NCBI GenBank assembly: GCA_903828955.1
Contig: CAIKOA010000014.1
Location: 6,359-70,358, forward strand
Length of the DNA: 64,000 nt
Direction: 5' to 3'
Source of the DNA: an uncultured Candidatus Micrarchaeota archaeon
GTDB taxonomy: Archaea; Micrarchaeota; Micrarchaeia; Anstonellales; Bilamarchaeaceae
Shown: piece after piece, positions 1-64,000 of the stretch
How positions within the stretch are numbered: position 1 is the first letter of the stretch
How the letters are laid out: the number at the start of each line of letters is the position of its first letter
Notes under the pieces: generated by a model
The model's database searches: none
Told to the model about the DNA's origin: nothing
What the model saw: only the letters and a program-made list of their open reading frames with translations
Translations under genes and position numbers: made by a program

Positions 1-688
1 GATACATTGTTGTCTTATTACCCTTCTCCTCGAGAACTAACTCGGTGCCGCGTATTGAACAAGTGCTCTGGCCCGTACGTATTTCAAATCCTTTAAACCA
101 TGTCTTCATTCTTGATAACGCCACGTAAGTCTTGCCCTGCAGCAAATCGGCGCTGACGTCCCCCATCAAGGTGAGGAGAGTTCCTTGGCCGGTCTTGATA
201 ATGTGACCATCCGGATATTGGATCCTTGCATCTCCGCGGATGGTTTCGTCGCCCGATTCCAACGTGCATTTTGTGTTCTTGTAGAGATAGATTGTCCTTC
301 CGTCTTCAAGCGCAAGTGTCGCCGTCCCGTCCTTTGTCACGATTGCGTCTCCTTCCGAGAGAGTCGTTGTACCCGCAGTAGCCACAGAGCCGTCCGCGTG
401 CACGATTTGGAAAGTTCCGGTAACCTCCTTTATGCTCGCCACGATTTTTGGTTCAGGCGCCTTGCCCCCATTCGCAGCTGCGATGCAGTAAGGCGTGTTC
501 TGCCACACCAGGTATTGGCAGCATTCCATGCCGCTGCAGCAGCCGCCTTCGGACTTGGGGATCTTCACGCCTGCTGCAGTTACTCCGTATTCGCAGACAG
601 GCTCAGGGAGAGCTTGCGCATAGATAAGGGGAGCGCTAAGAACCAGAAGCCCGAGAGCCAATAACACAACCGAGGCAACTTGCGCCAT
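1..688 (-). CDS. Secreted protein, partial (C-terminus lies beyond window start); N-terminal signal peptide MAQVASVVLLALGLLVLSAPLIYAQA, Cys-rich segment, possible FecR-like beta domain
   Basis: Manual translation of the minus strand from ATG at 686-688 with no stop before position 1. It is absent from the ORF track because it runs off the window. It has a hydrophobic signal-like N-terminus. Confidence 0.5.
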   Translation of the reverse strand, partial: MAQVASVVLLALGLLVLSAPLIYAQALPEPVCEYGVTAAGVKIPKSEGGCCSGMECCQYLVWQNTPYCIAAANGGKAPEPKIVASIKEVTGTFQIVHADGSVATAGTTTLSEGDAIVTKDGTATLALEDGRTIYLYKNTKCTLESGDETIRGDARIQYPDGHIIKTGQGTLLTLMGDVSADLLQGKTYVALSRMKTWFKGFEIRTGQSTCSIRGTELVLEEKGNKTTMY

Positions 689-756
689 GCTTATTTACAA
701 TATTGGGCTATTATTTAATACTATCAGAAACACAATGCCATTCACTTTGAGTATTA

Positions 757-829
757 CGCCCCGGGGAGGGCTCGAACCTCCGGCCGCCTGATTAACAGTC
801 AGGCGCTCTGCCGACTGAGCTACCGAGGC
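757..829 (-). tRNA. tRNA-Asn (anticodon GTT)
   Basis: The reverse complement GCCTCGGTAGCTCAGTCGGCAGAGCGCCTGACTGTTAATCAGGCGGCCGGAGGTTCGAGCCCTCCCCGGGGCG folds as a cloverleaf. Acceptor stem is 7 bp with one G-U pair. D-stem is GCTC/GAGC. The anticodon loop CTGTTAA gives GTT. The T-arm is GGAGG-TTCGAGC-CCTCC. Confidence 0.9.
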
Positions 830-871
830 AAAAAGCGTGAATAGCAATTTACAAAAGAACTCTATTTAAAC

Positions 872-973
872 TTAACCTTCCGGGCAGTTGGTCCATCCGC
901 AGTTTTGGCATTCCACGCAGCCTTCTTTATGCAAAAGCTTGTTTCCACACTGCGGGCAGACCTCTTCCCCCAT
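872..973 (-). CDS. Mini zinc-ribbon ORF (MGEEVCPQCGNKLLHKEGCVECQNCGWTNCPEG); either a standalone ~33-aa C4 zinc-ribbon protein or the frameshifted C-terminus of the upstream 99-aa ORF
   Basis: Manual translation shows CPQC...CVEC/CQNC spacing typical of a zinc ribbon. The reading frame is open back to 1058 but offset by one from ORF 976..1275. Confidence 0.25.
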   Translation of the reverse strand: MGEEVCPQCGNKLLHKEGCVECQNCGWTNCPEG

Positions 974-975
974 CT

Positions 976-1275
976 CTATTCCTTCTTGAAAGGCTCCCAG
1001 AGCTTCCGTACGCTCTTCATGATGTCCAGCATCTCCGCGCTCCGATCCAGCACCTTGTCATCGTCATCATCGTCTCCGCCTCCCCCATAGCGCTGGTAAA
1101 TCTCAAAAAGAAGCTCTTCGATTCCCGCTTTCGTGTATCCCTTCTTGTTCCACTCGGAAACCATCTTCCTGGTCTTCTCTTTCCCCATGAAGTTCCTGAA
1201 AGCGGCAACGGAATCCTTCTTCTTTGCTTCCGGCTCTTTAGGCTTTTCGTCCTGTTCTCCTTTGTAAATCGGCAT
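976..1275 (-). CDS. Hypothetical charged protein with a GGGGDDDDDD low-complexity tract
   Basis: ORF track; no family recognised. It is followed out of frame by a zinc ribbon. Confidence 0.4.
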   Translation of the reverse strand: MPIYKGEQDEKPKEPEAKKKDSVAAFRNFMGKEKTRKMVSEWNKKGYTKAGIEELLFEIYQRYGGGGDDDDDDKVLDRSAEMLDIMKSVRKLWEPFKKE

Positions 1276-1306
1276 AAGTACCCTCTCTAATTTTCCCTAT
1301 AAAAAC

Positions 1307-1801
1307 CTATCTTTTATAGCCAATCTTGCGCAGGAAATCCCTTCTCCATTTCCGGTCCTCTTCCCCTTCCACTCCGAGAGGCTTCAACCCGTCAATTACC
1401 CCGAGTATTCCCCTTCCTTCGCCTTCAGTTGCAATAACCACTTTAAGCGGGTTCGCAGTAGCCGCATAGAGCGAAGCGACCTCGCTCACGTTCTTTATTC
1501 TATTCAAAACATTAATGGGAAAACCCTCCTTCATAAATACGATGAAGCAGTGGCCGGCTCCGATCCTGAGCGCTTCCTCCTCCGCCTTCTTTACCAATTT
1601 TTCATCGTTCCCGTCGGTCCTAACCAATCTTTTGCCGGAGGATTCGCAAAACGCAAGCCCGAACTTTATCGCGGTTCCGCTTTCCGCAACCGCCTCATAA
1701 ATATCCTCCACGCTCTTTATGAAATGCGTCTGCCCCAAAACCACATTGCAGCCTTCTGGAATAGAAACCTCGACAATTTCCATCTTCATCATTTTTCCCA
1801 C
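1307..1801 (-). CDS. Conserved archaeal protein, possibly adenosine-specific kinase family (COG1839/PF04008-like)
   Basis: ORF track. Motifs HFIKSVEDIYEA, GAGHCFIVFMKEGFPINVLN are recalled as resembling this archaeal family. The family assignment is tentative. Confidence 0.4.
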   Translation of the reverse strand: MGKMMKMEIVEVSIPEGCNVVLGQTHFIKSVEDIYEAVAESGTAIKFGLAFCESSGKRLVRTDGNDEKLVKKAEEEALRIGAGHCFIVFMKEGFPINVLNRIKNVSEVASLYAATANPLKVVIATEGEGRGILGVIDGLKPLGVEGEEDRKWRRDFLRKIGYKR

Positions 1802-1817
1802 CTCTAAAACAATCCTC

Positions 1818-2369
1818 TCAAATCCCTATCTTCTTCAATATTTCCGTAGTCTTCACATGCGCAGGGTCAATCTTGCTCTTTAATTGTATTATCTCTATTC
1901 CCCGCGGGCGAAGCAGTATTTCTTGGTCATACCCATATGCAATCGCATCCGGCTTCACCTTATTCAAGGTCGCAACAAAATCCTCCCCGCCCAGAATTGC
2001 AAGGTCCACCGGCTTCAAAGCCTGCACAAGCGCGCTCCGGTACCCCTGGTTATGCAGAGGTTTCCTGTTCTTTTTCGCAATGTGCTCATCGCGCGCAACC
2101 ACCACAACAAGAACATCCCCGTTCTTTTTCGCCTCCCCAAGTGTGATCACGTGCCCTATGTGGATCACATCAAACACCCCGCCGGTCATCACCACCTTGA
2201 AAAGTTTCCTGTACTTCTCCCTAAGATAGTAGAGCCCGTCCTCTTTCTTCTCGAGCATGAACTGCTCCATATGGTTTAGCTGATAGAATTCCTTGATATC
2301 GATTCCCTCTTCCCTAAGCTGCTTTAGATAGAGAGAAACCGCTGCCTCCTTTACACCCATGGGCAGCAA
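1818..2369 (-). CDS. Cytidylyltransferase-fold nucleotidyltransferase, RibL (archaeal FAD synthase)-like, with a ~55-aa N-terminal extension
   Basis: GGVFDVIHIGH (the HxGH nucleotidyltransferase motif), VARDEHIAKKNRKPL and ALKPVD..AILGG closely parallel Methanocaldococcus RibL. Confidence 0.6.
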   Translation of the reverse strand: MLPMGVKEAAVSLYLKQLREEGIDIKEFYQLNHMEQFMLEKKEDGLYYLREKYRKLFKVVMTGGVFDVIHIGHVITLGEAKKNGDVLVVVVARDEHIAKKNRKPLHNQGYRSALVQALKPVDLAILGGEDFVATLNKVKPDAIAYGYDQEILLRPRGIEIIQLKSKIDPAHVKTTEILKKIGI

Positions 2370-2412
2370 CTCTCAAATAAGCATTTTAAACCTGCTCTTC
2401 GCATTTCCTCGC

Positions 2413-4233
2413 ATGTCCAATATGAAGTATTTCATGGCACTTCTGCTTCTTTTTTCAACCGCTTTCTCTTTCTCGATCGATTCCTATACTTCCGATGTGC
2501 AGGTGCAGGGAAACGGGGACCTCAGTGTTCACGAAACAATGGTTTTCAATTTAGAGAAGGCCTACAATGAGGGCTTCCGCTCAATCCGCCCGCAGGATTT
2601 TGATTCAGATCTTAACAATATATTGGTCAATTCCGTAACCGTAAACGGCCAGCCCGTAGAATACGTAAAGCAAATGAATGGGGCGAATGCCGAAATAGTC
2701 TGGAAGAAAACCTTCCAGGGAATAAATACAGTGGATATTTCTTATACTCTCAAAAACCGGGTTGAGCTCTGGGACGATTACGCAAAAGTCTGTTTTGAGC
2801 ATTACGGGGCAAACTGGCCCGCCCCCGCAACCACTTTCTATTCCAAGATGACGATGCCAGAAGCAGCGCGTGGAAAAGACCTGCATTTTGAAATCTATTC
2901 AACCAAGCAGGGGGATGCGCACATAGACGACCTTTCCGTAATCACCCAGATGAACGATGTTCCCTCAGGAAATTACATAGGGGGCTGTTATCTATTCGAT
3001 AAGTCCGCAGTAAATACGAATAAAGTAATGAACGGCTCAGCCTACGCAATCCTGAAGGATGAGCGCCAAGCATACAACTCCCAGCCTCTGCTGAACCCCG
3101 CAGACAATTTCCCCTGCGCTCCCTGCTGCTGCCCGTTCGGAATTCTACTCCTCCTCATCGCAGGCTATCTCGCCTACCAGCAATTCGGCAAGAAAAAACT
3201 CCCCGAGAACATAATGCCGCCTTCAGATGAAGAACCGGTGGCAGTTGCGGTAATTGTAAACAATGATTACTCGGAAAAAGACATTCTCGCCTCCGCAATC
3301 CTCGAACTCATAAACAAGGGCGTTATCGACATAATGGAACTTGAAAAAGCCGGGGAAAAAGGAATGGAAATAAAGCGCGAGCGCACCATTCTTTTCCTGA
3401 AGAAGCGCCCGGCCACCCTTAAGCCCTACGAGCTTGCACTACTCGACATGATTTTCCAGGGAGGGAAAAAGGAAGTTGATTTGGACGCGCTTGCTGCGGA
3501 TTTCGACAAGATTAAGGGAAAAGACGATGCCTCCAAATCCATAATTCCGCAGAAAATGGATTTGTTCTCTTCAGAAATAACCAAGATATTGAAAGACAAA
3601 AACCTCTCCGGGGTTGCGAAGAAGAAATACCAGAAACGGGGGCTTGTGGGCGGATTGGGCGTCCCGATCTTTTTCTTCGGGCTCTGCTTCGTCGCCTCCT
3701 TCTTTGCAGGCGGATTCGATTTTCTTGGCTTCCTCTGGCAAACCGGGGATTATCTCTACCTGATTGCGATGGTTGTGGGGACTTTCCTGGTAATTGTCGC
3801 CGCCCCTTCGCTCATCTGGCTATACCTGCAGCCCGAAGTTCCAAAGGGCTTCGAAACCCAATATTCACAATGGAACGCGTTTGCGCGCGCAGTGAAGGCG
3901 AGCACATTGAAAACCCAGCCGCCTTCCTCAGCGCTTATTTGGGGGGAAATTCTTGTATATGCAAATGCGCTCGGGCTTGCGGAAAAAGTTAAGCAGCACC
4001 TTTCAGAACTGGACTCTTTCATTGTGAAGAGAATCGACAAGATGGACAGGGTAAGGCGCTCCACCTATGCCTTTTATTCCTCTGCATGGGGCGTGCGCAA
4101 CCTTTCCAAGTATGGAAGGAGGAGCGGCCCGATGGGCCACGGGGGCTTCTCCGGCCGCTCAAGCGGAGGCTGGAGTTCAGGGGGAGGCGGAGGCTTCTCC
4201 GGCGGAAGCTCAGGGGGCGGAGGATTCAGGTGA
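2413..4233 (+). CDS. DUF2207-family membrane protein (signal peptide, large extracytoplasmic domain, TM helices, C-terminal Gly/Ser-rich tail GGGGFSGGSSGGGG)
   Basis: The ORF track's 2359 start overlaps the divergent gene, so ATG 2413 is more likely. The domain order and glycine-rich C-tail are hallmarks of DUF2207/COG4907. Confidence 0.65.
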   Translation: MSNMKYFMALLLLFSTAFSFSIDSYTSDVQVQGNGDLSVHETMVFNLEKAYNEGFRSIRPQDFDSDLNNILVNSVTVNGQPVEYVKQMNGANAEIVWKKTFQGINTVDISYTLKNRVELWDDYAKVCFEHYGANWPAPATTFYSKMTMPEAARGKDLHFEIYSTKQGDAHIDDLSVITQMNDVPSGNYIGGCYLFDKSAVNTNKVMNGSAYAILKDERQAYNSQPLLNPADNFPCAPCCCPFGILLLLIAGYLAYQQFGKKKLPENIMPPSDEEPVAVAVIVNNDYSEKDILASAILELINKGVIDIMELEKAGEKGMEIKRERTILFLKKRPATLKPYELALLDMIFQGGKKEVDLDALAADFDKIKGKDDASKSIIPQKMDLFSSEITKILKDKNLSGVAKKKYQKRGLVGGLGVPIFFFGLCFVASFFAGGFDFLGFLWQTGDYLYLIAMVVGTFLVIVAAPSLIWLYLQPEVPKGFETQYSQWNAFARAVKASTLKTQPPSSALIWGEILVYANALGLAEKVKQHLSELDSFIVKRIDKMDRVRRSTYAFYSSAWGVRNLSKYGRRSGPMGHGGFSGRSSGGWSSGGGGGFSGGSSGGGGFR

Positions 4234-4238
4234 TTACG

Positions 4239-4520
4239 ATGAACACCAGATTAGTTTTAGTTGGGGCAATCCTTTTTTCCCTTCTTTTGTTCGGGTGCGT
4301 GAATCCGCCAAAGGAAAATAACGGGCAGACAGGAGCGGGAAGCACAAGCGGAACTGGCACAACCGGAACCCAAACCAGCGGGAATAGCGCAGGCGGAAAC
4401 GGCGGACAGGTGGTCGTAGTCGGAGGCACCACCTCCGGCGGAATGAGCGACCCGAGCAAATGCAACAACCTACCGCCCCAGCAAATGGCGGACTGCCTAG
4501 ACAAATCGATGGGAAATTAA
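4239..4520 (+). CDS. Small secreted/lipoprotein-like protein with a Gly/Thr/Ser-rich low-complexity region
   Basis: An internal ATG (MNTRLVLVGAILFSLLLFGC) gives a signal peptide followed by a Cys. The longer track ORFs 4067/4086 overlap the DUF2207 3' end. Confidence 0.45.
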   Translation: MNTRLVLVGAILFSLLLFGCVNPPKENNGQTGAGSTSGTGTTGTQTSGNSAGGNGGQVVVVGGTTSGGMSDPSKCNNLPPQQMADCLDKSMGN

Positions 4521-4537
4521 AAAGAAAAAGTTCTAGC

Positions 4538-5830
4538 TCATGGATAGCATCTGGAAATGCTTCTCGGGAACGGAATCGCGTCCCTGATGTGGTGGAGCCC
4601 GCAAATATATTTTGTAAGCCTTTCCACCCCAAGCCCAAAGCCTGAGTGCTGGACGCTCCCATACCTTCTCAGATCCACATACCAGGCGTGGTTTTTTGGG
4701 TTCAGCCCGAAAACTTTCATCTTGGTTTCCAGTTCCTCAAGGTTCCAAATCCTCTCGCTTCCGCCGATTACTTCCCCGTGCCCTTCGGGCGCAAGCAAAT
4801 CAGAGCAGAGCGCGGTTCCCGGCTTGTCCGGGTCGTCCCGCATATAGAATGCCTTTATTTTTGAGGGGAAGTTGTGCACAAAGAGCGGCTTGTCATAATC
4901 CCTGGTAAGCAGCGCCTCCTCATCCGCGCCAAGGTCGTCCCCGTCTTCCATCTTTCCGCCCAGCTCATTCACTTTCGCAACCGCATCCTGATAATCCATC
5001 CTTGGAAACGGCGCCTTCACATTCTCGAGCTTTTTCGGGTCCCTCTCGAGCTCCTCAAGCAAATCCGTGTGGTTCTTCAGGAACTTCTGCACCACGTACG
5101 AAACCATGTTCTCCTGCAATTCCATGTTCTCCTTCTGCCCATACCAAATCATTTCTGGTTCAAGGTGCCAGTATTCCGCAAGGTGCCTTATCGTCCTGCT
5201 TTTTTCCGCGCGGAAAGAGGGCGCAAAAGCGTAAACTTTTCCGAGGCTGAATGCAAGCGCTTCTGCATAAAGCTGCCCGCTCTGGCTCAAATATGCCTTC
5301 TCCCCGAAGAAGTCCAGTTCAAATAGAGTTGAGCCCCCCTCGCACTCGGATTTCGTAATTATCGGGGGAACAACCTCGTAGAATCCATCGTTGTTCAGGA
5401 ATTCCCTAAGGTAGTTCACAATGTGGTGCCGCGCCTTAAGGGAAGCGGTCAATTTCCTGCTCCGCAGCCACAAATGCCGCACATCCAAAAGAAACTCCTC
5501 GCTAAGGTCTTTGGAAATCGGGAAAGGCTCCCCTCTCCACACAGTCTTGAACTCCGAAACCTGGATTTCCATCCCGCCCGGGGCCCTCTCATCCTTTTTA
5601 AGCTCCCCGGTAAGCTGAACAGAACTTTCAATATACACTTCGGAAGCATCCTTCCAGCTCTTCTCATCGACCTTGTCCTTCTTCACCGCAACCTGGATTC
5701 TGCTGGTCCCATCGCGCACTACGAGGAAATTGAGGTTTCCGCTGGTCCGTTGCCTAAATACCCAGCCGCGTATGCTTACGCGCTTCCCCTCAGCTCCCTC
5801 TTTGAACACTTTATCTATATCCGTATACAT
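4538..5830 (-). CDS. asnS: Asparaginyl-tRNA synthetase (class IIb)
   Basis: N-terminal OB-fold anticodon-binding domain followed by a class II core. FRAEKSRTIRHLAEYWHLEPE, GGSERIW and WYVDLRRYGSVQHSGFGLGVERL resemble AsnRS rather than the AspRS encoded at 53174..54463. Confidence 0.8.
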   Translation of the reverse strand: MYTDIDKVFKEGAEGKRVSIRGWVFRQRTSGNLNFLVVRDGTSRIQVAVKKDKVDEKSWKDASEVYIESSVQLTGELKKDERAPGGMEIQVSEFKTVWRGEPFPISKDLSEEFLLDVRHLWLRSRKLTASLKARHHIVNYLREFLNNDGFYEVVPPIITKSECEGGSTLFELDFFGEKAYLSQSGQLYAEALAFSLGKVYAFAPSFRAEKSRTIRHLAEYWHLEPEMIWYGQKENMELQENMVSYVVQKFLKNHTDLLEELERDPKKLENVKAPFPRMDYQDAVAKVNELGGKMEDGDDLGADEEALLTRDYDKPLFVHNFPSKIKAFYMRDDPDKPGTALCSDLLAPEGHGEVIGGSERIWNLEELETKMKVFGLNPKNHAWYVDLRRYGSVQHSGFGLGVERLTKYICGLHHIRDAIPFPRSISRCYP

Positions 5831-5884
5831 ACGAATCTCCCAAACCGTTTTAGGATACCTTTCAAATGAATTGTTTTAAAAAAT

Positions 5885-6514
5885 TCACTCCCTGCATCTT
5901 TTCAGGATTTCAATCGCTTCTTCGTCTTCCAATTGGGGGAATTCCTCGTAGAATTGCCCAATCGCATAGAAGTCCGCAGTAGTTAAGAGGCAAACAACCT
6001 CGTCTGCCCCTTTTTTTATTCTAAATAGGGGCTCTGGAGGCGAAACCGGAACCGCAACCACTATTTTCTTCGCACCCATCTTACGGATCACGTGGATTGC
6101 AGCAAGCATTGTGCTCCCGGTCGCAATCCCATCATCCACCAAAAGCACAATTTTTCCTTTCAGGGAAGGAAATTTCCATTCCCCATGGTATTTCCTATAT
6201 CTCTCTTCCAGCAGGGCTGAAAGCCGCGCCCTCTGCCCTTTTATATATTCATTAGAAATCCCTTCAACAGCCGAAGGATCCACAAAATATTCCCCTCCAA
6301 GCCCCACTGCTCCAATCGCATACTCATCGCTAATCGGATGAGGTATTTTCTTAGTAAGAATTACATCAAGGGGCGCGCCCAATTCCCTATGCAAAACCTC
6401 CCCTATTTGCAAAGCTCCGCGTGGAATTGCCAAAATAAGCACATTTTTCTTATTCTTATAATTCGAAAGCGCCTCAGCAAGCTTTTTTCCGGCCTCAAAC
6501 CTATCCTTGAACAT
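5885..6514 (-). CDS. Type I phosphoribosyltransferase-fold protein (COG1926-like putative PRTase)
   Basis: VLLVDDGIATGSTM is the PRPP-binding motif. The start is set at the internal ATG (MFKDRFEAGKK). Confidence 0.65.
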   Translation of the reverse strand: MFKDRFEAGKKLAEALSNYKNKKNVLILAIPRGALQIGEVLHRELGAPLDVILTKKIPHPISDEYAIGAVGLGGEYFVDPSAVEGISNEYIKGQRARLSALLEERYRKYHGEWKFPSLKGKIVLLVDDGIATGSTMLAAIHVIRKMGAKKIVVAVPVSPPEPLFRIKKGADEVVCLLTTADFYAIGQFYEEFPQLEDEEAIEILKRCRE

Positions 6515-6662
6515 CTTATCCTCATTCCAAACCGCAGGGGGGACACCCCCCTCACATCGAGTAGCAAACCCCGCCAACGGCGGGAAAGTGATACTGGAAT
6601 ATTTGCTACTCAATGTGACCCTTCAGTTTTAGGTTAATCCTGATTCCCCCCGAGTGTGGGTA

Positions 6663-7670
6663 TCATTCGCAACCCGAACAGCTTCCCCCGCATCCTGAAT
6701 GCTCTCCTCCACCGAGTTCCTTCAAGTCCGAATGCGTTTTGCATCCGCAAAGGAATGCCGCAACCTTCATCTGGGAAACCCATTCCGCAGCCATTTCATT
6801 CAATTTTCCTTCCTGCTGTGCAACCAAGAAAGGCCTAGCAGCCCCGGCAATTTCCGCGCCCAAAGCAACCGCCTTCGCGCAATCTATCCCGCTGCGCACC
6901 CCCCCGCTTGCAATTAAAGGAAGGGTTCCCCTGCACATCATAATGGAATCGACAGTCCTTATGCCCCATTCCTCAAACCCGGCAGGCTTCCCTCCGCGTG
7001 CATATTCCACCTTGCTCCAGGAGGTTCCGCCCGCACCGGAAACATCAATCCAACTAACTCCAGCCTCTTTCAATTTCTTCGCAACGCCCCTGGAAACCCC
7101 TGCCCCGCATTCCTTCGCAATCACGGGCACTGAAAGCTTTGAACATAATTTCTCAATCAATTTAAGCGAACCCGAGAATTTCCTGTCCCCTTCCGGCTGC
7201 AATATCTCCTGAAGAGGGTTCAGGTGCACCGCCATCCCGTCCAGTTCCGCCTTGGATAAGAGCCCCTCAATCTTTTCAGGACCATATTTTGCAAGCTGGG
7301 CAACCCCCACATTCCCTACTAATGGAATTGAAGGGCAAATCTTCCGAACCAGGTAGCTCTCGCTCTCAACACCCTCAAGCATAGGGCGCATGCTCCCCAG
7401 CCCCAGAGGAAGCGAATTCTTCTCCGCAACAGAGGCAAGCTCCTGATTTATTTTAACTGCTCCCCGGAACCCTCCGGTAATCGCAGTAATCATTATCGGA
7501 AATGCCTTCTTCCCAAGGAATTTAACATTCAAATCCACTTCTGAAAAATCCATCTCCGGAAGCGCCTTGTGCGGAAGCTCGACCTGCTCAAACCCCGCTT
7601 TCCTTGAGTATTCCATATCCTCGCGCAACACCGCGTTAATGTGCTCCCCCTTCCTTTCTTCTATTCCCAT
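6663..7670 (-). CDS. fni: Isopentenyl-diphosphate delta-isomerase type 2 (FMN-dependent) with an unusual C-terminal Cys-rich tail (GGGEHSGCGGSCSGCE)
   Basis: TIM-barrel FMN-binding motifs (ITAITGGF, SGAGGTSW, ASGGVRSG) are typical of IDI-2. Confidence 0.85.
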   Translation of the reverse strand: MGIEERKGEHINAVLREDMEYSRKAGFEQVELPHKALPEMDFSEVDLNVKFLGKKAFPIMITAITGGFRGAVKINQELASVAEKNSLPLGLGSMRPMLEGVESESYLVRKICPSIPLVGNVGVAQLAKYGPEKIEGLLSKAELDGMAVHLNPLQEILQPEGDRKFSGSLKLIEKLCSKLSVPVIAKECGAGVSRGVAKKLKEAGVSWIDVSGAGGTSWSKVEYARGGKPAGFEEWGIRTVDSIMMCRGTLPLIASGGVRSGIDCAKAVALGAEIAGAARPFLVAQQEGKLNEMAAEWVSQMKVAAFLCGCKTHSDLKELGGGEHSGCGGSCSGCE

Positions 7671-7676
7671 CAATTT

Positions 7677-8495
7677 TCACCTTAGAAATGCAACGCTTGC
7701 ATAGGCAACGACGCTGGAGTAATCCCCGCTCGCCCTTCCCGAGTTAATATACATAAGCTCCAAACCTTTTTTAGAGCCCTTCTCCTGTGAATAAAGGGTT
7801 GCGGCAGTAATTGGCCCAAAGCCGCAGATGCTCCAATCCCTTTCCCTCCTTTCTTTCTGGAATCCTTCCGCATCCAATTTAGTGATATAAGAGAGCGCCT
7901 TCTCATCCTCCTTCTCGGCCCACTCCGCGCTTACGTAGTGTGAAAAGTCAGAACTCGCAATAAAAACTGCATCTCTCCCCAATTTCCTCTCCGCCCTCAA
8001 AATGGAATCCGCAACATCCCGCGCCGCCTCAATTCCCTGCTCAGCCATGCACAAAGGGACAATTTTCGCCTTCGGATTCACAATGGATAAAAACGGAAGC
8101 TGTACCTCAATCGAATGTTCAAACCTGTGCCCTAATTCATCTTTCTTAATGAAGGTTGCCCCCTGCAGCATCGCATTTCCAAACTCCACATCATTCTTGA
8201 ATATTCCCATGGGGGTTTCCCAGTCATCAGCGGAAAGCGAAACCAGAGTTCCCATTCCCGTATGGTTCGGCCCCGCAATCACTATCGTTTCCGCCCGTGT
8301 AAGTTCCTTAATGCTAATTAGTGTGCACGCAGCAGGAATCCCGGAGTAAATCAGCCCCGCATGCGGGCAAACCCCTGCATACGCAGAAACGGATTTTGAG
8401 GATTTCTTGGCCTCCTTCATGCACTCCAAAACCAGCCTCTCAAGGCTCCCCTTGTCAGCGGGATAGAACATTCCAGCAACTGCCGGCTTCCTCAT
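7677..8495 (-). CDS. MEMO1/AmmeMemoRadiSam system protein B family protein
   Basis: The MRKPAVAGMFYP N-terminus and overall conservation match the Memo-like family (COG1355). Confidence 0.75.
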   Translation of the reverse strand: MRKPAVAGMFYPADKGSLERLVLECMKEAKKSSKSVSAYAGVCPHAGLIYSGIPAACTLISIKELTRAETIVIAGPNHTGMGTLVSLSADDWETPMGIFKNDVEFGNAMLQGATFIKKDELGHRFEHSIEVQLPFLSIVNPKAKIVPLCMAEQGIEAARDVADSILRAERKLGRDAVFIASSDFSHYVSAEWAEKEDEKALSYITKLDAEGFQKERRERDWSICGFGPITAATLYSQEKGSKKGLELMYINSGRASGDYSSVVAYASVAFLR

Positions 8496-8546
8496 GGTAA
8501 GTACCTCTAAGAAAAAGAATTAAAAGAGGGCAGAAGGGGTTCGCCT

Positions 8547-9272
8547 TCAGTCCGCAAGCCCGTATTTGCCCATGTAAATTTCCGCCTGGTAGATAATTAA
8601 GAAGGGCAGAATCACAAGTGAATTCACAAGCAGCACCGCAATTGTCCCTATCGGATGCGGAAGCAGGAAAAGCACCAGTTCGCTCACCGTAAGCAGAACG
8701 GTCCCAATAAGCATCCAGAGGAATACCTCCGGGAACTTCTTCCTGACCATCGAAACCGATGCATCCAAAGCCTGCCCGAGGTTGTATTCATCAATTACCA
8801 TCGCCTGCGGAACAAAGAATATGCATATTGAAACAAGGAACATCAATATAGGCAATACGATTGTCCGGTAATCCATTTCAAAGGTAAGCAGTTGGAAAAC
8901 CAGTATCAGCAATGCGGCAAGGGTATACGCAAGGAAAACCGTAACCCCGTATTTCTCCATTCCCGCAAGAAGCTCCTTTGAGGGGTTGTTCTGCACCCTC
9001 TTAGTCTTAATCAGCAAAGTAATGTTCACAATGCTCTCCGCAATAATAAACATCGAAACAAGGTATGCAATCAATGTAATTGCAGCCCCCACCGGCTCTA
9101 CTTCAGGAATGCTCCCCGTTCGCAGGAAGACCCCTCCAAGGGCCACATAGTTTGGCCCGGAGACAAGAGAGGGAATGAGGAATGCAAGAATGAACGGAAT
9201 CGAGAAAAGCAGCACGAAGTTTGCATTTTCCCTGTAGAATTTCAGCGAATATTCCAGCGCTTTCATGCCCAC
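8547..9272 (-). CDS. Polytopic membrane protein, hypothetical
   Basis: ORF track; multiple hydrophobic helices. Confidence 0.5.
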   Translation of the reverse strand: MGMKALEYSLKFYRENANFVLLFSIPFILAFLIPSLVSGPNYVALGGVFLRTGSIPEVEPVGAAITLIAYLVSMFIIAESIVNITLLIKTKRVQNNPSKELLAGMEKYGVTVFLAYTLAALLILVFQLLTFEMDYRTIVLPILMFLVSICIFFVPQAMVIDEYNLGQALDASVSMVRKKFPEVFLWMLIGTVLLTVSELVLFLLPHPIGTIAVLLVNSLVILPFLIIYQAEIYMGKYGLAD

Positions 9273-9292
9273 CCACCTCTCTTTTATTCTTT

Positions 9293-9601
9293 TTATACCT
9301 TGCTCTCAATCCATTTTTTGAGCAGATCCTTGGGAAGCGCGCCCATCCTGCGGTCAACCTCCTTCCCGTTCTTGAAAATTATTAACGTAGGTATGCTCAT
9401 TACTCCGTATTTCTGGGCAATCTCCTCGCTTTCAGTTATGTCTACCTTTGCGAATTTAACCCCCTTAACTTCCTTGCTGAGTTCCTCGAAAATTGGCGCA
9501 AGCATCCTGCAGGGGCCGCACCAGCTTGCCCAGAAATCCACAACCGTCGTCCCCTTTGCAACAGTAGAATCAAAGTTCGCTGAATTCAATGCTTCTGGCA
9601 T
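9293..9601 (-). CDS. trxA: Thioredoxin
   Basis: WCGPC active site, 102 aa. Confidence 0.92.
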   Translation of the reverse strand: MPEALNSANFDSTVAKGTTVVDFWASWCGPCRMLAPIFEELSKEVKGVKFAKVDITESEEIAQKYGVMSIPTLIIFKNGKEVDRRMGALPKDLLKKWIESKV

Positions 9602-9726
9602 GACAAAACCTCAACCTGGATTTCCAAAACAGAATTTTAAATGCTTTCCCCCACTCACAGAAAAACCAATAACTACGAAATCCCATAAATAAACATTTTT
9701 ATACTCTTCCAGCCAAAATCATTTCC

Positions 9727-10230
9727 ATGCAGCTGAGGGTTTTACATTCGCAAGATGCGCCCAGCCCCCAGCAGGCGGCTAAGAAAAAACGGGCTCTGCG
9801 CCCAACCAAACATTTCCACGAAGGAAAGCGAATTTATGCAAACGAATTCGGGCAGGAGTTCTTCTCAAGGTCTTTCCCCACAAAAGGGGAGGAAGGAAAT
9901 CGACGCACTATCGAGGTTCTTCAGCTGGGAGAAGGAGAGCCAATCGTCCGCTACTCCGCAAAAATCATGCTCATGGGGAAAGCCCTGAAGATAGAATATG
10001 CGGAAAGGGCAAGCGGGGGCGCTATCCCGCATTTATCCGGAGCGCATCCTTCCGGCTACCGCGCGATGCGCCTCATTCTTAACGAGGCAATTTCGCTTGC
10101 GCAGTCACTTGGCGCAAAAACGATATATGCCGAAGAGGCAAATTTCAAGGTTTCCTCCAATTATCTGTCGCTCGGTTTCAAAAAAATTCCAAACTCGGAT
10201 TACATGGAGCTACCAGTGCCTAAAGCATGA
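9727..10230 (+). CDS. Hypothetical protein, possibly a GNAT-like acetyltransferase C-terminal half
   Basis: ORF track. The C-terminal pattern (RLILNEAISLAQSLGAKTIYAEEANFKVSSNYLSLGFKKI) weakly resembles GNAT motifs. Confidence 0.4.
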   Translation: MQLRVLHSQDAPSPQQAAKKKRALRPTKHFHEGKRIYANEFGQEFFSRSFPTKGEEGNRRTIEVLQLGEGEPIVRYSAKIMLMGKALKIEYAERASGGAIPHLSGAHPSGYRAMRLILNEAISLAQSLGAKTIYAEEANFKVSSNYLSLGFKKIPNSDYMELPVPKA

Positions 10231-10996
10231 GCCCAATCTCCTTAATTAGCAGCAGCACACCCATAGCGGCAAGCACGAGCGAAAAAGCCCTTTTGAGCGC
10301 GCCTTCGCTCCACCTTCTCGAAACCCTTGCGCCATGCCAGCCCCCGATTATCGCCCCAAAAAACATCCCCATGAATACCGGCGCATCAAAATTCCCAAGG
10401 GAAAAATGCGCAATTGAGCCCGGAATAGCATATACCACTATTATTGCAAGCGAAGTGGCAACCGCCTTCCTGTAAGGAATTCCCCGCAAATTAATCAGCA
10501 AAGGAACAAGCACAATTCCTCCCCCAATCCCCAGGAATCCGGATACAAACCCTGCCACAGCCCCTATGAAAACCGTTTTTGCCGCCTTTTCCTTCAAGGG
10601 AACCCAGTGGTACCATTTCTCAGTTTCCTTTTCCTTATACTCTGAGAATGCAAAGGCAAGCAATAAGATTCCGAAAATCCCCATCAGGAATTGCGAAGGG
10701 AAATAGGACGTGCAGAACGCCCCTAGCACGGAAGTAACTGCTCCTGCCAGGCCCGCAGTAATCACCGTCTTGTATTTCAATAGCCCTTCCCTCTGGTAAA
10801 CTATCGCCCCAGTGAGCGCGGCAGGAATAGTGAGCGGAAGCGCGGTCCCGATAATCTGGTGCGCATCCATCCCCAGGAAAAAGTTCATTAGCGAAATCGC
10901 AATGCTCGCCCCTCCCAGCCCGAAAAGCCCTGCAAGCGTTCCGCTGAAAACCCCTATGCAAAAAGAAATAATCATTTCCACTAAGGTTGGATCCAT
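10220..10996 (-). CDS. TauE/SafE (DUF81) family sulfite/anion exporter-like membrane protein
   Basis: Duplicated 4-TM halves with the GxGGG/LGIGGG motifs typical of TauE/SafE. Confidence 0.75.
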   Translation of the reverse strand: MDPTLVEMIISFCIGVFSGTLAGLFGLGGASIAISLMNFFLGMDAHQIIGTALPLTIPAALTGAIVYQREGLLKYKTVITAGLAGAVTSVLGAFCTSYFPSQFLMGIFGILLLAFAFSEYKEKETEKWYHWVPLKEKAAKTVFIGAVAGFVSGFLGIGGGIVLVPLLINLRGIPYRKAVATSLAIIVVYAIPGSIAHFSLGNFDAPVFMGMFFGAIIGGWHGARVSRRWSEGALKRAFSLVLAAMGVLLLIKEIGLML

Positions 10997-11049
10997 CTCT
11001 ACCAATCAATAATTGGAAATGTAGATATTATATGCGTGCCTTTTTTGCC

Positions 11050-12279
11050 TCAATCATAACTAAGCGCTTCAATTGCGGGAATCTTTGATGCACTCCTTGC
11101 AGGAATCGCACCCGCAATAATTCCCACAACGGTTGCAAAAAGCACTGCTCCAGCCGCAACTTCGATTTTCAGGTACGGGGTGAGGCTTACAATATGCGGG
11201 ATAATCTGTATCACAATGATCCCGAGCAATAGCCCCGCAAGCCCCCCGATCATCCCGATCATTCCCGCTTCCACAATAAAGAGGGCAAGCACCTGCGTGG
11301 AAGTTGCGCCTATTGATTTCAGTATCCCGATTTCCTTGGTGCGCTCAATAACGGTCATGAACATGGTATTTGCAATCCCTATTCCGCCAACAAGCGCGGA
11401 GATCAGCCCTATCAGGAGCAGGGCCATCGTAAGAGTATCCGATATCGAACTTATGTTTTGCCTTGTTGAAGTAGATGCGGTGGTTACCGTGAAATCCGGA
11501 TTGTCCACATCCACTCCGCGCGCAAGCGCAAGTGTTTGGGTTATCGCAGTGCCGACAGTGCTGCTGTCAACTCCGGCCTTCACCTTGACCGTTATCTGCC
11601 CGATTTCGTTTTTCCCGAGGTCTTTCCCAAAAAGGCTGTCCTTCTCCGAATAGGGGACGTATATCGCCCTGTCCCCTCCTCCGGACATCGTGTTCCCGCT
11701 TTGTGCAAGGATTCCGATTACTCTGTATTTTTCCCCATTTATCAGGATGTAGCTGTTTATCCCCACCTTATCCGACCCGAACATCCCGTTTGCAACCCCA
11801 TAACCGATTACCGCAACCTTCTGGTCTGAATTCTGCAGATATCTTCCCTCACTAAGCGCATAGGTTTCCGGGAACAATGCGAACAGGTTGTCCTCAACCG
11901 CGGTAATGCTGGCCTTATATTCCTTCTTTGCAAACCCTATCGTTTCCCTCTCAGAAACAGACATCGCAGTCCCAACAATGTCCATTATTCCCTTTATCCG
12001 CGTCGCATCCTTCTCGTGCAGCTTCCCATAATCCGCGCCCGTCTCCACATCCGGCCCCATCGCGCGCCCGCCCCCCGGAGTAATCAGTATGGTGTCAGCG
12101 CCAAGGGAATTCAGGTTTGAATTTATCTGCTGCCCAACCCCTTCCCCTATCGAAACAAGAACGACAATCGTGGCTATCCCTAACAATATTCCGATAACGG
12201 TAAGCCAGGAGCGCAGCTTCCTCCTTTTCAGGTTCTGCAGGCAATACCCAAAAACATCCCTTGAGCGCATATCACTCAT
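11050..12279 (-). CDS. ABC transporter permease, MacB/FtsX family
   Basis: N-terminal TM, large periplasmic-type domain and C-terminal FtsX-like 3-TM bundle. It lies in an operon with the ATPase at 15393..16145. Confidence 0.8.
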   Translation of the reverse strand: MSDMRSRDVFGYCLQNLKRRKLRSWLTVIGILLGIATIVVLVSIGEGVGQQINSNLNSLGADTILITPGGGRAMGPDVETGADYGKLHEKDATRIKGIMDIVGTAMSVSERETIGFAKKEYKASITAVEDNLFALFPETYALSEGRYLQNSDQKVAVIGYGVANGMFGSDKVGINSYILINGEKYRVIGILAQSGNTMSGGGDRAIYVPYSEKDSLFGKDLGKNEIGQITVKVKAGVDSSTVGTAITQTLALARGVDVDNPDFTVTTASTSTRQNISSISDTLTMALLLIGLISALVGGIGIANTMFMTVIERTKEIGILKSIGATSTQVLALFIVEAGMIGMIGGLAGLLLGIIVIQIIPHIVSLTPYLKIEVAAGAVLFATVVGIIAGAIPARSASKIPAIEALSYD

Positions 12280-13492
12280 ACCTCAGTGCTTCCACGGCGG
12301 GCACCTTTGTTGCCTGCTCGGCCGGGTAAGTCCCTGCAACTATCCCTATTCCAACCGAAACCGCAAACGAAAGCCCCACCATGAACGCGGAGATTAATCC
12401 TGCGTATCCGAAAGTGGCAGCAATCTGGATGAAGACCCATCCTGCGGCTATCCCGAGAATTCCTCCGGAAAGGCCGATCATTGCGGATTCCATCAGGAAC
12501 ATGTTCCTTATCTGGGAAGAGGTTGCCCCAATCGCCTTCAGCACCCCTATTTCCCTTGTTCGCTCAAGCACGCTCATGAACATCGTATTCGAAATCCCTA
12601 TCCCGCCAACGATGAGTGAGATTGCGGAAACAAGCCCAAGAAATATTGTAAGAGTCCCCATGATCGCCGCTCTTTGCTCTTCCATGAATGTCGGGCTCAT
12701 CACCATGAAATCCTGGTCATCCGCGGTTACCTGGTGCGCCTGCTGGAGCGTCCATGTTATGTCCTCGGTCACCGTGGTGAGGTTGTATCCCTTTGCCATC
12801 TTCGCCTGGATGCGCGTCACTTCGTCATTTGCAAGGTCGGTTCCTGCAAGGGCGCGCGCATCATCTATAGGGAGATATGCCCTGCCCCCAAAGCCTCCTC
12901 CCCCGAACCCTCCGTTGTCTTCTGCGAGTATCCCAATTACGCGGTATGCCTTCCCGTCCAGATCTATCCTTGAATTCACCTTGACCTTTCCATTGAAGGT
13001 CCGGTCAACCACGCTGCTGCTAAGGAGGACGACCCCCCTGTCGCCTTTTTCAAGGTACCTGCCTTCGGAAAGGTTTCCAAGGGTGTTTGTTTTCAGGTAA
13101 GTTTCGGTGTCAACTCCAGTTATGGTCATTTTGGAAGTTTTGTCCCGATAAGCCACATCCACACTTACGCTGATAGAGGGCGAAACTGTCTCCACCCCAT
13201 TTACGCCCTTCACTATTTCAACATCCTTCATGTAGAGCTTGTCTGCGGATGAAGACCCTCCCTCTTCCCCAGGCGGCCCCCGCATTGCAGTACCGCCCGG
13301 GCTTATCGTGATTATGTCTGAACCCAGTTGGCTCAGCCTTGCATCTATGCTGGAACTGAGGCCGTCCACAAGCCCCACCAACAATATCACTGAGGAGATG
13401 CCGACCACTATCCCAAGCAGAGTAAGCCAGGTGCGCAGCCCCCTATGCCGCAGGTGGTGAAGCGCATATCCGAAAAGGTCCGGGAAGTTCAT
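12272..13492 (-). CDS. ABC transporter permease, MacB/FtsX family (paralog)
   Basis: Paralog of the adjacent permease. The start is placed at MNFPDLFGYALHHL by alignment with its partner; the ORF is open to 13552. Confidence 0.75.
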   Translation of the reverse strand: MNFPDLFGYALHHLRHRGLRTWLTLLGIVVGISSVILLVGLVDGLSSSIDARLSQLGSDIITISPGGTAMRGPPGEEGGSSSADKLYMKDVEIVKGVNGVETVSPSISVSVDVAYRDKTSKMTITGVDTETYLKTNTLGNLSEGRYLEKGDRGVVLLSSSVVDRTFNGKVKVNSRIDLDGKAYRVIGILAEDNGGFGGGGFGGRAYLPIDDARALAGTDLANDEVTRIQAKMAKGYNLTTVTEDITWTLQQAHQVTADDQDFMVMSPTFMEEQRAAIMGTLTIFLGLVSAISLIVGGIGISNTMFMSVLERTREIGVLKAIGATSSQIRNMFLMESAMIGLSGGILGIAAGWVFIQIAATFGYAGLISAFMVGLSFAVSVGIGIVAGTYPAEQATKVPAVEALRYE

Positions 13493-13573
13493 TTTATTTC
13501 CTCCACCTGAACCATCCGTAGATGGCATTGATGGGGGTAAATTCCCCTCCAAGGGCCATCACATCATATTCAG

Positions 13574-13834
13574 TCATTGCTTCTTACCTTGCTTCCTCAG
13601 GTCAAACCACCATATTAACACTGCGAGGATTGCAAGCCCGATTCCAATCTCCAATAGCGGCAGCCCTCCGCCGCCCATCGCGCCCCTTGAAAAACCTCCG
13701 GTTGCATTGCTGGTTGCATTGCTGCCCCCGCCAGAATACCCTCCTCTTCCGCCCATCGGCCCGAGCAGCGCAAAGGAAAGCCCCAATGCCGCAATTCCAA
13801 TAAGTAATCCTTTTATGTTTGCAAAACGTTTCAT
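13574..13834 (-). CDS. Small two-TM membrane protein with Gly-rich loops
   Basis: ORF track. Hydrophobic N- and C-terminal segments flank GGRGGYSGGG; it overlaps the upstream gene by 4 nt. Confidence 0.45.
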   Translation of the reverse strand: MKRFANIKGLLIGIAALGLSFALLGPMGGRGGYSGGGSNATSNATGGFSRGAMGGGGLPLLEIGIGLAILAVLIWWFDLRKQGKKQ

Positions 13835-15360
13835 TTTCTCACCTCAACAACCTGCTTCTTCCCTCCCTTCCATCTCTTCCAGAGCAGGTATGCCGCTCCA
13901 CCCACAACAACGGTGCCCGCAATTACCAGGTAGTTCAGCCCGGAATTCCGCTGCGTATCCGAAGTCATTGCCCTCCCGCTTATCGTAATGGGTATCTGCC
14001 TCTTCACAGTCATCCATTTCCCTGACGCGTCCCTGAAAGAGACCGTCACGTTTGCAGGGTATTCCCCTGCCCGCACCTGGTTCACCGTAATGTCATACTG
14101 CACGCTGCTAAAATCGTCGCTGTCCAGCTCCCCAATGAACTGCTCGGGCTGGATCGTGTCAAGCGTAAATGCCTCGCTATCTACCCGTACCGTAGTTCCC
14201 TGGATGTTGTAATTGCCGAGGTTGGAAACGGTTACTGAAAGCGTGTTGTCCGCACCTGCGGTGAGCGGGTTGGTTTTTGCTTCCAGGTAAATTCCGACAC
14301 TTGAATCCGAAACAATCTCTACAGGAAGTGTTACGGTTGCCACCTGGTTTTCCCCGTTCTCTTCCCAGCTCAGCTCAACTGCTATGTTGTGCGTCCCGGG
14401 CTCAACATTGGCCTTTACCGGCACCGAGAAAGTTTTTGCTTCCCCGCCCGCGAGGTCACCTACCTTATATTCGTTCATCCCGATGAGGTAGGTGTCGTTT
14501 GTACCAAAGGAGAACCTCAGGTTGGATATGTCGTTTCCCTCGTTTGTGAGGTTGAGCGAGAGCCGGTCATTTTGCCCGCTCACTATGGGCGCGTTCTGGA
14601 CGAATACGAAATTCCCTTCGGATTTCTTTATCGTGACCGGAACTTCGACCACCTCGCTAATCGTTGTCCCGAGTTCATTCTGGTAAGAAAGCTGGAACTG
14701 CAGCTTGGTTGCCCCTTCCTTTGCCGCCCTTGCATCAATCGTTGCAGGGACCGTTGCCGATGCCGAAGCGTCAACAGAATCCACGTAGAGCTTGCCGGAA
14801 TTGAGGAAGCCCACATCCGGGTTCAGGAGGGTCACCTCTACTCTCCTTGCGCTGCCCCCGTCGTTTTTCAGGGAGAAGTTCACTTCGCTGATGTCTTCGA
14901 TGCTGTCCTTGGAAAGCGAGATGGACAGTACCGGCTGCTTCACGATCTGCACCGGAATTGAGGCGCTCTTCTCAAAGGTTTCTGTTTTGGAAGCAAGCTG
15001 GTTGTTGCTGTCCAGATAGTAACTCTCACCCGTTCCGGTTGCGCGCACTTCCACGGTATAAAATCCGTTGGATATGTTTTCAGATGCTGCAAAAGGGAGC
15101 GAGATTACCGTGGAAGCCCCGGATTCCAGGTCCCCGACCGCGAAGGTGCGGTCTATCCCCAATGCCTCTACGGATGAAACGGCTATGGCCACGCTTCTTA
15201 CGGTGTCGGTCTGCACTCCGGTATTCGTTATTGTAATCTGCAGCACCCCGGAGCCTCCCGGCTCGACCACTTCAGGGGAAAGTGTATACTTGTCTATGCT
15301 TAAGCCCGCAAAGCAAAATCCAAACAGCAAAAGCGCCATGAGCGCATACTTCATATCCAT
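13831..15360 (-). CDS. Secreted CARDB-like/COG1361 repeat protein with C-terminal TM anchor (partner of archaeal MacB-type ABC systems)
   Basis: Signal peptide, repeated beta-rich modules (..VSVTVSNLGNYNIQG.., ..LQITITNTG..) and a C-terminal hydrophobic helix plus KRWKGGKK tail. Confidence 0.65.
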   Translation of the reverse strand: MDMKYALMALLLFGFCFAGLSIDKYTLSPEVVEPGGSGVLQITITNTGVQTDTVRSVAIAVSSVEALGIDRTFAVGDLESGASTVISLPFAASENISNGFYTVEVRATGTGESYYLDSNNQLASKTETFEKSASIPVQIVKQPVLSISLSKDSIEDISEVNFSLKNDGGSARRVEVTLLNPDVGFLNSGKLYVDSVDASASATVPATIDARAAKEGATKLQFQLSYQNELGTTISEVVEVPVTIKKSEGNFVFVQNAPIVSGQNDRLSLNLTNEGNDISNLRFSFGTNDTYLIGMNEYKVGDLAGGEAKTFSVPVKANVEPGTHNIAVELSWEENGENQVATVTLPVEIVSDSSVGIYLEAKTNPLTAGADNTLSVTVSNLGNYNIQGTTVRVDSEAFTLDTIQPEQFIGELDSDDFSSVQYDITVNQVRAGEYPANVTVSFRDASGKWMTVKRQIPITISGRAMTSDTQRNSGLNYLVIAGTVVVGGAAYLLWKRWKGGKKQVVEVRK

Positions 15361-15392
15361 TTTTTCACCATTTTTATCATGTTTCTTCTTAC

Positions 15393-16145
15393 CTATCTTT
15401 TCTTATATCTCTTTTCATGGGGGGCATGGTCCCCTCCGTGCCATTTTAGCACGGTGCCGTCTTTAATGTGGACGCGCTCCTCAGCATGCTCCGCAACTTC
15501 CGCGTCGTGGGTAACAATCACGAGCGTCCTTCCCTCTTCGTGGAGAGTGTCGAACAGCCTGACCACATCGTCCCCCGTCTTTGAGTCCAGGTTCCCGGTG
15601 GGCTCGTCTGCAAGTATCAATTCCGGGTCGTTCACGAGTGCGCGTGCCATCGCAACCCTCTGCCTTTGCCCTCCGGAGAGTTCGCTCGGAAGATGGTCGA
15701 GCCGGTCGCCCATGTTCAGGCCCCTGAGAATTTCCGCGGCTTTCTCCTCGCGCTCTTTTTTCGGGGTTCCCTGTATCATCATCGGGAGCGCCACATTCTC
15801 CACGGCAGTAAGCGAAGGCACAAGGTTGAATACCTGGAAAACGAAGCCGATTTTCATCCCCCGCACCCGCGCAAGCTGGTCTGATGACATCAAATTGACG
15901 TCTGCCCCATCAATCAGCACCTGGCCCTGCGTAGGGACATCAAGGAGCCCCAGCATATGCAGAAGGGTGCTCTTCCCGCTTCCGCTCGGGCCGATTATGC
16001 TCATGTAGTCGCCATGGTGTATAGTCAGGGTGAAGTCGCGCAATGCGTGTATCTTTTCCTCGCCCATCTTGTAGGTCTTCCAGACCTGCTTGAGCTCCAG
16101 GATGGGCAGGTCTTTTTCCTTTTCCATTTTTTCACTTAATTTCAT
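15393..16145 (-). CDS. ABC transporter ATP-binding protein (MacB/LolD-type)
   Basis: Walker A GPSGSGKST, signature LSGGQRQR, Walker B ILADEPTGNLD. Confidence 0.92.
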   Translation of the reverse strand: MKLSEKMEKEKDLPILELKQVWKTYKMGEEKIHALRDFTLTIHHGDYMSIIGPSGSGKSTLLHMLGLLDVPTQGQVLIDGADVNLMSSDQLARVRGMKIGFVFQVFNLVPSLTAVENVALPMMIQGTPKKEREEKAAEILRGLNMGDRLDHLPSELSGGQRQRVAMARALVNDPELILADEPTGNLDSKTGDDVVRLFDTLHEEGRTLVIVTHDAEVAEHAEERVHIKDGTVLKWHGGDHAPHEKRYKKR

Positions 16146-16192
16146 TTACTTAAAAACACCTAAAAAATAAAATTAAAAGGATGGCGGGCAGC

Positions 16193-17005
16193 TTACTCGG
16201 TGTTGGGCACGAACTCCCCCTTGTGCCCGCCCATCCCCTTTGCTTGCATTCCTAAGCATTCCGCAGGAATAAGCGCATCAATCTGCGCCTTCAATTCATC
16301 TGCTTTTGCACTGTCCCCTGCATCCTTCGCAGTTTTCATCTGCCCCCTAAGGCTGGAAACCGCATCCTTATTGCCTTGCATTGCCTGCCTGCAAGTATCG
16401 TTCATTTGCGGAGGCATTCCTCCCATTCCAGGGGGTTGCCCTCCCTTCATCCCCATACGCACCCCGCACCCTTCAGGCATTAGTTGCTTGAGCTGCCCGC
16501 GCAATTCCCTTACGGTATCATTATCGCCGGATTCCATCGCGGTTTTTATCTGCCCCTGAAGTTGCGCAATCTGGTCCTTATTCTCCTCAAACGCCGCGGT
16601 GCAGTTCGCTTTCTTTTCCCCCATCAGGCTCTGCACAGTCTCCACCAGCTTGTCCTGGAGAACAACCGCCTCAACCCAGTTGCCGAGCTTTTGCGCATTG
16701 AATATCTGCGCCTTCAAATCGAACATTTGCGGAGTCGCAAAATCCATTTTCTTTCCGCCAAGCCCATATTCGTCATGTAGCTTCATTGCGGTTTCGTAAT
16801 CCCCCTCATGCGTTGCCTGCATGAACTCTGCGCGCGTTTCCACTGAAACATTCTGCATATTATCCGTTCCCTGCGGGCCCCCATCATGCCCAGCTCCCAT
16901 TCCGAACAGGTTTCCGAGTCCAAAATCCATTCCAAAACCCCCCCATGCAAAACTAGTGCCGAAAAGGCAGAGGATTGCAAGAAGCGCCTTATTTTTTCCG
17001 TTCAT
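16193..17005 (-). CDS. Secreted protein with internally repeated ~60-aa modules each carrying two Cys
   Basis: Signal peptide ALLAILCLFGTSFAWG and repeated N(C/D)T..C...KD....LRGQ(L/M)K...(PEG/PAE)C modules. Confidence 0.5.
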   Translation of the reverse strand: MNGKNKALLAILCLFGTSFAWGGFGMDFGLGNLFGMGAGHDGGPQGTDNMQNVSVETRAEFMQATHEGDYETAMKLHDEYGLGGKKMDFATPQMFDLKAQIFNAQKLGNWVEAVVLQDKLVETVQSLMGEKKANCTAAFEENKDQIAQLQGQIKTAMESGDNDTVRELRGQLKQLMPEGCGVRMGMKGGQPPGMGGMPPQMNDTCRQAMQGNKDAVSSLRGQMKTAKDAGDSAKADELKAQIDALIPAECLGMQAKGMGGHKGEFVPNTE

Positions 17006-17223
17006 TTGCCCCACCAAACTGAACGTCCGGGGCTTTTTATAAATACTTTTTCCAGAATAAGCCCCAAATTTACCCCAAATTACGCCGTAATAAGCTCTAA
17101 TTTCTGCCCTTTTTGAAAATTTTGCAGACTATCCGCTAAATCGGAAAAGGAAAAAGCCGCAGTTTTTTCAGTTCCCGCCCGGGGCGGAAATCCCAGAAAG
17201 GGAACCGATTCTGCGCGCTTAAG

Positions 17224-17694
17224 CTACCTTGAACTTACCCACGCAAGTATTGCGAGCGAAACGGTTGCAAAGAGCGGAGGGATTATCGAGAAAAGCCCCG
17301 GCCTCCCGAAAACCCCGAACAGCATGTGCAGGAGCGGATTTGCGCTTATCGCAAACAGCATGAACGAAATCACTGCGAGCAACACCCCGAGGGTGAAGCT
17401 GCTCCGGAGTTCCAGGTAGTCCTTCAGGTACACGAATATGAGGAATATGGAAATTATCAGCATTATCGTGGAAAGCGCCATGTCGATGTACATGTAGCTC
17501 GCCATAATCTCCCTCAAATCCTCGCGGTCCTCAAGCCCCTGAAAAGGAGTGAGCATGTTCGCAAGGAAGAATATCCCTATGCAGAAGGCGACTATCACCA
17601 GGGTAAAGCCTGCCGCCTTAAAACTGTAATTATTTCTTTTTTCCTTTTTTTCCGCTTTTTCGTTTTTCATTTTCATCACCATTTCCTTTTCCAT
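17224..17694 (-). CDS. Membrane protein, hypothetical
   Basis: ORF track; 4 hydrophobic helices. It overlaps the upstream wHTH gene by ~65 nt. Confidence 0.45.
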   Translation of the reverse strand: MEKEMVMKMKNEKAEKKEKRNNYSFKAAGFTLVIVAFCIGIFFLANMLTPFQGLEDREDLREIMASYMYIDMALSTIMLIISIFLIFVYLKDYLELRSSFTLGVLLAVISFMLFAISANPLLHMLFGVFGRPGLFSIIPPLFATVSLAILAWVSSR

Positions 17695-17971
17695 CCAAAA
17701 CTTCCTTCAGGAACTCGTTTTCTTCCCAGTCCGGGCTTATGAAAAGGACCTGCCCATAGCCTTGCTTCGGGGTATATACAATTCCATTCTCCACAAGCAT
17801 CTCTATGTGCCCCTGCACCGTCTTGTAATCCAGCGAAAGCGCTAGGGCGAGCTTCCTCAGATTCATGGGCTTATCGCTGAGCGTTTTCAGAATACGAATC
17901 CGCGTCGGCCCCCCCTTTGATGCGCTAAGCATCCAGTAGAGAAGCCGTGTTTTGGAATCCATCTGCAACAA
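17630..17971 (-). CDS. Winged-helix (ArsR/MarR-like) transcriptional regulator with a Lys-rich tail
   Basis: RIRILKTLSDKPMNLRKLALALSLDYKTVQGHIEMLVENGIV is a typical wHTH. Confidence 0.6.
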   Translation of the reverse strand: MLQMDSKTRLLYWMLSASKGGPTRIRILKTLSDKPMNLRKLALALSLDYKTVQGHIEMLVENGIVYTPKQGYGQVLFISPDWEENEFLKEVLDGKGNGDENEKRKSGKKGKKK

Positions 17972-18060
17972 TTAGTTCCGGCAGAATTTAAAAAGTGCGA
18001 ACATGCCATTGATAAAAAAACCTAAGAACTCACGAACCATTTTCCGGGATTATTGGTCGT

Positions 18061-18858
18061 TTGGCGCGCCCGCCGTTTTCCCCTTCTTTCGCAAGATTTA
18101 TATCCTTTCCCCGCGCACTCCTATCCGTGGAAGAGGAAAAGCAAAAGCCGAAGAACAGGCCGGTCCTTTTCGAACTGGACATAAACCACCTCTGCTGGTT
18201 CTGCGACATCACCGACAGGAACCCGGACGCCACTATTGTTTCCACCCTATCGCAAGTTGAAGGGGACCGGATAACCAACGTGATCCAGCTCAATTCCCCG
18301 GACCCGAAAAAAGACATTGAAAGGATGAAGGCGCACCCTCTCGTCAAAAGCGTGCAGGTCCTCACGATGTCCCAGAGCAGCGCTCTCCTGGTGGTGGTTT
18401 CCAGCTACAAGGCAATGACCTACAAACTCCTCCACCATACCAATGTGAAAATGCTGGAATCCCCCGTAACCCGGGCAGGGGTGGATTCCGAAATCCTCAT
18501 GGCGCCTTCCGACAAGGAGATGCGCGAACTGATAACCCGCTTCTCCGAGCACAAGGATTATGCAGATGTGAAACTCAAGAAGAAGAAGTACCTCAATCCA
18601 GAGGACGCGGTTTCGCTCAGCGCCTTCCGCACAAGCGGCTTCTTCGACCTGCAGTCCGCAAAGCAGCTCATCACTCCAAAGCAGCTGGAAATTTTCCAGC
18701 TTGCCTGCGACTATGGCTACTACGATATCCCGAAGAAAATCTCGATTGAGGAGCTCGCGGAAAAGACCGGGCTTTCCCCGTCCACCCTTGCGGAGCATTT
18801 GCGCAAAGCCGAGGCAAAACTCCTTCCCGTTTTCTGGAAAGTCATGAAAAAGCTCTAG
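18061..18858 (+). CDS. HTH_10 (bacterio-opsin activator/Bat-type) transcriptional regulator with N-terminal sensor-like domain
   Basis: C-terminal LTPKQLEIFQLACDYGYYDIPKKISIEELAEKTGLSPSTLAEHLRKAE is a canonical HTH_10. The precise start is uncertain. Confidence 0.65.
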   Translation: MARPPFSPSFARFISFPRALLSVEEEKQKPKNRPVLFELDINHLCWFCDITDRNPDATIVSTLSQVEGDRITNVIQLNSPDPKKDIERMKAHPLVKSVQVLTMSQSSALLVVVSSYKAMTYKLLHHTNVKMLESPVTRAGVDSEILMAPSDKEMRELITRFSEHKDYADVKLKKKKYLNPEDAVSLSAFRTSGFFDLQSAKQLITPKQLEIFQLACDYGYYDIPKKISIEELAEKTGLSPSTLAEHLRKAEAKLLPVFWKVMKKL

Positions 18859-18871
18859 AACTCCGGTAAAA

Positions 18872-18885
18872 CCGCTCTAGAGCGG
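18872..18885. promoter_or_regulatory. Perfect 14-bp palindrome CCGCTCTAGAGCGG, 38 nt upstream of the ATG of gene 18924; putative operator upstream of the TATA-like ACATATACAAG
   Basis: Seen directly. The same palindrome and the same 38-nt spacing recur at 19435-19448. Confidence 0.6.
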
Positions 18886-18923
18886 CATTACTAACATATA
18901 CAAGTTCACATAAATGTTATTCC

Positions 18924-19424
18924 ATGTACGAAATTCCGCTTAGGGGCAGAGGGGCAAAAGCGCTCAAATCCTCGCTCAGGGATGGCCTTCCCAATCAGTT
19001 TTATCCACTTGTTGACCGGATAGTAGGATGTACCAGGTTTTCATTAACGACATTGCGCATTCTTTCTGCATTCTTTGATGACATGAGGCCCAGCCCAGAA
19101 TGCCCCCCTGAAAAAATAATGAGGTGGAAGCGGGACACAATTGACTTTTTTAACTTTTTTCAACAGAAATGGGCTCGCTTGCGTACGGACGCGTTGTTAG
19201 CCCCTCTTAAAGATTATGCCAAGCATGTGGGCCTTGAAGATTATGCTGAGCAGGTAAGCAAGGGGGATAGGGAATCTCAACTCCAGCTCCTGCTTTTGGC
19301 TGCGCTCAAGGATTATGCCGAGTATGTCGGAGAGAGAGACAAGGAATTCCGGTTCCAGCTCCTGCTTTTGGCTGCGAGCATCGAAGCCGCAATCCCTAAA
19401 GAGAAAGCCCGGAGCGATCCCTGA
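18924..19424 (+). CDS. Hypothetical protein with tandem internal repeats (LKDYA(K/E)(H/Y)VG..D..... QLLLLAA)
   Basis: ORF track. It is preceded by the palindromic operator and is the first gene of the co-regulated module. Confidence 0.55.
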   Translation: MYEIPLRGRGAKALKSSLRDGLPNQFYPLVDRIVGCTRFSLTTLRILSAFFDDMRPSPECPPEKIMRWKRDTIDFFNFFQQKWARLRTDALLAPLKDYAKHVGLEDYAEQVSKGDRESQLQLLLLAALKDYAEYVGERDKEFRFQLLLLAASIEAAIPKEKARSDP

Positions 19425-19434
19425 TTGCCAGCAC

Positions 19435-19448
19435 CCGCTCTAGAGCGG
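19435..19448. promoter_or_regulatory. Second copy of palindrome CCGCTCTAGAGCGG, 38 nt upstream of the ATG at 19487, followed by CACTAAGAATATCTATAAGTT
   Basis: Seen directly. The downstream 38 nt align with the copy at 18886-18923 (CA.TA...A.AT.TA.AAGTT...A.AA.T.TTAT.CC). Confidence 0.6.
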
Positions 19449-19486
19449 CACTAAGAATATCTATAAGTTATTACAAGTATTTATCC

Positions 19487-21094
19487 ATGAATGACTCAGG
19501 CTCACAAGCATACGATTCAGTGAACAAGGCATGGAAATCTACCACCCGCGTCCTCTTGGGGGAAGAGATGGGCGAAATCCGCGAATACAAGGATTGGCTC
19601 CAGGAATACGGGCGCGCACCCAGGCATGAGAAGTCTTCGCTTTCAGGCAAGCCCGTCACACTTTCCCTGAACGAATACGGAAGCAACGCAAAGTTTATCG
19701 CTTTCAACGAAGTCGATTTCCAAAAGCGCTTTGCGCCCCTCAACATAAACGAGATTAAGGACATCGATTCCATAGTCGAGGCCCTGCAGGAGCGCTTCTG
19801 CTACGCAGGAGGGCTCACGCTCGGGAATTCCCGGTTCGTTGAAGGCAGCTCCGACATCCACAACTGCACTTACATCCTGGACTCCCACAACATAGTGGAT
19901 TCAAGCTACATCGCATGCACCTACATGGCGCGGGATTCTGAGATGCTTTTCGGATGCGACGCGATTGGGGAAGCAACGCATTCAATCCGCGGGCTGGAAT
20001 TATGGAAGAGCACCCGCTGCTTCGACGTTTTCGAAGTGAGGATGTCTTCCGACTGCTACTACTCGTTCAATCTGGAGAGCTGCCAGAACTGCTTCTTCTC
20101 CTTCAACCTCAAGGCGAAGAACTACAGTATCGGCAACCTGGAGCTGGGAAGGGATGCATACCTGAAAAGGAAGGAGGCGCTTCTCGAGGAAATCCGGGAC
20201 TCCCTTTCCAAAAAGAAGAAAGTTGCCGGAATCCTTGACATATTGCTCAATGCAAAAGACCGGAGCGCGGAAATCAAGGAAGAATTCGCGGAGGTTTCCA
20301 GGAAGGCCGAATACCACAAGGAGTTCTCGGATATGTCCGGAATCGACAAGGTTTTCTCCGGAACCTCCCAATTGCTTCTTGGGAAGGCGCTCGGCCCGAT
20401 CAAGGCATACGAGCCGTGGCTATCAAGGCACGTGCTCATGCCGGAATTCTACAAATCCGCAATAAGCGGGAAGCAGGCTGTGCTTACCAGCTACTCCAAA
20501 TTCGGGAGTTTCCCGAGAAACCGGCTGGTTGCCCTTGAGGAGGCGCCCCTTCTCTCGTGCCTGAAACTCAGCCAAAAGGAATGCGATTCCATTTCGATTT
20601 CATCGGCTCCTGAATACATCGGGAAGCTCGCTTACTCGACCGGGGATGCGGACATCCAGAACGCCCGGATGGTCGATTGCTGCATGATGGGATTTTCCTC
20701 CAACTGCTACAAGTGCACAGTGGCTCCGGATGTGAAGAATTCCGGGTGCTCGTTCTGGCCGCGGGCGTCCGAAAGCATATTCGGCTGCCATTCCAGCCAC
20801 GAATCCAAGTTCGTCATAAACGGGTATTTCTCGAGCAAGATCTCCCGCGCCTTCGAAGTGGATTTGTGCAGGGACTGCTCCGATATTTACTTCTCGCACA
20901 ACTGCGAGGCGATGCAGGATGCGATGTTCTGCTTCAACGCAAAGAACCTGAAGAAGGCGATAGGGAACGTGCAGTACCCGATAGAGGAATACAAGCGGTT
21001 CAAGTCCTCCCTTCTGGAGCAGATTTCCGGGGAGCTTGAGAAAACCAAATCCCTCCATTTCGACATCTATAGCATAGGCTCCGCAGAGGCGTAA
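19487..21094 (+). CDS. Uncharacterised Cys-rich protein, paralog A (two internally duplicated Cys-rich modules separated by a charged coiled-coil linker)
   Basis: ORF track; no recognisable family. Conserved modules end in NC..C..(F/M)(F/C)(S/F)FN.K(A/N)...IGN. Its stop lies 2 nt before the start of paralog B. Confidence 0.7.
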   Translation: MNDSGSQAYDSVNKAWKSTTRVLLGEEMGEIREYKDWLQEYGRAPRHEKSSLSGKPVTLSLNEYGSNAKFIAFNEVDFQKRFAPLNINEIKDIDSIVEALQERFCYAGGLTLGNSRFVEGSSDIHNCTYILDSHNIVDSSYIACTYMARDSEMLFGCDAIGEATHSIRGLELWKSTRCFDVFEVRMSSDCYYSFNLESCQNCFFSFNLKAKNYSIGNLELGRDAYLKRKEALLEEIRDSLSKKKKVAGILDILLNAKDRSAEIKEEFAEVSRKAEYHKEFSDMSGIDKVFSGTSQLLLGKALGPIKAYEPWLSRHVLMPEFYKSAISGKQAVLTSYSKFGSFPRNRLVALEEAPLLSCLKLSQKECDSISISSAPEYIGKLAYSTGDADIQNARMVDCCMMGFSSNCYKCTVAPDVKNSGCSFWPRASESIFGCHSSHESKFVINGYFSSKISRAFEVDLCRDCSDIYFSHNCEAMQDAMFCFNAKNLKKAIGNVQYPIEEYKRFKSSLLEQISGELEKTKSLHFDIYSIGSAEA

Positions 21095-21096
21095 AC

Positions 21097-22695
21097 ATGA
21101 ATTCCCAGAACTACGAAGTCCTGAATAGGGCGTGGAAATCCACCTGCAAGGTGCTCTTTGGCGCGGAAATCGGCGACATGAAGGAATACGAGCCCTGGCT
21201 CCTTTCCGGAGTGGACGCCCCCATGAAGAAGAAATCCGCGGTTTCCGGCAAAGATGTTTATGTGGGAATTGAGTTCTACAAGGATGAAAGCAGGTTCATA
21301 GGGCTGGATGAGATTGATTTCAATAAGAAATTCCAGCCCCTCAACATAAACGAGGTTAAAGACATCGACAGCATCGTTGAATCATTGCAGGAAAGGTTCC
21401 TCTACACCGGAAACATCGTCCTTGGAAATTCCCAATTCGTAGAAAAAAGCTCGAACGTAATCGATAGCTCATACATTTACAATGCAACCGAGCTCGTTGA
21501 TGCGAAATACATCGCCCACCTCACCTGCGCCCCTGAAAGCGAATACTGCTTTGGCTCGAATGGCGCAGGGGTGAGCAAGCAGTGCATCCACATATACGAA
21601 ACATTCGACTGCAACCGCTGCTTAGAAATCTGGAATTCGAGAAGCTGCGCAGACGGCTACTTCACCTACAACTGCGACGGGTGCAGGGAAACCTTCTTCA
21701 CGTTCAATTCCTACGGAAAAAAGTACTCTGTCGGAAATCTCGAACTTGACAAGGACAAGTACCTCCAATTGAAGAAGAAACTAATAGAAGAAATCCGGGA
21801 AGAGCTCGTTTCCAAAAAACAGCTCAAATCTCTAATGGACATCATTTCCTCGGCAAAGGAATACAGGAAAGAGAACGAGGAGCTCAAGCAGATTCTGAAG
21901 GGGCACAAGTTCGAAGAGCCCCGCGCAAACAAGGAACTGGTCGAAAAGGAGTTTTCGGAAACCGCCGCGATTCTTTTCGGAAAGCCGTTGCACGGAATCG
22001 ACAACTATTCCAGATGGCTGAGCCGCAACATCTGGGAGCGCAATGAATGCAAGTCCGCCCTCACCGGGAGAAGGACCGTGGTTGTGGATTACTGCAACCT
22101 TGGAAGGATTCCGGAGCCGCGCCTGATCCGTAAAGACGAGTGGGAAGTGGTAAAAGAGAAAATGAAATTGAGCGCAGAGGACGTTGATTCCCTCACCCTG
22201 AAGAATGCCGGGGAAACAATAGGGAAAATCTCCTACCTTCCCTTCGACTACAATACGAACAGCACGAACATGATTGATTGCACGACCACCCTCAATTCCG
22301 CGGACTGTTATCTTGTGTTGCCTGCGATATTCTCAAAGAAATCCGGGGTTTGCACCTGGATAAGGCATTCCTCGGATGTATTCGGCTGCTGCGCGGGATT
22401 CCATTCCTCCTTCTGCATGAAAATCAACTACTCCAAGAAGATGAACCGCTGTTTCGAAACCGATAATTCCAGCGGATGCTCCGGGGGCTACTTCCTGCAC
22501 AACTGCGAGAACGTGAACGATTCCATGTTCTGCTTCAATATGAAGAACCTCCGGAACGCAATCGGGAACGCCCCTCTCCAGCTGGATAAATACAAGGCGG
22601 TAAAGTCTTCCCTCCTTGAGCAGATGCATTCCGAACTCGAGAGAAACAAGGAGCTCAAATGGGACATTTACAACATCGGATGCCTTTCAGAGTAG
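21097..22695 (+). CDS. Uncharacterised Cys-rich protein, paralog B (tandem duplicate of 19487..21094)
   Basis: It is clearly alignable to paralog A along its full length (MN.Q.Y..LN.AWKST..VL.G.E.G...EY..WL..., LNINE(I/V)KDIDSIVE(A/S)LQERF, C-terminal SSLLEQ...ELE..K.L..DIY.IG). Confidence 0.7.
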   Translation: MNSQNYEVLNRAWKSTCKVLFGAEIGDMKEYEPWLLSGVDAPMKKKSAVSGKDVYVGIEFYKDESRFIGLDEIDFNKKFQPLNINEVKDIDSIVESLQERFLYTGNIVLGNSQFVEKSSNVIDSSYIYNATELVDAKYIAHLTCAPESEYCFGSNGAGVSKQCIHIYETFDCNRCLEIWNSRSCADGYFTYNCDGCRETFFTFNSYGKKYSVGNLELDKDKYLQLKKKLIEEIREELVSKKQLKSLMDIISSAKEYRKENEELKQILKGHKFEEPRANKELVEKEFSETAAILFGKPLHGIDNYSRWLSRNIWERNECKSALTGRRTVVVDYCNLGRIPEPRLIRKDEWEVVKEKMKLSAEDVDSLTLKNAGETIGKISYLPFDYNTNSTNMIDCTTTLNSADCYLVLPAIFSKKSGVCTWIRHSSDVFGCCAGFHSSFCMKINYSKKMNRCFETDNSSGCSGGYFLHNCENVNDSMFCFNMKNLRNAIGNAPLQLDKYKAVKSSLLEQMHSELERNKELKWDIYNIGCLSE

Positions 22696-24690
22696 TATTT
22701 GCCCCCTCTTCATTTTTTTTACCGGGCTCTTCTCTTCCTTCTCAAGCTTGCTTGCGCTCGCCTTGTCAATTATGGATTCAGGAAGGCTGAGCCTTTCCTT
22801 GAATGGAGAAGCAACCTCTCCTCCATCTCCTCCATCTGGATCCTCACCAGGCCCGTCTCCCGGCCCCTTTCCCTTTTCTCCAGAAGGCGAAGGAGGGGGT
22901 TCCGGAGGAACATAAACCGGAAGCGCATTCTCGTCGAACCCCCACTTCTTCATGTCCACAACCTTGAGTTTCATCGGAAGGAGGTAATTCACCCCATCGT
23001 AGAGCCTTGCAATGCACTCCCGCTGGTTGAGCCGGACAAACATCTCTTTCTTGGATTCCTCCAGCTCGGTCTGCCCGCGGTGCTTCTTGAAGTATTCCTC
23101 CAGCTTAATCTCCATCACCGAACTCAGGAGCGCCGCATCCTGCCGATTCAACTTGAACGCAACAATGTTCCTCACGTTCGAAACCATGCTATCCACGATC
23201 TCCTTGCTCAATTGGGAGAGGTACTGGCACGAGAAGTACGCGTATAGGTTGAACTTCCTGGTCTCGGAAAGGATGTCCCTTGCCACCTTGGTCTCAATCC
23301 TTGGGAACTCATCCATCACAAGTATGGTAGGCTTATCCATGAGCTTCCCGCTGATTGCAAGCAGGTACATCTGGTTTATGATCGCCCCGGAAAGGAAGCT
23401 TATCATCCTCCTTCCGAAGAACTTCGGGTCGAAGGACACAACCGTAATCCTGTTCTTCTGAATCAATTCCAGGAGGTTCTCCTGCTTCTTCTCCTTCCCA
23501 AGGTATAACTGGTATTCCCCGATGAAGTTCAATATCGGCAATATCGCGGTATTGAAGTGGTGTATGTAGATGTCATTGTACTCCTCATCGAAGAACCTCT
23601 TCACCTCATCGTTGTCGCACATGCTGACGAATTCCGCCTTTACCGTAGCATCCGTAAGCAAAGAGCTGATGTTCGTAAGTTCGAGCTTGTCTATTGAACT
23701 CAGGAGGTGCACCGCGTAGAACAGCACACGCTCCGAGTACTTGTTCTCCTGCCCAATCGAAGAGGCAAGCAATTGCGAAACCAGCTGCGTAAGCATCGGA
23801 GTCTTCTCCTTGCCCACATCCAGCGGCTCCACGAAATTGGTCACGAAGTTGACGAGCTTAGCCTTAGGGAAAAGGCGCACGAACTCTCCGTGCGGGTCGA
23901 TTATGAGTATCCTTGCCCCTTCCTTGTATTTCTGCTCAATCGCCTTCAACATGACGTATAACGCCTTGCTCTTTCCGGAACCCGAAGTTCCCACCACAAG
24001 GGTGTGCTGGAGAGAATCGAAATTATCCACTCCCATGCTAAAGCCGGTATCTTCGAAAACGGGAAAATTGGAGGTTGTCTGTATCCTTTTCGGCAGTGGG
24101 TCAAGCACCTCGATGTATACAGACGGGTTCTCCTCCAAATTTACCCTAAAAAACTTATGCGGCTCGGTAACCAATACCGCCCTTTTCCTGCCCTTCTCAT
24201 CCGTGGCTGACCCTACTGCCACAAAGCCCCCGAGAAACTTGGTGAAGCCCAGGTCGAGCTCCTCCATGTTTTCCTTGAGCATGAAATCCAGGAAATCGTA
24301 GCTGCCTCCCCCTATCTTATAGAACTTTGAGAGGGGCGTTCCCACCGCTTCCTGGAGGTCCATCTTCTTCGCATCCCCGAACCTGAAGGGGAAAACGAGC
24401 GCGGACTGGCTCTGGAGGTGCTTCCTCTCCTCTATGAAGAAGGATACGGTATTGTTCTTCCTCTTTACAATGAGCCTGAACGCATTCGGGGAAAACACCG
24501 AAGAAAAATCCAGGAACCCCAGAATAGGAACCCTGGGCTTTGCCATCTGGTTGAAGAAAGCCAGTATGTCCTCGGGCTCGACCTTCTCAGAATAGAGGAA
24601 CATCTCCCTTGCCGAGAGGGGCCCCCCAGTGAGGGTTTCATCCCTTGTAAGGGAAATCTTCATCCCGATTGGAAGCTTTATTTCTGCCAT
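22687..24690 (-). CDS. HerA/FtsK-superfamily P-loop ATPase (COG0433/DUF87-like) with C-terminal Pro/Gly/Asp-rich low-complexity tail
   Basis: Walker A VVGTSGSGKSKA, Walker B ILVMDEFPR. The ~230-aa N-terminal region may be a HAS-barrel. The 3' end overlaps paralog B convergently by 9 nt. Confidence 0.7.
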   Translation of the reverse strand: MAEIKLPIGMKISLTRDETLTGGPLSAREMFLYSEKVEPEDILAFFNQMAKPRVPILGFLDFSSVFSPNAFRLIVKRKNNTVSFFIEERKHLQSQSALVFPFRFGDAKKMDLQEAVGTPLSKFYKIGGGSYDFLDFMLKENMEELDLGFTKFLGGFVAVGSATDEKGRKRAVLVTEPHKFFRVNLEENPSVYIEVLDPLPKRIQTTSNFPVFEDTGFSMGVDNFDSLQHTLVVGTSGSGKSKALYVMLKAIEQKYKEGARILIIDPHGEFVRLFPKAKLVNFVTNFVEPLDVGKEKTPMLTQLVSQLLASSIGQENKYSERVLFYAVHLLSSIDKLELTNISSLLTDATVKAEFVSMCDNDEVKRFFDEEYNDIYIHHFNTAILPILNFIGEYQLYLGKEKKQENLLELIQKNRITVVSFDPKFFGRRMISFLSGAIINQMYLLAISGKLMDKPTILVMDEFPRIETKVARDILSETRKFNLYAYFSCQYLSQLSKEIVDSMVSNVRNIVAFKLNRQDAALLSSVMEIKLEEYFKKHRGQTELEESKKEMFVRLNQRECIARLYDGVNYLLPMKLKVVDMKKWGFDENALPVYVPPEPPPSPSGEKGKGPGDGPGEDPDGGDGGEVASPFKERLSLPESIIDKASASKLEKEEKSPVKKMKRGQILL

Positions 24691-24748
24691 TTTGACCCAC
24701 CTTTAAGCACAATCTATTACTAAGCGCCACTTGGATATATTCTTAGTG

Positions 24749-24762
24749 CCGGTGTAGAGCGG
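24749..24762. promoter_or_regulatory. Degenerate third copy of the palindrome (minus-strand reading CCGCTCTACACCGG) followed by CACTAAGAATATATCCAAG, ~58 nt upstream of the ATPase ATG at 24690
   Basis: Seen directly. The 3' half-site and downstream CACTAAGAATAT are identical to the 19435 copy. Confidence 0.5.
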
Positions 24763-24821
24763 TCTTTTGAAACTTCCACAAGCAAACATTTAAAAACACT
24801 ATCATTGATAATATATATTAT

Positions 24822-26420
24822 ATGTCCACCGAGGGAAGGAAACCAGGCATACCTTCGTTTTTGCTTTCACCCCCCAGCTGGAAGGCCGTCGGAAACACCC
24901 CCCTTATCAAGGTAAAAGAGCTTTGCGGGGCGTGCAACGGGGCGACCGTCTATGTGAAGGACGAGAGCAAGAACCGCTTCGGAACCTTCAAGGACAGGCG
25001 CTCGGCAGCCCTTTTTGAGCACTACAAGGACAAATCCGAGATCGTTTTCGTCCACATCACTTCCGGAAACTCCGGCTACAGCCTCGGGATGATGGCCGAG
25101 GAGGAGCGGAGAAGGACCAAAAAAGACATACGGGTAGTCAACATCATCGATAAGGGAACTCCGAAAACCATCCGCGAAAGGCTGGAATCATGTTCAAAGG
25201 TCGTTGAGATGGACCTCTCAAGCGGGCAGATGGGGCTTGATGAGCAGAGGGAGCTCGGGAGGTCCGCAGCGTCTTATGAGGGCCACCAGAGCAACATCGT
25301 CGGGGTGGAGGAATACCACATTGCAAACGGCTACAGCAACATACTGCGTGAGATTTATGCCGAAGGGATAAGGCCAAAATACGTCTTTTGCCCGGTCGGA
25401 AACGGGGAGCTCCTGGTTGAACTTGCGGATGTCGCAAAGGAATTGTGGGGTTACGACGCCCCATTAATCGTCGGAGTTACTATTCAGCAGAACATCCTGC
25501 ACCGCGCAGCGGACTTTGTCTCAAAAATAGGGAGGAGCATCGCAGACAAGCTCGTTGCCCCATACTCAATGTACAAGGAACTCGTGGAGGCCCGCGTGAA
25601 AGATGGAAGCGCGGAATTGATGAAGAAACACCCGAAAGAGGACGAAATCGCAAAGGAATACGAACGCCTCAACCGGATAGGCATAAATGTGGAGCCTTCC
25701 GCGGCGGTCGCCTTCTGGGGCGCAAAACACTACGAACTCACCCAAGACGATACAGTCGTAATCATTAATACTGGTAAGGGAGTTTACGACCCTTCCTCGC
25801 TCAATAAGGTCTGGAAGTACATGCTGAAGCCCAGATTGAAGAAGCTGGGGCTGGTTGCGGCAGGTGCGCTCCTCTCCCTAGGAATAGTGTTCGGAAACAA
25901 TCAATATGAAAAATACAAATCCCATGAGCACTTCAACCTTGCTACTCAGGTATCGCTTATTTCCGAAACCGGAGGCTTTTTCCGCACGGATGTGAAGAAA
26001 TTGCAAACATTGTGCATGAACATCCCGGATATGACTAAGGAGAGGTGCGGAGAAATTCGTTCCGCGTCCGACTTAACCGATAGGGAGCTCCAGTTCCTTA
26101 TCTACTGGGACGGGCTCAAAGATGACAATGCGAACATGGGGCTCCGCCTCATGGCAAGAGAGTGGTACCTCAAATATAATGGGCAGGGCCCGGATCGCCG
26201 CAAGGCTTGGATGCCATTAGATGATAACGAGCCGGAAGAATACGAAATGTACCCTGATGGTTCCATAAAACAGGCATCAAGAAAAACAACCTTTGATTTC
26301 ATGTCGGGCAGGGAAAGGCACGAATACACGTTTGGGCCAACTCCTCCCCCATCCATGACCGGCTACCCATGGGGCTCTGATACAGGCCCTGGCAATCCTG
26401 CTTCTGCCCCTAATAAGTAG
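24822..26420 (+). CDS. Fold-type II PLP-dependent enzyme domain (cysteine synthase/threonine synthase-like) fused to a TM segment and a ~170-aa C-terminal domain of unknown function
   Basis: GNTPLIKV and TFKDRRS (PLP lysine) motifs and ITSGNSGYSLG glycine loop. Then KLGLVAAGALLSLGIVFG as a TM helix, then an unrecognised domain. Confidence 0.65.
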   Translation: MSTEGRKPGIPSFLLSPPSWKAVGNTPLIKVKELCGACNGATVYVKDESKNRFGTFKDRRSAALFEHYKDKSEIVFVHITSGNSGYSLGMMAEEERRRTKKDIRVVNIIDKGTPKTIRERLESCSKVVEMDLSSGQMGLDEQRELGRSAASYEGHQSNIVGVEEYHIANGYSNILREIYAEGIRPKYVFCPVGNGELLVELADVAKELWGYDAPLIVGVTIQQNILHRAADFVSKIGRSIADKLVAPYSMYKELVEARVKDGSAELMKKHPKEDEIAKEYERLNRIGINVEPSAAVAFWGAKHYELTQDDTVVIINTGKGVYDPSSLNKVWKYMLKPRLKKLGLVAAGALLSLGIVFGNNQYEKYKSHEHFNLATQVSLISETGGFFRTDVKKLQTLCMNIPDMTKERCGEIRSASDLTDRELQFLIYWDGLKDDNANMGLRLMAREWYLKYNGQGPDRRKAWMPLDDNEPEEYEMYPDGSIKQASRKTTFDFMSGRERHEYTFGPTPPPSMTGYPWGSDTGPGNPASAPNK

Positions 26421-26536
26421 AAATATCGCCGAGGAGGTTGAGCGGATTTCTAAATAACAATTGAAGGGAACACCTAAGGGCTTTTGGGTGAACGTAAGCC
26501 TTTTGCCGTTAGCCTATGTTGGCCAAAAGGGTTCGA

Positions 26537-26621
26537 CGCCGAGGAGGAGATTTGAACTCCTAAGCCCCAGAGGGGCACCAGATCTCAAGTCTGGCGCGTT
26601 ACCGGATTCTGCCACCTCGGC
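26537..26621 (-). tRNA. tRNA-Ser (anticodon TGA), type II with long variable arm
   Basis: The reverse complement GCCGAGGTGGCAGAATCCGGTAACGCGCCAGACTTGAGATCTGGTGCCCCTCTGGGGCTTAGGAGTTCAAATCTCCTCCTCGGCG has a 7-bp acceptor stem, an anticodon arm CCAGA-CTTGAGA-TCTGG, a variable-arm hairpin GCCCC/GGGGC and a T-arm GGAGG-TTCAAAT-CCTCC. The D-stem pairing is weak in my reading. Confidence 0.8.
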
Positions 26622-26787
26622 ATAATATTTGGGATTGTTTAAGGGGAAAAAGAAATTATAAACCCTTACGAAGCAAACCTAAATTCTCTCTTAATTGATT
26701 CGAGCGTATGGGCCTTCCCTTCTTTGGGGCCCTTCTCTGCTCTCTTAAGGGATTTTTTTGTTTCTTCGGAGCTTTTTTCAGTTCTTC

Positions 26788-27786
26788 TCATAGGACTTCC
26801 GCTCTCCGGTCTATAATGTCGCGTGCATCCGGCCCGGTTCCAATTAAAGTAACCGGAACGCCCAGTTTCGCCTCAATCTGGTCCACGAACCTGCGCGCCT
26901 CTCCGCTCAAGTCCGCAAACTTCTTCACCCCGTTGTTCCCGGGGAACCGCACATCCAGTTTTGTGACCGCCATCTGCGTCGCGCCATTTACCTGCACCGC
27001 AAACCGAAGGTCTTCCCAGTGCAATTCAGGGGAAGTTCTGCGAGGACGACCGGTAACGGTCCCGTACTCCTGCATGTTCATCTTAACTGCTTCCTCAACC
27101 GGGATTTCCGCAGGGAAAGGCCCATTTCCAACACGCGTAGTATAGGACTTAATTACCATAATTACGTGGTCAATCGAAGTCGGCCCCAGGCCCACATCCG
27201 CAGCAACCGAAGAAGCGGAAACATCCTTGGAAGTCACAAACGGATAAGTCCCATAAAGGACCGAAAGCATAAAGCCCTGCGAGCCTTCCAGAAGCACATT
27301 CTTCGCATTATTGACCGCCTGCGCAACATCAATGGTGTATTTCTGCATTTCCGGAATATCCGCAATCAAAACCCCATCACGCCGCGCCCTGCTCACAACC
27401 GCAGGCCCGCACCCTGTTTTAGTAGTCCCTATTTTCTTGCTGAGTTCCGCAGACGCATCCTCGTCTTTATGCTTCTGCAAAATGGCCGTGCATCTTTTAT
27501 CCACAAATGCCCGCCCGGCGGTTCCGGTAAGTTCAAGTTCTTTCAGGAATACTTCCGGGTCCACGCAAACCCCCGCGCCAATCATGATTTTGGAATTCTT
27601 GTTCACGAATCCGCAGGGAAGCATGCGCAGCGAATACCAGTTGCCTTCATAGAGAACTTTGTGCCCCGCATTTGGCCCAACTCCCCCTCGCGCAACTATC
27701 TCCGGATTGTCTGAAAGCGCAAGGTGCGAAATAATTTTTCCCTTCCCTTCATCGCCGTACTGCCCACCCACAAGTATGTTTTTCAT
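26788..27786 (-). CDS. purA: Adenylosuccinate synthetase (short archaeal form)
   Basis: GGQYGDEGKGK P-loop, GPNAGH, TKTGCGP motifs. Confidence 0.9.
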   Translation of the reverse strand: MKNILVGGQYGDEGKGKIISHLALSDNPEIVARGGVGPNAGHKVLYEGNWYSLRMLPCGFVNKNSKIMIGAGVCVDPEVFLKELELTGTAGRAFVDKRCTAILQKHKDEDASAELSKKIGTTKTGCGPAVVSRARRDGVLIADIPEMQKYTIDVAQAVNNAKNVLLEGSQGFMLSVLYGTYPFVTSKDVSASSVAADVGLGPTSIDHVIMVIKSYTTRVGNGPFPAEIPVEEAVKMNMQEYGTVTGRPRRTSPELHWEDLRFAVQVNGATQMAVTKLDVRFPGNNGVKKFADLSGEARRFVDQIEAKLGVPVTLIGTGPDARDIIDRRAEVL

Positions 27787-28766
27787 TTTTCCACACCCAC
27801 ATTCTCTAGCTTCTCCGCAAGGACTTCTACGCAGCGTTCTAAAACCTTATTGGGTTTCTCCTTTGCAGAGCACCCCGCTGCTTTCGGGTGCCCGCCTCCG
27901 GAACCCCTGTATTCGGACGCGACCTGCGCCATCACTTCATTGAGCATGACCGGAACGCTTTTACGTGCACGCGAAGAGACCCTCGTTTCCTTCGCCTCCC
28001 CCCTCCAGTTTGCAGCAAAAGCAACGTCTGCAAATTCGGAAATTGAGGAAGAAACTAAGGATTCGTGCGCAGGCACTTCCACCGTTGCAATCGTATATCC
28101 GCTTCTTATGGAAATGTGCATTGCCTTGAATGCTTCCAGAACAGAAGCTTTCTTATCCAGTTCCAGTTCCGGCTCTGCAAATTCAAGAGCTTCCTTGTAA
28201 TCCTTCCCGGAAAGCTCAAGCATGCGCGCAAGCTCGACAAAAGTCGAGGGCTTGCCGGACTTGAAGCGCGCAGTATCCGAAATTATCGCAACAGAGAGCG
28301 CAAACGCAACATCCGGGGTAAATGAAGGAAGAAAAGTAGAAATAATTTCCGCGGTGGATTTCGCATCCTCATCCCGGATATTCTCTTTCCCCTCAATCAT
28401 GTTCTCATTTTTATGGTGGTGATCAATAACCAGCAGGACCTTCCCTTTCCACGCCTTCGCTTCTTTCAAAAGAACATAAGTAGAGCAATCCACAACAACT
28501 AATCCATCGTAATCTGCGGGCTTAAGCTTCTCAATAGGCTCGTATTCAATATCCATGTGTTCACAGAAAGATTGCGCAGGGGAATCCATTTTCTCAGGAA
28601 AAGCAAGAACTGCTTTAGGAAGAACGCTCTTCACCGCATAAGCAGAACACAACGCATCCAAATCAACATTCGAATGGCTGGCTATGACTAGTTTTGAGTT
28701 GGAATATTTTTGAATAAAAGAAAGAAAAATTTCTTTATGCGCCTTCATCCGAAGACCCGGAACCAA
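27783..28766 (-). CDS. DHH-family phosphoesterase (NrnA-like, DHH + DHHA1)
   Basis: HSNVDLDAL, DHHH and GGGHPKAAG motifs. Confidence 0.75.
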   Translation of the reverse strand: MVPGLRMKAHKEIFLSFIQKYSNSKLVIASHSNVDLDALCSAYAVKSVLPKAVLAFPEKMDSPAQSFCEHMDIEYEPIEKLKPADYDGLVVVDCSTYVLLKEAKAWKGKVLLVIDHHHKNENMIEGKENIRDEDAKSTAEIISTFLPSFTPDVAFALSVAIISDTARFKSGKPSTFVELARMLELSGKDYKEALEFAEPELELDKKASVLEAFKAMHISIRSGYTIATVEVPAHESLVSSSISEFADVAFAANWRGEAKETRVSSRARKSVPVMLNEVMAQVASEYRGSGGGHPKAAGCSAKEKPNKVLERCVEVLAEKLENVGVEK

Positions 28767-29100
28767 GTTCTGCGCTGAGCTTTTTCTGCAGGCGCATCAG
28801 TTCCCCCTTGAGCTTCTCGTACTGCCCGTCCATCATCTTTATTCTGCTCGTGAGCAGGGTTTTCTTGCCTTCAAGGTCGGTTTTTGCTTCAGCAGCGGTT
28901 GTTTTTATCATTACGCTCCCGATGCTCTTGTAAACTTCGCCCTTTGCCTTCACAAGCTCCTCAAGGGCAAGATCGGTCTCGCTCATCTGGAGCTGCATCT
29001 GCTGCTTCTGTATCATAACCGCCTGCAACTGCCTTTCCAGGTTCTGCAATTTCATAATCTCTTTTTCGATTTCTTCTTTCTCAGCCATCATCTTCACCAT
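28735..29100 (-). CDS. pfdB: Prefoldin beta subunit
   Basis: Coiled-coil/beta-hairpin/coiled-coil architecture of ~120 aa in its canonical position in the exosome superoperon. Confidence 0.8.
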   Translation of the reverse strand: MVKMMAEKEEIEKEIMKLQNLERQLQAVMIQKQQMQLQMSETDLALEELVKAKGEVYKSIGSVMIKTTAAEAKTDLEGKKTLLTSRIKMMDGQYEKLKGELMRLQKKLSAELGSGSSDEGA

Positions 29101-29359
29101 TCAACCCTTCAATTACCTTCATGTTACGCAGGTACGTATTCACAACCGCGCGCAATGCAACCGAATCAAGCGCTTCTGCAAAAACTTCCACAACGTTTCC
29201 GGAAGCCAAAGCCGAAACCTTGCACCGGCCACTCTCAGGCCCGCCCTTTCCCAATGCAATACGCGCATTCTCCGCAACAAGCGCGGAAGGGAATTCAAAG
29301 CGCAGCCTCGCGCTGCATTTCAAATAAAGCGCCTCAATCGGTCCCGATTTCCTTTGCAA
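29081..29359 (-). CDS. KEOPS subunit Pcc1-like protein (likely TTG start)
   Basis: RLRFEFPSALVAENARIAL and LRAVVNTYLRNMKV align with Pcc1. There is no ATG in frame, so the ORF track start is TTG. Confidence 0.5.
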   Translation of the reverse strand: MQRKSGPIEALYLKCSARLRFEFPSALVAENARIALGKGGPESGRCKVSALASGNVVEVFAEALDSVALRAVVNTYLRNMKVIEGLNGEDDG

Positions 29360-29471
29360 CCGGAGGCCTGACTTTGAAAAGCACTTTCGCGCCCGTAGGC
29401 GGGAACTCGAACGTCTTAAGGCTTGAAATCACTACTTTGTTTCCGTTTTCCCATTCCCTGTATTCTCCCAT

Positions 29472-29708
29472 TCATTCACCTGCTTCTCCGCCTGCAAGAA
29501 CCCTTCTTGCGGTCTGGCCGATATCGGTTGCGAGGAGGTATGCCCCACCTGCAATCCTTGCTCCGCATGAGCGGCATTCCCAAAGCGCATTCGATACCCG
29601 TTTAACGGATCTCTTCCCGCATTTTGGGCATTCGTACCTTTCATTCTTCTTAAGAAGGGACGCCTCTACGAGCTCTCTTATTCTTTTCCCGTACTTCGAA
29701 TTGTGCAT
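29472..29708 (-). CDS. rpl37ae: 50S ribosomal protein L37Ae
   Basis: C4 zinc ribbon YECPKCGK...WECRSCG plus RTKKVGI-type basic N-terminus. Confidence 0.85.
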   Translation of the reverse strand: MHNSKYGKRIRELVEASLLKKNERYECPKCGKRSVKRVSNALWECRSCGARIAGGAYLLATDIGQTARRVLAGGEAGE

Positions 29709-29725
29709 TCATTCCACCTATTTTC

Positions 29726-30523
29726 CTATAAGTATCTCCTTAACTCGTCCGACTTCTTGAGCGCGACATCCACGCAGTTCATCACTTCGTCCTTGCTTAA
29801 CCCACCTTGGCCGGACTTCTGGATGCTCGAGACCATTCCCTCCACAGTGCCCACCGTGAAGCTCATATCCTTTGCATACTCTTCATCGTGAGATGCGTCC
29901 AGCAGGAAGTTATTGGCCACCTTTATGAAAGTGGTTGTGAGCGGCTTGTATTTCATCTCCATAGATTGGGTTCCTTGGCCGCGGATGATTTTCCCGTTCT
30001 CCACTTTCGGCAGTTTTGTGTCCAGAAGCGCTGCGCACGCTGCAAGGGCTGCAGTGTCCGTGAGGTTTCCCTTGTGGTCAAGAATCCAGAGGTCCAGGAA
30101 CAATCCCAGAACTTTGCCTTCTTCCAAAAAGAATCTCGTCACATCAATGACTTCTGAGCTTCTGATTCCCCTGTCCACTACACGGGCAAGCTCTATGCAA
30201 TTCTCGTTAGGCGGCCCGGGCTCAAATCCCGGAGAAGCCATCGGAACGAATTCCGCATTCGTAATGAACGCCCCTTCATCCGGCCTGTCCGGAAAAGGCG
30301 TCATCACATCGAATTTCACTGCCGCAACAACCTTGCTGCCCCCTATGTTTGCAAGGGCAGAGCCTTCCGCAGTGGTGATTACCCCCTTTTGAACTTCCAC
30401 CGGCCTCCATTCATCAAGAGCGCGTTCATCAAACCTTTTCCCGCTGAGTAGCTGCTCCTGAAGAAAGTCTTTCCGCACTTCCCTCAAAATCTTGTCTTTT
30501 ACTTCTTCTCCCATTCCGAACAC
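29726..30523 (-). CDS. rrp42: Exosome complex RNase PH-like subunit Rrp42
   Basis: RNase PH fold, non-catalytic partner downstream of rrp41. Confidence 0.85.
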   Translation of the reverse strand: MFGMGEEVKDKILREVRKDFLQEQLLSGKRFDERALDEWRPVEVQKGVITTAEGSALANIGGSKVVAAVKFDVMTPFPDRPDEGAFITNAEFVPMASPGFEPGPPNENCIELARVVDRGIRSSEVIDVTRFFLEEGKVLGLFLDLWILDHKGNLTDTAALAACAALLDTKLPKVENGKIIRGQGTQSMEMKYKPLTTTFIKVANNFLLDASHDEEYAKDMSFTVGTVEGMVSSIQKSGQGGLSKDEVMNCVDVALKKSDELRRYL

Positions 30524-30524
30524 C

Positions 30525-31277
30525 TCACATTTTCAACTTTCCGCGCTCACCCTTCTCATAAGAGTTCTTGAGCGCCCTTGCCTGCTCCTGGTAAACCTGT
30601 TCGGATGCGTCGATTGCAGCCTGGATATCCTCTTCCAGCTGCTCCTTCGTAAGCAATCCGTCCATCTGGAGGAGAACTATCTCCTTGTCCCTGTGCGTTA
30701 TCGCAATCGGGACATCGGATTCACCGAAGTTATCTTCGTTCTTTCCAAGGTCAACTACGAGCGTTCCATCTATCTTCCCGACCGCAACTGCAGAGATAAT
30801 GTCCCTCATCGGGATTCCCGCATCCGCAAGCGCAACCGCCGCCGCAGTCAAAGAGGCAACCCTTGTTCCCCCTTCTGCCTGCAAAACTTCGATGTATACC
30901 TCGATTTGCGTGCGTGGGAACTGATTCGTGAGCACAACGTGCTCAAAGGCCTCCTTGAGCACTTTGGAGATTTCAATGCTTCTCCTGTTCGGCCCGCTTC
31001 TTCCGTGATCATCGGCAGAGGCAAATGGGCTCATCACATACCTCACTTTGAGGATTGCCTTGTAAGGGTCCGAGAAGTGTTTTGGAATGCATTCCCTTGG
31101 GCCGTAAACTCCTACAATGATTTTGTTCCCTCCCCATTCCACATACGCCGAGCCATCCGCTTCTTCAAGCACTCCTGCTTCAATGTGGAGCTTCCTCAAA
31201 TCATGCGGGCCTCTCCCATCGAGCCTTTTTCCATCCTTAAACAATACAATCCCTGGCATTTTTCCCATATCAATCAC
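30525..31277 (-). CDS. rrp41: Exosome complex exonuclease Rrp41 (RNase PH-like, catalytic)
   Basis: DGR..DLR and GTRVASLTAAAVALADAGIPMRD motifs. Confidence 0.9.
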   Translation of the reverse strand: MIDMGKMPGIVLFKDGKRLDGRGPHDLRKLHIEAGVLEEADGSAYVEWGGNKIIVGVYGPRECIPKHFSDPYKAILKVRYVMSPFASADDHGRSGPNRRSIEISKVLKEAFEHVVLTNQFPRTQIEVYIEVLQAEGGTRVASLTAAAVALADAGIPMRDIISAVAVGKIDGTLVVDLGKNEDNFGESDVPIAITHRDKEIVLLQMDGLLTKEQLEEDIQAAIDASEQVYQEQARALKNSYEKGERGKLKM

Positions 31278-32032
31278 ATCTCTTCAATATCAAGTTCCTT
31301 TTCCTTCTCCTCGCTTTTCTCGCGCGGAGCGTCCTGGTGCGGCCCCTCTTCGAATCCCTGGGACTGCTCCCCTCCCCTTTCCTCTGCGGTGGGTACCTTC
31401 ACGTTCGCCCCCTGCGAGCGCAGGTATGCGGCGATTGTGTCCGTAAGGCCGCGTGTGTGCGCCTTCTCGATAATCAGTTTTATTGTGCGGAGCACTAAGG
31501 GCAAATTCCCCTTTCCGCCAATCCAGATATATCCGTTATTCCCTACGAAAATCGTGCATCCGCTTCCGTCCCTGATCAGGTTGAGCATGCTGCTCTTCTT
31601 CCCAATTATTCTCGGAACCTTTGAAGCCGGAACCTTCATGAGCTTCCCGGTCGGAAGCCTCTTCGCATCCGTAATATCCACTCCGCCGACCTCATCCACG
31701 AATTTTATTTTTCCGTAAATGATGTCCGCCTTCCTGAAGCTCACGCGGGTAAACTTGGAGTTTATGAACCCGTCATATGCGAGGTTCAAATCCACAGAAT
31801 ACCCCGAGTGGCGCACATCCGTGACTATTCCGATCACGTTGTCGCCGACTTTCGGCTTGTACACAAGCTCAAGAGGGATAAACCTGTCTTCCCTGAGCAT
31901 CCCGAGCACAGTGGCGTACGTTTTCCCGTTCACTACTTCCGTGTTCGGCTCCCTGACTTCCTTTTCCCAGATTAATTCCCCGGGAACGATAATTTTCTCC
32001 GTATCAATCACCTTTTTGTTTTTCGAATGCAA
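31274..32032 (-). CDS. rrp4: Exosome complex RNA-binding subunit Rrp4 (S1 + KH)
   Basis: VPGE..IWEK N-terminal domain, S1 then KH with C-terminal acidic tail. It overlaps rrp41 by 4 nt. Confidence 0.85.
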   Translation of the reverse strand: MHSKNKKVIDTEKIIVPGELIWEKEVREPNTEVVNGKTYATVLGMLREDRFIPLELVYKPKVGDNVIGIVTDVRHSGYSVDLNLAYDGFINSKFTRVSFRKADIIYGKIKFVDEVGGVDITDAKRLPTGKLMKVPASKVPRIIGKKSSMLNLIRDGSGCTIFVGNNGYIWIGGKGNLPLVLRTIKLIIEKAHTRGLTDTIAAYLRSQGANVKVPTAEERGGEQSQGFEEGPHQDAPREKSEEKEKELDIEEM

Positions 32033-32042
32033 TTCAATTTTT

Positions 32043-32753
32043 CTAATCCATTTTCTTGGTTTCTACCTGCCCTGAAGTGAGCTTATTCAGCTTATCCAGG
32101 AACTCCCCCTGCATTCCCGCAGGCATTTCCACAACAACTATGAGGTATCCGTCTCTGAGCCACTGCTCCTTCTGGATTCCATAGCTCTTGATTGTCCCGT
32201 ATGCCCGATGCGCATATTCCGGGGGAACCTTCACCGCGAGTTTCACTTTCTCGAACTTTATCGGTATCAATGGGCGCAATTTCTTCAGGAGCTCGTCCAT
32301 CTGCGTTTTCGTATCCACATAAGGGTCCACATGGAAGCGCAATTCCTCCATTGCATTCTCAATCCTTTGCACTGGGATCGGCGCGCCCGTCCTCACATCT
32401 ATTGCTTCCCTGCAAATCATGTTTATGATCTGCTTCCGTTTATCTTCAACTTTTTTTCGTCTCTGCTCAGTTGTAAGCTGAACCTCTCCTTTCTCAAGAA
32501 AGATTTTGAGTATTTCGTAAATATCGGTGGTTCCGAATGCCTTCTGGATGTCCGCGGCCTTTGCGCGGTCTCCCTTCTTCGTATCCTCGTAAACCTCTTC
32601 AACCACCAATATGTTCCTCAGGTCCTTTTTGCTGCCCTCAAGATACTGGTAGGTGGGCGTGGGGTCCACATAGATTTCGAAGTGCTTCCCTTCCTTGTCA
32701 TAGGAAGCAAGGATTGCTTTGTCAAGGCTGACCATATTATCACTATATTTCAA
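32043..32753 (-). CDS. sdo1: Ribosome maturation protein SBDS/Sdo1
   Basis: FYSH N-domain (FEIYVDP..) and overall SBDS architecture; first gene of the exosome superoperon. Confidence 0.85.
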   Translation of the reverse strand: MKYSDNMVSLDKAILASYDKEGKHFEIYVDPTPTYQYLEGSKKDLRNILVVEEVYEDTKKGDRAKAADIQKAFGTTDIYEILKIFLEKGEVQLTTEQRRKKVEDKRKQIINMICREAIDVRTGAPIPVQRIENAMEELRFHVDPYVDTKTQMDELLKKLRPLIPIKFEKVKLAVKVPPEYAHRAYGTIKSYGIQKEQWLRDGYLIVVVEMPAGMQGEFLDKLNKLTSGQVETKKMD

Positions 32754-32994
32754 CTGTTAAACTGGCATATCACTCGCCAGAAGACGACATGGAGACTATT
32801 ATATATTATAATGGTTTATAAAGGTTTCCAGAAAACCGGCGCAGAAATCTGCCCCAAAAGAGTATGTTATTTGCACTCTCTTTTCCAAATTTCCCGCCTT
32901 TTCCCGCTTACCACGATATTTATAAACATTTCTCATCTTAATTTCAACTCAATCTACTTTACCCGCAATCACTGCTGGTAGCAGGAGGGAGTGT

Positions 32995-33630
32995 ATGGAC
33001 AAGAAAAAGCTAGTTGCAGGCATCGAAGAGATGCTGAAGGAAAAGGGAAGCAGGAAATTCACCCAGTCAGTGGAAATCATAGTGAATTTCCGGAGCATTG
33101 ATTTCTCGAAGCCCGAGAACAGGCTTAACCTGGACGTCGCCCTCCCGAACGGAAAAGGCGGAAAGGAGCCGAAGGTGGTCGTGGTCGCTGACCCGGACAC
33201 CGGAAACAACGCAAGGAAGGCCGGAGCAGACCTCGTTCTCCTAATCGATGAGATGTCGGCTTACAAGGATGACCTTCCAAAGATGAAGAAACTCACCGAG
33301 GAATCCGTTTTCTTAGTGCAGCCGAACCTAATGGGCCAGGTTGCAAAGAATTTCGGCCAGTACCTCGCAGTAAGGGGAAAAACACCCAAACCGCTCATCG
33401 GAAACCTTCCGAACGCAATCAACATGGCAAAGCGCACAGTCCGCATTGTTTCCAAGGGGAAATACATGCCGGTCGCGCAGGCGCTGGTCGGCTCGGAAAA
33501 GATGGAGCCGGAGCAGCTCGCAGACAATGCTGAAGCGATTTTCGAGGCAATCAAGAACAAGGCCAGCCTTCCCAACGTGAAATCGGTTTACATCAAGCTC
33601 ACGATGGGGAAGTCAATTAAGGTGATGTGA
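32995..33630 (+). CDS. rpl1: 50S ribosomal protein L1
   Basis: Clear L1 family similarity. Confidence 0.9.
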   Translation: MDKKKLVAGIEEMLKEKGSRKFTQSVEIIVNFRSIDFSKPENRLNLDVALPNGKGGKEPKVVVVADPDTGNNARKAGADLVLLIDEMSAYKDDLPKMKKLTEESVFLVQPNLMGQVAKNFGQYLAVRGKTPKPLIGNLPNAINMAKRTVRIVSKGKYMPVAQALVGSEKMEPEQLADNAEAIFEAIKNKASLPNVKSVYIKLTMGKSIKVM

Positions 33631-33631
33631 G

Positions 33632-34501
33632 GTGGCAACTATGAAGAAAACTGAAGCTCACAAGGAAGCCAAAAAAGAAAGAATTGCGATAACACGAAAG
33701 AAAGAGCAGGCGGCGTCTGTCGCAAAGGACATCTCTTCTGCAAAGAACGTTGCAGTAATCGATTTGCGCGGCCTTCCGGACTCGCTCCTCCAGAAATTGA
33801 GGAAGCAGCTCCGCGAGAACGGCTCAAAAGTCAGGATTGCAAAGGCAACCGTTCTCCAGAGGGCTCTTGAGGCAGCGGGAAAACCAAAGGAAATGATTGG
33901 ATTATTCAACAAGCCCGCAGCGCTTGTAGCAATGGACATCACCCCTTACGAACTAAACCAGTTCCTCAGGCAGAACAAGATGGAAGTTGCAGCAAAAGCA
34001 GGAGAGAAGTCCCCGAAGGACATCATTGTCCCGGTTGGTGAGACTTCGCTTCCGGCAGGACCGGCGCTTTCAGAATTGAAAACCGCAGGCCTGAACGTCC
34101 AGATCCGCGGAGGGAAAATCGCGGTCGTAAAGGACTCAACGGTCGTAAAAGCAGGGGATGTAATCACCCCCGAGAAGGCAAAGGCGCTCCAGACTTTGGG
34201 AGTTAAGCCGTTCACGGTGCGTGCGAACATCCTTCTTGCATACGACGGCGAGTACATATATGCACCGGAAATTCTTGACATCTCCGCAGAGGCGCTTCTT
34301 CTTGAGGCGTACATGCAGGGAGTCAACGTGGGCGTAAACGGCTCAATTTATTCTCCAGAATCGATAGAGCAGCTTCTCTCCCAGTCCGCAAGGATTGGTT
34401 TGGCTCTTTCTGATTTGACGTCCGCTGCACCCGCAGCGGCAAAGGAGGCCGAAAAGGCAGCAGAACCCTCAGCCGCTTCTACTGAGGAGAAAAAAGAGTG
34501 A
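33632..34501 (+). CDS. rplP0: 50S ribosomal protein L10 (acidic P0 homolog)
   Basis: P0 architecture with C-terminal Ala/Glu-rich stalk tail. Confidence 0.9.
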   Translation: MATMKKTEAHKEAKKERIAITRKKEQAASVAKDISSAKNVAVIDLRGLPDSLLQKLRKQLRENGSKVRIAKATVLQRALEAAGKPKEMIGLFNKPAALVAMDITPYELNQFLRQNKMEVAAKAGEKSPKDIIVPVGETSLPAGPALSELKTAGLNVQIRGGKIAVVKDSTVVKAGDVITPEKAKALQTLGVKPFTVRANILLAYDGEYIYAPEILDISAEALLLEAYMQGVNVGVNGSIYSPESIEQLLSQSARIGLALSDLTSAAPAAAKEAEKAAEPSAASTEEKKE

Positions 34502-34818
34502 TGAAAATGACTAAAGTAGACCCATATTTGCATGCAGTGCTCCTTTTACACGGAGCAGGGAAGGAAGTTTCCCAGGAAGGGATTCTGTCGGTAGTTAAAG
34601 CCGCAGGCGTCCACCCGGATGAGGCGAAAGCCAAAGTCCTCGCAGAGGCAGTCAAAGGAGTTAACTTTGAGGACCTTCTGAAGAACGTCGCGACAATGGC
34701 AGCGGCTCCAGCAGCAGGCGCAGCGCCCGCAGCAGCAGCCAAACCGGCAGAGGAAGAAGTTTCTGAAGAGAAGAAGGAAGCCGCAGCAGCGGAAGGCCTT
34801 GCGAACCTCTTTGGTTGA
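34498..34818 (+). CDS. rpl12: 50S ribosomal protein L12/P1 stalk protein
   Basis: Ala-rich hinge and conserved C-terminal EEKKEAAAAEGLANLFG. Confidence 0.9.
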   Translation: MMKMTKVDPYLHAVLLLHGAGKEVSQEGILSVVKAAGVHPDEAKAKVLAEAVKGVNFEDLLKNVATMAAAPAAGAAPAAAAKPAEEEVSEEKKEAAAAEGLANLFG

Positions 34819-34820
34819 AC

Positions 34821-34858
34821 TTTTTTCCTTTATTCCTTTTTATTTATTTTTTGTTTTC
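34821..34858 (+). terminator. Oligo-T tract immediately after the L12 stop; likely archaeal intrinsic terminator of the L1-P0-P1 operon
   Basis: The sequence cttttttcctttattcctttttatttattttttgttttc follows the TGA at 34816-34818. Confidence 0.4.
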
Positions 34859-34892
34859 TGCATTTTCCGGACTTATACACTTTTAAACCCTT

Positions 34893-35618
34893 TTGAGCAC
34901 AATTAATCCTATGAGTTCGGATAATCGAGATGATTCACAGAAGACGCGGCCGCGCGCTGCGCTCAACCCCCAGCGAATTGAACTCTGGTCAGGCATCCTT
35001 CCAAGCCAAGGGGTCCCGAAGGTGCCCAGGCCTACGTCACCAGTGCCCCGGACCGCAAAAATGCCTCCCCCTATTCCGCGGCAAGCACTCAGGAATTCGT
35101 ATGTAGCCCAAAGTGGCCATCCTCCAATTCCCGGCAATAGAGGGAGAGGAGTGCCAGAAGAGCCTGCGGACCAGTTCATGCGAGTGGAATATAGTTCGGC
35201 AGCAGTGGTTCGATATGTCAGGGAACTCTACCTAAAGGGAGCAAACCGCCCTGAACTTGAAAAAGGAAAACAGGCTATCCTGATGCGCCTTACTCAGGCA
35301 TGGAACGGCTTCATCGCGGGATTTGACTCCTGCGCCAGGCGTTTCTCCCATGTTCCGGCGAGGTGGATTGCCGCAAGTGCGGTCGCAATCGCGCTCGCTT
35401 CCGGAGGGGTGGCCGTGCATTCCTGCATAAAGGCAAATGACGCCCAGCAACAGCTTGAAAAGCAGAAGAACGAAATCCGGGATTTGAGAAAGCAGCTGGA
35501 GCAGGAAAAGGCAAAGCCCAGCCCGTTTAGCTCGTATATTCCGAAAGCGCTCCGCAACCCCCCGCAGGTTCCAGCGGGAATTCCGCAGAAAATTGCCAGG
35601 AATTCCCTCCGCGCTTAA
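34893..35618 (+). CDS. Hypothetical membrane-anchored protein with Pro-rich N-terminus and C-terminal coiled coil
   Basis: ORF track; one hydrophobic helix (WIAASAVAIALASGGVAV), then a heptad-like charged segment. Confidence 0.45.
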   Translation: MSTINPMSSDNRDDSQKTRPRAALNPQRIELWSGILPSQGVPKVPRPTSPVPRTAKMPPPIPRQALRNSYVAQSGHPPIPGNRGRGVPEEPADQFMRVEYSSAAVVRYVRELYLKGANRPELEKGKQAILMRLTQAWNGFIAGFDSCARRFSHVPARWIAASAVAIALASGGVAVHSCIKANDAQQQLEKQKNEIRDLRKQLEQEKAKPSPFSSYIPKALRNPPQVPAGIPQKIARNSLRA

Positions 35619-35620
35619 CC

Positions 35621-36355
35621 TTAATCAAGTATTTCTTTTCCTTTCAACTCATTCAGCTTCATTACTGCATACCCTAAATCCGCATCGGACAGGCAAACAA
35701 GAAGAACTTCTTTTCCCTTTTCCTCTTTTACCGCAAGCCAGTTGTAGTTCCTGCTCTTCCCAATTCCAAAAATAGGTTTTTTCATCTTCTTACGAATTGC
35801 ATTCTTGAGTTTTATCCCGACCCTCTGCCCGTTCCTGATCACATAGAGTATTTCGGAAGTGCAAATCGCAGCCACATCCGCATTCAGGACCGCACAAGTT
35901 GCCTCCTTTCCAAAATCAACTGCAGAATGCAATCTTTCCCCTCTTTCATTCAGGAAAACATATTCCTTCTTTTCCAAATCGCAAACAAGCAGGTTCTTTC
36001 CCAAAGCAGCTGCGCAGTATTTCTTGGAAAGCGGAAACCCAAGCGGATACGTATATGGATAAACTCCGAAGAACTCCTTCTCAAATGCAAGCTCAAGTGC
36101 AATCACATCTTCTGAACCTGGAACCAATACGTACACAACGTGCTCCCTTCCAGCCTTCTGCTCGGTAACAATGATCTTCGCATCTTTTCCAGGCCCCTTT
36201 AACTCAAAATCAGCAGGATTGATTACCTGCGCAACATTGTATTCCGGATTCCTTATGGAAATCGTATTTGAGCCGATTTCAATTTCCAGCTTCCCTATTT
36301 TTGCAGATTTAGATGGGGCGGATTGCGCAAAATCCGAAAACCATTTTTCCAGCAT
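35621..36355 (-). CDS. Hypothetical protein
   Basis: ORF track; no family recognised. Confidence 0.5.
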   Translation of the reverse strand: MLEKWFSDFAQSAPSKSAKIGKLEIEIGSNTISIRNPEYNVAQVINPADFELKGPGKDAKIIVTEQKAGREHVVYVLVPGSEDVIALELAFEKEFFGVYPYTYPLGFPLSKKYCAAALGKNLLVCDLEKKEYVFLNERGERLHSAVDFGKEATCAVLNADVAAICTSEILYVIRNGQRVGIKLKNAIRKKMKKPIFGIGKSRNYNWLAVKEEKGKEVLLVCLSDADLGYAVMKLNELKGKEILD

Positions 36356-36383
36356 CTTAGCGTTTATCTGCTCGTCCAGAAAT

Positions 36384-37673
36384 TCACCTATTTAGGAGTT
36401 CGTGCGCAACATCTTCCGCTTTCTCCAGCACCATTCCCTCATCCACAAATTCAATCTTCCCTTCCTTCATTACGAATTTCCCATCAATAATCATATCCGT
36501 AATGTTCGATGGATTAATCGAATATGCAATCATGCGCAAATCCGCCGGAAGCGGCTTCAGGTTAGCAGCCAACGCATCCACAATAACCAAGTCCGCAAGT
36601 TTTCCTTCCGAAATTTCTCCGGAGTGGATTCCAAGCGCCTTCGCCCCATTTAGAGTTGCAGAATCCCATGCATTCGCAACAGAGAACCTAGTAGGGTCCC
36701 AGTACTTATGCGATTGCAAAAGCAGGCTCATCTTCAGGCTTTCCAGCATATTCAATGAATTGTTGCTCGCCGGCCCGTCCGTTCCCAGGCAAACATTTGC
36801 GCCTTTTTCCATAAATTCAGAAATCGGGGCAATATCCCCAACCGCCAATTTCAGGGAACTCATCGGGCAGTGCGCAACGCTCACCCCGTTCTTTCCGGCA
36901 ATCTCAATCTCCTTTTTCGTAACCCAGCCCATGTGCGAAAATAAAGAAAGTGAATCCAAAACTCCCAATGATTCCAAATACTGCACAGGGCGCATTTTCT
37001 TCTCGGAAAGAAGAGTGAATACTTCTTCCCTAGTTTCGGATACGTGCATCTGGAAAAGCATTCCGTTCTCATTTGCAAGCTCCTTTCCCTTTTTCACAAG
37101 CTCTTCCGAGCACATGTACAAAGAATGCGCAGAAACAGAACCTTTAATGCGCGGATTTGCCTTTCCCAGTTCGCCGAGCATCTCCTTTGCCCTATTTAGT
37201 TCGCCTTCCAGGTTTCTTCCTTCAGGCTTGTCCATCATTCCGTAACCGAGCACTGCGCGCATCCCAATTTCTCCTGCCGCATCCGCCATCCTTTCCATCC
37301 CAACCGGATACATATCTGAAAAAGAGGTGGTTCCCGAGCGGATCATCTCAATCATTCCAAGAAGGCTTCCCCAGTAAATGTCCTCGGGTTTCAATTTTGC
37401 TTCCGCAGGCCAGATCTTCTCCGCAAGCCAGTTCTTCAATGGAAGCCCCTCCCCATATCCGCGGAGAAGCCCCATTGCGCAGTGCGTATGCGCATTCACA
37501 AGCCCCGGGAAGATTATTTTCCTGCTGCAATCAATCCTTTCCTCAATCCCTTCTGAAGAGATTCCTTCCCCGACCTGAACAATCTGGTTATCTTCTATTA
37601 GAATATCGCCGCGCAGAGTTTCCCGGTTTTCATTCTGGGTGATTATCCACGCGCCTTCCAGGAGAATTGACAT
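36384..37673 (-). CDS. mtaD: Amidohydrolase, 5'-methylthioadenosine/S-adenosylhomocysteine deaminase (MtaD/DadD)-like
   Basis: The metal-binding HTH motif (GLVNAHTHCAMG) and conserved downstream motifs. It lies next to ahcY-side methionine-cycle genes. Confidence 0.8.
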   Translation of the reverse strand: MSILLEGAWIITQNENRETLRGDILIEDNQIVQVGEGISSEGIEERIDCSRKIIFPGLVNAHTHCAMGLLRGYGEGLPLKNWLAEKIWPAEAKLKPEDIYWGSLLGMIEMIRSGTTSFSDMYPVGMERMADAAGEIGMRAVLGYGMMDKPEGRNLEGELNRAKEMLGELGKANPRIKGSVSAHSLYMCSEELVKKGKELANENGMLFQMHVSETREEVFTLLSEKKMRPVQYLESLGVLDSLSLFSHMGWVTKKEIEIAGKNGVSVAHCPMSSLKLAVGDIAPISEFMEKGANVCLGTDGPASNNSLNMLESLKMSLLLQSHKYWDPTRFSVANAWDSATLNGAKALGIHSGEISEGKLADLVIVDALAANLKPLPADLRMIAYSINPSNITDMIIDGKFVMKEGKIEFVDEGMVLEKAEDVAHELLNR

Positions 37674-37743
37674 GGAAGCGTTTTCGGAAGAAGGCTATAT
37701 AATGATTTTGAGAAGTTCTGAAAAAAGAAAAAGACTGCTGTTT

Positions 37744-37995
37744 TCAGCAGCCGGAAACAGTATTCACGTGCTCCACGTAGACTTCTATCGCTTCGGTCGC
37801 ATGCTTGAGCACTTCCTTTATGGAAACCCCCTGCGTGCGGCAGCCTGGCAGTTCCGGAACATGGGCGACATAAATCCCATTCCCGCCCTGCTCAATCACT
37901 ACGTCGTATTCCTTCAATCTTTTCCTGCCGTTCCTATCCACCGTTTCTATTCCCTGATTGGTATATTTTACGCTTTCCGGGATGTTTTTTTCCAT
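37744..37995 (-). CDS. hicB: HicB-family antitoxin (UPF0150/COG1598), second copy
   Basis: YVAHVPELPGCRTQGVSIKEVLKHATEAIE is 70-80% identical to HicB at 38397..38705. The start is set at MEKNIPESVKY because the promoter cassette is duplicated upstream of it. Confidence 0.7.
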   Translation of the reverse strand: MEKNIPESVKYTNQGIETVDRNGRKRLKEYDVVIEQGGNGIYVAHVPELPGCRTQGVSIKEVLKHATEAIEVYVEHVNTVSGC

Positions 37996-38022
37996 TGGCC
38001 TCACCACTAAAAGCATGCGGTT

Positions 38023-38073
38023 TTCAGGCTTATAAACAAAGGGAGGGGGTGGGTTTCCGGTGCTTCCGGTGAA
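38023..38073 (-). promoter_or_regulatory. Duplicated HicB promoter/operator cassette (TTTATAAGCC TATA box plus tandem CACCGGAA-GCACCGGAA), copy 2
   Basis: About 50 nt are near-identical to 38729-38780, positioned ~25-30 nt upstream of the hicB start. Confidence 0.55.
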
Positions 38074-38166
38074 TTTGCTCCAAAACAAATGACTTCTTTA
38101 CCCTTACAATTATAGATTTTATACGTTTTTTCCCAAAATGCAGGGGTAAGGACTGAAAGGGGCCGC

Positions 38167-38400
38167 TCATGCTTTTTTTAGCAATTCAAAATACTCCTCC
38201 CTTGAAATCCCAAGTTCCCTCAGGATTGTGCTAAGGAGCCCGACTCCAATCTCTTTGGAGGAATGAACCGGAACAACAACAATCCTTCCGGTTTCCTGAT
38301 TCTCCAGTATAACATGCGAGCCCTTCTGCCTTGCAGGGAAATAGCCAAGGAAGCCCAGCAATTTAATCAGCTTCTGCGGGCTTAACGGGGTGAGCTTCAT
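38167..38400 (-). CDS. hicA: HicA-family toxin (mRNA interferase, COG1724)
   Basis: KGSHVIL...VVVPVHSSKEIGVGLLSTILRELGI motif. Overlaps the upstream hicB by 4 nt. Confidence 0.75.
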   Translation of the reverse strand: MKLTPLSPQKLIKLLGFLGYFPARQKGSHVILENQETGRIVVVPVHSSKEIGVGLLSTILRELGISREEYFELLKKA

Positions 38401-38705
38401 GCGCTCGCAGCCCGCGGGACCGAAACCTTCTTTACGCTCACGAACTTCATCGGGTTCTCCACTTTGTTCTTGGAGTGCTCAAGGTAGAGTTCAATCGCTT
38501 CTGATGCGTGCTCAAGCACTTCCTTTATGGAGTCACCCTGCGTGTGGCAGCCCGGCAGTTCCGGAACATAGGCCACATATACCCCGTTCTCGTCCTGCTC
38601 AATGATTACGTCGTATTCTTTTACTTTTTTCCTGCCTTGCTTATCCACGGTTTCTATTCCCCAATTGGTATATTTAATGGTTTCTGGATTGTCCTTTTCC
38701 ATCAT
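38397..38705 (-). CDS. hicB: HicB-family antitoxin (UPF0150/COG1598), first copy, co-transcribed with hicA
   Basis: YVAYVPELPGCHTQGDSIKEVLEHASEAIELY matches HicB. Confidence 0.75.
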   Translation of the reverse strand: MMEKDNPETIKYTNWGIETVDKQGRKKVKEYDVIIEQDENGVYVAYVPELPGCHTQGDSIKEVLEHASEAIELYLEHSKNKVENPMKFVSVKKVSVPRAASA

Positions 38706-38728
38706 CTCACCATTGGAAATATGCGAAT

Positions 38729-38780
38729 TTCAGGCTTATAAACAAACGAAGGGGGTGGGTTTCCGGTGCTTCCGGTGAAA
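38729..38780 (-). promoter_or_regulatory. HicB promoter/operator cassette copy 1 (TATA box TTTATAAGCC ~26 nt upstream of ATG; tandem CACCGGAA repeats at the BRE/upstream position)
   Basis: Seen directly, and repeated at 38023-38073. Confidence 0.55.
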
Positions 38781-38828
38781 TCTCCGCCTCGCCGTTATTC
38801 TTTTATTGCTTGCCGAGGATAGAGGTAC

Positions 38829-39374
38829 ATGGAAAAACCAATCGCTTACATTCAATTGAAAGATGGAAGGGAGGCGGAAATCTCCTTCCTTTCCAAGAAA
38901 GATTCAACCCGCGAACTGAACCGCTTCATAAACGCCCTTGTTAAAGAGGAGGCGCCAATAATTGCCGGCAGCAGGGTTTCGCTGAAAGAAGAGCAGAAAT
39001 GGAAGGACAAAGAGCTTGCCGGCTTCAAGAGGGGAGAGCGTTTCCTCCTGATTGCAAAGGTGGATGGAAAAATCGTCGGGACCTCCGGAGCAATAAGGGA
39101 CCGGGGTAAATCCAAGGAGAATGTTTGCCTCGGGATTGCGCTTGCAGAGAAATGCCGCAGATTGGGTTTAGGCGGGGAATTGCTTAAACTCTGCATAAAG
39201 CTCTCAAAAAAATTCTTCAAGCCAAGGAACATCTACCTGGGGGTGCTTTCCTGCAACAAGCCCGCATATTCCATGTATAAAAAATTGGGCTTTAAGGAAT
39301 TCGCAAGGTTCCCAAAATGGATTATCCAGAAGGGAAACTACGTTGACCACATCTACATGAAGCTGCAAAAATAA
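38829..39374 (+). CDS. GNAT-family N-acetyltransferase
   Basis: Acetyl-CoA-binding motif A (CLGIALAEKCRRLGLGGELL) and YKKLGF motif. Confidence 0.75.
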   Translation: MEKPIAYIQLKDGREAEISFLSKKDSTRELNRFINALVKEEAPIIAGSRVSLKEEQKWKDKELAGFKRGERFLLIAKVDGKIVGTSGAIRDRGKSKENVCLGIALAEKCRRLGLGGELLKLCIKLSKKFFKPRNIYLGVLSCNKPAYSMYKKLGFKEFARFPKWIIQKGNYVDHIYMKLQK

Positions 39375-39443
39375 AACAGACAGCCTATTAATTCTTTTCA
39401 AATAAACTAAAAGCGGAAAACGCTTATTGAATGGTGAATAAAA

Positions 39444-40709
39444 ATGGACAAAGGAAAAAATTACGAAGTCAAGGACATCTCGCTTGCAGAGCAGGGAAAG
39501 ATGAACATAGACTGGGCAATCGCGCACATGCCCATAATGGGAAAGATTTCCGCCCGCTTCAAAAAGGAGCAGCCCTTCAAAGGACTCACAATAGGTTTAG
39601 CGCTCCACATAACCAAGGAAACCGCGGTCCTCGTGCACGCACTAAGGGACGGAGGCGCAAAGGTCGCAATAGCCGGCTGCAATCCGCTCTCTACCCAAGA
39701 CGATGTTGCCGCAGCGCTTGCCCAGGATGGATTTTCAGTTTATGGATACAAGGGCGAAACAACCGAAGACTATTACAGGTATATCGAAGGAGTTCTCGCA
39801 CAAGCGCCCCAGCTCACAATCGATGACGGAGGAGACCTCCTCACAATGATTCACACCAAGAAAACCGAATTGCTCAAAAACATGATTGGGGGCTGCGAGG
39901 AAACAACAACCGGAGTGATCCGCCTGCATGCAATGGCAAAGGATAACGCCCTCAAATATCCGGTAGTCGCGGTGAACGACAACAACACCAAGCATCTTCT
40001 GGATAATTACTACGGGACCGGGCAGTCCACACTGGATGGAATCATGCGCGCCTCCAACATCCTCTTTGCGGGAAAAACAGTAGTCGTTTCCGGCTACGGA
40101 GACTGCGGAAAAGGAGTTGCATTGAAGGCAAGCGGGCTCGGCGCAAGCATAATTGTCTGCGAAGTCAACCCGTTCCGCGCATTGCAGGCAGTCTACGATG
40201 GGTACAAGGTAATGCCGATAGAAGAAGCCGCAAAACTCGGGGACGTGTTCATCACGGTTACCGGGGACAAGCACGTGATCTCGCTTGAAAACATGAAGAA
40301 GATGAGGGATGGCGCGGTACTTGCTAATTCCGGGCACTTTGATTTGGAAATCGATGTCGCTTCCCTGCGGAAAGCGGCGCAGAAAACCAGGCAAATGAGG
40401 CCATCGCTCGAAGAATTCACACTAGGAGGAAAGAGGCTATACCTCTGCGCAGGGGGAAGGCTCGTAAACCTCGGGGCAGCCGAAGGCCACCCGTCCGAAG
40501 TGATGGCAACCTCTTTTGCGGGGCAATCGCTTGCGTGCGAATACCTCGTAAAAAATAAGGGCAAGCTGGGCAACAAGGTAATCACGCTTCCAGATGAAAT
40601 CGACCAGACTATCGCGGCAATGCAGATAGAGGCGCTGGGCGTGAAAATAGACAAATTAACAGCCGAGCAGGAGGCATACCTCCACAGCTGGAAGGAAGGT
40701 ACGTCTTAA
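39444..40709 (+). CDS. ahcY: S-adenosyl-L-homocysteine hydrolase
   Basis: NAD-binding GYGDCGKG and conserved AdoHcyase domains, ~420 aa archaeal form. Confidence 0.92.
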   Translation: MDKGKNYEVKDISLAEQGKMNIDWAIAHMPIMGKISARFKKEQPFKGLTIGLALHITKETAVLVHALRDGGAKVAIAGCNPLSTQDDVAAALAQDGFSVYGYKGETTEDYYRYIEGVLAQAPQLTIDDGGDLLTMIHTKKTELLKNMIGGCEETTTGVIRLHAMAKDNALKYPVVAVNDNNTKHLLDNYYGTGQSTLDGIMRASNILFAGKTVVVSGYGDCGKGVALKASGLGASIIVCEVNPFRALQAVYDGYKVMPIEEAAKLGDVFITVTGDKHVISLENMKKMRDGAVLANSGHFDLEIDVASLRKAAQKTRQMRPSLEEFTLGGKRLYLCAGGRLVNLGAAEGHPSEVMATSFAGQSLACEYLVKNKGKLGNKVITLPDEIDQTIAAMQIEALGVKIDKLTAEQEAYLHSWKEGTS

Positions 40710-40759
40710 GACGGTATTTTTAAACCTTCTCTCCTTAATCCAATATTATATTCGGTGAA

Positions 40760-41164
40760 TTGATGGATTATGATTCCTTATTGGAAAACGCATATGCGCA
40801 GCTCCCAGACAAATTGAAGGGCGGGGAGCGCTTTGAAATACCCGTTCTTGACGCATTCGTGGAAGGAAACAAGACGATAATAAAGAATTTCAACGCGGTC
40901 CTCCAGAAAATAAGGAGGGACCCGGAGCACTTGCTGAAATTCTTTACAAAGGAGTTCGCCTCCCCCGCAGGGATGGAAGGCGACAGGCTGATCATCCACA
41001 GGAAACTGCGCGTGGACGTCCTGAACAAGAAATTCGTGGAATACGTTAACACTTTCGTAATATGCCCGCAATGCAGCAAGCCGGATACGCATCTGGAGGG
41101 CACGGGGCAGAGGAGCAAAATTCTCGTCTGCGAAGCATGCGGAGCAAGGAGTTCGGTTAAATGA
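40760..41164 (+). CDS. eif2b: Translation initiation factor 2 beta subunit (aIF2-beta)
   Basis: C-terminal C4 zinc ribbon CPQC...CEAC and conserved aIF2beta core. Confidence 0.85.
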   Translation: MMDYDSLLENAYAQLPDKLKGGERFEIPVLDAFVEGNKTIIKNFNAVLQKIRRDPEHLLKFFTKEFASPAGMEGDRLIIHRKLRVDVLNKKFVEYVNTFVICPQCSKPDTHLEGTGQRSKILVCEACGARSSVK

Positions 41165-41526
41165 ATGGATATCGTGGTCATGGCGGAGGAGGCGGCTATC
41201 GCGGCGGTTATAGGAAACCCAGAGGCGCAGCAGGCGGCTCCCCGGACCAGATTCAGAGGGTACGCCTTCCAAGAAGGGAGGAGCTTTTAGGGGTAATCAC
41301 CGCAGTTGTTGGAGGGGGAAGGATGACCGTCCTCTGCAACGATGGAAGAGAAAGGATGTGCAGGATTCCAGGCAAGCTCAAGAAGAAAATATGGGTAAAG
41401 GAAGGCGACGCAGTTGCAGTAATCCCATGGGTAATACAAGGGGAACAGAAAGCGGATGTCGCCTGGAGATATGCTCCCAACGAGAAAAAGTGGCTTGTTG
41501 AGAAAGGTTATCTCAAGGTAGGATAA
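41161..41526 (+). CDS. eif1a: Translation initiation factor 1A (aIF1A) with unusual Gly/Arg/Tyr-rich N-terminal extension
   Basis: S1-like OB fold (GRMTVLCNDGRERMCRIPGKLKKKIWVKEGD). Overlaps aIF2beta by 4 nt. Confidence 0.8.
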   Translation: MNGYRGHGGGGGYRGGYRKPRGAAGGSPDQIQRVRLPRREELLGVITAVVGGGRMTVLCNDGRERMCRIPGKLKKKIWVKEGDAVAVIPWVIQGEQKADVAWRYAPNEKKWLVEKGYLKVG

Positions 41527-42264
41527 ATGGTTAAGAGGCCCGACCGCGATCACTTTTTGCTTAAGGAAAGATTTAAGTTGGAGAGCGAAGTCTTTGACAA
41601 GCAGACTCTCATGCTTCTCTCAAGCCTGATGAGCAAGGGGACAATCAACAACATGGATTACCCGATTTCTACAGGGAAGGAAGCGAATGTTTTCCGCGCA
41701 ACAACCCCCTCCGGCTCGCTTTTAGCGGTTAAAATCTACAAAATAGAAACCACTCATTTCATGAACCGAAAAGAATACATGATAGGGGACCCGCGCTTCA
41801 AGAAATTCCGGAGAAACGAGCGCGATCTGGTCAATGCGTTTGCCCAGAAGGAATTCAAGAACCTGCAGATTTGCGAGGAGGCCGGCGTGCATGCGCCAAA
41901 GCCGCTCCTCCAGGTAAAGAACATACTCGTAATGGAGTTCCTAGGGGAGGAAGGGCTTCCCTATACCCCGCTGAATACCCTTGGCCCGGAATCCATCGAC
42001 CAATTGAAATCCATTCTCACAGACTTAAGAAAGATGTACAAGGCAGGGCTTGTGCACGCAGACATCAGCGAATACAATGTCCTGGTTGGCCCGGTCCCAT
42101 ACCTTATTGATTTCGGGCAGGGAGTCGTCCTCTCTCACCCGAACTCGGAAAAATACCTGGAAAGGGATGTGCGCAACATCCTGAACTATTTCTCAAGGTA
42201 TGGGTTCGAGATAGAAATAAACAAGGCCCTCAGATATGTAAAAGGGGAAGAAAAGAAAATATAA
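41527..42264 (+). CDS. rio1: RIO-type serine/threonine protein kinase (Rio1)
   Basis: ISTGKEANVF, catalytic LVHADISEYNVLV, DFGQ; canonical aIF1A-Rio1 linkage. Confidence 0.85.
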   Translation: MVKRPDRDHFLLKERFKLESEVFDKQTLMLLSSLMSKGTINNMDYPISTGKEANVFRATTPSGSLLAVKIYKIETTHFMNRKEYMIGDPRFKKFRRNERDLVNAFAQKEFKNLQICEEAGVHAPKPLLQVKNILVMEFLGEEGLPYTPLNTLGPESIDQLKSILTDLRKMYKAGLVHADISEYNVLVGPVPYLIDFGQGVVLSHPNSEKYLERDVRNILNYFSRYGFEIEINKALRYVKGEEKKI

Positions 42265-42265
42265 T

Positions 42266-44077
42266 TCACATCTTGTCCGGAATCGGAACCCCTAAAATTC
42301 CCAATCCCTTGGAAAGTACGCTCTCAAATCCGCGGACCATCGCAAGGCGGGTTTGCGCAATCTCTTTAGTTTCCGCATCCAGAACCCTATTAGTTGTGTA
42401 AAATTTGCTGAATAGGTTCGAAAGATTGTATAAGTAAGAAGAAACAAGGTGCGGCTTCATCTTCTCCGCGGCAGCGTCCACCATTTCCGGGAAGGAAGCG
42501 AGCTCCAGAATAAGCTCCCTCTCTGCCGGATTGAACTCATGCATTCCCGCCTGCGGAAGGAATTCCGCCTTCTCCATTATTCTTTTTGCGCGCACGCATG
42601 CATACTGCAGATACGGGCCGGAATCCCCTTCCATTGAGAGCACCTCATCCCATTTGAAGATGAGCTTCTTTTCAGGGGCAATCTTCAGGAACGCATACCT
42701 TATCGCCCCAATCGCTACTTTGGAAGCAATTTCCTTTTTATCCTTTTCCGAGAATTCCAGTTTTACCTTCTCTTCCGCCCTCTTTTTCCCTTCCTCAACC
42801 AATTCATCAGTGGTATACCCTAGCCAGGTCCCCTTTCTTCCTGAGAATTTCGCTTCCGGAAGCCAGGCGTGCTCATAGGCGAGGTGCACCGAGTTATCGG
42901 ACTCATCCTTTAGCCCGAGGCAATCCAATACGTGCTTAATCACTTCCTGCGGGTACTTCTGCTCAACCCCGATTACGTTCACTACGATTTCCGCTTTCCC
43001 GAAATCCATTCCGTTTCCTTTTGCGGAAGTTATGTATGCGGTTTCCCCATTGGGTTGCGCAATGAATTTCGAATAGAAGAAGTTTCCGTGCAGTTTCCCG
43101 AATTTCCAGAGCTGGAAAATCACGTCCTTTCCAGTGTAAGTTGCGGTTCCATTGCTTCTAATGAGGATTTTATCCGGGTCTTCCATCCCCTTCATTTTTT
43201 CTCCTAAGCATACTAACCAGCAGCCGGTATTCTTCCCTTCTTTTTCCAGTTCAACCGCGCCGCTAGATCTTAGCCAGCCCATCCCCTCAGCAAATATTTC
43301 CCGAAGGACATCGCTCTCGCAAATCAATGCATCATGGTAAATTCCGAATTCAAAAGCTGTCTGGTATTGCGCCTTAACGCATTCTTCTGCGAGCCAGCGG
43401 GCTTTTCGCGCAACCTCGTTATCCCCTTCCTCCATTTCGTGGAGCAATCCTTCAGCAAACTTCACGGTTTCAGGATCCCTCTCCATCCTTTCGGAAACTT
43501 CCACGTACTCCCCGCCAAGCCAGTGGTCGAATTTCCCTTCAGGCTTTTTGCCAAGGTTGTCGAATCCCCATAAACTTTGAGCAACCTGCAAGCCCAAATC
43601 ATCAATATAGTCAATTCTCTGCACCTTGTCCCCTGCAAATTCCAGCAGGTTTGCAACCGAATCCCCCATCAATGCATTTCTAAGATGCCCGACATGCCAT
43701 GGCTTGTTCGGGTTTACCGAAGGGAATTCAATGATCACTCTTTTTCCCCGTCTTCCCTTTCCGTAATTGGGCCCATCCTCAAGAATCCTCTCAATCGCCG
43801 CGGAATAGAACGCATCCGAGAAGAAGAAATTCAGGTAAGGCCCGTTTGCCTCGATTTTCTCTATCCATTCGTGAGGCTTGATTTTTTTGGAAAGCTCGTG
43901 CGCAAGCGCCCCCGGGCTAGTTTTCCTCTCCTTTGCGAGAATGAAGCCTATCTTGGATGCGAGGTCCCCGTGCCCCTTCTCTTCAGTAGGTTCCAGGGAA
44001 GCAAGGCAAACGTCCTGAGGAGCTCCGCTTGCTTCGGACAGAATACGTGCAATTTCGTTCTTAGCTAGTCTAATCAT
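42266..44077 (-). CDS. argS: Arginyl-tRNA synthetase
   Basis: Class I HVGH motif (PNKPWHVGHLRNA) and ArgRS N/C domains. Confidence 0.9.
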   Translation of the reverse strand: MIRLAKNEIARILSEASGAPQDVCLASLEPTEEKGHGDLASKIGFILAKERKTSPGALAHELSKKIKPHEWIEKIEANGPYLNFFFSDAFYSAAIERILEDGPNYGKGRRGKRVIIEFPSVNPNKPWHVGHLRNALMGDSVANLLEFAGDKVQRIDYIDDLGLQVAQSLWGFDNLGKKPEGKFDHWLGGEYVEVSERMERDPETVKFAEGLLHEMEEGDNEVARKARWLAEECVKAQYQTAFEFGIYHDALICESDVLREIFAEGMGWLRSSGAVELEKEGKNTGCWLVCLGEKMKGMEDPDKILIRSNGTATYTGKDVIFQLWKFGKLHGNFFYSKFIAQPNGETAYITSAKGNGMDFGKAEIVVNVIGVEQKYPQEVIKHVLDCLGLKDESDNSVHLAYEHAWLPEAKFSGRKGTWLGYTTDELVEEGKKRAEEKVKLEFSEKDKKEIASKVAIGAIRYAFLKIAPEKKLIFKWDEVLSMEGDSGPYLQYACVRAKRIMEKAEFLPQAGMHEFNPAERELILELASFPEMVDAAAEKMKPHLVSSYLYNLSNLFSKFYTTNRVLDAETKEIAQTRLAMVRGFESVLSKGLGILGVPIPDKM

Positions 44078-44174
44078 GCAGGGGAATTAGAAGATAATAA
44101 ATAAAAAGAAGAATGATGGGTTTTTTGCCCGCTTGCTCGATCTCTTCTACAGAGTAGTTTGTGAAGAAACACAT

Positions 44175-44582
44175 TTACGCTGGAGTTCTCCTGATCGAGG
44201 CAATCTCTTCCCGTATCCGCGCGAGTTGCCTGCTTTCCAAGATAACCTGTATCACTCCGTATACTGCAGTGACTGCTCCGCCAACGGCGAACAACACCCC
44301 GGCCACCTCGCTCTCCAATGCAAAACCGGTTACAGAACAGGCTGCCGCGATTCCAACGACTTCGGCTGTTTCTGTCAGGCCGCTTTTTCTTTTATCCAGA
44401 ATGGCATCCCTCTTCTCTCTCAGGGGAGCGGTCTTTTCTGCGAGCGGACCGATTTCCATCATCCTATCCTTGACTTGGGCCCAGTGCCTTTCCCTCGCCT
44501 TTGCATTAGCCAGTGCTCTGGCCCGGAAATCCTCCAGAATAGTGTTTTTGTAAGAAACAGCCCTATGCATACCTGTCTTCAT
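44175..44582 (-). CDS. Hypothetical small protein with C-terminal hydrophobic hairpin
   Basis: ORF track. Confidence 0.4.
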   Translation of the reverse strand: MKTGMHRAVSYKNTILEDFRARALANAKARERHWAQVKDRMMEIGPLAEKTAPLREKRDAILDKRKSGLTETAEVVGIAAACSVTGFALESEVAGVLFAVGGAVTAVYGVIQVILESRQLARIREEIASIRRTPA

Positions 44583-44689
44583 AAGTAAATATATGCAAAG
44601 AACTCCTTTTAATTGTTTCTAAAAATGGAAAAAAGAGAAAAAGGGCATATCCTGTCAAAGAGTAGCGCATGTGCCGCCTTCGGCGTGCA

Positions 44690-45625
44690 CTACTCTTTGC
44701 CACCCATCAGTTCCAATAATATCGCGTTCTGCGCCCAGAGCCGGTTTTCCGCCTCGTCGAAAACAACGGACTGCTTTCCATCGATGACTCCGGCAGTAAC
44801 TTCTTCCCCTCTGTGCGCGGGCAGGCAGTGCATGAAGATCGCATCCGGCTTTGCCAGTTTAAAGAGCGCCTCGTTCACCTGGTAATTCTTCAATTCCGAA
44901 AGCCTCTTTGCCTTCTCTTCGTCCTGCCCCATGCTTACCCAAACATCCGTATAAATCACGTCCGCGCCCACAACCGCCTTCTTCGGGTCGTGCTCAATCG
45001 TAATCTTTCCGACAGCCTGCTTTTTCGCAGCCTCCAGAATCGGAGCCTTCGGGTTATAGCTCTCAATGTTCGGGCAGGAGCCAACCACGTCCGCACCAAG
45101 CTTGGAAAATCCAATCATTGTTGAGTGGAACATGTTGAATCCACAGTCCCCCAAATAAACGACCTTAAGCCCCGCAATCTTTCCCTTCTTTTCTTTCACC
45201 GTAAGCATATCCGCCATTGTCTGGCAGGGGTGGTGCATGTCCGTTAAAGCGTTAATCACCGGAACGGTCGCATACTTCGCCATCTCCTCAATATCTTTAT
45301 GATCGTTTAAGCGCGCCATTATCCCTTCCACATACCTGCTCATTGTGCGCGCAGTGTCCGCAACCGTTTCCCCGCGCCCGAGTTGCGTATTCTTCATATC
45401 CAGGAACATCCCGTGCCCGCCTAAGCGCGTCATTCCCGCCTCGAAGCTCATCCTCGTACGAGTAGATGATTTCTGGAAAAGCATCGCAAGAGTTTTCCCG
45501 TTCAGGTTCCTCTTCTCCTGCCCCTTCTTCATTTTGAGCGCGAGCTCCAGAAGATATTCCAACTCTTCCCTGCTGTAGTCCAGCATTGTGAGGAAGTGCC
45601 TGCCCTTAAATTTCATGGTTGCCAT
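44690..45625 (-). CDS. argF: Ornithine carbamoyltransferase
   Basis: STRTR carbamoyl-phosphate motif and HCLP (OTCase-type) motif. The start is placed at MATMKFKGRHF. Confidence 0.85.
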   Translation of the reverse strand: MATMKFKGRHFLTMLDYSREELEYLLELALKMKKGQEKRNLNGKTLAMLFQKSSTRTRMSFEAGMTRLGGHGMFLDMKNTQLGRGETVADTARTMSRYVEGIMARLNDHKDIEEMAKYATVPVINALTDMHHPCQTMADMLTVKEKKGKIAGLKVVYLGDCGFNMFHSTMIGFSKLGADVVGSCPNIESYNPKAPILEAAKKQAVGKITIEHDPKKAVVGADVIYTDVWVSMGQDEEKAKRLSELKNYQVNEALFKLAKPDAIFMHCLPAHRGEEVTAGVIDGKQSVVFDEAENRLWAQNAILLELMGGKE

Positions 45626-45674
45626 TTCATCCCACCTTTTTACCCTTTTCTTTGTTCCCACAATTTAAAAAACT

Positions 45675-48600
45675 TCATTCTCCGTATTCATCCATAGGCC
45701 GGATATCGAGCTCTTTTTTCTGCAATGTATCTATCGCTTTAAGGAGCGCAAACGCAGTATTCACATTCATTATGCAGGGTATCTTGTTCTGGATGCTCGC
45801 ATTCCGCATGAGGATGCCGTCTTCCTGCGCCTTTATCCTCTTCCCAGGGGTATTGATTACAATTCCAACGCGCCTCCCTTCAATCAAATCCAATACGTTC
45901 GGGTATCCATTGCTTATTTTCGGGATTGCAACCGCATTCTCCACCGCCCCAACCGTCCCAATCGTCCCGTATATCTTGAAACCGAGCTTCCGCAGCATCG
46001 CGGCAAGCTCATCCACATAATCATGGTCCTCATCGCGGAGGCTCAGGAAAGCCGCCTTGCTCCCTTTATCCAGGTCTATTCCGGATGCAAGCATCGCCTT
46101 GTAGTAAGCCATCTCAAAACTCTTCCCGATACCCATTGTTTCCCCGGTGCTCTTCATCTCAGGCCCCAGGCGGATATCGCTTCCAAGAAGCTTCAGGAAC
46201 GGAAAAACCACGCTCTTTACCGCGTAATGGCCTCCTTTAGGAGTTATTTTTGGGATTTTTTCCCCAACCATTGCCTTCACTGCAAGTTTTGCAAGCGGAA
46301 TCCCAATCGCCTTGCTCACAAACGGAACGGTCCTGCTTGCACGGGGGTTTGCCTCAAGTATGTATACGGTCCCCTTCTTCACAACAAACTGGATATTTAT
46401 GAGCCCGATTATCCCGAGCTCTTTGATTAGTTTTTCCGTATACTCGATTATTTTCTCCTCTTCCTTCTCGCTCAGCCTCATATTCGGGATTACAATGTTC
46501 GCATCCCCGGAATGTATTCCCGCAGGCTCGATATGCTCCATTATCCCGCTTATGAAATGGTTTTCGCCGTCGCTTATCGCATCCACTTCACATTCTATCG
46601 CATTGTCCAGGTATCTATCTATCAGAACGGGCTTGTTCTCGCTCAGCAATACCGCCTCATCAATATAATCAAGAAGCTCGTTCTCATCCATCACTATTTC
46701 CATTCCGCGCCCGGCAATTACGTAGCTTGGCCGCACCACAACCGGATATCCGATCCTGGAAGCAACCGCAACCGCCTCATCCCTTCCCATTGCAATTCCG
46801 TTTTCCGGCTGCGGAATCCCAATCTTTCTCGCAAGGGCGCTGAATTTCTCCCTGTCCTCCGCAACATCTATCCCTTCCACGGAAGTCCCGAGTATTTTCA
46901 CCCCGGCTTTATGCAGTTGCTCCGCAAGGTTGAGGCTGGTCTGCCCCCCAAGCTGCACAATCACCCCGTAGGGTTTCTCGTTCTCAATAATGTTCATTAC
47001 ATCTTCGAAAACAAGCGGCTCGAAATAGAGCCGGTCGCTTGAATCAAAATCCGTGCTCACCGTTTCCGGGTTGTTGTTTATCATGATGCTCTTGTATCCC
47101 ATTTCCCTTATCGCAAATGCGGCGTGAGAGCAGCAGTAGTCGAACTCTATTCCCTGCCCAATCCTTATCGGCCCGGAGCCCAGAATTACAATCTTCTTCC
47201 CGTCCATTTCGGCCGCTTCATTCTCTTTTTCATAAGTAGAATAATAATAGGGGGTCAGCGCCTCGAATTCCCCTGCGCAGGAATCCACCACCTTGTAGAC
47301 CGGAATAATTCCGAGCTCCTTCCTAATTTTCCGGATTTCCATTTCACCTTTGCCGCAAAGCTTCCCTATCTGCGCATCTGAAAAGCCCGCGCGTTTTGCT
47401 TCCAAGATTATTTCTCTGGAGAGCCCCGCTCCTCCTTCCGCTCCGCTTTCCTTAATCCCATTCTCAATTGCAATCATTTCAGCAATCCTATTCAGGAACC
47501 ACCTGTTGATTTTGGTTTTAGAGTGTATCTCTTCAGCAGTAGCCCCATTGCGCATCGCCATAAGTATTGCAAAAAGGCGCAAATCCGTAGGAGTCTGGAT
47601 GTGCTCCTCCATCTTCATCTCTTTTGGAATTTTCACTTCGAGGGAACGTATCGCCTTGTTCAGGGATTCGGGGAAAGTCCGTCCAATCGACATCACTTCC
47701 CCGGTGCTCTTCATCTGCGTCCCTATCCTTCTGGAGGTGCCCGGGAATTTATCAAAAGGCCATCTCGGGATTTTCGTAACAATATAATCCAATGCGGGCT
47801 CAAATGCCGCAGAAGTGCCGGTAATTGCATTCTTTATTTCGTGGAGCTTTTCTCCAAGTGCGATTTTTGCGGCAACGCGGGCAATCGGGTATCCGGTTGC
47901 CTTGGACGCAAGTGCGGAAGAGCGGGACAATCTCGGGTTGATTTCGATTACGCTGAATTCCCCGGTATCCTCGTTGAATGAGAACTGCACATTGCAGCTT
48001 CCCTTTATCCCGACCGCATGCACAATCTTCAGGGCGGCGTCCCTCAGCATCTGGTGGTCGCAATCGCTCAAGGTCTGGGAGGGCGCAACCACGATGCTTT
48101 CCCCGGTATGCACGCCCATAGGGTCAAAATTCTCCATATTGCAGATAATTGCCGCATTCCCGTCCGCATCCCGGATTACTTCGTACTCAAATTCGCCCCA
48201 TCCGATTACGCTCTTCTCAACGAGCGCTTCCCCGGTTGCGCTGAAACGGACCGCAGAGCCGACAATCTGCCGGAGTTCTCCTTCATTGTATGCGGTTCCG
48301 CCTCCGGTGCCTCCTAAAGTGAACGAAGGCCGGATAATAAGCGGATAACCAATCTCATCCGCAAACTTCTTTGCGCCCTCAAAATCCTTCACTGTTTTCC
48401 CCGGAAGAATCGGAACCCCTATCTTCTCCATCAAGCGGTTGAATTTCTCCCGGGACTCCGCAAGCTCGATCGATTCGGCATCGGTCCCAAGGAAGGCAAC
48501 CCCGTATTTTTTCAGGACCCCTCCGTTGTGCAATTCCATCGCAAGGTTAAGCCCGGTCTGCCCCCCAACAGTTGCAAGTATTCCATCCGGGCGTTCCTTC

Positions 48601-48839
48601 TCAATTATTTTTTCCAAAACTTCAAATGTAAGGGGCTCGATGTAAACCTTGTCCGCAACCTCCTTATCCGTCTGGATTGTTGCGGGGTTTGAATTCACAA
48701 GGACTACGGAAACCCCCTCTTCCCGGAGAGCCCTGCACGCCTGCGTTCCCGAGTAATCGAATTCCGCGGATTGTCCAATCACGATTGGGCCGCTTCCAAT
48801 CACGAGGACCTTTTTTATCGCCGCAGCCCTCCCTTCCAT
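45675..48839 (-). CDS. carB: Carbamoyl-phosphate synthase large subunit
   Basis: 1054 aa with duplicated ATP-grasp halves and an MGS-like C-terminal domain. Confidence 0.95.
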   Translation of the reverse strand: MEGRAAAIKKVLVIGSGPIVIGQSAEFDYSGTQACRALREEGVSVVLVNSNPATIQTDKEVADKVYIEPLTFEVLEKIIEKERPDGILATVGGQTGLNLAMELHNGGVLKKYGVAFLGTDAESIELAESREKFNRLMEKIGVPILPGKTVKDFEGAKKFADEIGYPLIIRPSFTLGGTGGGTAYNEGELRQIVGSAVRFSATGEALVEKSVIGWGEFEYEVIRDADGNAAIICNMENFDPMGVHTGESIVVAPSQTLSDCDHQMLRDAALKIVHAVGIKGSCNVQFSFNEDTGEFSVIEINPRLSRSSALASKATGYPIARVAAKIALGEKLHEIKNAITGTSAAFEPALDYIVTKIPRWPFDKFPGTSRRIGTQMKSTGEVMSIGRTFPESLNKAIRSLEVKIPKEMKMEEHIQTPTDLRLFAILMAMRNGATAEEIHSKTKINRWFLNRIAEMIAIENGIKESGAEGGAGLSREIILEAKRAGFSDAQIGKLCGKGEMEIRKIRKELGIIPVYKVVDSCAGEFEALTPYYYSTYEKENEAAEMDGKKIVILGSGPIRIGQGIEFDYCCSHAAFAIREMGYKSIMINNNPETVSTDFDSSDRLYFEPLVFEDVMNIIENEKPYGVIVQLGGQTSLNLAEQLHKAGVKILGTSVEGIDVAEDREKFSALARKIGIPQPENGIAMGRDEAVAVASRIGYPVVVRPSYVIAGRGMEIVMDENELLDYIDEAVLLSENKPVLIDRYLDNAIECEVDAISDGENHFISGIMEHIEPAGIHSGDANIVIPNMRLSEKEEEKIIEYTEKLIKELGIIGLINIQFVVKKGTVYILEANPRASRTVPFVSKAIGIPLAKLAVKAMVGEKIPKITPKGGHYAVKSVVFPFLKLLGSDIRLGPEMKSTGETMGIGKSFEMAYYKAMLASGIDLDKGSKAAFLSLRDEDHDYVDELAAMLRKLGFKIYGTIGTVGAVENAVAIPKISNGYPNVLDLIEGRRVGIVINTPGKRIKAQEDGILMRNASIQNKIPCIMNVNTAFALLKAIDTLQKKELDIRPMDEYGE

Positions 48840-48841
48840 GC

Positions 48842-49927
48842 TCAGCCCTCCATCAGTTTTGCAAACTCATCGAAAAGATGCGCCGAATCATGCGGCCCGG
48901 GGGATGCTTCCGGGTGGTATTGCACGGAGAATATCCCCAATTCCTTATTCCGTATCCCCTCAATGCTCTTGTCGTTCAGGTTCTGGTGGGTAAGTTCAAA
49001 CCCATCCGGGATTTTCCCGACCGCAAAACCATGGTTCTGCGTAGTGATTGCAACTTTTTTCCGGACAAAATCCATTACCGGGTGGTTCGAGCCCCGATGC
49101 CCAAATTTCAGTTTGTAGGTATCCCCGCCGAATGCATGCGCAATTATCTGGTGGCCGAGGCAGACCCCGAAAATAGGCGCGCTTCCAGCCAGTTCGCGGA
49201 CAACTTTATGGATGCTCCCCAGCATCGCCGGGTCCCCAGGCCCATTCGAGAGCATGATTCCATCAGGCCCGATTTCCCTTACCTCTTTTGCACTCGTATT
49301 CGAAGGAAGGATGTGCACTTCGCACCCTCTTTTTACAAGTTCCCGTACAATCCCCCCCTTCACTCCGAAATCAAGCAATGCAACCTTCTTTTCGCCCCCC
49401 GCACCCTCAATTGATTTTTCCCTGGGGCTCACTTCCGAAACAAAATCCATTTTTGAATAGTCGAAATTCTCAAGTTTTTTCAGGAGCGCAGAAGTATCTA
49501 TTTCTCCGCTCTGTGCAGAAATGATTGCGGGCATCACTCCCTTGCTCCGCACATGCCTTGCTAAAAACCGTGTATCCACCCCGCTTATTCCGGGAACTCC
49601 ATTCCTCTCCAGGAATTCATCCAGATTCTCCTGCCCAATCCGGTGCTGGAAATCCCTGCTCAGTTCCCGCACCACAAAGCCACGCGTGTGGACCTCCTTG
49701 CTTTCATAATCCTGTTTATTTACCCCGTAATTCCCAATCAGGGGGTAAGTCATGAGCAATATCTGCCCTCTGTAACTCGGGTCTGTGAGCGCTTCCTGGT
49801 ACCCGCACATTGATGTATTGAAAACAAGCTCCCCTTCAATCTCTTTTTTTGCGCCAAAGCCCGCCCCGTGGAGCACTGTCCCATCCTTTAGCACGAGCAC
49901 GGCCTTCATTAGTCCCACCTGCAGCAA
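48842..49927 (-). CDS. carA: Carbamoyl-phosphate synthase small (glutaminase) subunit
   Basis: Class I glutamine amidotransferase GxCxG (GVCLGHQ) catalytic motif. Confidence 0.9.
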   Translation of the reverse strand: MLQVGLMKAVLVLKDGTVLHGAGFGAKKEIEGELVFNTSMCGYQEALTDPSYRGQILLMTYPLIGNYGVNKQDYESKEVHTRGFVVRELSRDFQHRIGQENLDEFLERNGVPGISGVDTRFLARHVRSKGVMPAIISAQSGEIDTSALLKKLENFDYSKMDFVSEVSPREKSIEGAGGEKKVALLDFGVKGGIVRELVKRGCEVHILPSNTSAKEVREIGPDGIMLSNGPGDPAMLGSIHKVVRELAGSAPIFGVCLGHQIIAHAFGGDTYKLKFGHRGSNHPVMDFVRKKVAITTQNHGFAVGKIPDGFELTHQNLNDKSIEGIRNKELGIFSVQYHPEASPGPHDSAHLFDEFAKLMEG

Positions 49928-50218
49928 TATCGCTGGAAAACCCTTCTCAATATGCCGTAATTAGATTAAAAAACCCAGAATAGCCGGGGATTAAAAGCCT
50001 TCTTTTTCATAATAGTATTTTCTTCTCTTTATTGGATGGAAATATGTGCCTAATCTAGGATTTTTTGGATATTAGGCTAATTTTCCCGGTTCGCAAGCGG
50101 AAATCCTTCGCGGAGCCAGATATGCCATGCTTGGCAGAGGAGTGCATGCGCTCATGCCAAACTAGTAGGAATATGTGTTAAAATATGGTTTTTAAAGTAT
50201 TCGGTACATAATCTATTT

Positions 50219-51025
50219 ATGCAACAAGGCGCAATTACCCTCTTAGGGGTAAAAGCAGGATATCTGGAAGCGCGCAGGCTTGCAAAAGAAAAAGGCGGCA
50301 GGCTCCCCTCCAATGTCCTCCACGATGAATACCTAGTAAGGAGCGACAGATGGAAGGCAATAGCCAGGTATTACGCCGCATGGGCAAGGGAAATTCTCGT
50401 TTACCCCGCAAAAGGCGGGAAATTCAAAGAAGGAAAAGACATTGTTGATTCAGGAACCGGCTGGATTCTTCCTGCGTCCTACGTTCCAAAAGAGGCATTT
50501 GAGAAGACGGGGGTAGGGCTCTTCGTGGACCCCGCAGAGGTTGGGGAAGAACACGGCAGAATAATTGTTCACCCCAAAAGCGGGATGATCGTTCTTGCCC
50601 CGTTTATCCAGGAAAACGGAAATTTCGGGAAAGTTGAGAAGACAACCAGAATCCCGCTCGCGTTGAAATGCGAATCCGAAGCATCTCGGAGATGGCTCAG
50701 CAGAATTGACGGAGTTGGGGTAAGGCCTCTGGTTCGTGGCCGCATCCTCCTTTTCAACGGTCCGCAGGATGTAGATGCCAGCCAGCTGCCCGGCGTTTCT
50801 TTCGGGGTGGCGTTGGAAGATGCCCCTGCGGAGAGCTCTGAAGAAAACGGCTGGGCCCTCTCAGAGAAAAAGCCCCGCGCCGTAATTGCCGGAATAACCG
50901 CAGATCAGCTTAAGCTGCTTGTTGCCAATGCGCAAACTTCTTTGGTCGCGCTTGCGCAGGAAGGAGCTCCTGCAGAGATAGAACGTATATTAAAGCTTCT
51001 CCAGGCATTACGCAAGATAGAATGA
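50219..51025 (+). CDS. Hypothetical protein
   Basis: ORF track; no family recognised. It is preceded by an unusually long (~290 nt) intergenic region. Confidence 0.45.
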   Translation: MQQGAITLLGVKAGYLEARRLAKEKGGRLPSNVLHDEYLVRSDRWKAIARYYAAWAREILVYPAKGGKFKEGKDIVDSGTGWILPASYVPKEAFEKTGVGLFVDPAEVGEEHGRIIVHPKSGMIVLAPFIQENGNFGKVEKTTRIPLALKCESEASRRWLSRIDGVGVRPLVRGRILLFNGPQDVDASQLPGVSFGVALEDAPAESSEENGWALSEKKPRAVIAGITADQLKLLVANAQTSLVALAQEGAPAEIERILKLLQALRKIE

Positions 51026-51049
51026 TCTTCCTTTTGACGGAGGAAAATA

Positions 51050-52204
51050 ATGCTCCTAATCCTGATTTGCCTTATCCTCGGACTTCTTGCGGGCCTAGTT
51101 CCGGGCCTGCATGCAAATACGCTCACTTCCGCCCTCCTTTCCATAAACATCCAGGACGCAACCCTTCCCTTAGCCATAATGGCGATGTTCGGGGCGCAGG
51201 CAATCAGTTCGTATATTCCCGCAATTTTTTTAGGAATTCCGGATGAGCAGGTCGTTCTCTCCGTTCTCCCAGGACAAAGAATGGCTAAGGAAGGAAGGGG
51301 CCTAGACGCACTCACAATAATGGTTTTCTCTTCAATAATTGCAATCCTTGCCTGCATCGCGCTCTTTCCGGTCTCGCAAATTCTTTACCCAATTGTATTT
51401 CCTGCAATCCAGCCCTATCTTCCCCACATCCTAATTCTGGGAGTACTGCTCCTGGTAATACGGAGCAAGAACCCTTTCGGCTATCTATTCGTCTTCGCAG
51501 CAGCAGGAGTTCTCGGAAGGGAAGCCTTCATAGTGAGAATGACCGACCCGTTCCTTCCGCTCTTTTCCGGAATGTTTGCAATGGCGGCAATACTTACTTT
51601 TTCCACTTCCCCGCTCCCAGCGCAGAAGCCCCCAAAAGCGCCCGAAGCCTCAATTCTAAAATATGCACTTGTTGGAGTGCTTTTCGGCTGGATTGCGGAC
51701 CTTCTTCCAGGAGTGGGCTCGCCTGCGCAGATAGCAACCTTTGCTTCAATCCTGGTTCCTTTTGCCTCCGCGCCAGCCTACTTAGCGGCAATCTCCTCAA
51801 TCGGAGTAAGCCAGCCGATTTTCGCACTCTCAACCGCGGCAACAATAGGAAAGGGAAGGGTCGGCTCGGTTGCCGAAGTTTCCAACCTAATTCCAATTTC
51901 TGAAAACCTAATTCCCCTTCTAGCCTTATTCATAATCGGAACCGTTTTCGCCTGCCTTTTCATCATGGTGTTCAGGAAAAAGATTGGAGAGATAGCAAAA
52001 ATAGACTATAAGATGCTCAACCTTTTCCTTGCAATCTACCTGATTGCGATCGTTTTCCTTCTGGATTCCTGGGCAGGCATTTTAGTTTTCGCAGTTTCCA
52101 CCCTGCTCGGGCTTCTATGCATAAGAACCAATGTGGAAAGGACCGCAATGATGGGCGCGATTATTCTCCCGACGATATTGCTCCTTCTCTTCTCAATTAA
52201 CTAA
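51050..52204 (+). CDS. Polytopic membrane protein, TctA/DUF112-like putative transporter
   Basis: Repeated LVPG/LLPGVGSP motifs and >8 TM helices. The family call is tentative. Confidence 0.55.
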   Translation: MLLILICLILGLLAGLVPGLHANTLTSALLSINIQDATLPLAIMAMFGAQAISSYIPAIFLGIPDEQVVLSVLPGQRMAKEGRGLDALTIMVFSSIIAILACIALFPVSQILYPIVFPAIQPYLPHILILGVLLLVIRSKNPFGYLFVFAAAGVLGREAFIVRMTDPFLPLFSGMFAMAAILTFSTSPLPAQKPPKAPEASILKYALVGVLFGWIADLLPGVGSPAQIATFASILVPFASAPAYLAAISSIGVSQPIFALSTAATIGKGRVGSVAEVSNLIPISENLIPLLALFIIGTVFACLFIMVFRKKIGEIAKIDYKMLNLFLAIYLIAIVFLLDSWAGILVFAVSTLLGLLCIRTNVERTAMMGAIILPTILLLLFSIN

Positions 52205-53034
52205 TTCCCCGAAGCAATTTTCTTTATTTCCTCAAGCAGCTCAGGGCCCTTACTCTTGTCTATGAGGGGCCTTCCGGTCTCGGATATTTTCTTCAGGTTT
52301 TTCTTTTCCTTCTCTCCGCTGAAGAAGACTACCTTCCCCCTGCACTCTTCAGGGAGTTTCCAGAAAAGCTCGACTCCATTCTCCGACCCCATGTCAAAAT
52401 CAAGCACTATTGCATCAAAATTCCTATCTTTTGCCAGAATGCCCAGGGCGGATTTATGGGAACCTGCAGAAACAACCGAAGCATCTATGTTTTTAAGAAA
52501 CCGGGCAACGCCCTTCCTAACCATTTCCGTGTCGTCAACGTGAAGAACCCGTATCTGCCTTTGCCCTTCCAACTCAGGGCTCAGAGGGGACATTTCCTCT
52601 ATTTTCGCAACAAGCTCATGGAAGCTCATCTTGTCCAAGTGGGGCCTTCTGCTTTCATTTATTTCAAGGCCGTCACTAGCAGCGCATCCCGAGCTTAAGA
52701 AAATCACTTTTTGCTTTAATTCCGGAGGAAGTTCACGGAAAATTTGGACTCCGCTGAGCCCAACTCTCAGTTGAACCGTAATCAGTATCGCATCAAAGTT
52801 TTTGTCAGTTTCAAGAATCCTAAGTGCGGATTCGGATCCATTTGCAGATACTACCTGGGCCTTAGCCTTCCTACTGAGTAGACGCTCGGTTGCTTTACTC
52901 ACCTGGGGGTCATCTTCAATATGAAGAACCCTTATCCGCTTTTGCCCTTCCAGTGGGGGCCTCCCGCTGAAGCTTCCGCCCGGAGCTCCTTCTGGGGCCA
53001 TTAATCTTTTTGTAATCGGGACCATATTTTGCAC
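52201..53034 (-). CDS. Tandem double response-regulator receiver (REC-REC) protein without output domain
   Basis: There are two CheY-like modules (IRVLH(I/V)(E/D)D ... FDAI(L/V)). Phospho-acceptor Asp candidates are the D in FDAILITVQL and FDAIVLDFDM. Confidence 0.6.
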   Translation of the reverse strand: MQNMVPITKRLMAPEGAPGGSFSGRPPLEGQKRIRVLHIEDDPQVSKATERLLSRKAKAQVVSANGSESALRILETDKNFDAILITVQLRVGLSGVQIFRELPPELKQKVIFLSSGCAASDGLEINESRRPHLDKMSFHELVAKIEEMSPLSPELEGQRQIRVLHVDDTEMVRKGVARFLKNIDASVVSAGSHKSALGILAKDRNFDAIVLDFDMGSENGVELFWKLPEECRGKVVFFSGEKEKKNLKKISETGRPLIDKSKGPELLEEIKKIASGN

Positions 53035-53173
53035 CTATACGTAATACTGTGCATGTTGGTGTTTAAATATGCTCCCCTTCACCATGTGGGGGAGATCCCC
53101 CTCCTGGTGGAACCAACCCCCCTCGGTTTTCCCCTCGCCTCAGATCTCTGAAACGCATCGCACTGCCTTAGCA

Positions 53174-54463
53174 TCAGGGGTGTACCCTGGTCCTATCCCT
53201 TGGGAACATTGCGCACTCGCGTATATTCTCCACACCGCAGAGCTTCATCGTAAGCCTTTCCAGCCCGATGCTCCAGCCAGCATGCGGAGGCGCTCCAGAG
53301 CGGAACGCATCTATGTAAAATTTGAAATTCAATGGGTCCAGCCCCTTCTTCCGCAGCGCATCCTCAAGAAGCGAAGGAAGGTGGATTCTCTGCGCACCGC
53401 TCGAAATCTCAAGCCCGCGGTAAAGCAAATCATAAGCCTTGCAGATTTCCGTATTCGTTTCGTGCGGCATTGAGTAGAATGCGCGGGTTGAAGTCGGCCA
53501 ATCATGAATCATTACCAGTTCCTCCCCAAGAATCTCATCCAGTTTCTTCTCCTGCTCCTTTGTGAAGTCCTGCCCCCATTCCATCGGGCTCCCTTCCGAA
53601 TTCAATTTATCCACAAGAGCGGTATAAGTGTAGCGCGGAACCTTGGAAGGAATTTTCACTTCGCTCTTAAGAACGGAAAGCTCTTCCTGCATTTTGGAAA
53701 CCTCTTTCAGGATGTGCAGGGTAACATCGCTCAGCGTATCCATTCCATCATTATCATCTGCAAAGCCCATCTCCACATCCATCTGCAATACTTCATTCAA
53801 ATGAGTAGTCGTATTGTGCTTCTCCGCCCTCCAGACAGGAGTAGTTATCATTACCTTATCCATCCCGCCCACAACCGCAAGCTGCTTGTAGAGCTGCGGA
53901 GACTGCACAAGGAATGCCTGCTGCTCAAAATACTGGAGCGCAAACACATCGGTTCCGCCTTCGGTTGCCGCTGCAACTATGGAAGCGGGGTGGATTTCCA
54001 CAAACCCTAGTTCAGTGGTCCTCTTCCTGAAGGATTCAATCACTTTCGCCTTAATTGTAAATATAGCGGAAACGTCCCTCTTCCTCAAATCAACGTAGCG
54101 GAAATTCAACCTTGTATCAAGTTCCGAAGGGACAACCCCGGTAGGGTCCACCGGCAATTTCACTTCAACCTTTCCAAGAAGTTCCACTTCCGAAGGAATG
54201 AGTTCAACCCCTCCGGGGGCAACCTTGTTCTCGGAAATTTTTCCCTTAACCGAAATAACATCTTCCTTATTTCTCTTCATTAATTCCATTACCGAATCCG
54301 GAACAACCCCTTTTTTCGCAATTACCTGCATTATCCCGGTCCTGTCTCTCAGCTGGATGAAAATGAGCTTTCCAATATCGCGGATTTCGTGCACCCACCC
54401 CGCAATCTTAACTTCCTGCCCGGCTTTCTTTCTTGCCTCTGAAATGTAATCCGTTCTCATCAT
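53174..54463 (-). CDS. aspS: Aspartyl-tRNA synthetase (archaeal type)
   Basis: LPVDPTGVVPSELDTRLNFRYVDLR, FRAEKHNTTTHL, GGSQR-equivalent and GAPPHAGWSIGLERL motifs align with archaeal AspRS. Confidence 0.9.
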   Translation of the reverse strand: MMRTDYISEARKKAGQEVKIAGWVHEIRDIGKLIFIQLRDRTGIMQVIAKKGVVPDSVMELMKRNKEDVISVKGKISENKVAPGGVELIPSEVELLGKVEVKLPVDPTGVVPSELDTRLNFRYVDLRKRDVSAIFTIKAKVIESFRKRTTELGFVEIHPASIVAAATEGGTDVFALQYFEQQAFLVQSPQLYKQLAVVGGMDKVMITTPVWRAEKHNTTTHLNEVLQMDVEMGFADDNDGMDTLSDVTLHILKEVSKMQEELSVLKSEVKIPSKVPRYTYTALVDKLNSEGSPMEWGQDFTKEQEKKLDEILGEELVMIHDWPTSTRAFYSMPHETNTEICKAYDLLYRGLEISSGAQRIHLPSLLEDALRKKGLDPLNFKFYIDAFRSGAPPHAGWSIGLERLTMKLCGVENIRECAMFPRDRTRVHP

Positions 54464-54562
54464 GAGAATACACCGTTTTAAATTGAATTTTTATGGAATG
54501 TGCCTCTTTTAACACTAACGCTCGCAAAACCCGCTCCTAAAAATAAAATAAAAAACGGGAAA

Positions 54563-54898
54563 CTATTTCCCTATTGTAATCTCAATCGCAGAAACCTTGC
54601 TCAGGCTTCCGTCCTCTGAGGTAAGCTCCTCGGTCTTTACCAGGATGTCCCTTATCTTCATATCATTCAGGAACCTGTTGCGCACTATTTCCTCAACATC
54701 CACGGCCCTTGAGATTAGCTTTCCCCTTGCCTTAATCACAACATGCTCTGCACCGTTGTTGAACTGGGTGACTACCGCAAGCACGTAGCCCATCACGCCT
54801 TTCTTTCCTATGTACACTGTGTTTTCGTCCCGTCTTGGTTCGGTCCTTGGTTGTTCAGCCATTGCTGGTTGTTCTGTCCCTTCAGTCATTTTGCTCAC
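54563..54898 (-). CDS. albA: DNA/RNA-binding protein Alba with ~25-aa N-terminal extension
   Basis: NTVYIGKKGVMGYVLAVVTQFNNGAEHVVIKARGKLISRAVDV matches Alba. Confidence 0.8.
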   Translation of the reverse strand: MSKMTEGTEQPAMAEQPRTEPRRDENTVYIGKKGVMGYVLAVVTQFNNGAEHVVIKARGKLISRAVDVEEIVRNRFLNDMKIRDILVKTEELTSEDGSLSKVSAIEITIGK

Positions 54899-54974
54899 CC
54901 TTTAGCCCTTTCGGGCATCTAAATCTCGACGTATATCTTTTTTAAGATAACTGGCTTCCAATATACTTCCAATT

Positions 54975-56741
54975 GTGGTTGAAATGAGCCCAAGAGTAGC
55001 AATCCTTGACCGCGACCTCTGCACCCGCGAAAAATGCGGCTACCAATGCGAGAAAGTCTGCCCGGTGAACCGGATGGGCGAGGAGTGCATCATTACGGAG
55101 AAGGACACGGGTTTCCCGCAAATAAGCGAAACCCTCTGCATAGGCTGCGGCCTGTGCGTGAAGAGGTGCCCGGTGAACGCAATAACAATCATCAATTTGG
55201 CTGCGGAAATGAGCTCTCCCGTATATTCTTACGGAAAAAACTCCTTTCGCCTCTATAACATTCCGCTTCCGCAGGAAGGCCTTTGCGGAGTGGTTGGAAG
55301 GAACGGGATTGGAAAAACAACTGCGCTCAATCTGCTTGCGGGGAAAATGAAGCCCAATTTCGGAGACAAGAGAAGGTCGCCCACGCAGGAAGAAATCCTT
55401 GCGGAGCTTCCCATTTCCGCAAGAAGGTATTTCGAAGCGGAAGGCGAAGGCGCCAAGAAGGTTTCCTACAAGCCCCAGATGGTGGACAAGCTCAGGGACG
55501 CGTTCAAGGGAACCGTTGCAACGCTCCTGAAAAAGATGGACGAGCGGAATGCATACGATGAAGCGGTGGAAAAGTTCTCGCTCCAAAAAATCCTGGACCG
55601 GAAAATCGGCCAGCTTTCCGGAGGGGAACTCCAGAGGGTCTCAATTGCGGCCGCATTCGTGAAGAAGGCATCTATTTACTATATTGATGAGCCTTGCAAC
55701 TATTTGGATATTGAAGAAAGGCTGCGCACCTCCTTAATCCTGAAGGAATTCGCAGGGGGAAGAAAGCTCATGGTTGTGGAGCACGACCTTGCAATCCTGG
55801 ACTACATGAGCGACTATATTTACATTTTCTACGGAGAGGAGCACGGATACGGGGTCGCTTCCGGAGTGAAGAACACGCGCACTGGAATAAATGAATACAT
55901 GGCGGGGTTCCTCACCGAAGAAAACATCCGATTCCGGGACCGCGAAATAAAATTCAGCGAATACAGCGAAGGGGCGACAAGCGGAAAACCCAAGTTCAAG
56001 TACGTGGGGATGAAGAAGAAGTTCACAGGATTTAAGTTCTCTTCAGATGCAGGGGACATTCGCGAAGGAGAAATAATCGGAATCGTTGGAAAGAATGCGC
56101 TAGGAAAATCCTTATTCGTAAAACTTCTCGCAGGAGAAGAAAAGCCGGATGAAGGCGAATCCGGAGAATTTACCGTTTCCTACAAGCCCCAGTACATCCA
56201 GCCGGAAAAAGATACGCTCGTTCTTTCCTTATTCACCGGAGAGGAAATTGACCAGGTAGTTGCGGAAAAAGCAAAGAGGGAGCTTTCCCTCATGAAACTA
56301 ATGGATAAGGAACTCAGCAAGCTTTCCGGAGGGGAACTCCAGAGGGTTTCAATCGCGCACGCGCTTTCCAGGAAGGCGGACATTTACCTTTTCGATGAGC
56401 CTACCGCATTCCTGGACATCGAGCAAAGGCTGCGCTTCTCGGATTTGCTTCGGCACGTAATAAGCGAAACCGACAAATCCGCATTCGTTGTAGACCACGA
56501 CATCGTTTTCGTGGATGCGATTGCAAACCGATTGATGGTTTTTGAAGGGGAAAGCTCGGTGCAGGGGCACGCAAGCACTCCGATGGAAAAAAGGGAAGGG
56601 ATGAACTCCTTCCTGCACATCGCAGGAATCACGATGCGAAGGGACAAGGATTCCAGAAGGCCGAGAATAAACAAGCCGGGAAGCGTCCTTGACCGCGAGC
56701 AGAAGGAGAAGAACGAGTACTATTACTCTGCTAAAGAATAG
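54975..56741 (+). CDS. abcE1: ABCE1/RNase L inhibitor-type ribosome recycling ATPase (2x4Fe-4S + twin ABC)
   Basis: N-terminal C..CGYQC..VCP and CIGCGLCVKRCP ferredoxin motifs and two ABC cassettes. Confidence 0.9.
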   Translation: MVEMSPRVAILDRDLCTREKCGYQCEKVCPVNRMGEECIITEKDTGFPQISETLCIGCGLCVKRCPVNAITIINLAAEMSSPVYSYGKNSFRLYNIPLPQEGLCGVVGRNGIGKTTALNLLAGKMKPNFGDKRRSPTQEEILAELPISARRYFEAEGEGAKKVSYKPQMVDKLRDAFKGTVATLLKKMDERNAYDEAVEKFSLQKILDRKIGQLSGGELQRVSIAAAFVKKASIYYIDEPCNYLDIEERLRTSLILKEFAGGRKLMVVEHDLAILDYMSDYIYIFYGEEHGYGVASGVKNTRTGINEYMAGFLTEENIRFRDREIKFSEYSEGATSGKPKFKYVGMKKKFTGFKFSSDAGDIREGEIIGIVGKNALGKSLFVKLLAGEEKPDEGESGEFTVSYKPQYIQPEKDTLVLSLFTGEEIDQVVAEKAKRELSLMKLMDKELSKLSGGELQRVSIAHALSRKADIYLFDEPTAFLDIEQRLRFSDLLRHVISETDKSAFVVDHDIVFVDAIANRLMVFEGESSVQGHASTPMEKREGMNSFLHIAGITMRRDKDSRRPRINKPGSVLDREQKEKNEYYYSAKE

Positions 56742-56786
56742 CTGGGCTTGCCGCTATAATTCCATATCACTTGATACAAAATTATA

Positions 56787-57365
56787 TCAGTAATAAATCG
56801 TATTCACCGAAAGGATTCTCCCGTTCGTATCCACTTCCACCATATACCCGTATTTAGAGGAAGGCGATTTCCAGTCCACTTTCCATCCGCTCGCATCGCG
56901 GTAAACAGTGGGGACAGCATCCTTGTACGCAGTGACGTACTTGTTTACGCTCGTAGTCCCGGTATTCGTGTGCGAGGCAATAATTGCCTCCTCATCAAAT
57001 GCGATTGCGCACCCTTCCCCTTCGCAGACCTTGCATCCCGAAGTAATGTACTCGGGAGGCTCGGTTACGAAGTTCTGCACCGGGTAATAATAGAAATAAT
57101 GTATTCTCACAGGGCACGGGGTTTTCGACCCTTCGGAAACGCTCGCCCTTATGCGGAGGTATTGCTCCCCCTGGTCATTGGCCTTGGTTTCCCAGTCCAT
57201 TATCTGGATGGAATCCGCATCCGGGTGCTTTGCCCTCAGGTCCTCCAGCACATAGGAGGTTGCGCCAGCATCCAGCGTTTTGCTTTGATAGAATTTCATT
57301 CCGGCTATAATTACTAGGGAAATGACGATGACCGCAATAATTGCGTACGTAAGCCTGCTTGCCAT
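56787..57365 (-). CDS. Membrane-anchored extracytoplasmic protein, hypothetical (Cys-containing)
   Basis: ORF track; N-terminal TM anchor AIIAVIVISLVIIAG. Confidence 0.5.
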   Translation of the reverse strand: MASRLTYAIIAVIVISLVIIAGMKFYQSKTLDAGATSYVLEDLRAKHPDADSIQIMDWETKANDQGEQYLRIRASVSEGSKTPCPVRIHYFYYYPVQNFVTEPPEYITSGCKVCEGEGCAIAFDEEAIIASHTNTGTTSVNKYVTAYKDAVPTVYRDASGWKVDWKSPSSKYGYMVEVDTNGRILSVNTIYY

Positions 57366-57418
57366 GTGCCCATTATCTCAGAAAAAGTTAAATAATGCTT
57401 CCCTAAAAGTATTTTGCA

Positions 57419-57814
57419 ATGGACCCCCAGAAATTCAAGTGGTGGAGCCTGTTCATCAACTCCTGCCTCGCCCTATTAATTATATCTGTATTGGCAGAGA
57501 TCGTTTTCTACGATAGCATCGCTTCCATGGGCCTGGAAGGTGCAATGGAAATCGGAGAGCTCCTCCTTTCCCTGGTTCTTCTTACCGACCTCACGATTTC
57601 GCTCGTGAAGGCAAAGGACCGTGGCGCATTCCTCAGAAAGAACGCAATAATGATAATCGCGGTGCTCCCCTGGGGATTCATCTTCCGCGCCCTATCCTTT
57701 CTGAGGCTGGGCGAGCTCCCAATTTTTTCAGAGCTCGCGGCAGGCGAAGCCGCAATTCTCAGCAGGGGCGCCAGGCTTGCGGCAAAAACAAAAGAAATGG
57801 TTGAGAGGTTGTAA
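57419..57814 (+). CDS. Small membrane protein, hypothetical
   Basis: ORF track; three hydrophobic helices. Confidence 0.4.
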   Translation: MDPQKFKWWSLFINSCLALLIISVLAEIVFYDSIASMGLEGAMEIGELLLSLVLLTDLTISLVKAKDRGAFLRKNAIMIIAVLPWGFIFRALSFLRLGELPIFSELAAGEAAILSRGARLAAKTKEMVERL

Positions 57815-57820
57815 TGTTCT

Positions 57821-60800
57821 CTAAAACCGATATCCCCCAAAGAGGATGAAACCCCCATAAATCTCTTTTGTCCTGCTCGTATCAAGTTGCCCGAGCCGGT
57901 CCCTGAACACTCTCTCGATGCTTCCGACTACTCCTTTTCCCCCAAGGTACCAGTCTTCATTGCTGGAAGTGGTCCGGACCTCTACCCCGCCCTGGTCAGT
58001 AGTCTCTTCGTAGTGGGTAATGGCGCTTCCTCTTTCCCTGGCCATCATTTCCCTTCTAAGATACTCGAGATCGACAGTAAAGGTAACTCCGGAGTGCCCT
58101 ACCCACATCAGCCTGAGGCCCGGGCTATACCTGATTGTGTCAAGGTCCTCTACCATTTGGTAAGTATTTGTCCCGAGCTCTTTTGAGAGCGCCAGATACG
58201 GTTGCACACGGCCTGGATAAGGGGCTCCCTTCCACCACGGCGTCCAGCCAAGAACCATGGCTTCGTAAACATTTCTCGTGACGTCAACTTTAGCGGTGCT
58301 GGCCCCAGGTTCCAACATTCCAGTAACGCTGCTGGATCCCGTGCCGGTAGGATATTCCGTGCCGGTAGGATATTCCGTAGTCCCGGTAGGCTTATACTCC
58401 AATGTTCCGCTGCGCCACATGCCGCCGACTATCGCCCCGATTCCCCAATCGTTCTCGGGAAGAGTCACGAATCCCACATCGAAATTCGGCAATCCCTTGG
58501 TGCTCCTTAAATCCTTTCTCCAATATTCCCCTGCCGCAAGCGCGAGTATGACGTGCGTTAATGGAACGACTACTTTCCCCCCTGCGGAGCCCCAGGGCGC
58601 AGGCTGGATGTTGAACGAGAGCGCGAATGCCCGGTCAACCTCGACATATGAGTTAATCAGTGCGCTCCACTGGGCAGGCCCGCCCCATATCGCTTCAATC
58701 CCCGCCCTTGTCGTCTTATCCAGCGAGTTCCATTCTATTCCCGCGGTTCCAAAGTAACTTTGCACTTCAATGAGCCCAAGTGCGGTCTGCATCGTCCGCA
58801 GAAGGGTCTGCTTTCTTTCCAGCTCGGTTATTGCCTGGCTCCTGGACATCGCCTGGTCCAGCCTCCCCGAATAAATAAGCTCGTCACTCTGCCTGCTCGC
58901 GCGGAGGTCCTGCAAGTCAGCCTCCACTCCGCGCAGTTCTGAGACCACTTTCTTCAGGCTCCACTGTGTTTCCATCAGCTGCCAGAGGCTGCTTCCCTGG
59001 AATCTTCCACTGTTCCATTCTGTCGCGCCAAGAACTCCCGCACTGCTTACCTGGCCGCTTCTTTCAGCCGCTCTTTCCGAGAGCTGCCTCCAGTCCCCGA
59101 CAAGGAACGCATCGATTATTCCCGGATCCCTATACATCGTGCCAAGCAAGCCGGAATTGCTCTCATCACTGCGTATCTGCGCCATTGCAAGGGTGTAGAG
59201 CTCATTTCCCCCTGGAAGCGCGGGAACATTTGCCCCCTGCCATGCAAAAGTGTATTCCATTGCACTGTCTATCCAGGATTTCTCGGCTGCAAAACCAACC
59301 TCTGCCCCCCTTTCCCCTATTTTTATCTTTCCGACCCTGTCCACTGTTCCGCCGCCCCAGAACTTTTCCGTTTTTCCTGCGGGGGCTTCTCCAGGCGTTG
59401 TTTCCCCTATGGTAGAAGTGGCGGAACCCCTTTGGCTCTCATCAGTTTTTACTTCCCTCCCAACAAGGGTGACGAATCCTACCGCATTCTTCATGCCTAA
59501 GAAACCTTTCTCGAAAAGGACGCTTATCCCTCCAGCATATTCCTTTGCTATCCTTTGTGCATCCCCTTCTTGCACCACCTTCCCCTGTTCATCCACCTGT
59601 TCCCCTCTTTCAAGGGTTGGCAGCGGCTCCAGGAGATTCGTCCTTGAAATGGAAGGCCTTCCTCCGGCGTTATATAGCGTCGCCCCAACCACTGAAGGCG
59701 AAGCCGGCGGAGGAGCCCCTCCTGTGAATAAATTTGTGAAATTCACCCCTATCAGGCAGCCGTACATATGCCAATTCTGCTCAGCGCCCGGAACCTCCGC
59801 ATTTGTTCCCGCTGCCTGCTCAACGCCCGAAACTTCATTAGGAGCTCCTCCCACTTTATACTTCTGCTTTCCAAAGAGCCCCCTGACGCTCCCGTACTGT
59901 TCACCAGGCCCTATCTGGAATCCGGTGAATAGCCTTTGGACCTGCTCAGGGTCAAGGTCTATGTATCCAATCCTGTACCAGTCGCCCTTGATCCTTCCCC
60001 AGGTATACGCCCGTAACTCTTTCTCCGTAGGAATATTCTCTTCTGTTGTTGTAACCCCCGCCGTGGTAGTTTTTGTGACGTCTTCCTGCTCCTTTGCAAC
60101 TATCAGGGTTACCCCATCGGTATTGTGTTCCCGGGCATAATGCTCCAGCTGCGCCGTGATATTCTTATCGCTGACTTTTTGGTATGTTCCCTCTTCCCCA
60201 TGATAAATAAACGGCACGGGCTCTTGTAGCGGGTATTTTTTCTTTGTCGACCCCGGGGGCACACCCGGCTGAACAGTAGTAGGGGTCACACCCGGCTCAA
60301 TAGGAGGAGGGGGCACAATATCTGCAGGGGTTTTTGTTTCGCTTGTAGTTTCACCCCAGGTGCCGTTGACGCTTCCCGTAAACGAAACCCATCCGGGATA
60401 ATTTAAATCATTGAAAAGCGCATTGACACCCTGCCTTTCCTGCGTTGTCATTGTTTGCTCTGGAGGAGTGTATGTCTGTTCTGCGCCCTCGCCTTCCCAT
60501 CTTCCCTCAGCATTAGACTCGGTTGTCCCGGTTGTCACCGTATGAGCTCCGGCCGCCTTTGTCACCGGGCCGAACGCATATATTCTTTCAGTGCCCGTAT
60601 ATTTTGACGCGCTCTCGCTTCCTGTTTCATCCTCTACCGATTGTGCAGAGCCAGAGCCTCTTGCGTCAACCCCGGCGCGCTCTAGCCCCATGCCAGGCAC
60701 GTACCTTGGATATGGCACATCGGAGAGCAGTTCAAACAGCCTGCTGAGAGAGCCCGGGATGAAGCTGTTTACCCCATAGGTCCTCTCCGGAAGCAGTTTC

Positions 60801-63800
60801 GCCTTTTTTGGGCTGAAGAAATCAAAGAAATACTCGTGCAGGGAAGGCTCCCTGTTCCAGAGCGTTGCAAGCTCCGGGGGTGCAGAGGTCCTTATGTCTT
60901 CAAAGATCTGGTTCGCCTCAGCCTGATAATTCGCGTTGTCTTCGGATAGGGAGCCAAATCCAGACCTCGCTAAGCGGGCAAGGTCATATGCCCGCCTGTC
61001 CATTGCATCGGTTATGGCCGCGTCCTGGGGAGCCCTGTATATGGGTATCTCACCAGGGCGGATTGCGCCGCTCTTTCTTGAATATGTGTGCATGTAAGTC
61101 CTGAGTATTTCACCTATCGTCCTTGCTGCAAACATGCTCTTTTCCATGTTTGTCCCTTCATAGAGAATGGGGTTTAGCGTAAGCATGTCCTCAAGGACCC
61201 TCAGGTTCTCATTAAGCGCGTTTGCAAAAGCCAGGGGAACTACCACCATCATGTAGTCGGATAGCACCCTTCCTGAACCTATTTCCAGGTATGCGTTGCG
61301 GTTCGAAATCATGTTGGCAGTGGTATTTATCTTATTCAATATTGAAATTGCTTCCTGGTAGGAAGTTGCGGTTTCCAGTGCGAGCGGAACCGCATTCAGC
61401 ATGTACCCCAGGTGCCCGCCCCTGCCCATGTTCAGCAGTTGCGTCGATACGACATCCATAATCTGCTGAGCCGCCACTCCTTTATACCTTTGGTCGGTTT
61501 CGGTGTTTGCAATCTCAACCGTCCCGTCCACCGGCTTGGTGGTGTCAGTTAGCTGAAGCTCAAGATTGGTGCTCTTAAATGCCTTCCAGGTTACCGTGCA
61601 GAATGCACGCTGGGAAAGAAGGTCCATCTTTGAAAGGAAGGCTCTTGGCGCCTCCGAAAGCTTCCCGGTGGTTTGTTCCCTTTCGTTCTCCGGTTTCATC
61701 AGGTCGACAAGCTCATTAAGGTCATTCCTGCCCTCCATCTGGCTTATGAAATCCAGTTTCGCGTCTCTGAAATCATAGTTCTCCAGGGCATACTTGTGCA
61801 GCATGGCAAGCTTCACGATGCTCCTCGTTTCTGCGATAAAGCCGTCTCGCTCTCCGGGTGGAACTGCATAGTTGTGTTGCATCGACCCGACCGGAGCGAA
61901 GTCAAGCGTTGCCATCGCGCTCCAGTTGTATCCAAATACGGAATCAATCACATGCTGCGTAAGCGCGGCGTTTTTCCAAAGTATTTCTGCGATTTGGAAT
62001 ACTCCTGCTTCCATTCCGGAGCCAGCGTACTTCGCCCTCAGAGTTTCAAGCTCTGCCTTGTCCTTTGCGCCCACAACCTCCAGGAAAACATCCTGAAGGT
62101 GCGCGTTCCAGACCGAAGGGTCAACGCTTGAAGAGCGCTCTATGTATCCGTTGAAAGCCGCGATGACTTCGGCTATCGCTTTCTTCATTCTTTCAACATC
62201 AAACCCATCCGGCCCGACGAATTCTCCCATCACAAGCAGGAGCCTCATCACATTGTCGGCGCCTCCCAATTCAGGAGGTATGTTAAAATCTATATTGTGG
62301 TCCCTGAAAAACTGGTTCATGTCCCCAAGTGTGACCTTGCTGGCCGCCTTCTCTATTATCGCTCTCCTCTCTTCTTCGCTTATCCCTTTTCCCGCCTCTT
62401 CTATCAGGCGGTTTGCTTCCTCAGGGCTCTTGCCTTTTGCTTCTTCAACTGCATTCTCCATAAGCTTCCTGTTTCTTTGCTGTATCTGGAAAAACGGCCC
62501 ATTCTCCTTCTTTCCTTTGCCAAGGAGCTTGTCCAGCTCGTCCATCATGTATTTCTTGAACGAACTCAGCTGGTCCGAAGGTATGTTATCATAAGCAGAA
62601 AAGCCTTCACTCAGGCCCCCGCCATTTCTTGAAAGTGTATCCATGTTCATGAGCACATTGAACATGTATTTCATCTGCTTCTGGCCCTCATCCTGCTTCT
62701 CTTCTGAAACAGGCGCTTCCGCCCTTGCGCTCGCCTCTCTCTTGGCCTGGGCCTGCTTTGCCCTGGCCTCGGCCTGCCGCACGAATACGTCCAGATTGAA
62801 ACTAGCCCACAGCGCCCTCCCGCTGGCGTCCCCGTTCTTCTCAACTATTCCTTCCACTGCCTTCTTCAGGTCGCTATAATAGAGCTGCTCCTTCTTGCTC
62901 CAATTGCCGGTTTTTTTGCTGAGAATGTCCACCAGTGCAGCATTTACCCCGTTTGCGCTTATCAGGTTGTTTTTCATCAGCCAGTCCAGCTTCCACAGGG
63001 ATTCTATGAGCTTGGCATCGTCTCTTACATAACCAACCTCCTTAGAGTCCTTTCCGTAAGAAGGCATTATGTGCTCCCTTATCCCGTCCATCACTTCATA
63101 CTGTGCGCGCACGTCCCCCAGGCCTTCAACCCCCCTGGAAGCATCCATAACCGTCGTTATGAAAGAATCAAGGCTGAGAGCGGACCATAGCTTTTTCTTT
63201 GCACCTTCAGACATTCCCTCTATTGCTTCCTTCAGGCCCCAGTAGTAGCGTTGATCCGTATCTATCCATCCTGCCGTGTTCCCTTTGAGTATGTCAACAA
63301 TTGCCGCCTTAACTTCGTTTGTGCCTACCTTGCCTTTCCTTGCCCAGTAGTCTATCTCCCACAGCTTCTTTACCAGCTCAGGATCGCTCCTAACGAAGCC
63401 TTCGTAATCAGGATTTTCATAACAGGAAATGATTCGTTTTCTTATGTCCCCCATGAAAGGCTTCCAGTCGGCTACCTGCATCGCATCCAATAATTCTTTC
63501 ATATTGGTTATGCCGAGTTCATCTCTCCAGTAGTCTGGGCCTTCCTTTGCTTCGAGTTCAGGCTGCGCAGGCTTCGGAACCGTTTCTCCAAAACCTGGCG
63601 CAGGCCCTAACTTCTCCCCTGCCCTTATCGCCTTTGCATCTTCCGTGACCTTTGCCTCCATTGCAACATTTACGATTTCCGAGTTTATCTCTGCTATTTT
63701 TTCAGGGAAATACACGAAATTCCCTTTCCTGTCCCTCAGCGCCATGGTAAGCAGGCTTTGCACAAAAGGGTCTTGGAGAACTTTTGAAAGGTCTCCCCCC

Positions 63801-64000
63801 GCATTGGAGGAAATCATCTCGAACATTTTCAGGATTGTGGAGTATCTCGAGGCATCGGCGCCTTTCGGCTCAATGCAGACCGCGATGTCTGAAGCACAAT
63901 TGAGCGCATGGCGCGCATGGTCTATTTTTTTCGTATTCGCTTCAGGTGCAAACGCCTTCACGTTGTCAACCATCGGGTGTTCTGATTGCCCCTTGCGCAC
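57821..64000 (-). CDS. Giant protein (>2059 aa, N-terminus beyond window end) of unknown function with internal ~95-aa repeats and a TEYPTG tandem repeat
   Basis: A single uninterrupted ORF of 6.18 kb reaches the window edge; no catalytic motif recognised. Confidence 0.7.
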   Translation of the reverse strand: MRKGQSEHPMVDNVKAFAPEANTKKIDHARHALNCASDIAVCIEPKGADASRYSTILKMFEMISSNAGGDLSKVLQDPFVQSLLTMALRDRKGNFVYFPEKIAEINSEIVNVAMEAKVTEDAKAIRAGEKLGPAPGFGETVPKPAQPELEAKEGPDYWRDELGITNMKELLDAMQVADWKPFMGDIRKRIISCYENPDYEGFVRSDPELVKKLWEIDYWARKGKVGTNEVKAAIVDILKGNTAGWIDTDQRYYWGLKEAIEGMSEGAKKKLWSALSLDSFITTVMDASRGVEGLGDVRAQYEVMDGIREHIMPSYGKDSKEVGYVRDDAKLIESLWKLDWLMKNNLISANGVNAALVDILSKKTGNWSKKEQLYYSDLKKAVEGIVEKNGDASGRALWASFNLDVFVRQAEARAKQAQAKREASARAEAPVSEEKQDEGQKQMKYMFNVLMNMDTLSRNGGGLSEGFSAYDNIPSDQLSSFKKYMMDELDKLLGKGKKENGPFFQIQQRNRKLMENAVEEAKGKSPEEANRLIEEAGKGISEEERRAIIEKAASKVTLGDMNQFFRDHNIDFNIPPELGGADNVMRLLLVMGEFVGPDGFDVERMKKAIAEVIAAFNGYIERSSSVDPSVWNAHLQDVFLEVVGAKDKAELETLRAKYAGSGMEAGVFQIAEILWKNAALTQHVIDSVFGYNWSAMATLDFAPVGSMQHNYAVPPGERDGFIAETRSIVKLAMLHKYALENYDFRDAKLDFISQMEGRNDLNELVDLMKPENEREQTTGKLSEAPRAFLSKMDLLSQRAFCTVTWKAFKSTNLELQLTDTTKPVDGTVEIANTETDQRYKGVAAQQIMDVVSTQLLNMGRGGHLGYMLNAVPLALETATSYQEAISILNKINTTANMISNRNAYLEIGSGRVLSDYMMVVVPLAFANALNENLRVLEDMLTLNPILYEGTNMEKSMFAARTIGEILRTYMHTYSRKSGAIRPGEIPIYRAPQDAAITDAMDRRAYDLARLARSGFGSLSEDNANYQAEANQIFEDIRTSAPPELATLWNREPSLHEYFFDFFSPKKAKLLPERTYGVNSFIPGSLSRLFELLSDVPYPRYVPGMGLERAGVDARGSGSAQSVEDETGSESASKYTGTERIYAFGPVTKAAGAHTVTTGTTESNAEGRWEGEGAEQTYTPPEQTMTTQERQGVNALFNDLNYPGWVSFTGSVNGTWGETTSETKTPADIVPPPPIEPGVTPTTVQPGVPPGSTKKKYPLQEPVPFIYHGEEGTYQKVSDKNITAQLEHYAREHNTDGVTLIVAKEQEDVTKTTTAGVTTTEENIPTEKELRAYTWGRIKGDWYRIGYIDLDPEQVQRLFTGFQIGPGEQYGSVRGLFGKQKYKVGGAPNEVSGVEQAAGTNAEVPGAEQNWHMYGCLIGVNFTNLFTGGAPPPASPSVVGATLYNAGGRPSISRTNLLEPLPTLERGEQVDEQGKVVQEGDAQRIAKEYAGGISVLFEKGFLGMKNAVGFVTLVGREVKTDESQRGSATSTIGETTPGEAPAGKTEKFWGGGTVDRVGKIKIGERGAEVGFAAEKSWIDSAMEYTFAWQGANVPALPGGNELYTLAMAQIRSDESNSGLLGTMYRDPGIIDAFLVGDWRQLSERAAERSGQVSSAGVLGATEWNSGRFQGSSLWQLMETQWSLKKVVSELRGVEADLQDLRASRQSDELIYSGRLDQAMSRSQAITELERKQTLLRTMQTALGLIEVQSYFGTAGIEWNSLDKTTRAGIEAIWGGPAQWSALINSYVEVDRAFALSFNIQPAPWGSAGGKVVVPLTHVILALAAGEYWRKDLRSTKGLPNFDVGFVTLPENDWGIGAIVGGMWRSGTLEYKPTGTTEYPTGTEYPTGTGSSSVTGMLEPGASTAKVDVTRNVYEAMVLGWTPWWKGAPYPGRVQPYLALSKELGTNTYQMVEDLDTIRYSPGLRLMWVGHSGVTFTVDLEYLRREMMARERGSAITHYEETTDQGGVEVRTTSSNEDWYLGGKGVVGSIERVFRDRLGQLDTSRTKEIYGGFILFGGYRF

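Follow-up and report, generated by a model that had tools for sequence, protein, structure and literature searches.

Gene organisation of the locus

A block of about 9 kb in the window (the whole 64,000-nucleotide stretch of DNA analysed here) encodes an HTH_10-family regulator, a small protein termed ORF166, two tandem paralogs of about 530 amino acids, a P-loop ATPase and a PLP-dependent enzyme fused to a membrane segment (Table 1). An earlier note, made from the sequence, had proposed that this block is a co-regulated module, and every open reading frame that it described was recovered. Paralog B starts 2 nt after paralog A, which places the two in the same operon. The paralog B and ATPase genes are convergent, with 3′ ends that overlap by 9 nt, and the PLP enzyme is encoded divergently from the ATPase.

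Table 1. Features of the block, with positions in the window
Feature	Position	Strand	Description
wHTH + DUF8036 membrane-protein pair	17224-17971		outside the conserved module, though within the interval first noted
HTH_10-family transcription regulator	18127..18858	+	Pfam HTH_10 (PF04967) E 8.9e-20
Operator O1	18872..18885	.	palindrome CCGCTCTAGAGCGG, exact copy
ORF166	18924..19424	+	small protein, restricted distribution
Operator O2	19435..19448	.	palindrome CCGCTCTAGAGCGG, exact copy
Paralog A, 535 aa	19487..21094	+	double beta-solenoid family
Paralog B, 532 aa	21097..22695	+	double beta-solenoid family
P-loop ATPase, 667 aa	22687..24690	-	Pfam DUF87 E 4.5e-12, TrwB_AAD_bind E 1.9e-9
Operator O3	24749..24762	.	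minus-strand copy, 2 mismatches to CCGCTCTAGAGCGG
PALP plus membrane fusion, 532 aa	24822..26420	+	Pfam PALP E 1.4e-28
tRNA gene	26537-26621

The neighbourhood had been described as housekeeping, and the block is indeed flanked by housekeeping or transport genes. A comparison of GC content, suggested at the same time, found no difference between the block (0.48-0.53) and its flanks. Typical GC and housekeeping synteny argue that the block is not an island. These features also bear on the idea that it is the remnant of an integrated virus or plasmid, with the ATPase as a packaging or conjugation motor and the solenoid proteins as fibre or capsid-associated proteins. The ATPase has weak PHROG matches (phrog_7035 4.5e-14; terminase-like 8e-6), and a tRNA gene lies nearby, both in keeping with such an origin. 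However, Pfam and a repeat search of the window found neither an integrase nor an att repeat nor any other viral gene in the block, there were no matches in IMG/VR, GenBank phages or BFVD, and the chromosomal synteny is conserved within a distribution restricted to Micrarchaeota. We consider a remnant extremely improbable.

A family of double beta-solenoid proteins

The two tandem proteins are paralogs with duplicated modules, as had been proposed. They share 41% identity (E 5e-148), and their N-terminal and C-terminal halves are homologous (E 2e-22), each paralog being an internal duplication. AlphaFold predicts each protein as two narrow beta-solenoids with 12-residue coils and Cys/Ser ladders, in which the short stacked coils of a narrow solenoid are present, together with helical caps and an N-terminal helical domain. 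The modules had also been called Cys-rich; the duplication holds, but the solenoid cysteines are mostly not invariant and exchange with Ser, Ala or Val at the 12-residue period. Near-invariant polar residues are E457, H471, N472 and E474, and a conserved motif with the consensus DIYNIG lies at the extreme C-terminus. In some genomes the family is split into separate N-half and C-half genes. It has no match in Pfam, NCBIfam or PADLOC, and we found no description of it in the literature, Micrarchaeota genome papers included. Based on the predicted models, the family is a previously undescribed pseudo-dimer of two solenoid modules.

Individual family members diverge rapidly. Orthologs of paralog B with 78-80% identity occupy the ATPase-proximal position in two loci (L014 and L055), and these genomes have no paralog A ortholog exceeding 42%. 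Identity between paralogs levels off at about 40% (35-45%), whereas the ATPase, which evolves slowly, spans 45% to 80%. Even among close genomes there is turnover in paralog content. This plateau and turnover fit the behaviour expected of interchangeable partners.

The ATPase and its possible roles

The ATPase is a soluble P-loop protein of the FtsK/HerA/VirB4/TrwB superfamily, with a beta-rich N-domain (residues ~25-220), a core with a helical insertion (~225-590) and a disordered tail of acidic/Pro/Gly character (602-667). Both Walker motifs, A (GTSGSGKSKA) and B (DE, residues 460-461), are invariant. The earlier assignment to HerA/FtsK ATPases lacking NurA was right about the missing NurA; the fold, however, is nearest to VirB4, DptH and TrwB, with HerA after those. 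By analogy with these motors, the protein would assemble as a ring. No NurA, nuclease, Sir2 or membrane partner accompanies it, and the 77 loci considered below share no recurrent NurA-like family. Its nearest structural relatives, VirB4, DptH and TrwB, function in conjugation, secretion and defence rather than metabolism, an observation that counts against the nutritional reading put forward below.

One alternative is protein export or effector delivery, with a VirB4/T4CP-like ATPase as motor or receptor and the solenoid paralogs as cargo, acting at the cell surface or towards partner cells. Known analogues are the effectors of T4SS, and the T7SS ATPase EccC with its Esx/PE/PPE substrate arrays. 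TraG-D_C and T4SS-DNA_transf gave weak Pfam matches in 8-11 of the 44 orthologs, the tandem family arrays with their birth-and-death turnover resemble effector repertoires, and the C-terminal DIYNIG motif could be a recognition signal. Against this, the ATPase has no transmembrane anchor (no hydrophobic segment on inspection, and a beta-rich, soluble N-domain in the AF2 model), and its neighbours include no conserved channel or membrane component. The family proteins show no signal peptide, and inspection of the paralog A sequence revealed neither a signal peptide nor a transmembrane segment. The regulators of the clusters point to metabolic signals, and the carriers include the Anstonellales and Gugararchaeales, for which a rich metabolism and possibly a free-living life are described (PMC8561730). 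Export is unlikely in our judgement.

The earlier note had instead considered a role in defence or in DNA/RNA processing plausible, and this part of it found no support. An antiviral or anti-plasmid system would here combine a HerA/DptH-like ATPase with variable effectors or sensors, as in HerA-Sir2 (Nezha), HerA-DUF4297, DndFGH or MADS. PADLOC does match the ATPase (mad8 E 1.1e-11, and several HerA models weakly), but the matches are partial, mostly cover the P-loop region and, like those of NCBIfam, score far below the cut-offs; ORF166, the paralogs and the PALP protein gave none. The number of partner-family copies varies and the family turns over fast, 36 of its 57 members weakly match phrog_15341, a viral family without a known function, and one locus (L004) has a type I R-M system 5 kb away. 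On the other hand, the solenoid partners have no nuclease or NADase fold, and no nuclease, NADase, Sir2, NurA-type or other recognisable effector domain was detected. The family is absent from IMG/VR and GenBank phages. Patchy mobile defence islands differ from a Micrarchaeota-only ATPase of 45-75% identity in stable synteny, with no compositional anomaly and with metabolic-type regulators beside the cluster. Taken together, a defence role seems decidedly unlikely.

A shared operator and its candidate regulator

A 14-bp palindrome followed by a TATA-like box lies ahead of three transcription units (ORF166, paralogs A-B and the ATPase), in agreement with the claim that three promoters share one operator. 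The window contains four matches at ≤2 mismatches against 0.20 expected, a count reached in 0/100 shuffles. O1 and O2 have identical spacing, exactly 38 nt before the ATG of ORF166 and of paralog A, respectively; O1 is directly followed by CATTACTAACATATAC (BRE/TATA-like) and O2 by CACTAAGAATATCTATAAG. O3, on the minus strand, reads CCGCTCTACACCGG, is followed by CACTAAGAATATAT and lies 58 nt before the ATPase ATG, in a promoter with a GGTGG Shine-Dalgarno-like leader and in a divergent intergenic region common to the ATPase and PLP-enzyme genes. An operator immediately upstream of the BRE/TATA region is in a typical activator position.

About 12 other species carry the operator before the ATPase and also before the first family gene, in flanking sequence that has diverged. 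The O2-equivalent site is kept before the first family gene in L007, L010, L011, L012, L015, L017, L021, L023, L055, L059, L065 and L069, and at least 18 other species keep the O3 site ahead of the ATPase, often with a PALP gene in the divergent layout seen here. Comparison of these promoters indicates a shared cis-element at all module promoters, kept in the orthologous promoters of other species. The clade with the operator represents only part of the distribution of the module.

The regulator has a GTG start and 243 amino acids, and the same 243-aa gene was called in an independent assembly. It consists of an N-terminal region of ~170 aa without an assigned domain and a C-terminal HTH_10 domain. 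The label 'Bat-like', which had been given to it, goes beyond this: HTH_10 was the only domain found, and GAF and PAS had no Pfam match at E <= 0.1. Orthologs of the regulator adjoin the module in 26 loci, and HTH_10 and operator co-occur (15/4/10/48, p = 1.8e-6), although this association is confounded by phylogeny. We infer that the HTH_10 protein is a candidate binder of the palindrome.

In a close relative (L084), the same HTH_10 and operator stand ahead of an AlaE-like exporter, and the regulon also includes a secreted-looking protein. In other clades Lrp/AsnC or TrmB regulators adjoin family genes, and module clusters always come with regulators (HTH_10, tandem Lrp/AsnC, TrmB). Because of Lrp/AsnC, TrmB, the PLP enzyme and the AlaE-like exporter of the relative, the identity of the neighbours points to nutritional or amino-acid control of the module.

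Recurrence across Micrarchaeota

The ATPase has orthologs at 45-75% identity in 77 species-level genomes, every one from Micrarchaeota, usually as one copy per locus and in housekeeping synteny. Conservation of the solenoid family beside the ATPase had been named by the earlier note as a test for a functional system. Of the GTDB species loci, 45 have flanks of ≥5 kb to either side (the full-flank set); a family gene adjoins the ATPase in 40 of these, and is found within 2 kb in 37, which have 1-10 family copies in that interval. Loci in which family genes adjoin the ATPase ortholog include L001, L003, L004/L005 and L006. De novo clustering of open reading frames beside the ATPase recovered the solenoid family in 62 loci, HTH_10 in 26, the PALP-TM gene in 17 and tandem AsnC/Lrp in 15; the remaining families recur in at most 8 loci each, TrmB (5) among them, and other members of this tail look like local synteny.

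The pairing of ATPase and family gene holds where the ATPases are only 45-50% identical, with different regulators and in co-directional, overlapping or convergent orientation, and everything else in the surroundings changes between loci. Adjacency kept amid changing surroundings is the pattern expected of functional coupling. Judged by this recurrence, the block is a real gene module found across Micrarchaeota, and the adjacency in 40/45 loci, together with the operator kept in other species, bears out the earlier proposal of a single regulon and a functional system.

Not all loci follow this arrangement. Solo family copies occur away from the ATPase (L002), five of the 45 full-flank loci have no family gene within 10 kb of the ATPase, and no fixed paralog stays beside the ATPase, so there is no co-evolution signal. 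These observations weigh against the main explanation given below.

ORF166 and the PLP-membrane fusion recur less widely. ORF166 (166 aa) had been described as internally repeated, and a 72-nt tandem duplication is present in its gene (19239-19376), with 76% identity over 66 nt. Only two homologs were found: P0386 (86% identity), a near-identical strain variant without the 24-aa repeat, and P0387 (36% identity, E 1e-22), whose gene also comes after an HTH_10 gene and the same operator. ORF166 was absent from all 77 ATPase loci. The fusion protein joins a PLP-dependent enzyme (PALP fold type II) to a transmembrane segment and a C-terminal domain, and its weak threonine-synthase and cysteine-synthase matches in NCBIfam are far below the cut-offs. 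It has orthologs of 37-42% identity in L001 and L003, and the PALP-TM gene is present in 14/45 full-flank loci. On these distributions, both proteins are accessory rather than core.

Such variation could reflect shared regulation without a shared mechanism, that is, a loose HTH_10 regulon responding to one signal (e.g. amino-acid status), in which the ATPase and the solenoid proteins act independently and stay together by inherited synteny. The different regulon content of relatives such as L084, the solo family copies and the ATPase being tied to no particular paralog would all agree with this. Inherited synteny, however, accounts poorly for an adjacency that persists at 45-50% ATPase identity despite changed regulators, orientations and surroundings, and we regard a merely regulatory association as improbable.

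A model for the module and its significance

We favour, with a probability of about 0.5, a lineage-specific co-regulated module, nutritionally controlled, in which the ATPase works with solenoid proteins that are interchangeable partners or cargo, and which does not serve antiviral defence. Its conserved core is a soluble ATPase, with a fold matching the ring-forming translocase motors of the VirB4/DptH/TrwB/HerA type, and one to about ten solenoid-family genes. The HTH_10 regulator would bind the palindrome and act as an activator, driving the three promoters of ORF166, the paralog A-B operon and the ATPase. Within the module, the ATPase may physically work with the solenoid proteins as interchangeable adaptor or effector subunits or as cargo, recognising features common to all paralogs, while the cell would pick the paralogs to express through HTH_10, Lrp/AsnC and TrmB regulators that sense nutritional or amino-acid status. 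The role of the module would then lie in lineage-specific physiology.

A more far-reaching version, which we hold to be possible though unlikely, is a new Micrarchaeota machine: a VirB4/DptH-like ring ATPase would load, unfold or translocate a diversifying solenoid repertoire, as a non-canonical delivery route or a new conflict or immunity system, with dedicated regulators setting the choice of paralog.

Genomes of Micrarchaeota and other DPANN archaea are very small. Even so, some that bear the module give up to about 15 kb to the family, the highly conserved ATPase and dedicated regulators, which implies an important, currently unannotated function. The module offers several handles, namely a protein family whose members are fused or split, a putative pairing of regulator and operator with a phylogenetic footprint and the hypothesis of an ATPase-solenoid complex. 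Solving it would annotate hundreds of 'hypothetical' genes, and might show the HerA/VirB4 motor class in a new use.

Comparison with known systems

The module shares with HerA-NurA a central ATPase domain (DUF87/PF01935), matched in the window ATPase and in 44/44 orthologs, albeit only over profile positions 24-79 of 220, around the P-loop. In contrast to HerA-NurA, HerA-Sir2/Nezha and HerA-DUF4297, it has no detectable HAS-barrel (no Pfam match in the window ATPase or 44 orthologs at E <= 0.1, at the sequence level), NurA, Sir2 or DUF4297. NurA is usually found with Mre11/Rad50, whereas the neighbours of the present ATPase are paralog B and the PALP enzyme. In fold, VirB4 and DptH are nearer to the ATPase than HerA is, the NCBIfam helicase_HerA model gives 21 bits against a cut-off of 970, and the partner, in place of a nuclease or NADase, is a beta-solenoid that occurs as 1-10 diverging copies.

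The C-terminal ATPase fold of VirB4 is present in the module ATPase, but the VirB4 N-domain family (CagE_TrbE_VirB) has no Pfam match in the window protein or its orthologs, and TIGR00929 (VirB4_CagE) reaches 18 bits against a cut-off of 643. T4SS membrane/pilus, relaxase or conjugation genes are neither present in the window nor recurrent in the 77 loci. The TrwB/VirD4 coupling proteins have a membrane anchor and are associated with relaxase or conjugation genes; this chromosomal, Micrarchaeota-only ATPase has neither, and no mobile-element genes are seen at its locus. Compared with DndFGH, the module lacks DptF/DptG and Dnd modification genes, and its ATPase is much shorter than DptH; MADS resembles it in mad8, with no other MADS component in the module, and in both cases scores are far from family level.

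The regulator shares the C-terminal HTH_10 domain of haloarchaeal Bat, but lacks GAF/PAS, and its putative palindromic target comes from comparative genomics. The narrow solenoid fold is also seen in the Tenebrio antifreeze protein TmAFP and in curli CsgA, at 6-8% identity only; neither has the near-invariant polar residues of the present family, which is apparently cytoplasmic and is set apart by its helical caps, N-terminal helical domain and tandem duplication.

A conserved ATPase-solenoid gene pair

A P-loop ATPase and a family of double beta-solenoid proteins of ~530 aa form a conserved, co-localised gene pair, with a footprinted operator common to both promoters. Transcription regulators consistently accompany this pair. 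GTDB species representatives were scanned with an alignment of the ATPase, which yielded 77 loci, all in Micrarchaeota; neighbourhoods were counted in the 45 loci whose flanks extend for 5 kb or more in each direction. Solenoid family genes lie within 10 kb of the ATPase in 40 of these 45 loci and within 2 kb in 37, and amount to 1.5-15.5 kb of DNA per locus (1 to ~10 copies). The earlier note had proposed a co-regulated block of ~9 kb at 17224-26420, and in this central respect, the recurrence of the 530-aa proteins beside the ATPase, its proposal is borne out.

Few other families recur at this position. In unsupervised clustering of all ORFs from the 77 loci and the window, the solenoid family is found in 62 loci (225 members), followed by the HTH_10 regulator (26 loci), a PLP-dependent enzyme/membrane fusion (PALP-TM, 17 loci) and a tandem Lrp/AsnC regulator (15 loci). 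The remaining families, TrmB regulators (5) among them, reach at most 8 loci each. Of the 45 full-flank loci, 20 carry HTH_10 and 14 carry PALP-TM.

Paralog A has at least 428 homologs of ~520-545 aa, none with a Pfam domain, and the ATPase has 199 at 50-74% identity; the named ones are all from Micrarchaeota in both cases. Family genes adjoin an ATPase ortholog in four unrelated assemblies (loci L001, L003, L004/L005 and L006), and L002 carries a solo family copy away from the ATPase. Gene orientation differs between genomes, being co-directional with overlapping genes in L004, with a separate promoter in L001 and convergent in the window; the adjacency of ATPase and family is kept despite these changes.

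Gene content and surroundings of the block

Features of the block in the window, and split-gene pairs of the solenoid family in related loci
Feature	Position	Strand	Remarks
wHTH (ArsR/HTH_5-like) and DUF8036 membrane protein pair	17224-17971	-	wHTH gene overlaps start of DUF8036 gene
HTH_10 regulator, 243 aa	18127-18858		PF04967, E 8.9e-20
ORF166, internally repeated protein of 166 aa	18924-19424		
Paralog A, 535 aa	19487-21094		tandem with paralog B
Paralog B, 532 aa	21097-22695		tandem with paralog A
P-loop ATPase, 667 aa	22687-24690	-	convergent to paralogs; DUF87, E 4.5e-12; TrwB_AAD_bind, E 1.9e-9
PLP-fold enzyme fused to membrane segment	24822-26420		divergent from ATPase; PALP, E 1.4e-28
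tRNA gene	26537-26621		
Split-gene pairs	L001:16522-21168; L003:4436-5886 and 18091-21169; L006:16481-18006		

Composition and homologs assign the window to Micrarchaeota (DPANN). The comparison of GC content between block and flanks proposed in the earlier note gave a flat profile throughout, and composition is unremarkable. The flanking genes encode a MacB/FtsX ABC transporter, PurA, a DHH phosphoesterase, exosome subunits and ribosomal protein L1. A foreign island is rejected, as GC is flat and neither an att repeat nor an integrase is present; a mobile-element origin of the module itself is also unlikely.

The wHTH and DUF8036 pair was found in only 3 of the 78 clustered sequences (the window plus two ATPase loci) and is therefore placed outside the conserved module, though inside the block. 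ORF166 was found in none of the 77 ATPase loci. Its internal repeat, already described in the earlier note, is a 72-nt tandem duplication (19239-19376). The near-identical metagenomic variant P0386 lacks the repeat and aligns with zero substitutions outside it, so the duplication is a strain-level polymorphism.

Two further ORFs were observed in the window. A Met/Gly-rich protein of 274 aa with a hydrophobic N-terminus (16193-17017, minus strand) carries two to three repeats of a 'Q..GQ(I/L)K.A...GD......L+.Q(L/I)..L(M/I)PE.C'-like motif and gave no confident Pfam match. An ORF of more than 2,059 aa (57821-64000, minus strand) continues past the window end.

A shared operator and its candidate regulator

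The palindrome CCGCTCTAGAGCGG occurs in exact copies at 18872 and 19435, and a third copy at 24749-24762, read on the minus strand as CCGCTCTACACCGG, differs from it by 2 mismatches. With up to 2 mismatches allowed, the window holds 4 matches against 0.20 expected, a number reached in 0 of 100 shuffles; the single operator that the earlier note had attributed to three promoters is thus real. The fourth match, at 53290 within an ORF, is probably due to chance. Each promoter copy precedes a BRE/TATA-like sequence of the CAYTAnnAATAT type. At copies 1 and 2 the ATG is exactly 38 nt away, which implies leaderless transcripts; at copy 3 the ATPase ATG is 58 nt away and the leader carries GGTGG.

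Archaeal activators usually occupy palindromes directly upstream of BRE/TATA. The HTH_10 protein may bind the palindrome and, given this position, activate transcription, the two forming a candidate regulator-operator pair. Autoregulation of HTH_10 is rejected, since the full palindrome is absent upstream of 18127.

Within the clade with ATPases ~60% or more identical to that of the window, the motif CCG[CT]T-N4-A[GA]CGG, followed ~8 nt on by ATATAT, was footprinted upstream of the ATPase gene in no fewer than 18 species, often in the same divergent layout with the PALP-TM gene. It also stands upstream of the first family gene in 12 loci (L007, L010, L011, L012, L015, L017, L021, L023, L055, L059, L065 and L069), where it directly follows the end of the HTH_10 gene, as in the window. 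Motif and HTH_10 presence are associated (15/4/10/48, Fisher p = 1.8e-6); both are clade-restricted, so their co-occurrence is not independent evidence of binding.

Regulon content is plastic, since its members differ in the close relative L084. On this contig (Logan SRR29278633; L084:1000-2290) a close ortholog of the HTH_10 gene stands ahead of three others, which encode an ORF166 homolog, an AlaE-like exporter (PF06610) and a protein whose N-terminus resembles a signal peptide. The same palindrome lies before each of the three (CCCGCTCTGGAGCGG, CCCGCTCTAGAACGGG, CCCGCTGTAGAGCGGG). Judging by L084, the HTH_10 regulon may be linked to amino-acid handling. In L001 and L003, TrmB regulators are interleaved with other paralogs that have different palindromes (TGACATATGTCA; GACCCCnCCAGGGG), which suggests that separate paralogs are controlled by separate regulators. 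Sites with different palindromes (TGACAnATGTCA; GACCCCnCCAGGGG) lie at L003:8290-8380, 9960-10000 and 12480-12570, and at L001:9960-10000.

A distinct branch of HerA/VirB4-class ATPases

Walker A and Walker B are invariant across 44 orthologs. In the AF2 model (pLDDT 79) a beta-rich N-domain is joined to a RecA-like core that bears a helical insertion, and the tail is disordered. This C-terminal tail is acidic and Pro/Gly-rich with a Lys-rich terminus (22687-22880), and varies in length, orthologs ranging from ~565 to 990 aa (P0178, P0190, P0194). Matches to sequence models are confined essentially to the P-loop region, and all family-level cut-offs are widely missed (CedD, 34 bits against 600; HerA, 21 against 970; VirB4, 18 against 643); the PADLOC model mad8 is matched at E 1.1e-11. 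At sequence level, no HAS-barrel, TM anchor or NurA was found in the window ATPase, its orthologs or the 77 loci, in agreement with the earlier description of a HerA-like ATPase lacking NurA. With these features missing and the cut-offs not reached, the protein is best placed, on sequence, in a distinct Micrarchaeota-specific branch of the HerA/FtsK/VirB4/TrwB superfamily. A canonical HerA-NurA system is rejected, neither HAS-barrel nor NurA having been found at sequence level.

The double beta-solenoid family

Paralogs A and B share 41% identity (E 5e-148), and each is an internal duplication whose N-half aligns with its C-half at E 2e-22. In the AF2 model (pLDDT 86.3, pTM 0.87) each half combines a helical N-part with a beta-solenoid and a long capping helix. 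The tandem paralogs and the duplication reported in the earlier note therefore stand. In the Cys-rich modules, Cys columns recur every 12 residues with i/i+3 pairs, and most are swapped for Ser, Ala or Val, so that a reading of these modules as Fe-S or Zn clusters is rejected. Only C464, C473 and C482 are conserved at ~90% or more, and together with H471 they could form a single metal site. The C-half holds an invariant cluster of polar residues (E457, H471, N472, E474), and the N-half a highly conserved segment, PLxINEIKDIDSIxEALxERFxYTGN. The family is also encoded as split genes, tandem ~256-aa proteins in up to three consecutive pairs, always with the N-half-like gene first and the C-half-like gene second.

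The solenoid proteins are covered by no database family searched. Pfam, NCBIfam and PADLOC gave nothing consistent for both paralogs or for all 57 aligned members, a sequence-profile search of the PDB gave no match, and Foldseek against BFVD gave nothing significant. The half-length viral family phrog_15341 is weakly matched by 36 of the 57 members (best E 7.6e-8); as the C-half has no tblastn match among GenBank phages and a scan of IMG/VR with the family alignment found no relative, this relationship is remote or repeat-based. In an exhaustive HMMER search, 348 clusters passed E <= 1e-30 and 1,978 passed E <= 1e-3; the best 150 of the 1,978 are all full-length family members.

Evolutionary tempo and possible function

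ATPase identity among loci ranges from 45% to >80%, and the best cross-genome identity of the family is 35-45% whatever the ATPase identity, with only occasional orthologs at 78-82%; within a locus, the median identity of paralogs is 37%. Paralog turnover is uneven between ATPase-proximal paralog B and operator-proximal paralog A. For paralog B, L014 and L055 contain orthologs of 78-80% identity in the same ATPase-proximal position, whereas paralog A reaches at most 42% in every GTDB representative, L014 and L055 included, its sole close relative being one metagenomic protein (77%). L007 and L008, with ATPases of equal similarity, carry different paralogs. These identities reflect old paralog subfamilies in birth-and-death evolution around a slowly evolving motor.

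Such a variable repertoire of partners, like the structural neighbours of the ATPase, would suit antiviral defence by ATPase and solenoid proteins, which the earlier note had considered plausible. This role is not supported: the ATPase is strongly conserved and restricted to Micrarchaeota, synteny is of the housekeeping type, composition is ordinary and effector domains are absent. We propose instead that the solenoid proteins are interchangeable partners or cargo of the ATPase, which would act with or on them. A serious alternative is that a T4CP/VirB4-like motor exports the solenoid proteins, but membrane components that would support this are missing. The Lrp/AsnC and TrmB regulators, the PLP enzyme and the AlaE-like exporter suggest that the module of ATPase and solenoid partners may be under nutritional control.

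No mention of the module was found in the literature searched, Micrarchaeota genome papers included. An ATPase with an adjacent partner is itself a known theme of HerA/VirB4-class systems; what is new here is the partner family, together with a defined regulon beside such an ATPase.

Follow-up and report, generated by a model that had tools for sequence, protein, structure and literature searches.

The locus described here raises the question of which protein, if any, reads a palindrome that stands before two neighbouring start codons, and what its binding would do to the promoters found there. The palindrome was singled out in an earlier note on a 64,000-nt stretch of DNA from an uncultured Candidatus Micrarchaeota archaeon (the window), in which two identical 14-bp copies were reported at a 38-nt spacing before two ATGs, next to the gene for a regulator of the HTH_10 family (REG), together with a third, degenerate copy before an ATPase gene. 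The first two copies (O1 and O2) proved to be exact (CCGCTCTAGAGCGG), with an ATG after a further 38 nt in each case, and the similarity of the two regions reaches past the palindrome, at 73% identity over 60 nt. The third copy (O3) was also found, reading CCGCTCTACACCGG and then CACTAAGAATATATCC on the reverse strand, with two mismatches to the 14-mer and one in the conserved arms; its complementarity to O2, flank included, is 85% over 34 nt. It is separated by 58 nt from the ATG of the ATPase gene (24690), which has AAAGGTGGG immediately 5' of the start codon. All three promoter regions of the cluster, there being no others, hold a copy of the palindrome, two of them exact and one near (Table 1). 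From the sequence and its analysis we consider it likely that the palindrome is the operator of REG, which would probably activate the promoters that it adjoins.

Table 1. Features of the cluster, in window coordinates; operators and boxes are assigned by sequence
Feature	Position	Strand	Description
REG promoter, canonical TATA box ATTTATAT	18096..18103	+	~24-31 nt before GTG 18127
REG, 243 aa	18127..18858	+	N-terminal tandem ACT/RAM-like sensor; C-terminal HTH_10 (sigma-70 region-4-like)
Putative operator O1, CCGCT-CTAG-AGCGG	18872..18885		13 nt past REG stop codon, 38 nt 5' of orf166 ATG
P1, TATA-like box ACATATACAA	18894..18903	+	+9 to +18 after O1; predicted start at or beside ATG 18924
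orf166	18924..19424	+	lineage-specific small ORF with internal repeat, behind O1
Putative operator O2, CCGCT-CTAG-AGCGG	19435..19448		38 nt 5' of first Cys-rich gene ATG
P2, TATA-like box ATATCTATAA	19457..19466	+	+9 to +18 after O2
Cys-rich protein, 535 aa	19487..21094	+	two beta-solenoid domains; multicopy family
Cys-rich paralogue, 532 aa	21097..22695	+	41% identical to 535-aa protein; 2-nt gap
HerA/FtsK/VirB4-superfamily P-loop ATPase, 667 aa	22687..24690	-	convergent with Cys-rich operon, 9-nt overlap
P3, TATA-like box ATATATCCAA	24731..24740	-	+9 to +18 after O3; ~20-nt leader, GGTGGG Shine-Dalgarno (predicted)
Putative operator O3, CCGCT-CTAC-ACCGG	24749..24762		one arm mismatch, read on the - strand; divergent ATPase/PALP intergenic region
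PALP enzyme (PLP-dependent)	24822..26420	+	membrane-anchored C-terminal part; conserved, divergent from ATPase

The cluster was compared with 76 Micrarchaeota loci retrieved via the Cys-rich protein family, 8 retrieved via regulator homologues and 15 via the DNA pattern. As these loci were sampled mostly by similarity to the Cys-rich proteins, the range of targets visible in them is biased, and their gene calls are crude ORF picks. The gene order is widely conserved and consists of the regulator, one to nine Cys-rich genes (full-length, ~525 aa, or half-length, ~257 aa), the convergent ATPase gene and the divergent PALP gene. For orf166 there was no homologue in the 76 loci and no family match; its place in other genomes is taken by unrelated small membrane ORFs, which likewise lie behind the motif. 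The two Cys-rich genes of the window are probably co-transcribed. Their products gave no Pfam, NCBIfam or PADLOC match and belong to a family with 428 matches at E ≤ 1e-3 that is multicopy per genome, the named homologues among the at least 120 matches listed being all from Micrarchaeota, the DPANN lineage to which such names assign the window. A mobile-element or viral origin of the cluster was considered and rejected, there being no relatives of the Cys-rich family in IMG/VR and no defence-system match beyond the P-loop.

The P-loop of the ATPase matched DUF87 (47 bits, cut-off 23.2) and TrwB_AAD_bind (37 bits, cut-off 20.5), which places the protein in the HerA/FtsK/VirB4 superfamily. Against the HerA, CedD, VirB4 and VirD4 equivalogs no full-length match was obtained, the best being CedD with 33.9 bits against a cut-off of 600. 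The NCBIfam matches span only residues ~217-294, and those in PADLOC are likewise mostly to the P-loop. In 27 loci this ATPase accompanies the cluster as a conserved partner. The PALP gene has a canonical TATA box of its own (ACATTTAAAAAC), conserved as AACATTTA(A/T)AAAC at a distance of 19-50 nt from the palindrome; as this distance varies, the PALP gene is probably not under the same control. Literature searches found no paper describing this gene module.

Counts within the window are mixed and, for the loose scans, not decisive by themselves. A scan for the 14-mer with up to three mismatches returned 4 matches (2.46 expected), and one for CCGCT-N4-AGCGG with up to one mismatch returned 6 (2.29 expected), a number reached by 1 of 100 shuffles. 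Perfect 14-nt palindromes number 5, with 4.7 expected; the same 14-nt palindrome occurred twice in none of 300 Markov simulations. Such loose scans, whose counts are near chance, were rejected as a definition of the regulon; they also returned matches at 8448, 30441 and 53290.

The decisive support for the motif being real is comparative and, at the level of sequence, comes from related loci rather than from window statistics. For the pattern CCG[CT]T-N4-A[GA]CGG, 20 matches were obtained in 957 kb, made up of Micrarchaeota loci and positions 10001-30000 of the window, where 2.7 would be expected. Of the 18 locus matches, 16 stand at promoter positions, though ORFs cover ~93% of the locus DNA. 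Only two are truly intragenic, and five others that appear "inside" ORFs fall in spurious or over-extended ORF calls. A metagenome scan for CCGCT-N4-AGCGGCWCWANNNATAT yielded 15 stretches and no new target classes. Two of these were from Micrarchaeota, both being ATPase promoters of the same geometry; the remaining 13 showed neither similarity to the cluster proteins nor the promoter geometry and were treated as background.

Within related loci totalling about 1.1 Mb, the motif recurs at two orthologous places, just after the HTH_10 regulator gene and before the HerA-like ATPase gene. It lies directly past the regulator stop codon in nine loci (L006, L016, L023, L027, L029, L043, L044, L077 and L082) and farther off in L040. 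It lies 5' of the ATPase gene in L006, L010, L016, L025, L029, L030, L038/L072, L044 and L077, in degenerate form in L063, and also in the metagenome contigs L087 and L093. The motif turned up again in loci fetched via the regulator alone, ahead of Cys-family genes and of the ATPase gene in L077/L078, of a small membrane ORF and of an aminotransferase operon in L081, and of a membrane protein gene in L082; no motif was found near the class-A regulators (see below) of L083 and L084, which are 52-53% identical. In L079 the site behind the regulator is degenerate, and that of the ATPase gene has a spacer of 12 nt.

The regulator itself was assigned to the HTH_10 family by a Pfam match of 71 bits (cut-off 23.1, E = 9e-20), and the same domain was matched in 40 of 40 aligned homologues. 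A structure model of REG has fold matches to a sigma-r4/LuxR-like helix-turn-helix and to an ACT/RAM/NikR-like sensor. No Pfam family covers the N-terminal part, and none of the sensor domains that mark Bat proper (GAF, PAS or BAT) was found in REG. Residues invariant across the homologues include His21, Cys23 and His70. The natural reading is that REG would be a ligand- or metal-responsive dimeric regulator, with the N-terminal ACT/RAM-like domain sensing a small ligand or metal. PLP enzymes are repeatedly encoded next to the regulator or behind the motif, namely PALP, a class I/II aminotransferase in L081 and a class V aminotransferase beside the regulator in L083; an amino-acid or sulfur-related signal is a guess based on this recurrence.

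The start of REG was placed at TTG 18061 in the earlier note. The public gene calls give a protein of 243 aa and the orthologues align from GTG 18127, which is most likely the true start. Orthologous regulator genes have a counterpart of the REG TATA box, equally far from the start (TATTAATA or TTTATAA), and no CCGCT palindrome lies upstream of REG in the window or of its orthologues. Autoregulation through the palindrome was rejected for lack of any sign of it, the REG promoters being devoid of the palindrome. The sequence GCTCTAGA at the REG stop codon (18852-18859), previously taken for a half-site, is indeed present; its significance did not hold up. It encodes the protein end K-L-stop, for which orthologues have CTCTAA or CTTTGA, and within the palindrome it is the CTAG core that is not conserved, so that the resemblance was dismissed as a coding coincidence.

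The main argument for REG as the binding protein is that the class of palindrome co-varies with the recognition helix of the adjacent regulator. Orthologous regulators at motif-bearing loci are only 40-80% identical, and more distant paralogues (22-30% identical) have a palindrome of their own, perfect or near-perfect and with a 4-nt spacer, before a Cys-family gene. Specifically, class A combines the helix S[PQ]ST[LFC]AE[HL]LRKAE (SPSTLAEHLRKAE in REG) with CCGCT-N4-AGCGG and comprises the window and about 10 loci. Class B combines KRR[AT]LQENLRKAE (counterpart KRRALQENLRKAE) with CTGAC-N4-GTCAG in L010, L038, L050 and L065, with TGACC-ATGG-TCA in L063. Class C combines SRRS[LM]QERLRRAE (counterpart SRRSLQERLRRAE) with TTGGAC-N4-GTCCAA in L011, L024, L033, L036, L066 and L071, with GGGCATATGCCC in L056. 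In all three classes the usual distance from the palindrome to the ATG of a Cys-family gene is 36-38 nt; it is 62-64 nt in the class-C loci L024 and L033. In L010, L025 and L038 the ATPase promoter carries a class-A motif, yet the nearest regulator is of class B, so a class-A regulator must act from elsewhere; one is encoded ~10 kb away in the L010/L040 genome, and none was seen for L025 and L038 in the fetched DNA. Taken with the conserved arms, the fixed spacing and the HTH_10 domain, this co-variation argues that the adjacent HTH_10 protein binds the site, as had been suggested beforehand.

The anatomy of the element was derived from an ungapped alignment of 27 promoters, comprising 16 of leaderless type from about a dozen genomes and 11 of ATPase genes. 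The consensus reads aAAn-CCGCT-nnnn-AGCGG-C(a/t)cTAGnn-ATAT(C/A)TA. The spacer varies (CTAG, CCAG, GCAG, CTAC, GTAT, CTTC) and the arms stay, which indicates selection on two half-sites rather than on a hairpin loop or a restriction site. These half-sites are two inverted 5-bp arms with centres 9 bp apart, a 5+4+5 geometry that would fit a dimer of a helix-turn-helix protein.

All 27 aligned promoters have a TATA-like box at +9 to +18 past the palindrome. In the 16 leaderless-type promoters the ATG follows at +37 to +39, which puts the centre of the box ~26 nt before the A of the ATG. The usual archaeal TATA-to-start distance is likewise ~26 nt, from which leaderless mRNAs are predicted, the initiating A being preceded by a pyrimidine; for P1 and P2 this prediction follows from the 38 nt between site and ATG. 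The 11 ATPase promoters have an identical palindrome-to-TATA offset and their ATG at +45 to +67, with a predicted leader of ~7-29 nt that often carries GGTG. The leaderless or short-leader transcripts that had been anticipated are in keeping with both groups. Relative to the predicted transcription start the site would span about -54 to -41, ending 1-2 bp before a presumed BRE of 6-7 bp and 8 bp before the TATA-like box. A T-rich TATA box (CTTTTAAT, ATTTTTATAC, ACATTTAAAAAC) stands 25-33 nt before the ATG of many other window genes, from which leaderless expression seems common in this genome; this suggests that many Micrarchaeota mRNAs are leaderless.

The site thus placed has the position of an archaeal upstream activator site, such as those of GvpE, Tar, Ptr2 and Bat, just 5' of the BRE/TATA as assigned by sequence, where the earlier note had also located it, and it keeps a fixed distance among targets and among species. 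The same protein and site might nonetheless serve repression, with REG hindering TFB/TBP until released by a ligand, a possibility that we regard as unlikely though it deserves to be weighed. Repression by blocking core promoter elements is common among archaeal regulators; the 3' arm comes close to the presumed BRE, and sensors of the ACT/RAM and NikR types, to which the fold of REG was matched, often belong to repressors. The site, however, overlaps neither the TATA box nor the start site, where archaeal repressors usually sit. Activation is favoured because the site is 5' of the BRE and adjoins it, as do the activating sites of GvpE and Tar (PMC2241852, PMC6737238), and because published accounts of the characterised HTH_10 members Bat, NarO and DmsR treat them as activators (PMC11218638, PMC2253796). 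It is favoured, too, because the TATA box common to the motif-bearing promoters is T-poor and non-canonical, as would be expected of activator-dependent promoters, whereas REG, PALP and other window genes have T-rich canonical boxes (TTTTAAT, ATTTATAT, CATTTAAAAAC).

It is far less probable that the operator is real and belongs to another protein. The candidate would be an ArsR/HVO_A0114-like winged-helix protein encoded by a divergent gene at 17630-17971, which together with its DUF8036 partner adjoins REG in the window and the regulator in L023, L006 and L081. In seven motif-bearing loci (L029, L044, L077, L082, L016, L027 and L030) the ArsR/DUF8036 pair is missing from the fetched DNA, the ArsR-like protein being absent from most loci with the motif, and the class of palindrome follows the HTH_10 recognition helix. 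A site that is not bound by protein at all, be it an RNA hairpin or terminator, a restriction or methylation site (TCTAGA) or the remnant of a local promoter duplication, is scarcely credible: O1 does lie 13 nt past a stop codon, the identity between P1 and P2 could reflect duplication and the 14-nt palindromes of the window are at chance level, but the 5-bp stem without a T-run, a terminator scan of the window with nothing at 18872, 19435 or 24749 and an O3 with no upstream gene on its strand led us to reject the hairpin reading, the unconserved TCTAGA core beside conserved arms disposes of the restriction site, and recent duplication is at odds with distances to TATA and ATG that are kept where the regulators have diverged so far.

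Overall, we propose that REG, bound beside the BRE, would most likely help TFB/TBP to occupy a weak core promoter and so activate it. P1 would drive orf166, P2 both Cys-rich beta-solenoid genes and P3 the HerA-like ATPase gene; P1 and P2 would give leaderless mRNAs and P3 one with a leader of ~20 nt and a Shine-Dalgarno sequence. A wider and rather doubtful idea is that of a regulon known so far only from Micrarchaeota, in which ligand-sensing HTH_10 paralogues with co-evolved palindromes would switch on arrays of up to nine Cys-rich beta-solenoid proteins and a HerA/VirB4-like ATPase. Were it true, the cluster might encode a machine, so far undescribed, that uses ATP to drive assembly, export or host contact in these obligate episymbionts, with the paralogue arrays as its variable parts and the regulators coupling expression to a host- or metabolite-derived signal.

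As far as literature searches reach, transcription control in DPANN archaea is experimentally unexplored, and the conserved "dark matter" genes of these archaea lack handles. The locus offers a candidate regulator-operator pair that is cheaply testable, its half-sites, spacing and promoter geometry being defined, and the two further paralogous pairs could serve as a natural experiment on specificity swaps in the HTH_10 fold; sequence and fold searches of the PDB found no solved structure of this fold. It also ties together a conserved, multicopy and unannotated module of Cys-rich beta-solenoid proteins, a HerA-like ATPase and a PLP enzyme.

As a principle, a palindrome beside the BRE/TATA that serves a neighbouring regulator belongs to textbook archaeal biology. 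Among the nearest systems are those of Bat, NarO and DmsR, which share with REG the HTH_10 family, a gene beside the targets and a site 5' of the TATA box; promoters of the NarO/DmsR type reportedly carry short inverted repeats. These characterised activators (PMC11218638) respond to oxygen or redox state (PMC11218638, PMC2253796). They belong to Halobacteria, whereas the present regulator belongs to a DPANN lineage, the Micrarchaeota, and has a tandem ACT/RAM-like sensor instead of GAF, PAS or BAT domains; the site sequence differs here, and the targets are genes without an assigned function.

Similar in architecture is the UAS of GvpE at haloarchaeal gas-vesicle promoters, which consists of two conserved blocks with 4 non-conserved nt between them and adjoins the BRE at an unalterable distance in a divergent intergenic region (PMC2241852). 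Here too there are two blocks with a 4-nt spacer, next to the presumed BRE and at a fixed distance, and a divergent intergenic region (ATPase/PALP). GvpE, however, is bZIP-like and its UAS is an 8+4+8-nt direct arrangement, in contrast to the HTH_10 protein and 5+4+5 palindrome described here, and in the present region only the ATPase promoter, not the divergent PALP one, keeps the fixed distance. Tar (TK0271) of Thermococcus kodakarensis acts through the palindrome TGGACA-N8-TGTCCA located 5' of the BRE/TATA of several operons that form one regulon, and activates in vitro (PMC6737238). The position upstream of the BRE/TATA is shared, and the Tar half-site resembles the class-C motif TTGGAC-N4-GTCCAA; the protein family is unrelated (MarR-like has been suggested), the spacer is 8 nt as against 4 nt here, and the targets are amino-acid biosynthesis genes. 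Compared with the helix-turn-helix of bacterial sigma-70 region 4 and of LuxR-GerE proteins, that of REG is joined to a sensor and would work with archaeal TBP/TFB promoters, not as a sigma factor. The kind of element, a palindromic operator by the BRE/TATA for a neighbouring regulator, is known; this example of it is new.

In many genomes, arrays of Cys-rich genes are adjoined by two divergently oriented genes whose pairing is conserved, one for the HerA/VirB4-like ATPase and one for the membrane-anchored PLP-dependent (PALP) enzyme. In the window, the ATPase gene (-) converges on the second Cys-rich gene (+) such that their 3' ends share 9 nt (22687-22695), and this tight junction is also present in orthologous loci.

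Coordinates of the features discussed (L0xx, related loci fetched for comparison)
Feature	Locus	Position	Strand	Remark
Cys-rich family members	window	19487-22695
Cys-rich family members	L040	5445-14788
Cys-rich family members	L072	1-9326
Cys-rich family members	L030	4677-9369
HerA/VirB4-like ATPase	window	22687-24690	(-)
Membrane-anchored PLP (PALP) enzyme	window	24822-26420	(+)
ArsR/HVO_A0114-like winged-helix gene and DUF8036 membrane-protein gene	window	17224-17971	(-)
CARDB-domain surface protein	window	13831-15360	(-)
ABC ATPase	window	15393-16145	(-)
Two MacB/FtsX-like permease genes	window	11050-13552	(-)
tRNA-Ser(TGA)	window	26535-26622	(-)	immediately downstream of PALP gene
tRNA-Asn(GTT)	window	756-830	(-)	close to window start
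T-rich TATA box	window	upstream of 8495	(-)
T-rich TATA box	window	upstream of 9727
T-rich TATA box	window	upstream of 34911
T-rich TATA box	window	upstream of 44077	(-)

Two of the loci fetched via regulator homologues concern the predicted operator (class-A motif, CCGCT-N4-AGCGG). In L079 (14359-14580, - strand), from a low-GC genome, the CCGCT and AGCGG arms in the ATPase promoter were 12 nt apart rather than the usual 4 (CCGCTAAACCATTGTAGAGCGG), and the site following the regulator gene was degenerate (CCATTCTTATACGG). In L081 (12239-17637), the motif was located upstream of a 120-aa membrane ORF and also upstream of an operon made of a class I/II aminotransferase gene and two Cys-rich genes, with genes for a radical-SAM protein and a methyltransferase coming next; no HerA-like ATPase was found in this neighbourhood.

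Further neighbours were shared between loci. The ArsR/HVO_A0114-like and DUF8036 genes are divergent to the HTH_10 regulator gene, which this pair also adjoins in L023, L006 and L081. The CARDB, ABC ATPase and permease genes upstream of the cluster recur as neighbours in L079 and L080. Neither tRNA gene showed any trace of an integrated element. At the far edge of the window, an ORF of >2059 aa (57821-64000, (-)) continues past the window end.

The small orf166, between the regulator gene and the first Cys-rich gene, contains an internal direct repeat at 19197-19376 (66 nt x2, 76% identity) and an additional 35-nt repeat pair; the repeats code for ...LKDYAxxVG...QLLLLAA... segments. No homologue of orf166 was found in the 76 loci fetched via the Cys-rich protein, and it may be a young gene. 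Across the window, leaderless mRNAs appear common in this Micrarchaeota genome, judging from its sequence, because the start codon is often preceded, at a distance of 25-33 nt, by a T-rich TATA box (CTTTTAAT, ATTTTTATAC), as is the case for many genes.

The Cys-rich proteins fall into two size classes: the larger, of ~525 aa, contains two beta-solenoid domains, and the smaller is ~257 aa long. Their genes are arranged in tandem, as many as nine paralogues to an array, and a genome has several such clusters. Comparison of the family with Pfam, NCBIfam and PADLOC gave zero matches, and its distribution is so far Micrarchaeota only. The ATPase carries a low-complexity tail rich in Pro, Gly, Asp and Glu, and its similarity to known families is confined to the surroundings of the P-loop.

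Follow-up and report, generated by a model that had tools for sequence, protein, structure and literature searches.

An FtsK-HerA superfamily ATPase and a predicted beta-solenoid protein form an undescribed two-gene module in Micrarchaeota and some bacteria

The type IV coupling proteins TrwB, VirD4, and TraD combine a P-loop NTPase core, in which a helical insertion separates Walker A from Walker B, with an N-terminal transmembrane anchor. Long C-terminal tails are common among them; in adaptor-binding coupling proteins, the tail is long and disordered and carries a short conserved motif. HerA ATPases, in turn, act with partners, as in HerA–NurA, Sir2–HerA, and DUF4297–HerA. DndH, a protein of ~1700 aa from the DndFGH defence operon, contains nuclease, inactive methylase, and helicase-derived domains (PMC10853773).

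The window, i.e., the whole 64,000-nt stretch of Micrarchaeota DNA analysed, encodes an ATPase (Table 1) that shares features with each of these systems. Like the coupling proteins, which are the solved structures superposing best on it, the ATPase has a helical insertion (six helices, residues 298–397 of the AF2 model) and a variable disordered C-terminal tail; TrwB superposes at rmsd 6–7 Å with a target TM-score of 0.5–0.6, and HerA at about 14 Å. With the HerA–partner complexes it shares Walker A and B, DPHGEF after the P-loop strand, the ETRKFN region, the sensor-1 Gln, an extra N-terminal domain, and a two-gene unit whose partner is probably a dimer. Of the solved structures, the C-terminal HerA/FtsK-type domain of DndH (PDB 7es4) reaches the highest target TM-score (0.62) and, like TrwB, fits more tightly than HerA; the PADLOC models for DndH and SspH cover residues 228–497. 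The nuclease, methylase, and helicase-derived domains of DndH are, however, absent from the ATPase. Foldseek E-values for HerA, TrwB, DndH-C, and the HerA of Sir2–HerA range from 2e-12 to 1e-10 (about 1e-12 to 1e-11 for the first three), with Sulfolobus HerA the best match by E-value.

Table 1. Features of the ATPase/solenoid locus, in positions of the window.
Feature	Position	Strand	Remarks
HTH_10-family transcription regulator, 265 aa	18061..18858	+	Pfam HTH_10 E 8.9e-20, residues 204–255
Operator copy 1: palindrome CCGCTCTAGAGCGG and AT-rich promoter segment, 5' of orf166	18868..18905	+	
orf166, lineage-specific 166-aa ORF behind operator copy 1	18924..19424	+	
Operator copy 2 and promoter, ~39 nt before the parA start codon	19435..19468	+	
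Paralog A (parA), 535 aa, fusion of two partner units (predicted beta-solenoids)	19487..21094	+	
Paralog B (parB), 532 aa	21097..22695	+	
ATPase, 667 aa, FtsK-HerA superfamily	22687..24690	-	
Walker A GTSGSGKS, ATPase residues 234–241	23968..23991	-	
Walker B ILVMDE, ATPase residues 456–461	23308..23325	-	
Putative arginine finger R478 (in ETRKFN) to sensor-1 Q489, end of the following strand	23224..23259	-	
Disordered C-terminal tail of the ATPase, residues 592–667	22690..22917	-	pLDDT below 50
Operator copy 3 and promoter, ~59 nt 5' of the ATPase start, between the divergent ATPase and PALP genes	24729..24766	-	
PLP-dependent enzyme (PALP fold), hydrophobic segment and C-terminal extension	24822..26420	+	Pfam PALP 1.4e-28

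An earlier note, made from the window alone, had described the ATPase ORF with its two Walker motifs, an N-terminal domain of ~230 aa, and a tail rich in Pro, Gly, Asp, and Glu, and the analysis bears out all of these. Both Walker motifs are intact, and G234, S236, G237, G239, K240, D460, and E461, as well as R478, K479, and Q489, are invariant in the alignment of 28 homologs (alignment A1). In the AF2 model, Walker B forms a strand at residues 455–459, and R478 and Q489 flank a second strand at 482–488; the assignment of these two residues follows from the sequence pattern and the model, not from superposition, with the definition of the arginine-finger and sensor-1 motifs taken from PMC10853773. 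Judging by the intact catalytic motifs and by the fold matches to HerA, TrwB, and DndH-C, an active ATPase is favoured. The ~230 aa before the P-loop are predicted to form a mixed alpha/beta domain (residues 25–175 with moderate model confidence), larger than that of HerA and different from it in being mixed alpha/beta, and the HerA alignments span this region, where canonical HerA has its HAS barrel, at rmsd of about 14 Å. Compared with the coupling proteins, a soluble alpha/beta domain of ~220 aa replaces the N-terminal transmembrane anchor: the maximum 19-residue hydropathy is 1.5, within the NTPase core, and a value of 1.8 is not exceeded in any of 77 homologs. The tail (76 aa) is disordered, with P, G, D, or E making up 49% of residues 591–667, and is basic at its end. 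It had been considered unusual for HerA but is normal for the family, where tails vary in sequence and in length, some being almost absent and others several hundred residues long, and in many homologs have Lys-rich ends.

The Walker motifs, the R478 and Q489 pair, and the fold similarity to solved members place the protein in the FtsK-HerA superfamily; hence, the description of the ATPase as HerA/FtsK-like stands for the superfamily, although not for HerA in the strict sense. The matches to Pfam DUF87 (4.5e-12) and TrwB_AAD_bind (1.9e-9; 37.4 bits vs. the cut-off of 20.5) are significant, the latter covering only residues 228–278 of the window ATPase; the bacterial relatives match TrwB_AAD_bind over the whole NTPase domain (214–513) and, weakly, TraG-D_C. 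HerA family models, in contrast, score 21–34 bits against cut-offs of 600–970. Canonical HerA is rejected, as NCBIfam helicase_HerA (NF040819) yields 21.4 bits vs. 970 and aligns at residues 218–291 only, i.e., the likeness does not extend beyond the ~70 residues surrounding the P-loop. FtsK/SpoIIIE is rejected by the Pfam FtsK_SpoIIIE score (21.8 bits vs. 24) and the lack of a membrane segment; anti-phage HerA, by 23–24 bits for NF042943/NF042944 vs. 800–850 and by neighbours without an effector domain; and a full type IV coupling protein, by the lack of an N-terminal anchor and of links to type IV secretion system (T4SS) genes, relaxases, or mobile elements, although the inserted all-alpha domain is present. 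The ATPase is single-copy, with 47–75% identity across Micrarchaeota, and has more than 120 homologs at 50–74% identity, the source-named ones coming from Micrarchaeota or related archaeal MAGs. Together with its bacterial relatives it forms a clade of its own (100/100 bootstraps). Within the FtsK-HerA superfamily, the ATPase thus belongs to a family apart, whose NTPase core is like that of TrwB/VirD4 coupling proteins and which has no membrane anchor. That it is an ordinary HerA end-resection helicase, with NurA, Mre11, and Rad50 encoded elsewhere, is extremely improbable: the match to the Pfam DUF87/HerA central domain and the top place of Sulfolobus HerA in the Foldseek list agree with such a role, but the sub-threshold score limited to the P-loop region, the separate clade, and a recurrent neighbour that is a solenoid protein and never NurA argue against it.

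This recurrent neighbour is the family of parA and parB. The two paralogs are 41% identical, parB begins 2 nt past the parA stop, and the two genes form an operon. As reported earlier, the ATPase gene overlaps parB convergently by 9 nt (parB stop TAG at 22693–22695, ATPase stop TGA at 22687–22689 on the minus strand). ParA has no match in Pfam or NCBIfam. Its AF2 model (pLDDT 82, pTM 0.81) consists of two repeats of helices, a solenoid, and a long helix, and finds nothing significant among PDB or viral folds (best Foldseek E 0.29 in PDB and 1.5 in BFVD). The only fold neighbours, at non-significant E-values of 0.29 or worse, are left-handed beta-helix proteins (hexapeptide acyltransferases, gamma-carbonic anhydrase, dynactin p27), from which the paralogs differ by the absence of acyltransferase or metal-site residues, by extra N-terminal helices, and by the long C-terminal helix. 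A hexapeptide-repeat left-handed beta-helix was rejected, there being neither a Hexapep Pfam match nor a significant fold match. A point of resemblance is a repeat of about nine residues that, by our reading, can be seen in the partner sequence. The family has no PDB sequence match, no Pfam model, and no solved relative, and its database labels read only "hypothetical protein."

Each half of parA aligns with a ~232-aa bacterial partner, and hhalign comparison of the archaeal and bacterial families yields collinear alignments with probabilities of 97.9% (E 3.6e-13) and 100% (E 4.5e-47). In Micrarchaeota, units of this type, predicted to be beta-solenoids, come in pairs, either fused into one protein or split between two genes. 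There are 112 fused two-unit genes and 91 half-size genes, the latter comprising 43 N-type and 48 C-type; neighbouring half-size genes follow the order N to C in 40 pairs and C to N in 12. The median identity of bacterial partners is 44%, with 27–40% for their ATPases, and in the related locus L008 the parB ortholog, found at the same position, is 80% identical and the ATPase 75%; in terms of sequence identity, the partner is conserved to the same degree as the motor. The paralogs have no signal peptide, contain many Cys residues (median 23), and share a conserved ...DIYNIG end. No catalytic or DNA-binding motif is recognisable in the partner, and its conserved residues look structural. The median pI of the Micrarchaeota paralogs is 7.2, i.e., near neutral, hence a role as DNA mimics is unsupported.

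Linkage of the two families was assessed in 44 Micrarchaeota loci flanked by 5 kb or more on each side and in 82 bacterial loci from Saccharibacteria, Shapirobacteria, and one Clostridiales MAG. A paralog-family gene lies within 10 kb of the ATPase gene in 39 of the 44 Micrarchaeota loci, in up to about 10 copies, the nearest being less than 1.5 kb away in 35 of these 39; in the other five, no partner gene was found within 10 kb. In bacteria, the homologous ~232-aa partner is encoded by one gene in 70 of the 82 loci, directly 3' of the ATPase gene on the same strand (71/71 measured) and usually overlapping it by 4 or 8 nt, so that the partner appears to be translationally coupled to the ATPase. 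The neighbourhood is thus conserved across loci, and the ATPase is not the "orphan" it had been taken for, since the paralog family that it overlaps recurs. Clustering of all ORFs from 79 related loci yields only four families present in at least 17 of them, namely, the ATPase (73), the partner (61), the HTH regulator (24), and the PALP gene (17), followed by an unannotated ~332-aa family (13). The noted absence of NurA, Mre11, and Rad50 nearby holds for the 16 ORFs of the window that were searched against Pfam and for the recurrent families of the 79 Micrarchaeota and 82 bacterial loci.

The ATPase and the novel solenoid protein are, therefore, an undescribed two-gene module of Micrarchaeota and some bacteria; a full-text literature search found no paper mentioning the ATPase family in these organisms. 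That the pair is tightly regulated and kept across two domains of life, and that amplified partner genes take up several kilobases of the strongly reduced genomes of Micrarchaeota, are signs of its importance to the cell. The linkage bears on the possibility that the ATPase acts alone as a housekeeping DNA translocase, e.g., in FtsK-like chromosome segregation, with the solenoid genes as mere neighbours or regulators. Its superfamily, its high conservation in single copy, and the Lys-rich tail ends, which could bind DNA, are compatible with this, but cross-domain linkage to the partner, overlapping start and stop codons, and a common operator are hard to explain without a joint function, and both the FtsK_SpoIIIE score below the threshold and the absence of a membrane domain point the same way. 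We consider this role very unlikely.

A defence system of the HerA-plus-effector kind, like Sir2–HerA or DUF4297–HerA, with the solenoid as sensor or effector, seems quite improbable, too. It would agree with the two-gene layout, the dedicated regulator beside the module, and the PADLOC matches (mad8 at 1.1e-11 over residues 223–517, several HerA models down to 2.8e-9, DndH, and SspH). However, Pfam reveals no nuclease, NADase, or other effector domain in parA, parB, or their neighbours, in contrast to the HerA partners with their nuclease or NADase domains, and the NCBIfam anti-phage HerA models remain at ~24 bits. The surroundings are of a housekeeping type, both in the window (aminoacyl-tRNA synthetases, purA, prefoldin, and exosome genes) and in bacteria (dnaG, rpoD, gatCAB, and uvrB), the ATPase is kept in single copy across Micrarchaeota, and its family was not found in the IMG/VR, phage, or plasmid collections; nor was the partner found in plasmids or phages.

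In another reading, the ATPase would resemble a type IV coupling protein or the type VII EssC/EccC and recognise the solenoids as cargo, which it would export or build into a structure of the cell surface or cytoskeleton; the Micrarchaeota paralog array would be a set of its substrates. Consistent with this are the whole-domain TrwB_AAD_bind match in bacteria, the tighter superposition with TrwB than with HerA, the diverged arrays beside a single conserved motor, the lack of signal peptides, the abundance of Cys and the ...DIYNIG end of the paralogs, and the long disordered ATPase tail with a short conserved motif, as in adaptor-binding coupling proteins. On the other hand, the membrane anchor is missing, no membrane or channel protein is recurrent in the 79 archaeal or 82 bacterial loci, and a single, coupled bacterial partner gene conserved like the motor is typical of subunits rather than cargo. 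Unlike the coupling proteins, the ATPase is chromosomal, has no type IV secretion or relaxase genes recurring beside it in the same loci, and is associated with a dedicated solenoid partner that has no known counterpart among them. Overall, the cargo role is rather unlikely. Its more specific form seems to us a speculative and unlikely one: a soluble coupling-protein-like ring would export beta-solenoids, or build a surface, cytoskeletal, or host-contact structure from them, with a cargo family grown to as many as ten genes in Micrarchaeota of ~1 Mb and a core also present in CPR bacteria such as Saccharibacteria; the expansion in Micrarchaeota would reflect a central role of the family in their symbiotic lifestyle.

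The promoters of the two genes point to joint regulation. Exact copies of the palindrome CCGCTCTAGAGCGG are found at 18872 and 19435, and a copy with two mismatches at 24749, upstream of the ATPase gene, so the operator copy attributed to the ATPase is real; the window contains four matches against 0.2 expected by chance, three of them being the operator copies, which have ~20 more bases downstream of the palindrome in common. In 17 loci, a palindrome CCGYTnnnnnRCGG lies beside the TATA box of the ATPase gene and of the first paralog gene. It stands at about -60 in the former case and about -52 in the latter (14 related loci each), and recurs with GATATATA following it. HTH_10 homologs are present in 24 of the 79 related loci, mostly co-oriented with the first paralog gene and 50–60 nt 5' of it, and they tend to occur where the operator does (Fisher p=0.0025); the HTH_10 protein of the window is, hence, likely the regulator binding this operator. 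In about 18 bacterial loci, an AraC/GyrI-like regulator is located directly upstream of the module, independently of the archaeal arrangement. A conserved palindromic operator with its probable HTH_10 regulator makes an experimentally tractable archaeal regulon.

We give about even chances to the reading in which the two families make up a conserved two-component system under transcriptional control, the ATPase being its motor and the beta-solenoid family of parA and parB its second component. By analogy with TrwB/VirD4 and HerA, the ATPase would form a hexameric ring and work in fixed association with a pair of ~232-aa solenoid units, i.e., a homodimer in bacteria and a pseudo-dimer of fused or split N-type and C-type units in Micrarchaeota, placed as the NurA dimer or other partners are on the HerA ring. 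The HTH_10 regulator, given its co-occurrence with the operator, would switch the ATPase gene and the partner operon jointly at the palindrome CCGYTnnnnnRCGG abutting the BRE/TATA region of both promoters. A simple 6:2 complex gives no explanation for 2 to about 10 partner paralogs in a reduced genome; the multiplied genes may provide for alternative complexes. The substrate would most likely be DNA, as in the relatives, this being the weakest step. Among the readings considered, a regulated ATPase–partner complex is favoured, possibly acting on DNA as its relatives do. The function, once known, would give the HerA/FtsK/VirD4 ring-ATPase repertoire a new type of partner, and the module could help to explain how the cells of DPANN archaea and CPR bacteria work, which is poorly understood.

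Weak hints to a DNA substrate come from a small number of DNA-repair neighbours: uvrB is directly upstream in five Saccharibacteria-type loci, probably a single conserved synteny, while PolA, RecA, UvrD, Fpg, UDG, and an alkylation-repair gene adjoin the module once each. It is uncertain whether orf166, which holds an internal 66-nt direct repeat, belongs to the system; it has no match in Pfam, NCBIfam, or PHROG and no homolog in the 79 related loci. The PALP gene, whose product has a top hydropathy of 1.79 near residue 339, adjoins the ATPase gene in 14 of the 44 well-flanked Micrarchaeota loci, and may be co-regulated with it because the two genes have the operator-bearing intergenic region in common.

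The ATPase gene of the window encodes Walker A GTSGSGKS (residues 234–241) and Walker B ILVMDE (residues 456–461), both reported in the earlier note, with key residues that are the same in all 28 aligned homologs. R478 in ETRKFN and Q489 past the next strand, again invariant among the homologs, fit the arginine-finger and sensor-1 definition of PMC10853773. Judged by sequence, the hallmarks of the FtsK-HerA superfamily are intact. The proposed domain of about 230 residues N-terminal to the P-loop is borne out by an AlphaFold2 model (mean pLDDT 75, of moderate confidence), in which residues 25–175 form a mixed alpha/beta domain. Residues 592–667 are unstructured (pLDDT < 50), and half of this tail is P, G, D, or E. 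The earlier note had considered such a tail unusual for HerA; it is present, but its length in homologs ranges from almost nothing to several hundred residues, frequently with a Lys-rich end, therefore it is a trait of the family rather than of this gene. A short motif (L/F)P(E/D)P(M/I)(I/T)(D/E), LPESIID in the window protein (residues ~640–650; alignment columns ~795–800), is common to the closest relatives inside this tail, which otherwise cannot be aligned; it looks like a docking motif for a binding partner.

The protein is not a canonical HerA. Sequence matches to characterised families span only ~70 residues around the P-loop, in PDB sequence searches as well. Pfam yields DUF87 (E 4.5e-12) and TrwB_AAD_bind (E 1.9e-9); FtsK_SpoIIIE is below the cut-off, and every NCBIfam equivalog is far below its threshold (HerA, 21 vs. 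970; CedD, 34 vs. 600; anti-phage HerA, 24 vs. 800). Foldseek with the model retrieves HerA, TrwB, DndH-C, and HerA of Sir2-HerA at similar E-values (~1e-11 to 1e-12); here, TrwB and DndH-C superpose better (rmsd 6–7 A, target TM-score 0.5–0.62), whereas HerA superposes worse (rmsd ~14 A). Six modelled helices between Walker A and Walker B (residues 298–397) are likened to the all-alpha domain of coupling proteins, and TrwB_AAD_bind covers the whole NTPase domain of bacterial relatives of the ATPase. A role of the ATPase in canonical end resection is contradicted.

Nor is the ATPase an orphan, as had been supposed. By tblastn with the neighbour proteins of the window, genes of the paralog A/B family are found within 10 kb of the ATPase in 39/44 Micrarchaeota loci with flanks of at least 5 kb on both sides, and in 35 of those 39 the nearest one is less than 1.5 kb away; the partner content per locus has a median of ~2.9 and a maximum of ~9.6 full-length equivalents. 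Unbiased ORF clustering of the 79 related loci reveals four families in at least 17 loci (see table), followed by an unannotated family of ~332 aa in 13 loci, all these neighbourhood counts depending on tblastn and a simple ORF caller. Most surprising is how strongly the partner has been amplified in genomes of ~1 Mb.

Pfam and NCBIfam have no match for the partner family, whose labelled members are "hypothetical" or "uncharacterised"; a PDB sequence search gives no match, and no membrane segments or signal peptides are found. Paralog A consists of two homologous halves, which are separate genes in other genomes: 112 partner genes are fused and 91 half-size (43 N-type, 48 C-type); of the adjacent half-size pairs, 40 have the order N–C and 12 the order C–N. 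In the AF2 model of the 535-aa protein (pLDDT 82, pTM 0.81; again of moderate confidence), each half runs from helices through a beta-solenoid to a long helix. No fold match is significant (best Foldseek E 0.29 in PDB, 1.5 in BFVD), and both best matches point to left-handed beta-helices. The partner proteins are Cys-rich (median 23 Cys); a conserved Cys or metal site was dropped, since Cys positions differ between units and lineages, so that Cys probably occupies small-residue ladder positions. A DNA-mimic solenoid, resembling pentapeptide repeats, was also dropped, the median pI being 5.0 (mildly acidic) for bacterial partners and 7.2 (near neutral) for Micrarchaeota paralogs. The gene next after that of the most divergent Micrarchaeota-like ATPase, P0245 (34% identity), encodes a 1297-aa protein that matches no family and is not detectably related to the solenoid partners.

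When 1.8 billion representative proteins are searched with a profile, the ATPase relatives fall into three groups: a tight Micrarchaeota group; 74 diverse representatives with 25–32% identity to the window protein over nearly the full length (group 2); and a more distant group with an N-terminal DUF8128 domain. The DUF8128 proteins (P0351, P0358, and others) have 700–900 aa; one example, in an apparently archaeal context, adjoins a TrmB-family regulator, and the next gene encodes a 298-aa protein without a Pfam hit on record. Group 2 ATPases sit in bacterial chromosomes among dnaG, rpoD, polA, gatCAB, and uvrB. Named cluster members are Candidatus Saccharibacteria, Candidatus Shapirobacteria, and a Clostridiales MAG; due to the latter, specificity to CPR and DPANN episymbionts was dropped. 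A single-copy partner gene of ~232 aa is present in 70/82 bacterial loci, directly 3′ of the ATPase gene and on the same strand in 71/71 cases, with a typical overlap of 4 or 8 nt. By hhalign, this partner is a homolog of a single half of the Micrarchaeota paralogs, in collinear alignment (97.9%, E 3.6e-13; 100%, E 4.5e-47); the median identity of bacterial partners (44%) is at least equal to that of the ATPases (27–40%).

In the neighbor-joining tree, Micrarchaeota ATPases form a clade in 100/100 bootstraps, Micrarchaeota together with the bacterial group are split from the DUF8128 group in 100/100, and the bacterial group alone is a clade in only 18/100. The mean distance is 1.42 in the bacterial group vs. 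0.63 in Micrarchaeota; this higher bacterial diversity, from a distance-based tree with saturated distances, would fit the archaeal module having an old bacterial origin, without proving it. In five Saccharibacteria-type contigs (L080, L090, L091, L092, L094), the ATPase gene is directly preceded, on its own strand, by a SLOG (LDcluster4) gene and uvrB (35-nt gap in L080); co-transcription with a DNA-repair gene is possible. As a general feature, a DNA-repair neighbourhood was set aside as a weak signal: uvrB occurs in 5 loci, which probably reflect one synteny, and PolA, RecA, and UvrD in one case each. In Southlakia Tn-seq (PMC10633639), the sole candidate is the coupling-protein-like SEML1_0293 (921 aa), whose next gene encodes a GNAT acetyltransferase and not a solenoid partner; its "non-essential" call is not transferable.

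Our literature search found no paper describing the ATPase family or its solenoid partner. Within its known superfamily, the ATPase makes up a new family; the partner family is likewise new, and their pairing is a new version of the theme of a ring ATPase with a dedicated partner. Linkage and a common operator are conserved, partners are homologous between archaea and bacteria, and catalytic motifs are intact. The ATPase would form a ring and act in a fixed complex with the solenoid unit as a dimer or pseudo-dimer, like HerA with NurA or other partners. A dimeric unit is suggested by N/C pairs occurring both fused and split, and a subunit rather than a cargo by gene overlaps and conservation equal to that of the motor. 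The main rival is a coupling-protein-like motor handling solenoid proteins as clients, consistent with the TrwB-like core, the paralog arrays, the C-terminal ...DIYNIG motif of paralogs, and the ATPase tail; however, no membrane anchor is found in the ATPase (hydropathy maximum 1.5; 0/77 homologs above 1.8), and the loci have no conserved channel gene. The weakest step of the fixed-complex model is its substrate, which may be DNA, by analogy and given the few DNA-repair neighbours (uvrB in 5 loci, others in single cases). A role of the module in defence is unlikely: it lies in housekeeping synteny, its conservation is steady, and no effector domain is present.

The palindrome CCGCTCTAGAGCGG has 4 matches in the window vs. 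0.2 expected by chance. Three are upstream of orf166, paralog A, and the ATPase gene, the latter with two mismatches, and paralog B starts 2 nt past the paralog A stop; the fourth is probably due to chance. Each cluster copy is followed by ~20 more common bases, including an AT-rich TATA-like segment; the ATPase gene indeed has its own copy of the shared operator, as first claimed. The consensus is CCGYTnnnnnRCGG. In 14 related loci it lies ~60 nt ahead of the ATPase start, and in 14 loci ~52 nt ahead of the first paralog gene, every time with GATATATA ~8 nt after it; apparent hits before the PALP gene are ATPase-side sites viewed from the divergent side. The HTH_10 gene is usually 50–60 nt upstream of the first paralog gene, and its occurrence goes with that of the palindrome (odds ratio 10, p = 0.0025). 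On these grounds, the HTH_10 protein would bind the palindrome beside the BRE/TATA region and switch the ATPase gene jointly with the partner operon, by either activation or repression.

The claimed 9-nt convergent overlap is confirmed by the stop codons of paralog B (TAG, 22693–22695) and the ATPase gene (TGA on the minus strand, 22687–22689). Just 3′ of the paralog B stop, inside the 3′ coding end of the ATPase gene, the T-rich run CTTCATTTTTTTT, encoding KKMK on the opposite strand, could be an archaeal oligo-T terminator of the paralog operon. The PALP gene, divergent from the ATPase gene, shares its operator-bearing intergenic region and is adjacent to it in 14/44 well-flanked loci, so it may be co-regulated. 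It encodes a PLP-dependent enzyme of the PALP fold, similar to threonine or cysteine synthase; a hydrophobic segment (near residue 339) and a C-terminal extension of ~170 aa are fused to the enzyme. For orf166, which has its own exact operator and promoter copy, the 79 related loci contain no homolog and family searches give no hit; inside it, a 66-nt direct repeat (76% identity) results in a duplicated LKDYA..V/QLLLLAA segment. orf166 may have joined the regulon as a young gene of this lineage, or may not be a real gene.

Dedicated regulators were acquired independently in archaea and bacteria. Directly upstream of the bacterial module, on the same strand, ~18 loci carry an AraC-type regulator whose ligand-binding domain is GyrI-like/Cass2; this small-molecule-binding domain suggests induction by a chemical signal.

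Coordinates and family sizes of the features discussed
Feature	Location	Strand	Loci	Genes	Basis
MacB-like/FtsX permease genes, tandem	11050..13552; 13831..15360	-
HTH_10 gene	18061..18858	+
Operator and promoter copy of orf166	18868..18905
Palindrome, exact	18872
orf166	18924..19424	+
Palindrome, exact	19435
Paralog A, 535 aa	19487..21094	+
Paralog B, 532 aa	21097..22695	+
ATPase ORF, 667 aa	22687..24690	-			ORF call
Disordered ATPase tail	22690..22917	-
T-rich run	22705..22722	+
Palindrome, two mismatches	24749
PALP gene	24822..26420	+
Palindrome, in tRNA-synthetase gene	53290
ORF > 2059 codons	57821..64000	-
Bacterial AraC-type regulators	L082 9087-9881; L085 767-1564; L115 7123-7917; ~15 other loci
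SLOG gene and uvrB	L080 7364-9966
P0245 and neighbour	L086 991-6709
ATPase family			73	77	ORF clustering
Partner (paralog A/B) family			61	216	ORF clustering
HTH regulator, ~240 aa			24	25	ORF clustering
PALP enzyme			17	20	ORF clustering

Close homologs of the ATPase (50–74% identity) with a named source are labelled Micrarchaeota (DPANN archaea) or related archaeal MAGs. A genome scan with two peptide patterns, one genome per species, so that divergent Micrarchaeota may be missed, yields 79 related loci, all from archaeal MAGs and most labelled Micrarchaeota or Micrarchaeia, with no acidophilic Micrarchaeaceae among the hits. The window is ordinary chromosome, containing aminoacyl-tRNA synthetases, ABCE1, SAH hydrolase, an adenylosuccinate-synthetase-like gene, prefoldin, and exosome genes. 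A phage link via PHROGs was dropped: the paralog A match is weak (phrog_15341, 7.6e-6), the stronger ATPase matches (phrog_5156 and phrog_7035, E ~1e-13) are of unknown function, tblastn against phages and the BFVD fold search give nothing useful, and the ATPase family is not found in a scan of IMG/VR viral contigs. About 5 kb from the module, tandem MacB-like/FtsX permease genes adjoin a CARDB-domain protein, possibly forming a surface or export cluster, and a giant protein is encoded by an ORF running past the window end.
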